From: Candidatus Colimonas fimequi | GTDB taxonomy: Bacteria; Bacillota; Clostridia; Peptostreptococcales; Anaerovoracaceae | Assembly (NCBI GenBank): GCA_018065295.1 | Contig: JAGHTQ010000177.1 | Span: 1 to 36,971 of the forward strand | Length of the DNA stretch: 36,971 bases | Direction of reading: 5' to 3' | Shown: positions 1 through 36,971 of the stretch, one piece after another | Position numbering within the stretch: the stretch's first letter is position 1 | Layout of the letters: every line of letters starts with the position of its first letter | Notes under the pieces: model-generated | What the model saw: the letters and a program-made list of their open reading frames with translations, nothing else | Told to the model about the DNA's origin: nothing | The model's database searches: none | Program-made: the position numbers and the translations under genes

Positions 1-81
1 AACTTCCACTCCCTTCATAACAGCCACCTACTAAAGATTGAAATCGTTAGTCACACCCTTGCCGCCAATATTCTGGGCCAG

Positions 82-864
82 CTAAAGGAGCTTGAAATAA
101 ACATCTGGAATTTCTTCAACAGACTTAACCTCCTCAGTAGCATAGATTTCAATTCCGTATTCAGCCTGAATCTTGTTAAGAATATCAAGGCCTCTTCTGC
201 CACGCTGTCTCTTGAGTGTATCTGATGAATCTGCGATATGCTGCAGTTCAAGAAGAACGAACTCTGGGATCACAATAGGACCCTCAATAAAACCAGTTCT
301 CATTATATCGGAAATACGTCCGTCTATAATAACGCTTGTATCGAATATCTTCGGTGTGTATTCACCCTTGTTCTTGCCTCTGCCTGTTGCGGCAGCAATA
401 ACCTTAGGGCTGGCAATAAGGTTTCTAACATCTTTAACCTTTCGCGTTGCAATAATAATTCCCAAATATCCCAGTATGATATATGTAACGATATTAAGTA
501 TTACATCCATGTACGGGATAGTGATACCAACATAGATCTGACTTATCAGATAGGCAATAATGAGACCTGCGATAAGTCCGATTGTTCCTGCGAAGAGTTC
601 GTTTGTTGAAATCTTCTGCAGGTCAGATTCTATGCTTCCTGCAACGGCTGTACTCCTCTTCTCCAGAGCGGGTGTAAGTCTGAAAAATAAAACACTGAAA
701 ATAATTACAAATAATGCACCAATGCATACATCCTGCATGGTATTAAACTGTACCCACTCAGCATGACCACTCTTGGTCAGTATGAATTTAGTAAGAGTAA
801 AGATTCCGAATCCGAAGATGGCGCCTGCAACTGCGAAAAAGGTTCTAACCAGTTTCCTGAGCAT
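82..864 (-). CDS. yacL: PIN/TRAM-domain membrane protein (YacL family); 3' end runs off the window or is corrupted
   Basis: Four N-terminal hydrophobic helices; PIN motifs DTSVIIDGRI, IPEFVLLELQHIADSSD, RGRRGLDIL; RBS GAGGA. Family-like sequence (LAQNIGGKGVTNDFNL) continues in frame beyond the TAG at 82-84 to position 1. Confidence 0.88.
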   Translation of the reverse strand: MLRKLVRTFFAVAGAIFGFGIFTLTKFILTKSGHAEWVQFNTMQDVCIGALFVIIFSVLFFRLTPALEKRSTAVAGSIESDLQKISTNELFAGTIGLIAGLIIAYLISQIYVGITIPYMDVILNIVTYIILGYLGIIIATRKVKDVRNLIASPKVIAAATGRGKNKGEYTPKIFDTSVIIDGRISDIMRTGFIEGPIVIPEFVLLELQHIADSSDTLKRQRGRRGLDILNKIQAEYGIEIYATEEVKSVEEIPDVYFKLL

Positions 865-921
865 TTATTATCCTCCTTTCCTCTAAATTTCCCTCATTTT
901 GTTGCCAGGCCATACGCATTT

Positions 922-950
922 AGTATATCACAATTCCTATACCTATCCAA
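922..950 (-). promoter_or_regulatory. sigma70-type promoter for yacL
   Basis: Minus strand TTGGAT-17 nt-TATACT with extended -10 TG. Confidence 0.5.
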
Positions 951-968
951 CGAATTGTGTTACAATTA

Positions 969-1016
969 TTACACATTCATCACAGTAGAATCACATTGTT
1001 ATTCTATCATTATGAT
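969..1016 (+). promoter_or_regulatory. Tandem T(T/C)ACA repeats (probable OmpR/PhoB-family operator) plus a -10 element upstream of the response regulator
   Basis: TTACA 969, TCACA 980, TCACA 991 (exact 11-bp period), then TATCAT 1005 / TATGAT 1011. Confidence 0.5.
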
Positions 1017-1059
1017 AGAGAAAAATAGATTTCATCTTTTAAGAGAACGGAGGCACTAT

Positions 1060-1731
1060 ATGGCAAGAATACTCGTAGTAGATGATGAACAGAAGATTAG
1101 AGAAGTAATACGCGAATACTCAGAATTCAACGGTCACGAAGTGACAGAGGCTGCCGATGGAATGATCGCAGTAGGCCTTTGCAAGCTCAACGACTACGAT
1201 CTGATTGTAATGGACATAATGATGCCGAAACTTGACGGTTTCTCAGCATCTAAGGAAATAAGAAAGACTAAGGATATCCCTATCATCATGCTCAGCGCAC
1301 GCGGCGAAGAATACGATAAGCTTCACGGCTTTGACCTTGGCATTGATGACTACGTTGTTAAGCCTTTTAGCCCTAAGGAACTGATGGCTAGAATCAACGC
1401 AGTATTATCAAGAAAGTCCGCTAGCCAGAAGGCTCCTGCTGGCATCATGGCATTCGACGGTCTTGAGATCAACATTCCAGCAAGAACTGTTACAGTTGAC
1501 GGACAGAAGGTTGAACTTACACCTAAGGAATACGACCTGCTGTTCTATCTTGTTGAGAACAAGAACATCGCCCTTTCAAGAGACAAGCTCCTTTCAGATA
1601 TCTGGGGATACGATTTCTTCGGCGACGACAGAACAATCGACACTCACATTAAGAACCTGAGAAATAACCTTGGTAAATACCGTGACTACATCGTTACATT
1701 AAGAGGGGTAGGTTATAAATTTGAAGCATAA
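1060..1731 (+). CDS. OmpR/PhoB-family response regulator (ResD/SrrA-like)
   Basis: GGAGG RBS at 1049-1053, ATG 1060 (the ORF-track start at 763 is not credible); receiver motifs VVDDE, DIMMP, KPF; winged-helix LTPKEYDLL, WGYDFFGDDRTIDTHIKNLR, RGVGYKF. Confidence 0.95.
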   Translation: MARILVVDDEQKIREVIREYSEFNGHEVTEAADGMIAVGLCKLNDYDLIVMDIMMPKLDGFSASKEIRKTKDIPIIMLSARGEEYDKLHGFDLGIDDYVVKPFSPKELMARINAVLSRKSASQKAPAGIMAFDGLEINIPARTVTVDGQKVELTPKEYDLLFYLVENKNIALSRDKLLSDIWGYDFFGDDRTIDTHIKNLRNNLGKYRDYIVTLRGVGYKFEA

Positions 1732-3232
1732 ACTGGACCTTAAGAGCTTAATATTTAAGACCTGGGCATATTTCGTCCTGTTCACACTGGTCCTGGTTAT
1801 TATTATCTGGAGTCTTCAGGTGCTCTTTTTGAACAACTTCTACGAGAGCATGAAGATTCGTCAGACCAACACCGCCATTGAGGCACTGACAACGGCTCAC
1901 GCCGAGAAGCGTTCGCCTCAGTTTATGGAGCGCGTTGAAGACCTGGCTAACGACAACGACCTTTACGTTTATCTGATTAATAACGATGGTAAGACTATGG
2001 CTTTCCAGCCATACGACGAGGTGTCTGGAGCTGGTCACTATTACGACCAAATTGAAACCCTAGATAAGTACCTGGCTAAGTCTGACAAGAAGAGCGTCAT
2101 GCTGAGAATCAAGGGAATCGATAACACCAAGGAAGTTCTGTCATATGCCAGCTACCTGCAGCGACAGGGACGAATTTCCTACAGCGTGTATCTGTTCTCC
2201 CCACTCTGGCCGGTTAATTCAACCATGCGGATTCTCACCTTCCAGATGATATACGTCACGCTGATTGCCCTTCTCTTCGCAGGATTGTTATCACTTTACC
2301 TGTCCAGAAGAATCACAAGGCCAATCAGACTTATTGCAAGATCCGCCGAGAGACTTGGCGCCGGCGAGTACGGCATCGTATTCAAGGGTGGACATTACAC
2401 AGAGATCAACAATCTGGCTGACACACTCACCCAGACATCCATTGAACTTGAGAAGTCGGCAGCATCTCAGAAGGACCTGGTTGCTAACGTATCTCACGAC
2501 CTTAAGACTCCGCTGACCATGATCAAGTCTTACGCGGAGATGATCCGTGACCTGTCAGGGGACAACCCTGTCAAGAGAGAACAGCACCTTCAGGTTATCA
2601 TCGATGAGACAGATAGACTCAACTCTTTGGTTAACGACCTGCTGACTGTTTCCAAGATGCAGTCAAATAAGATTGAACTGGACATCCACGAATTCAACCT
2701 GACTAAGGCTGCACAGTCCATCGTGAATACATTCGCTATTCGCGAAGAGGACGGCTACCACGTTAACTTCAGCTGCCCATCAGAATTCTATGTGAGCGGC
2801 GACGAAGATAGAATCAAACAGGTAATTTCAAACCTTATCGGCAACGCTATCAAGTTCTGCGGAGAAGACAGAACAGTAAACGTCTCACTTAAGAGACGCG
2901 GCTTCAACAAGGTCTTCTTCAGCGTTGAGGATAACGGCGTCGGTATCGCAGAAGACGAGCTGGAACACGTTTGGGAGAGATATTACAAGGCAAGTTCTAA
3001 CATGGTTAGAACTACTGAAGGCTCAGGCCTTGGCCTTTCTATTTGCAAAGAAATCCTGGTCCTCCACAAGGCCGAATACGGGGTTGACAGTACCCTTGGC
3101 AAGGGTACAATGTTCTGGTTTGAACTTAACCTGACACAGATTGATGAGACTCCAGTTGCACCGCAGTTTACTTTGGTCGATGGTAGTTTCACCGTAATAG
3201 AAGACAAGAAAGAAGAACAAGACGATGAGTAA
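1721..3232 (+). CDS. HAMP-domain sensor histidine kinase
   Basis: TTG start overlapping the regulator; two TM helices; HAMP; H-box SHDLKTPLT; N-box NLIGNAIKF; G1 DNGVGI; G2 GSGLGL. Confidence 0.95.
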   Translation: MKHKLDLKSLIFKTWAYFVLFTLVLVIIIWSLQVLFLNNFYESMKIRQTNTAIEALTTAHAEKRSPQFMERVEDLANDNDLYVYLINNDGKTMAFQPYDEVSGAGHYYDQIETLDKYLAKSDKKSVMLRIKGIDNTKEVLSYASYLQRQGRISYSVYLFSPLWPVNSTMRILTFQMIYVTLIALLFAGLLSLYLSRRITRPIRLIARSAERLGAGEYGIVFKGGHYTEINNLADTLTQTSIELEKSAASQKDLVANVSHDLKTPLTMIKSYAEMIRDLSGDNPVKREQHLQVIIDETDRLNSLVNDLLTVSKMQSNKIELDIHEFNLTKAAQSIVNTFAIREEDGYHVNFSCPSEFYVSGDEDRIKQVISNLIGNAIKFCGEDRTVNVSLKRRGFNKVFFSVEDNGVGIAEDELEHVWERYYKASSNMVRTTEGSGLGLSICKEILVLHKAEYGVDSTLGKGTMFWFELNLTQIDETPVAPQFTLVDGSFTVIEDKKEEQDDE

Positions 3233-4055
3233 ATGTTTAATTGACTGTGATTTTCATACGCACACAGGATTCAGCGACGACTGCTACGTTGAATTCGATA
3301 CAATGATTGAAGGCGCTATTGCCGCTGGAATCAAGACTCTTGCAGTTACAGACCACTATGATCCTGGCTATCCCGATCCAGAATTCCCGTTCACTTTGGA
3401 ATTCGACGAATACCACAAGACACTTAACGAGGCACGTGAGCGTTACGAAGGTATCATCGATATTCGCAAGGGTATGGAGATTGGTATCTGGGGCGGCATG
3501 TTCGACGAGAAGACTAGCAATCTTCAGGAAGCTGACAGAGCCGTTAACGCTAATGATCACGACTACATCATCGGATCATTTCACTGCATGAGGAAGGACG
3601 ATTTATATCGTTACGATTTCAGCAAGGCTGATGGTCCTGCGGAACTTGAAGATTTCTATAAGTTCATGTACGAATCACTGTCAGAATATAAGAATTTTGA
3701 CGTAATGGGTCACTTCAGCATCATCGACAGATACATCGGTAAGATTTATGATTACAGTCCTGTTGAAGATACCATCGACGAAATACTGAAGATGCTTATC
3801 GCAGATGGCAAAGGAATTGAAATCAACACTTCAAGTTTCAAGTACGGCACAGGCATCTGGCTGCCAAGAGAGAGCATCCTTAAGAGATACCTTGACCTTG
3901 GTGGTGAAATTCTCACATTCGGCTCTGATGCTCATGAGCCTAAGTACTATCAGTACCACTTTAATGATGCTATAGAGCTTGCTAAATCAATTGGATTCAA
4001 GTACTACTGCACATTTAAGGATCGTAAGCCTGAATTTCACAACATGCCAGAATAA
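3225..4055 (+). CDS. PHP-family phosphoesterase (HisJ-type histidinol-phosphatase family)
   Basis: DFHTHT, TDH, GMEIG, GSFH, EINTS, GSDAH metal-binding motifs; overlaps the kinase stop. Confidence 0.85.
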   Translation: MSKCLIDCDFHTHTGFSDDCYVEFDTMIEGAIAAGIKTLAVTDHYDPGYPDPEFPFTLEFDEYHKTLNEARERYEGIIDIRKGMEIGIWGGMFDEKTSNLQEADRAVNANDHDYIIGSFHCMRKDDLYRYDFSKADGPAELEDFYKFMYESLSEYKNFDVMGHFSIIDRYIGKIYDYSPVEDTIDEILKMLIADGKGIEINTSSFKYGTGIWLPRESILKRYLDLGGEILTFGSDAHEPKYYQYHFNDAIELAKSIGFKYYCTFKDRKPEFHNMPE

Positions 4056-4071
4056 AACAACATTGATACAA

Positions 4072-4110
4072 AAAAACTCCGAAGGATCGACCCTTCGGAG
4101 TTTTTATTTT
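4072..4110. terminator. Bidirectional intrinsic terminator
   Basis: AAAAACTCCGAAGG-loop-CCTTCGGAGTTTTT between convergent genes. Confidence 0.85.
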
Positions 4111-4186
4111 GGAGTTCACTAAGCTTATATCATGTGTGATTTCCACTGATATTATGCTCTTTATTGCCAATTTATGCAAGTATTTA

Positions 4187-5275
4187 TTATGCGAGTACTT
4201 CCTTTAATACTTCCAGGAATACCTTGCAGTCGTCTGGATAAATTTCGCCCATGTTAGCAACCTGGAACATTCCCATTGCTTCGAACTTGCCCTTACCAGC
4301 ATATACTGTGTAGCCCTTAGCATCCAGTGCTTCGATGAATGCGTTCAGATCCTTACCTTCTGGAAGGAATACTGAAGTTACTGTGCTTGACATCTTATCT
4401 TCGTCGATGAGGAACTTAAGACCCATTTCCTTCATGCCAGCTCTCAGGATACCAGCACATTCCTTATATCTAGCATTTCTAGCTTCGATTCCGCCATCAG
4501 CCAGAGCGTTGTCAAGAGCAACGTCCAGAGCCCAGAACAGGTTAACGTTTGGAGTGTTAGGAGTCTGGTTGCAAGCTTCAGCCTTCTGATAGTGCTTAGC
4601 CAGGTTCAGGTATACGTTCTTACCCATTTCTGGAGTCAGAGTATCCATAGCTGCCTTCTTACCGCAGATGTAAGCTGAACCAGGGTATGCGCCCAGGCAC
4701 TTGCCGCCTACTGATGTAGCGAATGTAATGTTCATAGCCTTGATGTCGATGATTTCACCAGCTGCTGCTGATACGCAGTCAACGTGATACCACTTGTCAT
4801 ACTTCTTAGCCAGATCACCAACAGCCTGTACTGGGTTGATCATGCAAGTTGAAGTTTCGTGGAATACCATTGCGATAACCTTGATTGCAGGGTCAGCCTT
4901 AAGAGCTTCTTCTACCTTAGCAAGGTCAGGTTCTTCTGCCCATTCGAATTCACAGTCAACGAGTGGAATGTTGTACTTCTGGATGATCTCAAGAAGTCTG
5001 TTACCGAATTCGCCGTTTCTGATAAGGAGAATCTTCTCGCCTTCGTTGAAGATTGATGACAGAACTGTTTCGTTTGCTGATGTACCTGAACCTGAGATCA
5101 GAACTGATCTGTATTCTTCGTCAGCCTTGAACAGCTGGTTGATCTTAGCTGTTGTTCTAGCGAAGAGTTCTTCGAATTCAGGGCTTCTATGGCAAATGTC
5201 ATAGTGTGTCAGAGCCTGTCTTACGTTTTCCTTTACCATAATTGGACCTGGGCTGAATAATTTAGGTGCGCTCAT
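4187..5275 (-). CDS. Class-V PLP-dependent aminotransferase-family enzyme (PhnW/SPT-AGT-like), atypical active site
   Basis: FSPGP, ICHRSPEF, SGSGT, NGEFG, HETST, VDCVS (PLP Asp), GGKCLG (PLP Lys), TPNTP; the usual C-terminal FRI motif reads FQV. Confidence 0.88.
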   Translation of the reverse strand: MSAPKLFSPGPIMVKENVRQALTHYDICHRSPEFEELFARTTAKINQLFKADEEYRSVLISGSGTSANETVLSSIFNEGEKILLIRNGEFGNRLLEIIQKYNIPLVDCEFEWAEEPDLAKVEEALKADPAIKVIAMVFHETSTCMINPVQAVGDLAKKYDKWYHVDCVSAAAGEIIDIKAMNITFATSVGGKCLGAYPGSAYICGKKAAMDTLTPEMGKNVYLNLAKHYQKAEACNQTPNTPNVNLFWALDVALDNALADGGIEARNARYKECAGILRAGMKEMGLKFLIDEDKMSSTVTSVFLPEGKDLNAFIEALDAKGYTVYAGKGKFEAMGMFQVANMGEIYPDDCKVFLEVLKEVLA

Positions 5276-5351
5276 TTTGATTACTTCCTTTCAAATGAAA
5301 AATATTTAAGGTTTATTTGTTATATGTAAGTTTTATTGTTTGTCAATAATT

Positions 5352-6848
5352 CTATTCTTCTGACCAGTTCTTAGCTCTCTCTACAGCTCTGTGCCAGTTG
5401 TAGAGGAGAGATTCTCTCTCGTCAACGCTCATCTTAGGCTCGTATCTCTTAGCAAGCTTCCATGTTCTCTCAAGCTCGTTAATTGAATTGAATTCGCCGA
5501 TACCAAGAGCTGCCAGCTGTGCTGCTCCAAGAGCTGTTGTATCCTTGATAACTGGAACGTCTACAGGAATACCCATCAGGTCTGCCTGGAACTGCATGAG
5601 GAAGTTGTTAGCTGAAGCTCCGCCGTCAACTCTCATAATTGAAATAGGCATTCCCGAATCCATATTCATTACGTCAAGGTTATCCTTGATCTGATAAGCA
5701 GTTGATTCAAGTGTTGCTCTAACAATGTGTTCTCTAGTAGTACCACCAGTGATACCAACCATTGTTCCTCTAGCGTATGAATCCCAGTGTGGTGCAGCAA
5801 GTCCTGTGAATGCAGGAACGAAATATACACCGCCATTTGAGCCAGCTCTATAAGCCATCTCTTCTGTCTGAGCTGCATTATCGATAATCTTAATGCCATC
5901 TCTCAGCCACTGAGTTGCTGCGCCAGTGATATAAACACCACCGTCAAGAGCGAATGTCATCTTATTGTTAAGTCTCCATGCTACTGTTGTGAGCAGGCCA
6001 TCCTTAGAATATACAGCCTTATCACCAGTGTTCATGAGCATGAAGCCGCCTGTACCATATGTACACTTAGTTGCACCCGGCTTGAAGCATGCCTGACCAA
6101 ACAGTGCTGCCTGCTGGTCAACAACTGAACCTGAAATAGGAATTCTAGCTCCGCAGAAATCCAGTGGATCAGTTTCGCCGTAAACCTGTGCACTATCACA
6201 AATCTCAGGAAGGATTGACTTGTCAATTCCCAGAATGTCCAGAATTTCGTCATCCCACTTGCCTGTGTGAATATTAAGCATCATTGTTCTTGATGCTGTT
6301 GATGCATCTGTAACATGAACACGACCGTGTGTCATCTTCCAGATAAGCCATGTATCGAGAGTACCAGCCAGAGCTCTTCCAGCCTTGATCTTATCCTTAA
6401 CGCCTTCAACATTATCAATGATCCACTTGATCTTAGGACCACTGAAATATGAATCAGCCATGAGACCTGTCTTCTCCCTTATCATTTCCCCATACTGAGC
6501 AGTGAGTTCGTCAGCATATCTTGCCATTCTTCTATCCTGCCAAACGATAGCATTGTAGAATGGCTGGCCAGTTACACTGTCCCACATCATTACTGTCTCG
6601 CCCTGGTTATCAAGACCAATGCAAGCAACATCTGATGCGTCTACACCACCAATTTCAAGAGCCATGTTCATAGACTCCATAACTCTCTGCCAGAGTTCAA
6701 GTGGGTCATGTTCTACGCAGCCTGGCTTCGGATAATGCTGCGTGTGTTCCTTATAACCTCTCGCAACAATGTTCCAGTTCTCATCAAGAAGCAACGTAGT
6801 TGTACCTGTTGTTCCCTGGTCCAATCCGATGTAATACTTCTTCTTCAT
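5352..6848 (-). CDS. glpK: Glycerol-kinase-like FGGY kinase with altered substrate pocket
   Basis: DQGTTGT, NAIVWQDRR, DSYFSG, TDASTASRTM, DQQAALFGQ, TYGTG, VPAFTGLAAPHW, RVDGG; canonical GITNQRET reads GLDNQGET. ATG 6848 follows GAAGGA; an in-frame TTG lies at 6854. Confidence 0.85.
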   Translation of the reverse strand: MKKKYYIGLDQGTTGTTTLLLDENWNIVARGYKEHTQHYPKPGCVEHDPLELWQRVMESMNMALEIGGVDASDVACIGLDNQGETVMMWDSVTGQPFYNAIVWQDRRMARYADELTAQYGEMIREKTGLMADSYFSGPKIKWIIDNVEGVKDKIKAGRALAGTLDTWLIWKMTHGRVHVTDASTASRTMMLNIHTGKWDDEILDILGIDKSILPEICDSAQVYGETDPLDFCGARIPISGSVVDQQAALFGQACFKPGATKCTYGTGGFMLMNTGDKAVYSKDGLLTTVAWRLNNKMTFALDGGVYITGAATQWLRDGIKIIDNAAQTEEMAYRAGSNGGVYFVPAFTGLAAPHWDSYARGTMVGITGGTTREHIVRATLESTAYQIKDNLDVMNMDSGMPISIMRVDGGASANNFLMQFQADLMGIPVDVPVIKDTTALGAAQLAALGIGEFNSINELERTWKLAKRYEPKMSVDERESLLYNWHRAVERAKNWSEE

Positions 6849-6899
6849 TTGCAATTCCTTCCTTCGATAAATACTCTAGTTGTTCTATATGTATTGTCA

Positions 6900-7781
6900 T
6901 CAGTTGTCAGTAGAAATGTAATCATCGATCTTCGAATAATCAAGTCTACTAAAAAGGTTCTTTCTGAATTCACCTGATGAACAGTGAATCAGTTTCTTGT
7001 ACATTCGATTCATGTGTGCATGATCGAAGAATCCGCTATCAATAGCAATATCGACCAGCAGCATGTTTCTGTCTTCGATAATCTTATCCATAGAAATCTG
7101 AAGACGAATTATCTGTGAAAAAAGCTTCGGTGAAACACCTACGCACTTCTCGAATGCCTTACCAATGTGTCTTGAAGTGAAACCGGTTTCTTCAGCCAGG
7201 GCTTCCACCTTGATATTACCCTGTGTCTGGAATATTCTCTCAGTACAGTATTTAACCAGATATTTGTTGGTTTCTGTTCTGAAATTTACTCTTATCACCT
7301 TAGATATAAGTCTGATACGTTCAGTAAGCTCGGTTTCTCTCTCAAGAATTGATACAATCTGATCTCCCCAAGGAACAGTTCCCTGAAGTGGAATCGCTCT
7401 GTTTGCAATACTTCCAGCAGTTTCGCCAATGAGACCATTGCCGATTCCTGGAAGGAATCGCATTATTATATAGTATTCGTCAGGATTAATGACAATCTTC
7501 TTGATTTCATCAGTAACCCCGCAAAGATATGCCTTGGTTTTATCCTGGTTAGCAGAAAATACCAGAGCCATGCAGCCATCGGGTACGATAGGCACAGTCT
7601 GCGGATCTTCAGCCCTTGAACTGATGTAGTAAATGTCTGCAACCGTTGTATATAGAGGATGTCCGAAAGCCACATCAATCCTCTTCATCTCCAGTCCTTC
7701 GTCATCAAATACCAGTGGTTCGTATTGAGTTTTCTCTTCATTCGGAGCTAAATACTGCTTCCTGCTTATTACAAATGACAT
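6900..7781 (-). CDS. AraC-family transcriptional regulator
   Basis: N-terminal IVPDGC sensory domain; C-terminal double HTH (LAEETGFTSRHI, VGVSPK, IAIDSGFFDHAHM). Confidence 0.9.
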   Translation of the reverse strand: MSFVISRKQYLAPNEEKTQYEPLVFDDEGLEMKRIDVAFGHPLYTTVADIYYISSRAEDPQTVPIVPDGCMALVFSANQDKTKAYLCGVTDEIKKIVINPDEYYIIMRFLPGIGNGLIGETAGSIANRAIPLQGTVPWGDQIVSILERETELTERIRLISKVIRVNFRTETNKYLVKYCTERIFQTQGNIKVEALAEETGFTSRHIGKAFEKCVGVSPKLFSQIIRLQISMDKIIEDRNMLLVDIAIDSGFFDHAHMNRMYKKLIHCSSGEFRKNLFSRLDYSKIDDYISTDN

Positions 7782-7831
7782 TTGTACCCTTCCAAATAGT
7801 AAAAAACGGAATAGTGGTTTCTTTCAATTTA

Positions 7832-7860
7832 ATGATAACATTGTATGAATATAAGGTCAA
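7832..7860 (-). promoter_or_regulatory. sigma70-type promoter for the AraC-kinase-PLP enzyme unit
   Basis: Minus strand TTGACC-17 nt-TATCAT with extended TG. Confidence 0.6.
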
Positions 7861-7976
7861 TGTCTTGTTTTTCCTATCCCTTCGTACTTATGTTTGTGTA
7901 TAATTCTAGTATCTGTTGATAGTGTGGCGATATAGCTAAACTAGTTACACTGTTGAATATAGGAGGACTTAGCCAG

Positions 7977-8375
7977 ATGGAAGCATTAATGGGTATGGAT
8001 CCTGATAAGATGGTCATCGTACTTCCATCAGGATTGGTCGCAATGTATGCGATAATCACAATACAGAAATCACTTTCTCAGAAGGACAATAAATATCTTG
8101 GAATGATAATTCCAGTAGCTTGCTTCATTGCAGCTACAATACTCGCCGTTAGACCAATGCTCATCACAACTCCAGGAGAGATTGCAGGTCTTGGCTCATA
8201 CTGTTTGAGAATGTGGTTAACATTTAACATTCCTACAATAATCTTCACTTTTTCTTACATATATACAAGAAGAAGAGAGAAGGCTTGGAAGGAAGAAGTC
8301 GCTAGATGGGAAGCTGAGCAGGCAGCTGAAGGCAATGCCGACTCACCGTCTGAAACAGACGTGACAACTGAATAG
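7977..8375 (+). CDS. Small membrane protein (3 predicted TM helices, acidic tail)
   Basis: AGGAGG at 7961-7966, ATG 7977; hydrophobic segments; LSQKDNKYLGMIIP loop. Confidence 0.7.
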   Translation: MEALMGMDPDKMVIVLPSGLVAMYAIITIQKSLSQKDNKYLGMIIPVACFIAATILAVRPMLITTPGEIAGLGSYCLRMWLTFNIPTIIFTFSYIYTRRREKAWKEEVARWEAEQAAEGNADSPSETDVTTE

Positions 8376-8467
8376 GAACGCGACACCTTTGCACATGATT
8401 ATAAACGGTCAGTTGTTATCGTTTTATAATAGTATTATTCATTATTTTTTATTCATTATTTTTTAGG

Positions 8468-10036
8468 ATGTATAGTGCAATGCAGAACACTAACAAAGCA
8501 CAGGGCCTGAACAGAACTCTGGGCCTGGCTGAATGTATCACTATTACAGCCGGTGCTGTAATCGGTGTAGGCCTCTTCACAGTAGGTTCACAGATCGTAG
8601 GTCTGATGGGCGGTACTGTAATCGTGGCATCATTAATCTCATTCGTACTCGTACTCTTCCCATGCGCAATGTATGGTGAAATGGGTGCAGCTCTCCCACT
8701 CGCAGGTGGTACTTACTCATTTGCTAAGAGAGCAATCAATTATCCTGTAGCCGTATTTGAAAGCTGGAACTACACTCTGGCTCAGATCGGTATCGGTGCA
8801 TCAGAATCAATGGCATTCTCAAACTACTTCGTAAGACTGCTGAATGCTCTTGGCATGAACATTCCTGTAGATGACAATGACTATTCAATCATCGCTTTCT
8901 TCCAGGGACAGTGTGATGCATCAGTATTCATGTGGAAAGCACTCCCAGCAATCGGTCTTTTCATCCTGTTCACTTACATCTCATACAGAGGTGCTGAAAT
9001 GAACGGTAAGACTCAGAACTTCTTCATGTTCTTCTTCTGGGCTTGCTCACTCGTATGGTTCGCAACAGTAATCGCTAAGGCAGACTTCTCAGGCGTAACT
9101 GAAATGGTTGCTGGCGTTGGTATCCCTCACGGTGTTAACGCATTCGCTCAGGCTGTACTGCTCGTACTGTGGTGCTTCTTCGGTTTCGAAACTATCGTTG
9201 GTATGGGTTCCGAAGTTAAGTTCCCTCAGATTACTCTTCCTAGAGCTCTGCTGCTCACTCCATTCTGCGTACTGGCAGTTAACCTCTTATTCCAGTGGTT
9301 CCTGTGCGCACTGACTCCAGCAGAACACATTCCTGACCTGTACACTGCAGCAGCTCCATATGCATCAGCTATGGAATACGCTGGTATTGTTGGTCTCCCA
9401 CTTATCATCCTTTGCTTAGGTATTACTCTTGGTGGTGACTTCTCAACAATGAACCCATGTATCGCAGGTCCTGCTCGTTACATCTACATCATGGCTAATG
9501 ACGGTAACTTCCCAAGATACTTCGGCGCTGTACACAAGAAGTACAACTCACCACACAGAGCAGTTATCCTTTGCGCAGTACTTGGTATCTTCTTCATCAT
9601 TTCAGGTTCAATTAAGATCGTTGCAATGATGTGCGCATACAACCAGATTCAGTCATACATCATCGGCTACATCTCATTCTACATGCTTCGTAAGAAGGAA
9701 CCAGATCTCCACAGACCTTGGAAGTGCCCATGCGGTACATTCGCTTGCGTATTCTCATGCGTAACATTCGGTCTGCTCCTGATCCTGGCATACGATCCAG
9801 TTGCTATCTGGTACAACATCGTATGGGATATCCTGGCAATCGCTTACTACTTCCTCTATGTTCGTAAGAGACCTATCCCACAGGATGCTCTGGACGTAGA
9901 AGCAGAAGCACTGGCAGCTAAGGCTCCAAACGCTGAAGAAAAGGCTGCACTGGATAAGGAATTCAAGCTGTGGAGAGTAATCGCTCCTGCATTCGCAATC
10001 GTAGGCGTACTCCTCTTCGTAATTTCATGGATCTAG
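8468..10036 (+). CDS. APC-superfamily amino acid/amine permease
   Basis: LNRTLG, GAVIGVGLF (TM1), GEMGAALPLAGGTYSF, FFGFET (TM6), RKKEPDLHRPWKCP; about 12-13 hydrophobic segments. The start could be ATG 8480. Confidence 0.92.
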   Translation: MYSAMQNTNKAQGLNRTLGLAECITITAGAVIGVGLFTVGSQIVGLMGGTVIVASLISFVLVLFPCAMYGEMGAALPLAGGTYSFAKRAINYPVAVFESWNYTLAQIGIGASESMAFSNYFVRLLNALGMNIPVDDNDYSIIAFFQGQCDASVFMWKALPAIGLFILFTYISYRGAEMNGKTQNFFMFFFWACSLVWFATVIAKADFSGVTEMVAGVGIPHGVNAFAQAVLLVLWCFFGFETIVGMGSEVKFPQITLPRALLLTPFCVLAVNLLFQWFLCALTPAEHIPDLYTAAAPYASAMEYAGIVGLPLIILCLGITLGGDFSTMNPCIAGPARYIYIMANDGNFPRYFGAVHKKYNSPHRAVILCAVLGIFFIISGSIKIVAMMCAYNQIQSYIIGYISFYMLRKKEPDLHRPWKCPCGTFACVFSCVTFGLLLILAYDPVAIWYNIVWDILAIAYYFLYVRKRPIPQDALDVEAEALAAKAPNAEEKAALDKEFKLWRVIAPAFAIVGVLLFVISWI

Positions 10037-10070
10037 TCGGTAACAGATAATAGTATTTAAGGAGTTAATA

Positions 10071-10211
10071 ATGAACAGATTTTGGGGAACAATAGCATTC
10101 GTATTTTTAATGATATTAGCAACTGCAGGTATGGCAGCATACGTTATGCAGAATGCACTTGGTGAGAACATCACATTCGTTGAGTTCTTCCAGCGCTATG
10201 TCTTCAAATAG
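10071..10211 (+). CDS. 46-aa single-TM small protein (not in the ORF track)
   Basis: AAGGAG RBS, ATG 10071, MNRFWGTIAFVFLMILATAGMAAYVMQNALGENITFVEFFQRYVFK, TAG 10209-10211; lies between the permease and its terminator. Confidence 0.75.
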   Translation: MNRFWGTIAFVFLMILATAGMAAYVMQNALGENITFVEFFQRYVFK

Positions 10212-10243
10212 CTAGATTGTCATTAACTCAATAAACACGAAAC

Positions 10244-10278
10244 AAAAGAGGTTCGATTTAATTATCGAACCTCTTTTT
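10244..10278. terminator. Bidirectional intrinsic terminator (copy 1)
   Basis: AAAAGAGGTTCGAT-TTAATT-ATCGAACCTCTTTT. Confidence 0.85.
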
Positions 10279-10819
10279 AATAATTCTCTTTTCTTATTTC
10301 GAAGTACCCCTGCGGATGCTTACACACTGGACATTCCAGTGGGGCGGTGGCGCCGGTCGCCACGTGTCCGCAGTTTCTGCATTCCCAGATAGTAACGCCG
10401 CCTTTCTTGAACACTTCCATATTGCTAACGTTATTATACAATGCACAATATCTTTCTTCGTGGGTCTTCTCGATGGCCGCTACGCCTCGAAACTGTTCTG
10501 CCAAATCTGCGAATCCCTCTTCCTCAGCTTCGCGGGCCATTCTGTCATACATTTCAGTCCACTCTGTATTCTCTCCCGCCACTGCCTGAAGCAGATTCTC
10601 GGGTGTATCATTCAGCTGGCCAAGAGCTTTAAACCAAAGTTTCGCGTGCTCCTTTTCATTCTCTGCAGTCTGCAGGAAGATAGCCGCAATCTGTTCGTAT
10701 CCAGCTTTCTTTGCAACTGATGCGAAATACGTATACTTATTTCTCGCCTGCGATTCTCCTGCGAATGCTTCCCAAAGATTTTTCTCAGTCTTAGTTCCTT
10801 CATATATATTTTTAGCCAT
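10277..10819 (-). CDS. rbr: Rubrerythrin
   Basis: AAGGAG RBS, ATG 10819; [35 protein letters not shown] diiron motifs; C-terminal CRNC...CPVC rubredoxin-like site. Confidence 0.95.
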
Positions 10820-11714
10820 GGTATGTCTCCTTCCACAGTCCATGCAGATTGCAATATGCATATGCCGCCACAACTTCATCGCCGTCTGTCAGTGTAAACT
10901 TTGCACATGGCTTCTCGCCTGGAATCAGCGCTTTGCGCTGGGCGCCTTTATCCGTCTCCAGCGCAATCCACTGGATGTAATGAACGTCCTCCATAGGATG
11001 TTCTACTTCGCCAACCTTAACCGTTACCAGATTCCCCTCTACATTGATTACTGGCACGTGCTTCTCTAGCGCGCCATCTGTAGTTCCTGGCACAACCTCA
11101 GTCATAGGATGGCCACAGCACATCATAGAAACTCCCGACTCATTGATCATTCCAACAAAATTACCACATTGTTCGCATACATAAAATTTCATATCTGACT
11201 TCCTTTCTTTATCAACACTCGCCTTGGGCTGTGCACCAGGCTTCGGCTTAATGTTTGCCATATAATATGCATATGTAGCTGATGGCACATCAGAGAGCAC
11301 CTGCATATCAGTAACAGTTGCAATAAACATGGTGTGTGAACCCAGGTCAACCAGCTTAGCTACCTGACATGAGATGTACCCATTAGTCCCTTCGGTAATG
11401 TAATATGCACCATTGGCACCTCTTGTCATGCCATCAAAACCATTGAATTTATCCACATTTCTTCCCGACTGAAAACCAAATCTCTTGAACATGTCGAAGG
11501 ATGCCTCTTCACTGATAATTGATATCGTGAATGCGCCAGCCTCCTTAACCATGTCATGTGTGTAATTCGACTTATTAATACATACACTAATCTGATTAGG
11601 TTCTGATGCAGCCTGGATAGCCGTGTTGGTAATGCAGCCATTGTCCTTGTCGCCAAGACTTACAGTCAGCACGAAAAGTCCATAACTAAGTTTATACATA
11701 GCTTTATTATCCAT
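10812..11714 (-). CDS. Flavin-reductase-like domain fused to desulfoferrodoxin (2Fe superoxide reductase)
   Basis: N-terminal [35 protein letters not shown]; C-terminal CEQC...MCCG (centre I), [19 protein letters not shown] (centre II); AGGAGG RBS. Confidence 0.9.
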
Positions 11715-11761
11715 CGTTATCTCTCCTCCTTTAAATTAATATAAGTACTGTTTGTTTATTT

Positions 11762-11790
11762 ATCATAACCACACACTATCGTCCGTTCAA
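11762..11790 (-). promoter_or_regulatory. sigma70-type promoter of the oxidative-stress cassette
   Basis: Minus strand TTGAAC-17 nt-TATGAT. Confidence 0.55.
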
Positions 11791-11870
11791 TTGGCGACAG
11801 CCCGCCCTTTTTCTCCATAATTGGGCACATATTTACGCAAAGACCACTAATTGCATTTGGCTAAAAGAAT

Positions 11871-11900
11871 AAAAAAGAGGTTCGATTATATCGAACCTCT
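11871..11900 (-). terminator. Intrinsic terminator of radA (copy 2, same stem as 10244)
   Basis: AAAAAAGAGGTTCGAT-TAT-ATCGAACCTCT, just after the radA stop. Confidence 0.85.
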
Positions 11901-11906
11901 ATCTAT

Positions 11907-13346
11907 TTAACTGAATAGTTTTCTTATTCCACTGATATTCTTCATAGAAAGCATCTGCAGAATCGGCTGACCATTTGCCCTGCGTTCTGCGTTAATAGAA
12001 GTCAGTGCCTTCTTCAGACGCTCTGCATTTCTTACTGGCAGAACCACTTTCTCGAAGCCAAGGTGAGCTGCTTCTCTTAATATCTTCTCACTGTTCTGTA
12101 CGGCTCTCAAATCGCCTGTAAGGCCGATTTCGCCCAGAACCAAAGTATTGCTTCCAAGAACCTTGCCAGTTACTGAGGAATAGATAGCCATGGCTACCGC
12201 AAGGTCAGTATATGTACCCTCTGGCCTGATACCACCTACGATGTTAACGTAGATATCCTGGCTGCCAAGGTCAAGACCAGCCTTCTTCTCAAGAACAGCA
12301 ATAATCATATTAAGTCTTGTAGTATCAATACCTATGGAAGTTCTTCTAGGGAATCCTGCACCTGAATTCGACGCTAATGCTTGAACTTCAAGGACAAGTG
12401 GCCTTGTTCCTTCATATACGGCAGTTACAACTGCGCCTTCATTGCCAGCATCCATTTCTTCCATGAGAGTTCCTGACAGGTTCTCAATCTCCATGAGACC
12501 TTCCTCTCCCATTTCAAAAGCACCGATTTCGCTAGTTGTTCCGAATCTGTTCTTCTGGGCTCTGAGAATTCTCATCTCATGGCTTCTGTCACCTGTGAAA
12601 CTGAGCACACAGTCTACCATATGCTCAACAATTCTAGGACCAGCAAGTTCACCGCTCTTAGTCACGTGAGCAACAATAAAGATAGGAAGGTTATTCATCT
12701 TGCCTATTCTCATGAGCTCGTTACCGCATGCTCTCACCTGGGAAACGCTGCCCGGTGCAGAATCCAGATCAGGTGTGAACATTGTCTGGATTGAGTCGAT
12801 GATAAGGAACTTAGGTTCCAGCTGTTTGCAGACTTCTGCAACGTTCTCCATGCTTGTCTCAGCCAGAATGTAGAGATTGTCCGAGAGATTCGTGCAAACT
12901 CTATCAGCGCGCATCTTAATCTGTTCTTCTGACTCTTCTCCTGATACATAGAGGACTGTTCCCTGTGTTTGGGCAATGTGTGCTGCCGCCTGAATAATAA
13001 TGGTTGATTTACCTATACCTGGCTCACCTGAAATCAGTGTCAATGAACCCTGAACCAAGCCGCCGCCAAGGACTCTATTTAATTCTCCAATACCAGTATC
13101 GATACGTTCAGTCTCACCCGAGGTAACCTTAACAAGAGGTCTTGGCTTTCCTACGCGGCCAGTGCCTGCTGCGCCACCTTCTGTTCCCCCTGATGTTCTT
13201 CTTCTCTTGTCATCAGTGTCCAGGGCAATTACCTTCTCCTCAACAAATGAGTTCCATGCACCGCAGATGCATCTTCCCATCCATTTAGGGCTCTCATTGC
13301 CACATTCCTGACATACGAATACTGTCTTACCCGATTTTTTAGCCAT
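11907..13346 (-). CDS. radA: DNA repair protein RadA/Sms
   Basis: C4 zinc finger CQECG...CICG, Walker A GEPGIGKST, YVSGEES, IDSIQT, KNRFG, Lon-like C-terminal domain. Confidence 0.97.
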   Translation of the reverse strand: MAKKSGKTVFVCQECGNESPKWMGRCICGAWNSFVEEKVIALDTDDKRRRTSGGTEGGAAGTGRVGKPRPLVKVTSGETERIDTGIGELNRVLGGGLVQGSLTLISGEPGIGKSTIIIQAAAHIAQTQGTVLYVSGEESEEQIKMRADRVCTNLSDNLYILAETSMENVAEVCKQLEPKFLIIDSIQTMFTPDLDSAPGSVSQVRACGNELMRIGKMNNLPIFIVAHVTKSGELAGPRIVEHMVDCVLSFTGDRSHEMRILRAQKNRFGTTSEIGAFEMGEEGLMEIENLSGTLMEEMDAGNEGAVVTAVYEGTRPLVLEVQALASNSGAGFPRRTSIGIDTTRLNMIIAVLEKKAGLDLGSQDIYVNIVGGIRPEGTYTDLAVAMAIYSSVTGKVLGSNTLVLGEIGLTGDLRAVQNSEKILREAAHLGFEKVVLPVRNAERLKKALTSINAERRANGQPILQMLSMKNISGIRKLFS

Positions 13347-13360
13347 ACATTATACCTTAT

Positions 13361-13389
13361 AAAATAATAGGGCTGTCCGAAGACAGCCC
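13361..13389 (-). terminator. Intrinsic terminator after the EF-G paralog
   Basis: Minus strand GGGCTGTC-TTCG-GACAGCCC followed by TATTATTTT. Confidence 0.75.
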
Positions 13390-13411
13390 CCTAATTATCA
13401 ATTTGTTTTGA

Positions 13412-15352
13412 CTACTTGTCCTGTGATGCTGCATATTCAGCAATGATCTTCTGTGCGATCATCTGAGGAACTTCTTCGTACTTATCGAATTCCATTACGA
13501 AGCTACCTCTAGCCTGAGTCATAGCTCTCAGAACGATAGCATAGTCGAAGAGTTCAGCCTGTGGAGCTTCAGCCATCAGCTTCTGGCCGCCACCGTGCTG
13601 TGGTTCCATACCGAGGATCTTACCTCTTCTCTTGTTCATGTCGCCCATTACGTCGCCCATGTATTCGTCTGGTACCAGGATTTCAAGCTTCATTACTGGT
13701 TCGAGGAGACATGGCTTAGCCATTTCGATACCCTTCTTGAATGCCAGTGATGCAGCAATCTTGAATGCCATTTCGTTTGAGTCAACTGCGTGATATGAAC
13801 CATCGTAGAGGATAGCCTTAACGTTCTGTACCTTGCAGCCTGCGAGAGGACCCTTCTCCATACATTCTCTGAGGCCCTTTTCTACTGCTGGCCAGTAGTT
13901 CTTAGGAACTGAACCACCGAAGATTTCTTCGCCGAATTCGAATTCTTCCTGTGATGGTGAGAACTTAATCCAAACATCACCGAACTGACCTGCGCCACCT
14001 GACTGCTTCTTATGTCTACCCTGTACATCAGCTGTACCCTTGATAGTTTCTCTGTAAGCGATCTTCTGTGGAACTTCTACTACTTCTACACCGAACTTAT
14101 CCTTCAGCTTAGCAGTGATGATGCTCAGCTGGATGTCGCCCTGACCACCAAGGAGAGTCTGATGAGTTTCAACGTTTGTCTGAAGAACGAATGATGGGTC
14201 TTCTTCCATCAGCTTCTTGAGACCTGAACCCATCTTCTCATCGTCACCAGTCTTAGCAGGTTCTACTGCCTTGAAGAGTGATGGTGATGGGAATGCGATA
14301 GTTGGGAATAAGATTTCGTTTGCCTTGTCGCTAAGAGTATCACCAGTGTTTGTGTTCTGGAGCTTACCAAGAGCAACGATGTCGCCAGCAACTGCTTCTG
14401 GGCATTCACCCTGAGTGTTACCTCTGAGGAAGAACATTGAACCCAGCTTTTCTGACTTCGCTGTTCTAGCGTTGTATACTTCCATACCAGGCTTCAGTGT
14501 ACCTGATACAACCTTAGCCAGTGAGATCATTCCAAGGAATGGGTCTGCGATTGTCTTGAATACGAGAGCAGCTGTAGGACCATTAGCGTCTACTGCAACT
14601 TCGATATCTTCGTCAGCACCGTTCTTAGCTGCCAGTGGAGCTACTGATGCTGGCTTAGGTGTCAGGTCGATGAACTGCTGGAGAACTTCTGTGATGCCTT
14701 CGCCTGTCATTGCTGAGCAAGTGAATACTGGAACGATGTCGCCGCTTGCGATACCCATGCTCAGGCCCTTAGCGAACTGTTCGTCTGTAAGTTCCATAGT
14801 TTCGAGGTAGATTTCCATCAGTTCTTCATCTGTTCCTGCTACTTCTTCTTCAAGAGCTTCTCTATCGTCAAGAGTTACTACTGATGAACCGAACTTAGCC
14901 TTCAGTGATTCGATAACTTCTTCTACATCTACGTTTTCTTTATCTGTCTTGTTAATCAGGAAGAACTTAGGAACTGAGAACTGCTTACATGAGTTCCAAG
15001 CCTTTTCTGTACCTACCTGAGTGCCTGCTGATGCATCTACCAGGATAGCAGCAGCTTCTACTGCTCTCAGTGCTGAGTTAACTTCACCAACGAAGTCGAA
15101 GAATCCTGGAGTATCAACGAAGTTGATCTTAGTCTTGTTGTATTCTACAGGTACTACTGATGTGCTGATGGAATAGCCCTTTTCCTTCTCCATCTTATCG
15201 TAGTCTGATACTGTATTGCCATCTTCTACCTTACCAAGTCTGCTGATAACCTTTGTTGCCAGAAGACAAGCTTCGAGGAATGTAGTCTTACCTGTACTAC
15301 CATGTCCTAAGAGTGCGATATTTCTAATGTTTTCGTTCTTGTAGCCCTTCAT
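13412..15352 (-). CDS. fusA: Elongation factor G paralog (EF-G2/FusA-like), not in the str operon
   Basis: G1 GHGSTGKTT, DTPG, NKTD, EEDPS, AYRETI, KKQSGGAGQFG, GSYHAVDSNEMAF, LLEPVM; AGGAGG RBS; 646 aa. Confidence 0.93.
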   Translation of the reverse strand: MKGYKNENIRNIALLGHGSTGKTTFLEACLLATKVISRLGKVEDGNTVSDYDKMEKEKGYSISTSVVPVEYNKTKINFVDTPGFFDFVGEVNSALRAVEAAAILVDASAGTQVGTEKAWNSCKQFSVPKFFLINKTDKENVDVEEVIESLKAKFGSSVVTLDDREALEEEVAGTDEELMEIYLETMELTDEQFAKGLSMGIASGDIVPVFTCSAMTGEGITEVLQQFIDLTPKPASVAPLAAKNGADEDIEVAVDANGPTAALVFKTIADPFLGMISLAKVVSGTLKPGMEVYNARTAKSEKLGSMFFLRGNTQGECPEAVAGDIVALGKLQNTNTGDTLSDKANEILFPTIAFPSPSLFKAVEPAKTGDDEKMGSGLKKLMEEDPSFVLQTNVETHQTLLGGQGDIQLSIITAKLKDKFGVEVVEVPQKIAYRETIKGTADVQGRHKKQSGGAGQFGDVWIKFSPSQEEFEFGEEIFGGSVPKNYWPAVEKGLRECMEKGPLAGCKVQNVKAILYDGSYHAVDSNEMAFKIAASLAFKKGIEMAKPCLLEPVMKLEILVPDEYMGDVMGDMNKRRGKILGMEPQHGGGQKLMAEAPQAELFDYAIVLRAMTQARGSFVMEFDKYEEVPQMIAQKIIAEYAASQDK

Positions 15353-15389
15353 TTATAGAGACCTCCTAATTTTTTTCACATATATTTCG

Positions 15390-15418
15390 ATTATATCATC
15401 GCACCAGATATATTACAA
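15390..15418 (-). promoter_or_regulatory. sigma70-type promoter of the EF-G paralog
   Basis: Minus strand TTGTAA-17 nt-TATAAT with extended TG. Confidence 0.65.
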
Positions 15419-15453
15419 TCACAAATAGATAAGCTGTCTGAAATTTTCGTGAG

Positions 15454-16512
15454 TTATGAATACTTCCCGGTACCTAAATAACGATATATTTTAGAGGTTC
15501 TCTTCCACTGCTTGGCGCTGATTTCACCGTAAGTAATCGAACTGTTCCAATACGCATCCTGAACACCGTTATCGTGGTGAGCTGCATGAACGACCTTGCC
15601 GTCTCCCGCATATAACATGCAGTGGGTTGGGGTAAGCAAAATATCCCCAGGCTCCAGTTTCATAATGGTCGAAGGCTTCTTGATTTTCTTGAAATTCTTC
15701 GTGTTCTTTAGTGCCTTGTTAGTATCTCCCGCAAGGCCGACTCTCTTATTTTTGTAACGGCAATCAAGCTCACTTGTACCAGCACCGTGATGGTATGCTG
15801 CAGTGACAAACGGATTGCAGCAATAGGTTTTCGCCGCGGCAGCCCTCGATGCTCCCGCCTTCAGCTTCGCGCTCCCTTTGCTCATATTAGTCCCGCAAAA
15901 GTAGCAACCGCTATGGTGTGCCCACTTGCTTCGCCCATAGTGAAAAGAGTCATCCGCTGCTATGGCTATCGCCCAATCAACGGCTGCTCTTCTAGCCTTC
16001 TCGTTGGCACTCATATTGGCTGTATCACTCTCGCCATCAGATTCACTGTTTGCAGTTGTAGCTATCGTTTCAGTTTTAGCCTTGGCTTCAGTCGCCTTCT
16101 TAGTCGCCTTCCTCACATACTTAGGCAGCTCAATCTCCTTCGATCGTGCTTCACTCCAATCACCGTAAATCTTATCCGCATCACCATTGCGATACATTCT
16201 CACCCTAAAATAATACGTCTTATCTTTATCCAGATTGTGAATGCTCCTTGATGATGCGCTAGCTCTCTTTATAGTGGTGCTAATAGACGATTTAAACTCG
16301 CTATTATCCGCATACTGAAGCTGATATCCGTCGCACTCACCTCTTGCCCACCTGACATTAACCGTTCCTTCCTGGCGAGAAGAAAGACTTATCGTCTTAA
16401 TCTCTGCCTTGCCTGGTGCAATAACGTCGGCGTTAGACACCACTGTTTGTGGCACAACAAAAACACCAGTCGCTATTACAGCAGACAGCAAAAGATACAT
16501 AATATATCTCAT
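15454..16512 (-). CDS. Secreted Fn3 + NlpC/P60-like cell-wall peptidase
   Basis: Signal-peptide-like MRYIMYLLLSAVIATGVFVV from ATG 16512; Fn3 (GYQLQY...YYFRVR...YGDWS); low-complexity linker; YCCNPFV (catalytic Cys position) and PGDILLTPTHCMLYAGDGKVVHA. Confidence 0.75.
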   Translation of the reverse strand: MRYIMYLLLSAVIATGVFVVPQTVVSNADVIAPGKAEIKTISLSSRQEGTVNVRWARGECDGYQLQYADNSEFKSSISTTIKRASASSRSIHNLDKDKTYYFRVRMYRNGDADKIYGDWSEARSKEIELPKYVRKATKKATEAKAKTETIATTANSESDGESDTANMSANEKARRAAVDWAIAIAADDSFHYGRSKWAHHSGCYFCGTNMSKGSAKLKAGASRAAAAKTYCCNPFVTAAYHHGAGTSELDCRYKNKRVGLAGDTNKALKNTKNFKKIKKPSTIMKLEPGDILLTPTHCMLYAGDGKVVHAAHHDNGVQDAYWNSSITYGEISAKQWKRTSKIYRYLGTGKYS

Positions 16513-16573
16513 TTCTAATCCCATTACCTTTCTTATTAATTGCCGGCTAACTTCAGCAATTGCTGTTTTGTTG

Positions 16574-16602
16574 ATTATATTACCATATTTTACCAGTTGC
16601 AA
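16574..16602 (-). promoter_or_regulatory. sigma70-type promoter of the NlpC/P60 gene
   Basis: Minus strand TTGCAA-17 nt-TATAAT; it lies inside the ORF-track extension, which supports the downstream start. Confidence 0.6.
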
Positions 16603-16624
16603 GTCTTGACATTTACGAAACAAT

Positions 16625-16653
16625 AAAAAAACGGCCCACAAATGTGAGCCGTT
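16625..16653 (-). terminator. Intrinsic terminator of asnS
   Basis: Minus strand AACGGCTCACA-TT-TGTGGGCCGTT followed by a T-run. Confidence 0.8.
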
Positions 16654-16669
16654 AAAATTGCAAAACGTT

Positions 16670-18064
16670 CTAGAATTCAGCACTCTTAGGTGTTCTTGGG
16701 AATGGCTGTACGTCACGGATGTTGCTCATACCAGTGATGTACATGATAATTCTCTCGAATCCAAGGCCGAAGCCTGAATGCTTAACACCACCGTACTTAC
16801 GGAGATCCATGTACCACCAGTAGTCATCCAGGTTCATGCCGTCTGCTTCGATTCTGTTCTTGAGCATGTCGTAACGTTCTTCTCTCTGTGAACCGCCAAT
16901 GATTTCACCAACGCCTGGTACCAGAAGGTCTGCAGCTGCAACAGTCTTACCGTCATCATTGAGGCGCATGTAGAATGCCTTGATTGCTGCTGGATAGTCA
17001 GTTACGAATACTGGCTTCTTGAAGATCTGTTCTGTGATGTATCTCTCGTGTTCTGTCTGAAGGTCAATACCCCATTCTACTGGATACTGGAATTCAGCGC
17101 CTGACTTCTTAAGAAGTTCAACTGCTTCTGTGTATGTGATTCTTGCAAAGTCTGATTCTACGATGTTCTTCATTCTGTCGAGTACGCCCTTGTTAATGAA
17201 CTTGTTGAAGAATTCCATTTCTTCTGGAGCGTTCTCAAGAATGTAGTTGATGATGTACTTAATCATTGCTTCTGCAACGTCCATATCCTGCTGCAGGTCG
17301 CAGAATGCCATTTCAGGCTCGATCATCCAGAATTCTGACGCATGTCTAGCAGTGTTTGAGTTCTCTGCTCTGAATGTTGGTCCGAATGTGTAGATGTTCT
17401 TGAATGCCATTGCGAAGATTTCTGCTTCAAGCTGACCACTTACAGTAAGGCTTGTTCTCTTGCCGAAGAAGTCCTGGCTATAGTCAACAGCGCCATCTTC
17501 AGTTCTAGGCATATCGTTAACATCAAGAGTTGTTACCTGGAACATTTCACCAGCACCCTCTGCATCACTTGCTGTGATGATTGGAGTGTGAACGTATACG
17601 AAGTCGTTCTCCTGGAAGAACTTATGGATAGCATATGCCACCAGTGAACGTACTCTGAATACTGCTGAGAATGTGTTACTTCTAGGTCTAAGGTGTGCAA
17701 TTTCTCTCAGGAATTCCATGCTGTGTCTCTTCTTCTGAAGTGGGTAGTCAGCATCTGAATCTGCTTCGATTGTTACCTTAGTAGCTTTAATTTCAAAAGG
17801 CTGCTTAGCATCTGGTGTAAGAACGAACTTACCAACTACACTGATACCAGCTGCGATTGGAGCCTTAGCGATTTCATCGAAATTCTCAAGAAATTCCTTC
17901 TCATATACAACCTGAACTGACTTGAAAAAAGTACCGTCGTTAAGTTCGATGAATCCGAACTTGTTAGAACCTCTGTTAGTTCTAACCCAACCTTCTACTG
18001 TGATTTCGCTGTCAGCATATCTCTGGCTTTCTCTAAAAAGGCTTCTTACTTCTACTGCGCTCAT
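16670..18064 (-). CDS. asnS: Asparaginyl-tRNA synthetase
   Basis: AGGAG RBS, ATG 18064; OB fold (GWVR..FIELNDG), [52 protein letters not shown]. Confidence 0.98.
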
Positions 18065-18120
18065 ATCTATATCTCCTGTTAATAAGTAATACGTAGCTTT
18101 CGCCACGCTCATTTGGATAA

Positions 18121-18149
18121 ATAATATCACAAAATGGCGCCAGTTTCAA
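18121..18149 (-). promoter_or_regulatory. sigma70-type promoter of asnS
   Basis: Minus strand TTGAAA-17 nt-TATTAT with extended TG. Confidence 0.6.
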
Positions 18150-18179
18150 TGATACATATACACGAAACGTCCATTATAT

Positions 18180-18204
18180 AAAAAGACGGCCCACATGGAC
18201 CGTC
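18180..18204 (-). terminator. Intrinsic terminator of rpoN
   Basis: Minus strand GACGGTCCA-TG-TGGGCCGTC-TTTTT. Confidence 0.7.
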
Positions 18205-18233
18205 ACATATAATCATATTTTCTTCTCCATTCA

Positions 18234-19553
18234 CTAGTAACGCTTACGCTTCTGTGATGAGAAAATGCCGATTTCTTCTCGATACTTAGCAACTGTTCTT
18301 CTAGCAATGTCAATGCCCTTGCCAACCAGATGCTCCGCAATCTTCTGATCGCTAATTGGTTTCTTAGGATCTTCGTTATCAACCAGTTCCTTAATCATCT
18401 CCTTAATCGCCTTCGATGATACGTCTTCGCCGTCTCTTCCTGATACGCCGCTTGTGAAGAAATACTTCAGTTCGAATACACCTCTTGGAGTCTGAATATA
18501 TTTACCATTAATGGTTCTGCTGACTGTAGACTCGTGAACGTTTACCTGTTCAGCGATCTGTCTGAGAATCAGCGGTTTCAGGTGCTTCTCACCCTGGCTA
18601 AAGAATTCTTCCTGATAATCAACAATCGCCTTAGAAACATTATAAATAGTGTTACGGCGCTGCTCGATACTATCAATCAGCCATCTAGCCGCTTTGATTC
18701 TCTCAAGAAGATAATCAGTCAGTTCTTCATTGTCCTTGTTACCTTCAAGAAGATCCATGTAGTACTGATTAACAGCAACACCTGGCTTACTGCTCTCACT
18801 GAGAGTCAGCTTGTACTCGCCGTTGACTTCTTCAAGATAAACGTCAGGAGTGATATATCTAGTCTCTTCTGATGAAGCGAATGCTCTTCCCGGCTTAGGA
18901 TCGAGAGTCTTGATTTCGTCAGATATCTTCTGGATAGTTTCAACGCTTGTCTTGTTAGCCTTGGCAATCTGCTGAAGTCTATTGAGTGCCAGTTCCTCAA
19001 GATGATTCTTGATTACTCTTGCCTTGAGATTAGAGCATGAACCTTTAGCCTTAAGCTGAAGGAGGAGACACTCTGGGATATTACGTGCTCCAACACCTGC
19101 TGGTTCGAAACTTCTCAGAACTCTAATAGCTCGGTGCACTGTTTCACCTGAGCAATTCTCGATCTCTGCGATTTCATCGATTGACTGCTTAAGATATCCG
19201 TTATCATCGAGAGTATCAATGAGATATTCGCACACCCTAATTACACCCTTAGGCGCCTTAACGAACTGGAGCTGATGGAGAAGATGCTCGCTGAGAGTCT
19301 CTTCATTCAAGTTAAACTGCTTGAATGGAGTACCCTGTGGTTTCTCCTTCCTAAATCCTGTAGAAGTGCTGTAATTCTCTCTAACGATGAGATCCTTCTC
19401 AAGGACAGGATTTGCCAGAACCTGTTCATCAACGTAACGTTCAAGCTCAGTAGAATTAAGCTGAAGAATCTTGATAGCCTGAACCATTTCCTGGGTTAGG
19501 TTTAGTTTTTGAGTCTGTTCAATTGTCAGGTCAAATTTCATATTCATAGACAT
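18234..19553 (-). CDS. rpoN: RNA polymerase sigma-54 factor
   Basis: Region I Q/L-rich (QAIKILQL), NPVLE, LDDNGYL, EPAGVGAR, DPKPG, HESTVSR, ELKYFF, RpoN box ARRTVAKYRE. The start could be ATG 19547. Confidence 0.97.
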   Translation of the reverse strand: MSMNMKFDLTIEQTQKLNLTQEMVQAIKILQLNSTELERYVDEQVLANPVLEKDLIVRENYSTSTGFRKEKPQGTPFKQFNLNEETLSEHLLHQLQFVKAPKGVIRVCEYLIDTLDDNGYLKQSIDEIAEIENCSGETVHRAIRVLRSFEPAGVGARNIPECLLLQLKAKGSCSNLKARVIKNHLEELALNRLQQIAKANKTSVETIQKISDEIKTLDPKPGRAFASSEETRYITPDVYLEEVNGEYKLTLSESSKPGVAVNQYYMDLLEGNKDNEELTDYLLERIKAARWLIDSIEQRRNTIYNVSKAIVDYQEEFFSQGEKHLKPLILRQIAEQVNVHESTVSRTINGKYIQTPRGVFELKYFFTSGVSGRDGEDVSSKAIKEMIKELVDNEDPKKPISDQKIAEHLVGKGIDIARRTVAKYREEIGIFSSQKRKRY

Positions 19554-19594
19554 ACATCCTCGTGTACGACTATTTTACCACAGCAAAAGACAAA

Positions 19595-19612
19595 TTGGCA
19601 TTAATTTTGCTT
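19595..19612 (+). promoter_or_regulatory. sigma-54 -24/-12 site, antisense to rpoN and overlapping its promoter
   Basis: TTGGCATTAATTTTGCTT = TGGCA-N6-TTGC with exact GG-N10-GC spacing. Confidence 0.65.
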
Positions 19613-19654
19613 ATCATAATGTTTTTATTATGTTTTCCCTTATTTTGGCAACCG

Positions 19655-22411
19655 CTAACCTGCGATAATTGATGCACTGCTACCGCCAGTTTTGGCCTTA
19701 GTAACCACAATCTGATTCTCGATTTTTTCTTTTAACTCAGCTACGTGAGAAATGATTCCCACAAGTCTGTCGCCTTCTGTCAAAGATATCAACGCATTCA
19801 TCGCCTGTCTCAAAGACTCCTCATCCAAGGAACCGAAACCTTCGTCAACGAAGAGCGTGTCAATTCTTATTCCACCAGCCGACTGCTGCACTTCGTCGCT
19901 AAGTCCAAGTGCAAGTGAAAGTGATGCCATGAATGTCTCGCCGCCGCTAAGGGTCTTAACATCACGAACCGAGCCGTTGTAGTGGTCAAGGACGTCAAGG
20001 TCAAGGCCTGCCACCGCACGCTTGTCATCGGATGATTCCTTGCGCTTAAGTTCATACTGACCACCAGTCATGACCATAAGGCGCTTGTTAGCACGATAAA
20101 GAATCCTATCAAGATAAACCATCTGAACGTACGTCTCAAGGGCTATACGCTCGCTACCGAAGCCAACAGGCGCGTTAGCTGTTCTGCTGAGGGCGTCAAC
20201 CATCACGTACTGTTTCTCTACTTCAGCCAGAGCATCTGACTGCTTGTTGATACCTGCGAGAGCCTTGCGATTGCCGTCGATTCTTGTATGAATCTCCTGC
20301 TGCTTAGCATCGATAGCCACCTTGCTATCAGTAAGAGCCTGCCTCTTCTCCTCCAAAGGAGCCACGTCCCCTGCTTCCTCACCACTAAGCTGGTTTCGCA
20401 GAGCTTCGATTGATCCGCTCAGCTTCTCCAGCTTGCTGTTATATGACGTCAGATTCTCGCTGGCCTCCTGGATAGCATCCGCTATCTCTTTCTTCTTCTC
20501 TTCGCAGCTTCGGCTGGCAGCCTCAGCCGCCTCCTTGCTTGCAGTACTGATAGTCTTCTCCAGCTGGCCAATCTGCTCATTCTTGGATTCAAGCTGAGCA
20601 CTCATACTTGTCAGATTGGTCTGAAGTTTGTTAATTGCTTCGCTCTTAGTCACGAGAGTTTCTTCCTTGCCAGGGAGCTTCTTCTCGATATCCTTCTTAT
20701 ATTTCTCTCTACCTTCCTGCTCCTTAAGAGCTGCCATGAGAGTCTCAATTTCGTTTTTGTTTTCTTCTATAGCATCACGAAGAACAGAAGTAAGCTGATC
20801 AATGTTCCCTGCACCAAGAGATTTAGCCTGAGCCTTCAAGCTCTCCTGCCTGCTGTCCACAAGACCTTTAGCCTCTCTTGCAGCGCCGCTCTTAGTGTTG
20901 GCGTCCTTCTGGGCCTGAGCTGCCATTGCTTCTGCTTCGTTTACTGCCTCTTCTGTTGGTGCATGTTCAGACTTGCACGCCTTGGCAGGATGATGAGTTG
21001 ATCCGCATACAGGACATGCCTGCCCTTCCTGAAGATTCTCCGCCATAATTCCTGCCTGAGATCCGCGGAATTCGCTTCTCATCTTGCGAAAGACTTCATC
21101 AAGTCTATCTGCTTCAGCCTCAGCCTCAAGATACTTAGCCTGTGCCATCTTAAGCGCTGTCAGCTTATCGATATAATCTGACAATCCATCGCTGATGCCG
21201 TTAAGTTCCTGGCTCTTAGCTTCTGCTGCAGCCTTCTTAGCATTTATCTCCGCCTTCTTAACTGCTATATCTTCTAAGTTCTTCAGTTCTTCCTTATAGC
21301 CTTCAATCTCTGCTGCCAGAACTTGGGCTTCGCCACGAGTTTTCTCAATGGAATCAGTAGTCTTCTTAATGGAATCCTGCAGGGTATTAGCATCGATAAT
21401 TAACGATTCCTTCTGCTTATGTCTGCTAATTTCCTGAGCCAACTGCTCCACCTGACGTGTCAGTTGATCTAGCTCAGGCGCTCTCTTATCAGCATCTTCC
21501 TTGGCCTTCACAAGCTCACCCTTCTTAGGAAGAAGGCCTTCAAGTTCCACTTCATCTGCCTTAAGATTCTCTGCAATTTCAATCTGCTTAATCATCTTAG
21601 TGATTTCTTCAGTCAAGTTTCCAATCTCTGCTCCAAGAGCTTCTGACTTGGTAGTAAGCTGCGCCTCGTCATCACCATCCATGGCAATTAAGCGTTCTAT
21701 AAGTTCCACTACATCAGCAGTGAGAAGTTCATCGTTAATAGCCCTAGCCACGTCAGACGCCAGCTGACTATCCTCATCACAGCTAATTCCGCTGATATAC
21801 TGCTTGATGCTTCTCTTAAGTTCTGAGCGTGCCACGCCCAGAGCCTTCGCCCTCTCTGAGAGTTCTCTCTGAATGCTGTCGAATAACTCAGTCTTAAAGA
21901 GCTTCCTGAATATCTTCTGTCTCTCACCAGTTGATTCTGTGAGCAGCTTCTGAAAATCCCCCTGAGCAATCATTGCAATCTGACCGAACTGATTCTTGTC
22001 AACACCGATAATATCTTCGATAGCCGCCTTAACGTCTGTCCTCTTAGTTATTACCTTACCATCAGGCATTGTCAGTTCAGCTTCAGCCTTCTTGGGTGTC
22101 TTCCTGCCTTCAAGCTTATATTCAGGACTTCTTCTAATCTTGTATAATTCTTCTCGATATTCGAATTCCAGTTCCACGAAAGTGTCAGTACTGTTATCCG
22201 CATAGAGCGAACGGAGCATGTTGGCCTTACGATTCTGACCGCTGGCTTCGTCATAAAGAGCGAATGAAATAGCGTCAAAAATTGTAGTCTTACCAGCTCC
22301 TGTATCACCAGTTACCAGATACAGTCCACCTGTACCAAGCTTGGTGAAATCAAGTTCCTGCACTCCAGCATATGGTCCGAAGGCTGACATAGTTAATTTA
22401 AGTGGTCTCAT
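19655..22411 (-). CDS. sbcC: SbcC/Rad50-like SMC ATPase
   Basis: Walker A GDTGAGKTT, Q-loop IAQGDF, coiled coils with CPVCGS zinc hook, LSGGE, LFVDEGFGSLD, IISH. Confidence 0.96.
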   Translation of the reverse strand: MRPLKLTMSAFGPYAGVQELDFTKLGTGGLYLVTGDTGAGKTTIFDAISFALYDEASGQNRKANMLRSLYADNSTDTFVELEFEYREELYKIRRSPEYKLEGRKTPKKAEAELTMPDGKVITKRTDVKAAIEDIIGVDKNQFGQIAMIAQGDFQKLLTESTGERQKIFRKLFKTELFDSIQRELSERAKALGVARSELKRSIKQYISGISCDEDSQLASDVARAINDELLTADVVELIERLIAMDGDDEAQLTTKSEALGAEIGNLTEEITKMIKQIEIAENLKADEVELEGLLPKKGELVKAKEDADKRAPELDQLTRQVEQLAQEISRHKQKESLIIDANTLQDSIKKTTDSIEKTRGEAQVLAAEIEGYKEELKNLEDIAVKKAEINAKKAAAEAKSQELNGISDGLSDYIDKLTALKMAQAKYLEAEAEADRLDEVFRKMRSEFRGSQAGIMAENLQEGQACPVCGSTHHPAKACKSEHAPTEEAVNEAEAMAAQAQKDANTKSGAAREAKGLVDSRQESLKAQAKSLGAGNIDQLTSVLRDAIEENKNEIETLMAALKEQEGREKYKKDIEKKLPGKEETLVTKSEAINKLQTNLTSMSAQLESKNEQIGQLEKTISTASKEAAEAASRSCEEKKKEIADAIQEASENLTSYNSKLEKLSGSIEALRNQLSGEEAGDVAPLEEKRQALTDSKVAIDAKQQEIHTRIDGNRKALAGINKQSDALAEVEKQYVMVDALSRTANAPVGFGSERIALETYVQMVYLDRILYRANKRLMVMTGGQYELKRKESSDDKRAVAGLDLDVLDHYNGSVRDVKTLSGGETFMASLSLALGLSDEVQQSAGGIRIDTLFVDEGFGSLDEESLRQAMNALISLTEGDRLVGIISHVAELKEKIENQIVVTKAKTGGSSASIIAG

Positions 22412-23544
22412 TATTTAGCCCCCTTCAGATCATTAATAAGTGCCGTCATATATTCTTCCTGCTCTGGACTCATGTCTCTTCCGTTCTGCTTAGTGAACAG
22501 TTCTGCGAAAAGCTCCAGTTCAGATTTCTTATCTACTTCCTGAGCAAGCCCCACCGCTTCAGTGTTTCTTGTTCTCGTATTATCGTAGTTCATTCCCATT
22601 ATATTAGGATAAATTTTACGCAGCTGATCGTATGCGCCAGCCACTTCATCTTCGTCCTTAAGGACAACGTGCACGTAGTCAGAGCACGCCTCTCCCTCGC
22701 CTCTGCCAGCTTCGATAACGTCAGCAAACAGGCCTTCAACCTTGCGCATATCGCGCAGTGGTGTGAGGCCGATTGTGCGGATGGAAACGTCACCCTTTGC
22801 GAAAAGTTCCACAACAGTAACTGACTTCTCATGGCCGGCTTCGGACATGGAATACTTGAGCGGTGTACCGCAATAACGAATCCTGCCGCCATCCATATTC
22901 TGTGGTCCATGAATATGACCCAGGGCCACATAATCGAAGCCTTCGAAAGCAGCAGCATCGATATTGTCAATGCCGCCCACGCTCACTTCTTCTGAATCGC
23001 TTCGAACCGCACCAGTTACGAACTGATGGGAAACAAGAACATTTCGAGCATCAGTGTCGATATCCGTTTCGCCTACAACGGCCTTCATCATGTCGGTGTA
23101 ATTGCCAATCTCCTGGTCTTCGAAATACCTCTTAACTGCCGCCGGCTTAATGAACGGAAGCATATAGATATTCACGTCACCATTCTCGTCTTCCAGGGTA
23201 ATCGGATCCACGTGACCGCTATAAGTTCGTGACACGAAAACACCTTCGCTCTCCATAAGGCGGGAAGCGAAGGACATTCTCTCAACTGAATCGTGATTTC
23301 CAGCGATGACGAACGTAGGGATACCGCGGCCTGCAAGTTCCACCAGGAAACTGTCAAAGAGCTCAATAGCATCCAGCACAGGCACCGACTTGTCATACAC
23401 GTCCCCTGCGATAAGTACGCCGTCTGGCTTCTCACTATCTATTATCTTGTAAATTTCATTAATGATATGCTTCTGGTCTTCGATCATGGAATAGCCATTG
23501 ACCTTCTTGCCCAGATGCAGATCAGATAAGTGAATTAATTTCAT
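22411..23544 (-). CDS. sbcD: SbcD/Mre11-like nuclease
   Basis: SDLHLG, AGDVYD, GNHD, HQF, LGHIH, YCGTPLKYS; TAATG coupling to sbcC. Confidence 0.96.
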   Translation of the reverse strand: MKLIHLSDLHLGKKVNGYSMIEDQKHIINEIYKIIDSEKPDGVLIAGDVYDKSVPVLDAIELFDSFLVELAGRGIPTFVIAGNHDSVERMSFASRLMESEGVFVSRTYSGHVDPITLEDENGDVNIYMLPFIKPAAVKRYFEDQEIGNYTDMMKAVVGETDIDTDARNVLVSHQFVTGAVRSDSEEVSVGGIDNIDAAAFEGFDYVALGHIHGPQNMDGGRIRYCGTPLKYSMSEAGHEKSVTVVELFAKGDVSIRTIGLTPLRDMRKVEGLFADVIEAGRGEGEACSDYVHVVLKDEDEVAGAYDQLRKIYPNIMGMNYDNTRTRNTEAVGLAQEVDKKSELELFAELFTKQNGRDMSPEQEEYMTALINDLKGAK

Positions 23545-23547
23545 AAT

Positions 23548-24717
23548 TTAGAGGCTTTCCTTTAATAATTCGACGATTTCCTCTCTAGTTGGTGGTTCAT
23601 AGCCACCGTCAAGAATTAATGTGGCATCTGCGATGCCTTCAATCATGTCTTCAGTTACACCAAGCTCACTCAGGTTCATAACGAGACCCAGTTCCTTCAT
23701 CCATCTCTCCATAGCTGCAAGGCCGTCCATAGCAACTTCTTCCTGGTTCTGACCATAGTGGTCGATTCCCCAAACGTTGCTAGCGAATCTCTCAAGCTTA
23801 GGCATGCCGTAATCCAGCATACGTCTATAGTAAGGCATTGAAACTGCAGCCAGAGTCATACCGTGAGTTGCATCTGTGTATGCGCCAACAGCCTGACCCA
23901 GCATGTGAACCATCCAGTCAGTTGACTTACCTCTGCTGATGAGTGTGTTCAGTGCCCATGTTGCTGTCCACATAATGTTAGAACGTGCTTCGTAGTTCTG
24001 AGGATCCTTCTTAGCTTCGCGTGATGCCTTAACAAGGCTTCTCATGAGACCTTCTGCAATGTAGTCACTTGTATTGTCATCATAACCTGAGAAGTACTGT
24101 TCGCAAATGTGGTTAAAAATATCATAAATGCCCGCTACCATCTGATATTCAGGCAGTGTCATTGTGTATCTAGGATTGAGAATAGTGAACCTTGGCATAA
24201 CGTCTGATGATGCGAATACGTGACCGATCTTCAGATTCTTCTCTCTGTTTGTGATAACTGAGCCAGCGTTCATCTCTGAGCCAGTACCTGCCATTGTGAG
24301 GACGCATCCTACAGGGATGATCTGGCAAGTTGGTTCTTCGAATCTGTCGAAGTACTTATCCCATGGGTCCTCTTCTTCGTTTACTGATACAGCAACGGCC
24401 TTGGAATAGTCGCATACTGAACCGCCACCAACAGCAAGCAAAAGGTCAACGTTCGCTTCTCTTGCAATAGCAACGCCTTCGCGCAGTTTCTCGATTGTTG
24501 GGTTAGGCATTACGCCTGAGATTTCTGTAACCTTCTTGCCAGCTTCATTTAAGATTGCCATTACGTCATCATAAACACCGTTCTTCTTGATGCTGCCGCC
24601 GCCGTAAACAAGAACTACGTTCTCGCCGTAATTAGCCAGCTCACCGCTGAGATTAGCCAGTGAATCTTCTCCGAAATACAGTTTAGTAGGATTGTGATAA
24701 GTGAAATTACCTAACAT
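23548..24717 (-). CDS. Iron-containing alcohol dehydrogenase (BdhA/YqhD butanol-dehydrogenase-like)
   Basis: NPTKLYFG, YGGGSIK, GGGSVCD, TGSEMN, DIFNHICEQY, HMLGQ, THGMTLA; ATG 24717. Confidence 0.92.
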   Translation of the reverse strand: MLGNFTYHNPTKLYFGEDSLANLSGELANYGENVVLVYGGGSIKKNGVYDDVMAILNEAGKKVTEISGVMPNPTIEKLREGVAIAREANVDLLLAVGGGSVCDYSKAVAVSVNEEEDPWDKYFDRFEEPTCQIIPVGCVLTMAGTGSEMNAGSVITNREKNLKIGHVFASSDVMPRFTILNPRYTMTLPEYQMVAGIYDIFNHICEQYFSGYDDNTSDYIAEGLMRSLVKASREAKKDPQNYEARSNIMWTATWALNTLISRGKSTDWMVHMLGQAVGAYTDATHGMTLAAVSMPYYRRMLDYGMPKLERFASNVWGIDHYGQNQEEVAMDGLAAMERWMKELGLVMNLSELGVTEDMIEGIADATLILDGGYEPPTREEIVELLKESL

Positions 24718-24742
24718 GTTTCTTCTTCCTTTCTCCAAATTG

Positions 24743-26248
24743 TTAACCGAAACTTCTCACATCATTGAGCATCAGCAGTGCATTATCATCACCGAGATTT
24801 ATTCTCTTGTAGAGAGCTTCTTCTACATCTGATGCGATTGCAGCGATGTCTTCTGGATCAACCATATCTGTGCAGTATGTAAGCATGCTTATTGCCGCTT
24901 CAGGGAATGTCCAGATGTCACGGTTCTCACATGCCATCATGAACGCCTTGCCATAAAGGGCTACTGCAAATTCTTCGTCCTTCTCTATTTCCCCACTCCT
25001 ATATAAATCAGCGATCATAATTGTCGCATTGATATCATTAAGAAGAGCCGCCTTGTCCCAGCAAGCCTTAGCCTTATTAAAATCAGGCATTGTTCCATTA
25101 CCGAAATAAAAGCAGTTTCCCAGCCAGCTGACAGCTGTGATGTTATGATCAGCAGCTGCGCTCTGCAGGAGCATGAAAGCTTCTGCGTACTCACCTCTGT
25201 GATATAGCTCGATAGCATTTAATGTATCGATCTGATCCTGAGTCTTAGGCTGCAGGTCATTAAGCATCGCTTCTACGATTTCCTGTGGGACAAGTATACC
25301 ATCACCCCATGGATTAATAGCAACGCCACTACAGCCTTCAATCTCAACAGCCTTCTGCATAAGTTCGACCATCGGAATCACATCAGCTGATGATGCTTCA
25401 CCTTTAGCCTTCTCCCTGTTATTTGTGAAGCAAGCCAGCAGGTTAACACCCTCATCTGTCTCGATTATCTGGAAAAGCACATCTTCTTCATCAGTGCCCT
25501 GATTCTCATATTTAATAGGAACGATAACCTTAAGTCCACCCTTCAGTTCTTCGAAAAGTACGTCAAGAACTGCATCTGGTTCATCGTCAAAATCGTTAGC
25601 ATGCCACTTAGTTAATGCTTCTTCGAGAGCCGGACATCCATCAACGTATGGATTGTCGTCCTCTTCATTTGAGAAAACATTGTTGATTACTGCACTTGGA
25701 AATTCTTCTTCGAAGGCTTCCCCTTCATCGCCGAGGATTCTCTCAGCAATCTTGTTGCCCATTGCAAAGCCTATATCATCGATAACGCAGAAGAAAACTT
25801 CCATGTCGTAATAACTGCACATATCCAGGAAGTCTGAGCATGACATGATAGCTTCTTCCCACGCCTCTTCCTTAGGATAGCCGTAGATACCAGATGAAAT
25901 CAGCGGGAATGCAATCGAGTGACATTCATTCTCCATTGCTCTCATAAGTGAACTTCTATACGCATTGTAGAGATCCATCTGTTCTCCATTATTGCCGCCC
26001 TGCCAGATAGGACCAACCGCGTGAATGATGTACTTAGCTGGAAGGTCAAATCCAGGTGTGATTACAGCTTCACCAGTAGGACATCCGCCTATAGCATTGC
26101 AGGCCGCCTGTAACTTCTCATGTCCAGCCTTACGGAATATTGCGCCGCATACCCCGCCACCTGCGCGCAGTCCAGAGTTTGCTGCGTTAACAATACAGTC
26201 AATGTGCATTGTTGTTATATCCTGTTTCTTAATGTTAATTGAACTCAT
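24743..26248 (-). CDS. Macro domain (MacroD/YmdB-like) + SseB-like domain + SEL1 repeats
   Basis: DIT...IVNAAN..L..GGGVCGAI, IIHAVGP, AFPLISSGIYGYP; middle segment LLACFTN...GVAINPWG (SseB-like); SEL1 repeats LGNCFYFGNG..D..KA..W.KAA. Confidence 0.82.
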   Translation of the reverse strand: MSSINIKKQDITTMHIDCIVNAANSGLRAGGGVCGAIFRKAGHEKLQAACNAIGGCPTGEAVITPGFDLPAKYIIHAVGPIWQGGNNGEQMDLYNAYRSSLMRAMENECHSIAFPLISSGIYGYPKEEAWEEAIMSCSDFLDMCSYYDMEVFFCVIDDIGFAMGNKIAERILGDEGEAFEEEFPSAVINNVFSNEEDDNPYVDGCPALEEALTKWHANDFDDEPDAVLDVLFEELKGGLKVIVPIKYENQGTDEEDVLFQIIETDEGVNLLACFTNNREKAKGEASSADVIPMVELMQKAVEIEGCSGVAINPWGDGILVPQEIVEAMLNDLQPKTQDQIDTLNAIELYHRGEYAEAFMLLQSAAADHNITAVSWLGNCFYFGNGTMPDFNKAKACWDKAALLNDINATIMIADLYRSGEIEKDEEFAVALYGKAFMMACENRDIWTFPEAAISMLTYCTDMVDPEDIAAIASDVEEALYKRINLGDDNALLMLNDVRSFG

Positions 26249-26258
26249 AATCTATCTC

Positions 26259-26888
26259 CTACCCCTGTGTTCTATTTATAATCTCCACATTGATAATACC
26301 CGCGTCTTCAAGATATCTGGCGATAGGCTCTCCAAGTTTACCTGCGCCTGTGACTACAATCTTAATATTTGCCAGGGTATCCCGGTCCGCTTGACTAATC
26401 GCACTAATCAGTGCACTACGTGGGTCATCAGCATGTACATTATTGTGCTCAGCACCGACCAATTCATAGACCGGAATGAAAACACTCTCCTTAATATCCT
26501 TGATAAGTTCAATATCTGAGTCCACTGTAATATATGATGCTCCCAGCTCCTCGCACTCCTCGGCTTCTGAAACCGAGCTTGCTGATACGCCAATAGACTT
26601 GAATGCTACGCATTCTTCATCGCTAAGCGCGCAGAAATCATCGTATGATAAATGAATGTGAGGATGATTAAGGCTCATTGCTACATCTCGCCTGGAGTCA
26701 ATTATGCACTTAGCCTCGTGCTCCCTGCACATATCAATTGCGCCAATTGCCAGCTTCTCGTATTCAGCCCCTGCCATATCATCTTCGCGAAGAATAAGCA
26801 TCTTGCAGCCTTCTTCAAGCGCCCCACCAATTTGCTCTATAAGATCATCTGTCAGATGTCCATTTGTAATACAGATAGTTTTATTCAT
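26259..26888 (-). CDS. Degenerate ThiE/TenI-like TIM barrel with a C-terminal ThiF/MoeB-like Rossmann fragment
   Basis: ICITN, LILRED, HIHLS, IGVSASSVSEA..LGASYI; tail LANIKIVVTGAGKLGEPIARYLEDAGI. Confidence 0.6.
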   Translation of the reverse strand: MNKTICITNGHLTDDLIEQIGGALEEGCKMLILREDDMAGAEYEKLAIGAIDMCREHEAKCIIDSRRDVAMSLNHPHIHLSYDDFCALSDEECVAFKSIGVSASSVSEAEECEELGASYITVDSDIELIKDIKESVFIPVYELVGAEHNNVHADDPRSALISAISQADRDTLANIKIVVTGAGKLGEPIARYLEDAGIINVEIINRTQG

Positions 26889-26967
26889 ATAAGTAGCCTG
26901 TGTAATACCCCTGAAATAAGTTAAACTTCTACTTATATACTAAAAGATGCACCTGTATTTTTCAAGC

Positions 26968-27633
26968 CTACTTGCGGTGACGAGCCTCATAATCCGCTTC
27001 GATTTCAGCCTTCCATTCAGCACCGCCGAATGCCATCGTAGCACTCTTGCTAGCTCTGAATTTAGAAATTGCACTACCTACTACCTGGTAATTAAGCTGT
27101 GTTCCTATTTCGTCGCATTCGTAGTTAACAGCGCGGCTCTCATCAATACCAAACTTAGCCGCTTCACTGATAGCATCGATGTTAGCGCCAAGGAAGATAA
27201 ACTCCCAGCCATACTTCTTCTGCTGACGACGGATCATCTTCTTGATTTCTCTATATGAATATCGCTGGCTGGCATTCTCGAAACCATCTGTCGTAATAAC
27301 GAACAAAGTCTTCTCAGGTCTATCCTCGTCGCGAGCGTACTTGTGCACATTACCGATGTGATGGATAGCGCCGCCTACAGCATCAAGAAGTGCTGTGCAT
27401 CCGCGAACGTAATATTCCTTGTCTGTCATCGGCGCTATCTTCTCCAGAGGCACTCTGTCGTGAATAACTTCAGAAACGTTGTCAAAGAGGACTGTGGAAA
27501 TCAGTGCCTAACCCTCATTTGACTTCTGCTGATTAATCATGGAGTTGAAACCTCCAATGGTGTCCTTCTCAAGACCACTCATTGAACCACTTCTGTCTAA
27601 AATAAAAACTACTTCTGTTAAACCCTTCTTCAT
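26968..27633 (-). pseudogene. vWA-domain protein interrupted by one in-frame TAG (codon 42); pseudogene, base-call error or read-through
   Basis: AAGGAGG RBS, ATG 27633: MKKGLTEVVFILDRSGSMSGLEKDTIGGFNSMINQQKSNEG*ALISTVLFD..., in frame with the 26968-27453 ORF (GCTALLDA, ITTDGFENAS, FIFLGAN); MIDAS DRSGS. Confidence 0.85.
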
Positions 27634-27689
27634 ATTATTCCCTCCTTACTGACTAAGAATTAAATTCTTCTTTGTTGTAATGTCAGTAT

Positions 27690-27728
27690 AAAGAAAACCC
27701 CTGTGCAGTGGGTCAACTGCCAGGGGAC
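27690..27728 (-). terminator. Terminator hairpin overlapping a possible vWA promoter
   Basis: Minus strand CCCCTG-GCAGT-loop-ACTGC-A-CAGGGG-TTTTCTTT; contains TTGACC, with TATACT 20 nt downstream. Confidence 0.6.
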
Positions 27729-27754
27729 ACTTATCGTTAATATGAATTCTCAGT

Positions 27755-28300
27755 TTATTCTTCGGCAAATTCTTCGATATGAGCACGTACATATTCTACG
27801 AGAACGTCTGATAAATGTTCTTCGTCATACAGTGCATAGAATCCATCGTCAAATTCGTCGAATGGGAATCTACCTTCCTGCTCCTCGAAATCATCGATAT
27901 CATCGATAGCGAAGGATGACAGATCATCAAGTGAAATTCCATTTTTGTCAAGGAAGTCAGCCAGCAGATCTGCGTGCTTATTGGCGCCAATCTCACGGAG
28001 ATTCTCCATAAGGTATGGAGCTGTCAGTCTGCTTGAATTAACGAAATACTGGCAAAGGCCGCCATTATTAACTTCTAGCTCGTATGTCTGAACTATATAA
28101 AACACGCGAACTCCAGCCTTCAGCTTCTCAAGACGCTCTGCGCTATCAAGGTACTGAATAATATACTCTACTCTGTCAGTAATGGCATCGTATAAGCCTT
28201 CGTTATCCAGTGCCAGAAGTTCTTCCTGATTCATATTAATATGTCTTCTGCGAGCCTGCTTCTCCTGGCGAGTCTCACTCATAAATCCGAATAATCCCAT
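27755..28300 (-). CDS. DMP19/DUF4375-family acidic protein
   Basis: EVNNGGLCQYFVNSS motif; very acidic C-terminus; AAGGAGG RBS. Confidence 0.75.
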   Translation of the reverse strand: MGLFGFMSETRQEKQARRRHINMNQEELLALDNEGLYDAITDRVEYIIQYLDSAERLEKLKAGVRVFYIVQTYELEVNNGGLCQYFVNSSRLTAPYLMENLREIGANKHADLLADFLDKNGISLDDLSSFAIDDIDDFEEQEGRFPFDEFDDGFYALYDEEHLSDVLVEYVRAHIEEFAEE

Positions 28301-28311
28301 GTCGCACCTCC

Positions 28312-28674
28312 TTAAAATGGTGTTCCAACTTCAATTAAGTTACCGTCTGGATCGTAGAATCTTACTACCTTCTGACCCCACTCATGGCTCATCAGTCTGT
28401 TAACGTACTCCACGTCTGGATAGTAACTTTCTAGTTTCTCCACGAACGCCTCGATTTCAGGCTCCTCGAAATATAATTCGCAGGAATTACTGTGGGAAAC
28501 TATATCCTTTGCGAGAAACTTCTTCCAGTACTCCTCAGCCTGAAGCACGAGTCCATCGCTCATGATAACGTTGCCATCGTAATCCACAAGCACCTGCAGG
28601 CTAGACAGGTCGCGATAAAAGTTTACCGCACGGTCTATATCCTTGGTAACGATAAGGAAATTTCTAAGTCTCAT
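28312..28674 (-). CDS. VOC/glyoxalase-family protein
   Basis: VTKDIDRAVNFYRD, ELYFEE, HEWGQKVVRFYDPDGNLIEV. Confidence 0.88.
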   Translation of the reverse strand: MRLRNFLIVTKDIDRAVNFYRDLSSLQVLVDYDGNVIMSDGLVLQAEEYWKKFLAKDIVSHSNSCELYFEEPEIEAFVEKLESYYPDVEYVNRLMSHEWGQKVVRFYDPDGNLIEVGTPF

Positions 28675-29789
28675 TATTCTGTTTCCTTCTCTGCGTCGTA
28701 ATCGTTCTTATCTTCGTCTTCAAGACCCCACTGGTGGTCTGTGTAGATTGGTGAAACGTGAATGTTACCTTCGCCGTGGTGGTCATAATAAGACTCATAA
28801 ACTGAGAACATGCCCCCCTACATTGGCACCTTGCCGTCCACATTAACATCTCCATTAGTCTTGTAGCACTTCTTGACTTCAGATGCGAACTTGCCTTCAA
28901 TCTGATAGTTGTAATCCAGCATTTCTGGCTCTGCTACGATATCGGATAGTTCGTTCAGTTTCTCGTAGAACTGAGTGTAATATCCGTTAACTAACTCGAT
29001 ATTCTCTTCAGGTGTTCTTGCTGCGTTAAATCTAGCTGTATAGTAAGAGTCAGTAATCTGACCATCTAAATTCACATAGAGTGTATATCCAGCAACTGTG
29101 TCATAGCCTTCCATAACGCCCATATGAATTGTGTATTCGTCGGATCTGTATTCATGAGGATCTGTAGCGTCGATGTCCTGGCAAATATCTGAATACAGTT
29201 CCTGGATTCTCTCCTGAGTTGCAATCACGTTAGCAACTCTAGCATCATTGTTGGCCTGAACTGTAGCAAATCTAGGAATATATGCGAAAGCAAGGACCAG
29301 AACTGTAAGCAAAATCAAGAGTCTTTCTGGATTCTGTCTTCTATTGATATGATAGAAGTCGCAAAGAAACCAAGGGTTTGATGTCATCTCCGCGAAGAAT
29401 TCTCTTCTATCTGGAGTCATCTTAAGCCCCATTAATTCATCGGAACTTGCCTCGCTTACTGTCTTAATTGCAAGTGCAGCTACCGCTCTATATTCAGGGC
29501 TTCTAAGCTTAGTCTGAGTCTGCGCTCTTGTTATTACCCATATAATAAACAGAATAAGAATCGCCACGAAAACAACACTAACGCTTCCTATAGAGAAGCC
29601 GTCATGAAGGAATGCTCCAAGAATGATTTCGAGAAACATTGCACCGCCAACAATGAAGAATACGCCCAGAAGAGCGAATCTTGAAATTGCTGGGTATGTT
29701 GCCAGCTTATTAAGCATCTTCCTATCCTGAGGACGAAGCATGTCCTCACGGCCGATAAACATCTTATCTAATTCCTGTGCGAAAGTCAT
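28674..29789 (-). CDS. Membrane protein (3 TM + extracytoplasmic domain) with one in-frame TAG at 28818-28820
   Basis: Hydrophobic helices; after the TAG the frame stays open for 47 codons (GGMFSVYESYYDHH...EKETE) to a TAA that overlaps the next ATG. Confidence 0.7.
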
Positions 29790-29810
29790 ATTATCTACCC
29801 TCTCTAATTA

Positions 29811-31001
29811 TTAAGGCACCTGAACAAGTGGCGCCAGGTCGAAATGAACGAAGGTCTCGTCGATTTCTTCCCATTCGTATATACCATTTTCAATAAAATA
29901 CTTAATTATTGTATCACTAAGGCTGCTTGGGGACAATGCATGGCCCGCTCTTGCCAGCAGGTCAACAGTCTCATCAAGATTAAGTTTCAGCGTGATAGCC
30001 AGAATAAGAACCGTATTCTTCTTGGGCACAGACTGACCATTGATAATCTTATTAAATGTCTGCTTAGACATGCATGCGTTGGTGTATACCCAAGGATTAT
30101 CGAGGAGTCTACCGTCAATCAGCCTCTGCAGCTTATCTGCAAAGGATTCACTAACCTGGAATCTCAGTTCATCAAGAGATCTTGTTTCGCTTCTCTTGGT
30201 CTTCTTCCATCCAAAGATTGAGTGTCGCTTCTGAGTTACCTTAGTCTGCTGTTTCTCCAGCTCTGCCTTCTTCGCATCTGTGATTGACAGTTCCGCCTTC
30301 GGCGCCATATTGGCCTGAGGCTGAACGCCGCCTACGACAGGAATGCCAATGCTGGTTTCTGACTCCATGTACTCAGACTCGTCGAAATATACTGGCTCAT
30401 TGTCAGCAGTCACACCATAGGATACAGATTCTTCAGCTACGAAGGACTCCCTGGCGCAAATCTCTTGCTCTACAATAAGGTTCTCGTCTATATATGATTC
30501 CACCTTGCCATATACGTCTTCAGTAGCCTTAACCGATTCGTCATCAAAGACTACAAGGTATACATCAATTTCATGTTCAGCAAGGAACTTACGGATTTCG
30601 CTCATGGCAAGAGCCAAGGCAATTGACTTAGGGAATCCGAAGGTTCCTGAAGCAAGAAGCGGAATAGCAATGCTGCTGCACTCCATGTCATAAGCACACT
30701 GAAGAGCCTTGCTATAGCAGCTTCTGATAATGTCAACCTCGCCTTCAGCGCCACCTCGCCACTTAGTACCCACAACATGAATGATGTACTTGGCTGGAAG
30801 TTCGAACCCTTCGGTAATTGCAACCTGTCCAGGCTGCATCTGTCCAATCATGCTTCGGGCTTCCATGAGCTGGCGCACACCAGCTGCATGGTATACTGCA
30901 CTGTCAGTTCCACGACCGAATGTTGGCTGTCTATTGGCAGTGTTGACTATAGCGTCAACCTGCGTTTTTGTAATATCATTTCTTATAATTGTTAATGACA
31001 T
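29811..31001 (-). CDS. Macro domain fused to a C-terminal XRE-like HTH domain
   Basis: NDITK...AIVNTAN, IIHVVG, IAIPLLASGTFGFP; C-terminal SFADKLQRLID...SKQTFNKI...PKKNTVLILAITLKLNLDETVDLL..AG.ALSPS; AGGAG RBS. Confidence 0.8.
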   Translation of the reverse strand: MSLTIIRNDITKTQVDAIVNTANRQPTFGRGTDSAVYHAAGVRQLMEARSMIGQMQPGQVAITEGFELPAKYIIHVVGTKWRGGAEGEVDIIRSCYSKALQCAYDMECSSIAIPLLASGTFGFPKSIALALAMSEIRKFLAEHEIDVYLVVFDDESVKATEDVYGKVESYIDENLIVEQEICARESFVAEESVSYGVTADNEPVYFDESEYMESETSIGIPVVGGVQPQANMAPKAELSITDAKKAELEKQQTKVTQKRHSIFGWKKTKRSETRSLDELRFQVSESFADKLQRLIDGRLLDNPWVYTNACMSKQTFNKIINGQSVPKKNTVLILAITLKLNLDETVDLLARAGHALSPSSLSDTIIKYFIENGIYEWEEIDETFVHFDLAPLVQVP

Positions 31002-31049
31002 CCCAGCTCCTGATTCTTATTTCTCGCACGTATTGTGCTTCACAGTAAA

Positions 31050-31081
31050 TAAGTAAATAAGGACCGGTCTTTACCGGTCCT
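31050..31081 (-). terminator. Intrinsic terminator after telA
   Basis: AGGACCGGT-4 nt-ACCGGTCCT followed by TATTTACTTA on the minus strand. Confidence 0.65.
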
Positions 31082-31094
31082 CAGATTAACTTGC

Positions 31095-32285
31095 TTATCT
31101 AGTGCCTGCTTCCAGCATCTTAGCCTTAAGCTGGTTCTCGATGTTTGCCAGTTCAAGTTCTGCCTGCTGTCTCTTCTCACGACCTTCGTTCTGAATCTTC
31201 AGGATATCGTCGATAGTAGCGATGAGTTCTTCGTTAGTGTGCTTGAGAGTCTCCATGTCTACGATGCCACGTTCGTTCTCCTGAGCAACTTCAACTGAAC
31301 TCTGGTGAAGCAGTTCTGCATTCTTCTTGAGAATGTCGTTAGTTGTATCTGTAACCATTCTCTGAGCCTTGATAGCTTCCTGGCTGTGTGCCAGACCCAT
31401 TGTGATTACCAGCTGGTTCTTCCACATTGGGAGTGTGTTAACAAGTGTTGAATGAATCTTATCACTGAGGATAATAGCGTTTGACTGTACCAGTCTAATC
31501 TGTGGTGCATTCTGCAGGCAAACAGTTCTAGTCAGGTCAAGATCGTGAAGCTTCTTCTCGAAACGTTCGCACATTGAAGCGTAGTCTGTTACTGCCTGAG
31601 CATCTTCAGCAAGACCAGTTTCCTGAGCCTTAGCCTTAAGCTGTGGGAGAGTCTCTTCCTGAGCCTTCTTAAGAGCTACCTTACCAGCAGCGATGTACAT
31701 TGTCAGTTCCTTGAAGTAGATCTTGTTGTTCTCATAGAGCTTGTCCTGAGTTGCAATATCCTTAAGGAGAGTCTGCTGATGAGCTTCCAGCTTAGCTGCG
31801 ATAGCATCGATGTTAGTCTCAACCTTAGCATAGTGAGCCTTAACGCTCTCTGCCTTGTTAGCCTTCTTGTTAAACATATCCTTGAAGAAGCCCTGCTTCT
31901 CGTCTGGATCATACTTAAGGTCAGCTACCAGACCGCTGAGGAGTGGTCCGATTTCGCTCATGTCCTTAGTTCTCATCTGCTTGAGAGCTTCGTCACTGAA
32001 GTTAGCCAGTCTCTGCTGTGCTCCAGCGCCGTATGAATTAATGATGTTACTATCGTTAAGGTCAATCTTCTCTGCGAAGTCGTTAATCTGCTTAACTTCT
32101 TCTTCTGAGAACTGCTGCATTCTGAATGCTTCAGCGTCCTTAACTTCCATCTGCTCTACCACTTCACTATCAATTGAATCTAATGAAAGTGTAGGCATGA
32201 TCAGTTCGATATTAGCGTCCTTAACTTCTGGTGCAGGTGCTTCTGCCTGTGCAACTGCCTGTGTCTGTAACTGAATTTCTGACAT
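31095..32285 (-). CDS. telA: TelA/YaaN toxic anion resistance protein
   Basis: YGAGAQ, ELTMYIAAG, FEKKLHDLDLTR, APQIRLVQ, NTLPMWKNQL, TNDILKKNAELL, ERGIVDMETL; AGGAG RBS, ATG 32285. Confidence 0.92.
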   Translation of the reverse strand: MSEIQLQTQAVAQAEAPAPEVKDANIELIMPTLSLDSIDSEVVEQMEVKDAEAFRMQQFSEEEVKQINDFAEKIDLNDSNIINSYGAGAQQRLANFSDEALKQMRTKDMSEIGPLLSGLVADLKYDPDEKQGFFKDMFNKKANKAESVKAHYAKVETNIDAIAAKLEAHQQTLLKDIATQDKLYENNKIYFKELTMYIAAGKVALKKAQEETLPQLKAKAQETGLAEDAQAVTDYASMCERFEKKLHDLDLTRTVCLQNAPQIRLVQSNAIILSDKIHSTLVNTLPMWKNQLVITMGLAHSQEAIKAQRMVTDTTNDILKKNAELLHQSSVEVAQENERGIVDMETLKHTNEELIATIDDILKIQNEGREKRQQAELELANIENQLKAKMLEAGTR

Positions 32286-32312
32286 CCTTATTCTCCTCTC
32301 GTAACCTTCCAA

Positions 32313-33620
32313 TTAAAGATTAATGTTAAAATCTGAGTCCAGCAGACCTTCTCTCTCAAGTGTCTGTCTCATAACGTCTATATCAAGTTCTGTGTCAATA
32401 TCCACGTGCTGCTTAAGCTGGTTCTCAATGTTCTTGAATGCTGTTGCTAAAGTTGAGAACATGCCCTTGATCTGAGCCTTAGTATCTTCTGAAGTAGTGC
32501 TCTTCTGATACTTGCCGATAAGCTCGATAGTACTTGGCAGGTATGACTTCTTCATGTTCTGAACGCTCTTGCGGTCAAGATGACTTGGATCGTCCTTGCA
32601 AAGCTTGACGATTGTCTTAATTGAACGTTCCATCTTCTTGAGATACTCGATAACTTCTACGTCTTCAGCTGCTGCAACTGCATCCTGAATAGCGTAAATA
32701 GTCTTCTCTTCGATTGAAGTTGCGTTCTCTCTCTTTCTCTTCTCTTCTTCTTCAGCTCTGCGCTTAGTGTCAGCTTCTTCCTTAGCCTTCTTAGCTGCGA
32801 TTTCCTTAGCCATTGTTTCTTCAACAGGAACAATAGGAACACCATCCTTAGTCATTACAACCAGGTTGTACTGACCATTGATGTATGCAGCGATACCATT
32901 GGCGTCGTCCTTAAGGAATCCCTTGTTAATCATCTTCTGAATATCAGTAGCAGCCTTCTGCTCTGAAATACCCATCTTAGATGCGATAAAGCTGATCTTA
33001 GTGTTTCCTCGGTTATCAATAAGCGCTTCGTAGCGAGCCCACTTCTTGTTTGATACCTTGCCACCCTTGATTCCTGCACCCTTAGGCTTAATAAGCAGAA
33101 TACCGAATACTGCAAACAGTGCAGTCATACCAATGTTCATTATCGCATCAGATGCGTCATATGAATTCGGAATAGCAGCTAATCCAGCAACTGCAATTAA
33201 CAGGCAGATAACACCACCTGCAATCTTAGCAACTCTTCCCACTGTCATTGGTGTGTTATTCTTCTTAACACCAGGTTTGCCGCTGCCACTTGGGTACTTA
33301 CCGCTAAGTCTCATGATGAGCAGAACAATTCCTGCCGGCCAAATAAATAAAAATGCAAGTATGATGCACCATGTTCTCAGGTACCATGGCAAATCATTCT
33401 CATTGAAGAATGATGCATACTCACCAAAAGAATCTGTGTTAGGTGTGTATCCTCTATTAACTGTTGATTTACTTTCTCCCTTAGTCACCGTTGACTGTGT
33501 GTATCCTGTACCATAATGATATGAATCCTGAACAGTCTCCTTGTTAGGAGCTCCCCCGCACTTAGGGCATGCTAACCATTCATCGCCAAACTGAAGTCCA
33601 CATTTAGAACAAGTCTTCAT
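32313..33620 (-). CDS. XpaC-like membrane protein with an N-terminal zinc ribbon
   Basis: CSKC...CPKC; three hydrophobic segments; winged-helix-like segment; C-terminal YLPSTIELIGKY...DIDVMRQTLEREGL typical of XpaC-type partners; directly upstream of telA. Confidence 0.72.
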   Translation of the reverse strand: MKTCSKCGLQFGDEWLACPKCGGAPNKETVQDSYHYGTGYTQSTVTKGESKSTVNRGYTPNTDSFGEYASFFNENDLPWYLRTWCIILAFLFIWPAGIVLLIMRLSGKYPSGSGKPGVKKNNTPMTVGRVAKIAGGVICLLIAVAGLAAIPNSYDASDAIMNIGMTALFAVFGILLIKPKGAGIKGGKVSNKKWARYEALIDNRGNTKISFIASKMGISEQKAATDIQKMINKGFLKDDANGIAAYINGQYNLVVMTKDGVPIVPVEETMAKEIAAKKAKEEADTKRRAEEEEKRKRENATSIEEKTIYAIQDAVAAAEDVEVIEYLKKMERSIKTIVKLCKDDPSHLDRKSVQNMKKSYLPSTIELIGKYQKSTTSEDTKAQIKGMFSTLATAFKNIENQLKQHVDIDTELDIDVMRQTLEREGLLDSDFNINL

Positions 33621-33710
33621 CTAGTTTCCTCCTTGTTTTAAAAAACCATTTTCATAACAAGACAATTATACAATAAACTTGTGACCAAATGGTGTACCTG
33701 TACCAAAAAT

Positions 33711-33739
33711 TTGATATAAACTTTTCGCTGAGTTATAAT
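33711..33739 (+). promoter_or_regulatory. sigma70-type promoter of the CDF transporter
   Basis: TTGATA-17 nt-TATAAT. Confidence 0.7.
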
Positions 33740-33767
33740 AATTTGAGTTTTGTTAAGGAGAAAAATT

Positions 33768-34868
33768 ATGGATAGAGAAAAAGTCATTATCAAAGTGAGC
33801 GTACAAGGCATTATTTTTAATGTTATCCTGGTTATTTTTAAGGCTATCGTAGGTCTCATGGCTAACTCAATTGCCATCATCCTGGATGCTGTTAACAACC
33901 TGAGTGATGCCCTGGCGCAGATTATCACAATTGTAGGAACTAAGTTATCCGCTAAGGAGCCAGATAAGGAACACCCTTACGGATACGGAAGAATCGAATA
34001 TATAAGTTCTGCCATCGTAGCAGTTCTGGTTCTCTTCGCTGGTGTTACTGCCCTGAAGGAATCAGCAGTCAAGACAATCCATCCTGAACCTGCAGAATAT
34101 ACAGTAGCAGCACTTATCATCATTGCAGTTGCAGTAGTTGCCAAGTTCCTCTTCGGCCGCTACGTTAAGGCACAGGGAGTCAAGGTTGATTCACAGGCCC
34201 TGATTGCAACAGGAACAGACTCATTCATGGATTCAATCCTGTCACTTTCAACACTTGTAGCTGCACTTATCAGCAAGTTCGCTGGACTTAGCCTTGAAGG
34301 TATTCTGGGCGTTATTCTGTCACTCTTTATCATCAAAGCCGGTATCGATATTCTCAAGGAGACTCTAGGAAGCATTATCGGTGATAGAGCTGACGGTGAG
34401 CTTACAGTTGCGCTCAAGAAGAGAATCCGTGAAATGGACGGAGTTAACGGTGCATACGATGTAATCCTCCACGATTACGGCCCATCACGTTCAATCGGTT
34501 CAGTACATATCGAAGTAGATGCTAATATGACTGCCGATGAGATTCATCTGATTACCGATAGAATCATGCGTGACATCTACGATGAATACGGCATCGTACT
34601 CACAGTTGGTATCTATGCATCAAATACCGATGAAACAACAAAGGAAATGAGAAAGAATATCTGGGCAAACCTTGCTGACTACGAGCACGTTATCGGAAGT
34701 CACGCATTCTTTGTAGATTTCGATCGCAAATACATCTCATACGACTTGGTAGTTTCACACAAGGCTCCTTCATTTAACGCCATCGCAGAAGAAATGAAGG
34801 CTAAGACTGAAGAGCTTTATCCAGACTTTAAGGCAGTCGTAAATATCGACCACGACTATAGCGACTAG
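33768..34868 (+). CDS. Cation diffusion facilitator (FieF/MntE-like) transporter
   Basis: AAGGAG RBS, ATG 33768; SIAIILDAVNNLSD, PDKEHPYGYGRIE, TDSFMD, LHDYGP, HIEV; duplicated cytoplasmic domain. Confidence 0.93.
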   Translation: MDREKVIIKVSVQGIIFNVILVIFKAIVGLMANSIAIILDAVNNLSDALAQIITIVGTKLSAKEPDKEHPYGYGRIEYISSAIVAVLVLFAGVTALKESAVKTIHPEPAEYTVAALIIIAVAVVAKFLFGRYVKAQGVKVDSQALIATGTDSFMDSILSLSTLVAALISKFAGLSLEGILGVILSLFIIKAGIDILKETLGSIIGDRADGELTVALKKRIREMDGVNGAYDVILHDYGPSRSIGSVHIEVDANMTADEIHLITDRIMRDIYDEYGIVLTVGIYASNTDETTKEMRKNIWANLADYEHVIGSHAFFVDFDRKYISYDLVVSHKAPSFNAIAEEMKAKTEELYPDFKAVVNIDHDYSD

Positions 34869-34923
34869 TAAGCGGTGCGGTGCCAGACCTGAAGGACTGG
34901 CACACGCGGATAGATAAAGGCAT

Positions 34924-34961
34924 AAAAATAACCCGGAACATTTCGTTCCGGGTTTTATTTT
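34924..34961. terminator. Bidirectional intrinsic terminator
   Basis: AACCCGGAAC-ATTTC-GTTCCGGGTT with A/T-rich tails between convergent genes. Confidence 0.85.
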
Positions 34962-34969
34962 GCTATTAA

Positions 34970-36904
34970 TTAGTACAGCTTAGCGCCAGCTGGAATGTGG
35001 TTGTCAACCATGATCAGGTGAAGCTTCTCTTCGCCTTCTTCGTTGTGTACTGCTGACAGCAGCATACCGCATGATTCGATTCCCATCATTGCTCTTGGTG
35101 GCAGGTTAGTGATTGCAACTAATGTCTTGCCAACCAGTTCTTCTGGTTCATAGAAGTCATGGATACCTGACAGGATAGTTCTGTCTTCGCCAGTACCGTC
35201 ATCCAGTGTGAACTGGAGCAGCTTCTTTGACTTCTTAACTGCTTCACAAGCCTTAACCTTAACAGCTCTGAAGTCTGACTTGCTGAATGTTTCGAAGTCT
35301 ACTGATTCTTCGAACATTGGCTCGATTTCAACCTTAGAGAAGTCGATAACTTCTTCTGCAGCTGCAGCCTGTGCATCGTTATTCTTAGCGTTCTTCTTAG
35401 CGCCGCCATCAAGACTCTTCATTGTTGGGAAGAGGAGTACGTCTCTGATTGCCTGGCTGTCAGTCAGGAGCATTACGAGACGGTCAATACCATAGCCGAT
35501 ACCGCCTGTAGGTGGCATACCGATTTCAAGTGCGTTGAGGAAGTCTTCGTCAGTGTGGTTAGCTTCTTCATCGCCTGCTTCAAATGCAGCATCCTGTGCA
35601 GCGAATCTTTCTCTCTGGTCGATAGGGTCGTTAAGTTCTGAATATGCGTTACACATTTCCCAAGTGTTGATGAACAGTTCGAAACGTTCAACCTTAGTTG
35701 GGTCTGAAGGCATCTTCTTAGTCAGTGGTGAAATTGCAAGTGGGTGATCCATTACGAATGTAGGCTGGATCAGGTTAGCTTCGCAGAATTCTTCGAAGAA
35801 TGCGTTAATGATTTCACCCTTACCGTGATAATCTTCGTATTCTACTTCGTGCTTGTCAGCCAGAGCCTTAGCTTCTTCGTCAGTTTCAATCTGGTCGAAG
35901 TCAATGCCTGTGTACTTCTTGATGCAGTCATTCATTGAGATTCTCTCGAATGGCTTGCTCATGTCGATTGTAATTCCGTTGTATTCGATTACTGGGCTGC
36001 CAACAACTGTCTCAGCAAGATATCTGAACATGCTCTCTGTCAGTTCCATCATACCTTCGTAATCAGTGTATGCCTGATACAGTTCCATCAGTGTGAATTC
36101 TGGATTGTGTCTAGTATCAACGCCTTCGTTTCTGAATACTCTACCGATTTCGTAAACTCTTTCAAGTCCGCCAACAATAAGTCTCTTCAGGTACAGTTCC
36201 AGTGAAATTCTCAGCTTAACGTCTTCATCCAGTGCATTGTAGTGTGTATCAAATGGTCTAGCTGCTGCGCCGCCAGCGTTTGATACCAGCATTGGAGTTT
36301 CAACTTCCATGAAGTCTCTTCCGTCCAGGAAGTTTCTGATCTCCTTGATGATCTTTGATCTCTTGATGAATACTTCCTTAGAATCAGCATTCATGATCAG
36401 GTCAACGTATCTCTGACGATATCTTGTATCTGTGTTTGTCAGACCGTGGAACTTCTCTGGGAGAATCTGAAGGCTCTTAGTCATCAGTGTCAGTTCCTTA
36501 GCGTGAATTGAAATTTCACCAGTCTTAGTCTTAAATACTTCGCCTCTAACGCCGATGATGTCACCAACGTCGTACTTCTTGAAGCCCTGATATTCTTCTG
36601 TTCCGATGTCGTCTCTAGCAACATAAACCTGGATGTTGCCCTTAAGGTCCTGTACGTTACAGAATGAAGCCTTACCCATAACACGCTTAGACATCATTCT
36701 ACCTGCAATCTGTACTTCCTGACCTTCCAGTGCATCGTAGTTCTCCTTAACGTCTACACTGTGATGAGTCTGGTCATACTTAGTGATTACGAATGGGTCC
36801 TTACCTGCAGCCTGGAGATCTGCGAGCTTCTCTCTTCTAACTTTTCTCAGCTGGTTCAGGTCTGGTTCCTGACCCTTCTGCTGATTATTCTTAACGTCTG
36901 CCAT
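34970..36904 (-). CDS. lysS: Class II lysyl-tRNA synthetase with a C-terminal Trbp111/MetG-C-like tRNA-binding domain
   Basis: [51 protein letters not shown]; tail DFRAVKV...KLLQFTLD...RTILSGI...[17 protein letters not shown]. Confidence 0.98.
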
Positions 36905-36971
36905 TGTCTCTCCTCGTCCTCTAATTTGTATTCTTAATCTGCTATCTCTCGATTATCTCTCGATCTTGATG

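Follow-up and report, generated by a model that had tools for sequence, protein, structure and literature searches.

A divergent module of six genes in Candidatus Colimonas fimequi (source genome G000), conserved among gut anaerobes, is best read as a route for amino-alcohol use, in which serinol (2-amino-1,3-propanediol) would be imported and phosphorylated, and serinol phosphate then transaminated to DHAP; judging from sequence data, we give this reading a probability of about 55%. The gene content, the residue changes, the co-occurrence of the genes and a shared upstream box pair were observed directly. The choice of serinol rests mainly on gene context, i.e. on the EutH-like/EtoX-like importers, the swap to a G3P-oxidase paralogue and the glycolytic neighbours found in related loci. 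Conversion of an amino alcohol to triose phosphate, with serinol as first candidate, had been proposed in a preliminary description; it stays the best-supported reading, but the residue-based argument given for it is weaker than claimed.

Organization and conservation of the module

The window, i.e. the whole stretch of 36,971 nt that was analysed, includes the following features.

4070..4110, no strand: GC-rich hairpin with A/T tails, likely terminator between the aminotransferase gene and a convergent PHP gene (read from the sequence, not listed by the terminator scan)
4187..5275, minus strand: class-V PLP enzyme (PF00266) with the AEP-transaminase fold and Gln338 at the carboxylate/phosphonate Arg of PhnW; predicted serinol-phosphate aminotransferase
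5352..6854, minus strand: GlpK paralogue (FGGY kinase passing the GlpK cut-offs) with signature G-E-Y-D-F; predicted serinol kinase
6900..7781, minus strand: AraC-family regulator (DUF6597 and HTH_18, from Pfam), predicted to regulate both units
7797..7811, plus strand: first member of an inverted pair of conserved boxes, 15 bp, matching TAGKAAAAAWCRGAA exactly; predicted regulator site
7832..7860, minus strand: sigma-70-type promoter (TTGACC, 17 nt, TATCAT, extended -10) for araC-kinase-aminotransferase
7862..7876, minus strand: other member of the inverted pair, immediately next to the -35 hexamer (3 mismatches here, 0–2 in relatives)
7953..8375, plus strand: small membrane protein matching no known family, accessory and confined to close relatives (probable start at 7977 behind GGAGG)
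8468..10036, plus strand: APC-superfamily permease (PF13520), predicted amino-alcohol importer
10071..10211, plus strand: 46-aa protein with a single TM segment, encoded behind the APC gene wherever it occurs; possibly a subunit of the transporter
10244..10277, no strand: 14-bp hairpin, likely terminator closing the transporter unit against a convergent rubrerythrin gene (terminator scan)

All six ORFs are in place as previously described, with the aminotransferase, kinase and AraC genes on the minus strand and three membrane-protein genes on the plus strand. Of 80 related loci, 23 contain the complete set, so that the arrangement is not due to chance, and in 37 the aminotransferase, kinase, AraC and APC genes co-occur; furthermore, the linkage of kinase and aminotransferase persists through rearrangements among these loci. 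Cultured carriers include Anaerovorax odorimutans, Hominibacterium faecale, Lentihominibacter faecis and Oscillibacter valericigenes. The regulator, which has no close paralogue in G000, is present in 45 of the 80 loci, the APC permease in 38, the small membrane protein (at least two hydrophobic segments, no match in Pfam or NCBIfam) in 26 and the 46-aa protein in 23.

The module is likely a co-regulated pair of gene units, which the inverted box pair, spaced 63–66 bp in 33/80 loci and found only once in G000, appears to tie together. The promoter is the best site (10/12) of a scan whose promoter and terminator totals are at chance level, and its TTGAC is invariant in 13 aligned upstream regions. 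A single box is unspecific (9 matches at 3 mismatches in the window, for 7.07 expected, and counts close to the control over 28 genomes); therefore, extra boxes on contigs C11 and C245 of G000 were dropped as regulon members.

The reported lack of glpF, glpD and glpP holds for the ORFs of the window that were scanned (27 against Pfam, 9 against NCBIfam), so that the kinase has no glpF, glpP or G3P dehydrogenase neighbour there, but elsewhere in the genome C30 carries a MIP channel gene and C175 one of the GlpP family. No second GlpK was found in this assembly, which is 88.65% complete; triose-phosphate isomerase is encoded.

The HisJ-family PHP gene was rejected as a part of the module: its presence near the aminotransferase concerns mostly close relatives, and here it overlaps a two-component operon. 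An aldehyde dehydrogenase gene near L026, L037 and L039 was set aside as unrelated, being located behind a CoA-transferase-like gene in L138. In four animal-gut metatranscriptomes, only 5–7% of the words were present; the contigs that partly cover the genes for the APC permease, the kinase and the aminotransferase come from relatives (mostly less than 95% alike) and were rejected as a sign of expression or habitat for the present strain.

Substrate sites of the kinase and of the PLP enzyme

The kinase shares about 50% identity and the FGGY fold family with E. coli GlpK. It retains Glu84, Trp103, Tyr135, Asp245, Gln246 and Phe270 but carries Gly85 at Arg83, Asp82 at Thr80 and Asp at Glu303. The specificity signature R-E-Y-D-F is identical across GlpK clusters (PMC3245297); four of its five residues (Glu84, Tyr135, Asp245 and Phe270) are kept here, the exception being the Arg that binds the glycerol hydroxyls. 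This loss, which the preliminary description had pointed out, is general, as all 63 readable neighbour kinases of the related loci display G-E-Y-D-F and keep the third-hydroxyl pocket. The Asp described as gained along with it is common (52 of the 62 kinases covering position 80) but not invariant.

The co-occurrence proposed earlier is also borne out, a GlpK-like kinase being found in 59 of the 80 aminotransferase loci. In two reverse tests, the aminotransferase lay within 1.5 kb of Gly-type kinases in 8/8 and 5/9 cases and beside Arg-type kinases in 0/21 and 0/20. One branch with 100% support separates both types in the kinase tree, which, when rooted with an outgroup, has long branches and gives no order of events. 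Fifteen of the 80 loci lack a nearby FGGY kinase, four of these despite complete 10-kb flanks, and in 6 others the sole one is a distant xylulokinase-like kinase, which counts against the serinol reading.

It is very unlikely that the module combines an ordinary, drifted glycerol kinase with an unrelated passenger aminotransferase. This would account for the NCBIfam GlpK scores (648.8 for a cut-off of 590.35; 693 for 498), a point against serinol, and for this kinase being the sole GlpK found in G000. Plain glycerol use would likewise explain G953 and G834, two of the three genomes with the oxidase replacement described below, where the sole GlpK-like kinase is of Gly type and adjoins a G3P-oxidase-like gene. 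Such drift would nevertheless have broken an otherwise identical signature, and G1103, G735, G736 and G738 carry an Arg-type kinase in addition to the Gly-type one. Furthermore, in C. difficile the expression of glpK1 is independent of that of glpK2 (PMC8803604), the importers are of amine type and the aminotransferase linkage outlives rearrangements.

In the serinol route, the Gly83 paralogue would phosphorylate serinol within a retained three-carbon pocket (Glu84, Tyr135, Asp245, Phe270, Trp103), and the loss of Arg83 would remove a clash with the C2 ammonium. The cavity left by Gly83 would also give room for another amino alcohol, either larger or N-substituted (N-acyl or N-carboxyalkyl serinol, amino-polyol), or for alaninol. 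Indeed, Gly at this position is found in AraB, RhaB and LyxK, kinases of larger sugars; six loci hold two different Gly-type kinases each; and distant loci carry genes for M81 and M20 amidohydrolases, opine-dehydrogenase-like, ornithine-cyclodeaminase-like and phosphodiesterase proteins, and peptide ABC transporters. We consider such substrates unlikely, as Trp103, Tyr135 and Phe270 hold the pocket at glycerol size, the core module lacks an enzyme for a longer product and the accessory hydrolases would more simply release free serinol from conjugates.

Like PhnW and AepZ (PDB 1m32, 6pd1), the PLP enzyme has the AEP-transaminase fold (TM 0.92–0.94; AlphaFold model with pLDDT 91.5 and TM 0.93 to 1m32), about 30% identity and the PLP Lys and Asp (Lys192 and Asp166, without exception across 45 sequences). 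It differs from them by scores below the family cut-offs (287.6 bits for 360.8 with TIGR03301; 224 for 296 with a second NCBIfam family) and by recurring neighbours devoid of phosphonate genes: neither phnX, pepM nor ppd was found among 95 neighbours scanned from GTDB loci, nor a PEP-mutase motif in the ORFs called in 80 metagenome loci. Three Arg-type matches sit in clusters with N-termini reading like pepM-ppd-pntC.

In alignments, Arg340 and Arg240 of PhnW, which we take to be the phosphonate/carboxylate site of AEP transaminase, correspond to Gln338 and Pro239. The absence of the carboxylate-binding Arg noted earlier is thus confirmed: the motif reads FQVANMG, for FRIGNIG or FRIANIG in the AEP transaminases of Salmonella, Vibrio and Treponema, and Gln occupies the position in all 80 GTDB loci. 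A literature search for the functions of individual residues in AEP transaminase gave no paper.

The preliminary description had deduced a cationic, carboxyl-free C3 substrate from the changes in both enzymes. This deduction is weak, because the same residues occur in kinases of neutral sugars and in many biosynthetic relatives. Asp80 and Gly83 are found together in E. coli ribulokinase AraB and rhamnulokinase RhaB, whose substrates are neutral sugars, which counts against serinol; among 150 distant relatives, 59 also have Gln in place of the Arg, and many are fused or linked to cytidylyltransferases in apparently biosynthetic clusters (PntC-like in some fusions, as in 6pd1).

His29-Arg30 align with His41-Arg42 of E. 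coli SerC, another class V enzyme (SHRGKEF for CHRS/GxEF), in a weak alignment of very distant sequences (7.3 bits). By these residues, the enzyme might grip the phosphate as phosphoserine aminotransferase does, and the free CH2OH would sit where Gln338 replaces the Arg; serinol phosphate is phosphoserine with its COOH reduced to CH2OH, the sole difference from the SerC substrate. SerC itself retains the carboxylate Arg plus a second phosphate site. The keto-acid acceptor would have to bind without this Arg, which also speaks against serinol. Human PSAT1 slowly forms serinol phosphate from DHAP (PMC9283133).

Importers, neighbouring genes and alternative substrates

Serinol would enter through the APC permease or, in other genomes, through the EutH-like, TRAP or ABC importers found in its place. 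APC import, as first suggested, therefore fits the present locus, but it is only one of several importer types across relatives. The permease reaches the threshold of no named NCBIfam family (91.6 for 381.75 with the ethanolamine permease TIGR00908), and no close solved structure was found for it or for the L064 TRAP and L091 ABC binding proteins. EutH scores exceed the cut-off in L113, L296 and L297, and the TRAP protein of L167 matches PDB 4uab (E 1e-106), whose ligand is presumably ethanolamine. Ethanolamine is the best-known substrate of two of these importer types, which weighs against serinol.

The strongest new evidence for serinol is the replacement of the aminotransferase by a G3P-oxidase paralogue in three genomes; such a paralogue adjoins the Gly-type kinase in four relatives. 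L296, L297 and L298 carry a DeoR regulator, an EutH-like importer, a Gly-type kinase and, downstream as in a GlpK system, a type-II G3P-oxidase-like gene with two partner genes; no close aminotransferase was found in these three genomes. Their EutH is 61–75% identical to that adjoining the Clostridioides kinase-aminotransferase pair. The replacement flavoproteins form their own branch (100%) apart from 23 flavoproteins beside Arg-type kinases, and in G1103 this set coexists with a canonical glpF-glpK-oxidase set. The module further differs from GlpK systems by amine-type importers in place of GlpF, AraC or DeoR in place of GlpP, and the aminotransferase linkage. Only with serinol phosphate would the aminotransferase and the oxidase paralogue both yield DHAP, which supports the serinol reading. 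The amino group would pass to a keto acid, and in some genomes the flavoprotein would replace transamination by oxidative deamination; DHAP would enter glycolysis through triose-phosphate isomerase.

The probable counterpart in C. difficile is CD630_07400-glpK1-CD630_07420, where kinase and aminotransferase are of the types found here (54% identity, from a Clostridioides locus) but occur with DeoR and an EutH-like importer; the annotation given is glycerol kinase and ethanolamine transporter. These genes shift jointly and independently of the eut genes in both strains studied: they are up in 630 with 18 eut rows flat, and down in R20291 with eutC and eutH up (PMC8803604). WalR read-through was rejected as the cause of the induction, CD630_07390 being flat. 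glpK1 was the most enriched gene in toxin-producing strain 630 in mice, which was interpreted as ethanolamine use (PMC8803604).

A B12-free ethanolamine route, in which imported ethanolamine would be phosphorylated and phosphoethanolamine cleaved by a PLP phospho-lyase to acetaldehyde and ammonia, or transaminated to glycolaldehyde phosphate, is unlikely, although several observations suit it. Ethanolamine is abundant in the gut, the EutH-like and 4uab-like importers fit, EutB is missing from G000 and from all five carriers searched, and a lyase would need no carboxylate Arg. Moreover, 24/80 loci have a gene for a HisJ-family phosphatase close to that of the aminotransferase, the glycerol dehydrogenase of some loci also matches a glycolaldehyde reductase model (below cut-off), and the biosynthetic relatives could then be assigned a phosphoserine decarboxylase activity that supplies CDP-ethanolamine synthesis. 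By contrast, all 63 kinases keep the third-hydroxyl pocket, the recurring neighbours include no conserved acetaldehyde-handling gene, the oxidase swap implies three carbons and the C. difficile cluster is uncoupled from eut genes in both strains.

GAPDH lies directly behind the aminotransferase in four loci (L018–L021), followed by pgk-tpi-eno in the three that are long enough; these glycolytic neighbours, confined to one small group of relatives, may reflect a rearrangement. They would suit 3-amino-1,2-propanediol, which the kinase would phosphorylate at O1 and the aminotransferase convert to glyceraldehyde 3-phosphate, and AEP transaminases do use primary amines at a CH2. We give this substrate little credence, as a G3P-oxidase paralogue acting at C2 would yield an amino-ketone outside central metabolism. 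The Arg83 loss presumably suits a change at C2 better, by GlpK geometry, and we know of no natural source of the compound.

A glycerol dehydrogenase gene follows the aminotransferase gene in five loci, and a glutamate-dehydrogenase-like gene does so in L102. The dehydrogenase of these five loci (glycerol/1,2-propanediol type), an aldo-keto reductase near L065 and acetoin/pyruvate-dehydrogenase-like complexes near L046 and L091 would agree with a PLP enzyme acting on serinol phosphate as a phospho-lyase, yielding hydroxyacetone, ammonia and phosphate with no need for the carboxylate Arg. This variant is improbable: it would waste the ATP spent, be useless for the biosynthetic triad described below and leave the oxidase replacement, which yields DHAP and not hydroxyacetone, unaccounted for.

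Related reactions and significance

In the sister Gln clade, a CDP-alcohol phosphotransferase is found in 44/80 loci and an NTP transferase in 39/80. From sequence, this triad, with L203 and L193 as examples, is compatible with the proposed reaction, which is reversible, starting from DHAP, and a phosphoserine decarboxylase making phosphoethanolamine explains it equally well; a paper on a Mycoplasma penetrans NTase-aminotransferase revealed no serinol link. The proposed DHAP/serinol phosphate interconversion is that of Campylobacter Cj1437, a DHAP aminotransferase yielding serinol phosphate, which like RtxA presumably belongs to another aminotransferase class. Both act in the biosynthetic direction, with neither kinase nor importer; RtxA of Bradyrhizobium is likewise a DHAP aminotransferase yielding serinol phosphate (PMC3222319).

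Serinol phosphate and serinol conjugates are natural compounds, and a literature search found no serinol breakdown route of this kind. Routes joining an amino-alcohol kinase and an O-phosphate phospho-lyase are known in Erwinia/Pseudomonas and in humans (ETNK and ETNPPL). We take them to share the logic of phosphorylating the amino alcohol before the PLP step, and to differ by an unrelated kinase family, a class-III lyase and a two-carbon aldehyde product.

More tentatively, serinol phosphate may be a widespread, overlooked bacterial metabolite with a two-half cycle. Gln-type class-V aminotransferases of marine and soil bacteria would make it from DHAP for CDP-serinol/phosphatidyl-serinol-type lipids; gut anaerobes, including C. 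difficile, would recover it through a dedicated serinol kinase, together with an aminotransferase of this same family or, alternatively, with a novel flavin serinol-phosphate oxidase derived from G3P oxidase. Serinol occurs in Campylobacter capsule amides, in Mycoplasma glycolipids and in N-acyl serinols acting on host GPR119, and its known producers include Gemella, Mycoplasma fermentans and Clostridium innocuum. If true, the module would be the first catabolic route for serinol and would re-annotate a family of 'glycerol kinases' and 'AEP transaminases' with scores above or not far below the database cut-offs, C. difficile glpK1 among them; a serinol degrader would then close a loop in gut chemistry.

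Organization, distribution and regulation of the module

All six open reading frames announced in the preliminary description were located where it had placed them. They form two divergent units, bounded by hairpins at both ends, and their GC content is that of the remaining window:

4187-5275, minus strand: class-V PLP enzyme (aminotransferase), unit 1
5352-6854, minus strand: FGGY kinase, unit 1
6900-7781, minus strand: AraC regulator, unit 1
7953-8375, plus strand: small membrane protein, unit 2
8468-10036, plus strand: APC permease, unit 2
10071-10211, plus strand: 46-aa ORF, unit 2

The module is real, conserved and co-regulated. Among the GTDB loci retained (best 80 of 143 relatives), 23 carry the full six-gene set, 59 a GlpK-like kinase, six only a xylulokinase-like kinase and 15 no kinase. 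Nine of these 15 extend less than 2 kb to one side, and four have full flanks; of the five whose genome was searched, three harbor elsewhere a Gly-type kinase (Gly at E. coli GlpK position 83, Arg in Arg-type kinases), one has no kinase with a readable Gly motif and one no GlpK-like gene. The expected co-occurrence of kinase and class-V enzyme was also borne out in the reverse direction. Among the best-scoring kinase loci, the aminotransferase lies ≤1.5 kb from 8/8 Gly-type vs 0/21 Arg-type kinases in an order-level sample and from 5/9 vs 0/20 in a class-level sample, these samples overlapping (genome G500) and including kin that cannot count as independent. The module has a patchy distribution (11 of 36 same-genus genomes; one close member in 400 phylum-wide genomes), and the record titles of its carriers point to Bacillota, Synergistota and one spirochaete, some MAG labels appearing unreliable. 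In six loci (L065, L078, L082, L084, L089, L094) the aminotransferase is accompanied by a distant xylulokinase-like kinase and an M81 amidohydrolase, in most cases together with peptide ABC genes; these loci are perhaps a second sub-type, for an amide-linked conjugate.

In 13 upstream regions, TTGAC is invariant and two 15-bp boxes form an inverted pair. This box pair, with a spacing of 63-66 bp, is found in 33/80 loci, a partly circular count since the pattern was derived from 13 of the regions counted, and occurs only once in the window's genome, G000 (7797 and 7862). It travels with the genes in rearranged loci: one pair precedes the transporter unit and another araC in L052, and one precedes the kinase in L067. 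We infer that the pair is bound by the AraC protein. On another contig of G000 (C11, 19321-19375), three boxes repeated in tandem with a 20-bp period resemble the module's box; the surrounding divergent cluster (L232, 16882-22349), with an FGGY kinase, a KduD-like SDR, a GlcD-like FAD oxidoreductase and ETF genes, recalls the E. coli ygc cluster.

Several other genes of the window deserve mention. A HisJ-family PHP phosphatase gene (3225-4055), convergent with the aminotransferase gene, overlaps the end of a histidine-kinase gene; such a gene is close to the aminotransferase in 24/80 loci, including rearranged L051 and L067. A desulfoferrodoxin fused to a flavin-reductase-like domain (10812-11714), upstream of rubrerythrin, is read as part of an oxygen-stress pair. 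Two macro-domain proteins (24743-26248 and 29811-33620), one with SseB and Sel1 parts, are encoded close to a TelA-family gene and to a 435-aa ORF lacking annotation, and a class-II tRNA synthetase of the Lys/Asp/Asn type (34970-36904) has an extra C-terminal tRNA-binding domain.

Active-site residues of the two enzymes

The window kinase exceeds the NCBIfam GlpK cut-offs and shares 49% identity with E. coli GlpK. The five GlpK specificity positions (Arg83, Glu84, Tyr135, Asp245, Phe270) are identical among GlpK clusters, according to the available part of PMC3245297 (for glycerol binding, see also part of PMC7765489). They read G-E-Y-D-F in the window kinase and in all 63 GlpK-like genes covering them, out of 65 such genes in the 80 loci. 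Position 80 is Asp in 52 of the 62 covered neighbour kinases, and Asp replaces Glu at position 303 in 61/64. In a 34-row tree whose root is unreliable, the 13 Arg-type kinases are all on one side of a 100% branch. The residue changes from which a cationic substrate had been deduced are thus present, but Asp80 and Gly83 are no proof of a cation, because E. coli AraB and RhaB carry both in the alignment. They show a glycerol-sized pocket in which a single position has changed.

The model of the PLP enzyme (pLDDT 91.5) has AEP transaminases as best structural matches (TM 0.92-0.94), and its sequence scores below the AEP-transaminase family cut-offs. Arg340 and Arg240 of PhnW, which we take to act at the phosphonate/carboxylate site, align with Gln338 and Pro239. 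The claimed loss of the carboxylate-binding Arg holds, with Gln at the Arg340 position in 80/80 GTDB loci, but this Gln is not private to the module: 150 distant representatives comprise 74 Arg, 59 Gln and 17 with another letter or no cover. His29-Arg30, invariant among aligned relatives, align weakly with His41-Arg42 of SerC, presumably its phosphate site. Judging by these defining residues, the module belongs to neither the GlpK nor the PhnW type of system.

Evidence bearing on the substrate

We favour, at a probability of about 0.55, serinol import followed by a serinol kinase and a serinol-phosphate aminotransferase yielding DHAP. In work on the Campylobacter capsule, serinol phosphate is reportedly made from DHAP, i.e. 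in the biosynthetic direction. This direction, for which RtxA had been invoked, is indeed documented in the available part of PMC3222319, and human PSAT1 makes serinol phosphate from DHAP as a slow side reaction (PMC9283133, in part). Serinol also occurs in a Mycoplasma fermentans glycolipid (PMC3403081) and in Gemella N-acyl serinols (PMC11271093; bioRxiv 2025.04.11.648385), as the accessible parts of these sources state. No catabolic serinol route was found in the literature searched, whose coverage excludes most subscription journals.

Importer types differ, with APC in the window, EutH-like proteins in Clostridioides and peptide/sugar ABC systems elsewhere. The importer of L167, of the TRAP type, closely matches PDB 4uab, whose ligand is presumably ethanolamine. 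A search of G000 (88.65% complete) found neither EutB nor a second GlpK; other contigs than that of the module encode TPI, a MIP channel and a GlpP-family protein. Ethanolamine is an unlikely substrate. The L113 proteins belong to clusters that bear the names C. difficile aminotransferase and glycerol kinase, beside a EutH-like gene, and this set corresponds, by names and order rather than by sequence, to CD630_07400, glpK1 and CD630_07420 (table in PMC9210968). In supplementary files 8, 9 and 12 of PMC8803604, the part consulted, these genes are up 2.9, 2.4 and 2.3 log units in strain 630 (wild-type vs toxin-negative), where glpK2 (-0.03), CD630_07390 (+0.54) and each of the 18 eut rows (-0.45 to +0.82) stay flat; in R20291, eutC and eutH are up 6.5 and 5.2 and the three orthologues down 1.3, 0.7 and 0.7, two of them non-significantly. 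The cluster and the eut genes diverge in both strains, so that in these data the cluster is not coupled to the ethanolamine regulon. The available part of PMC3510511 gives a CcpA site before CD0742 and no regulation in the transcriptome.

Around the Gly-type kinases of L296, L297 and L298, no aminotransferase was found within 18-19 kb, nor any close one in their genomes (best match 27% or no match). Their gene order is DeoR, EutH-like, kinase, type-II G3P-oxidase-like gene and two partner genes, and their EutH shares 61-75% identity with the one next to the Clostridioides kinase-aminotransferase pair. With L064, the regions in which the oxidase paralogue accompanies Gly-type kinases and EutH-like importers are:

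L296:10412-13529
L297:4844-8008
L298:9671-12786
L064:10915-12426

Their four flavoproteins group on a 100% branch, separate from 23 encoded next to Arg-type kinases, long branches meeting there; in three of the four, the His, Lys, Arg and Ser stretches aligning with Mycoplasma G3P oxidase are conserved. Genome G1103 additionally carries a canonical glpF-glpK-oxidase set. The paralogue is a candidate serinol-phosphate oxidase: an enzyme of the amine-oxidase superfamily that oxidises C2 of G3P would convert the analogue with an amino group at C2 to DHAP and ammonia. Since oxidase and transaminase would give the same product, DHAP, only for serinol phosphate, the replacement points to this compound. 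Another amino alcohol is a somewhat less likely substrate than ethanolamine; 3-amino-1,2-propanediol is improbable, and so is a PLP enzyme acting as a lyase on the serinol route. Glycerol use would also explain genomes G953 and G834, because they have no GlpK-like kinase besides the Gly-type one, beside the oxidase-like gene; as a general reading it seems very unlikely.

Downstream of the aminotransferase gene are found GAPDH (directly, in L018-L021), glycerol dehydrogenase (five loci) or a glutamate-dehydrogenase-like gene (L102). Distant loci contain amidohydrolase, opine-dehydrogenase-like and cyclodeaminase-like genes, which suggests that the amine is freed from conjugates.

Presumed biosynthetic relatives of the aminotransferase

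Among 26 proteins scanned, ten of Gln type carry an NTP-transferase domain (for PntC-AEPT, see part of PMC6697681). A metagenome scan seeded with one such fusion (80 of 518 relatives kept, from 17/64 collection parts) retrieved Gln in 77/80, a CDP-alcohol phosphotransferase in 44/80, a separate NTP transferase in 39/80 and both in 32/80, counts biased by the seed; the PEP-mutase motif was found in 0/80. This triad without PEP mutase (L203:2865-3641, L193:9958-10710 and about 40 further metagenome loci) is a candidate for an undescribed phospholipid head-group pathway; a phosphoserine decarboxylase would likewise fit it. In a 99-row tree requiring two Arg/Gln switches, importer-linked aminotransferases make up a 97% branch, and next to it stands a 98% branch consisting of biosynthetic Gln enzymes.

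Two further relatives were observed. In a Eubacterium minutum record (L080:8228-11074; P0314, P0315), MurE, the genome's only one above cut-off, forms an in-frame fusion with a Gln-type aminotransferase that shares 60% identity with that of the window; a cluster of 126 sequences shows this fusion again, and a search of this genome found no GlpK-like kinase. In G000 itself (C227:12663-17753, L234), a second class-V aminotransferase, 24% identical and retaining Arg, lies next to genes for LicD-like phosphotransferases, in what is likely a pathway that decorates a surface polymer.

The module is assembled from known families. We propose that one reversible DHAP transaminase serves the triad and the importer-linked module alike.
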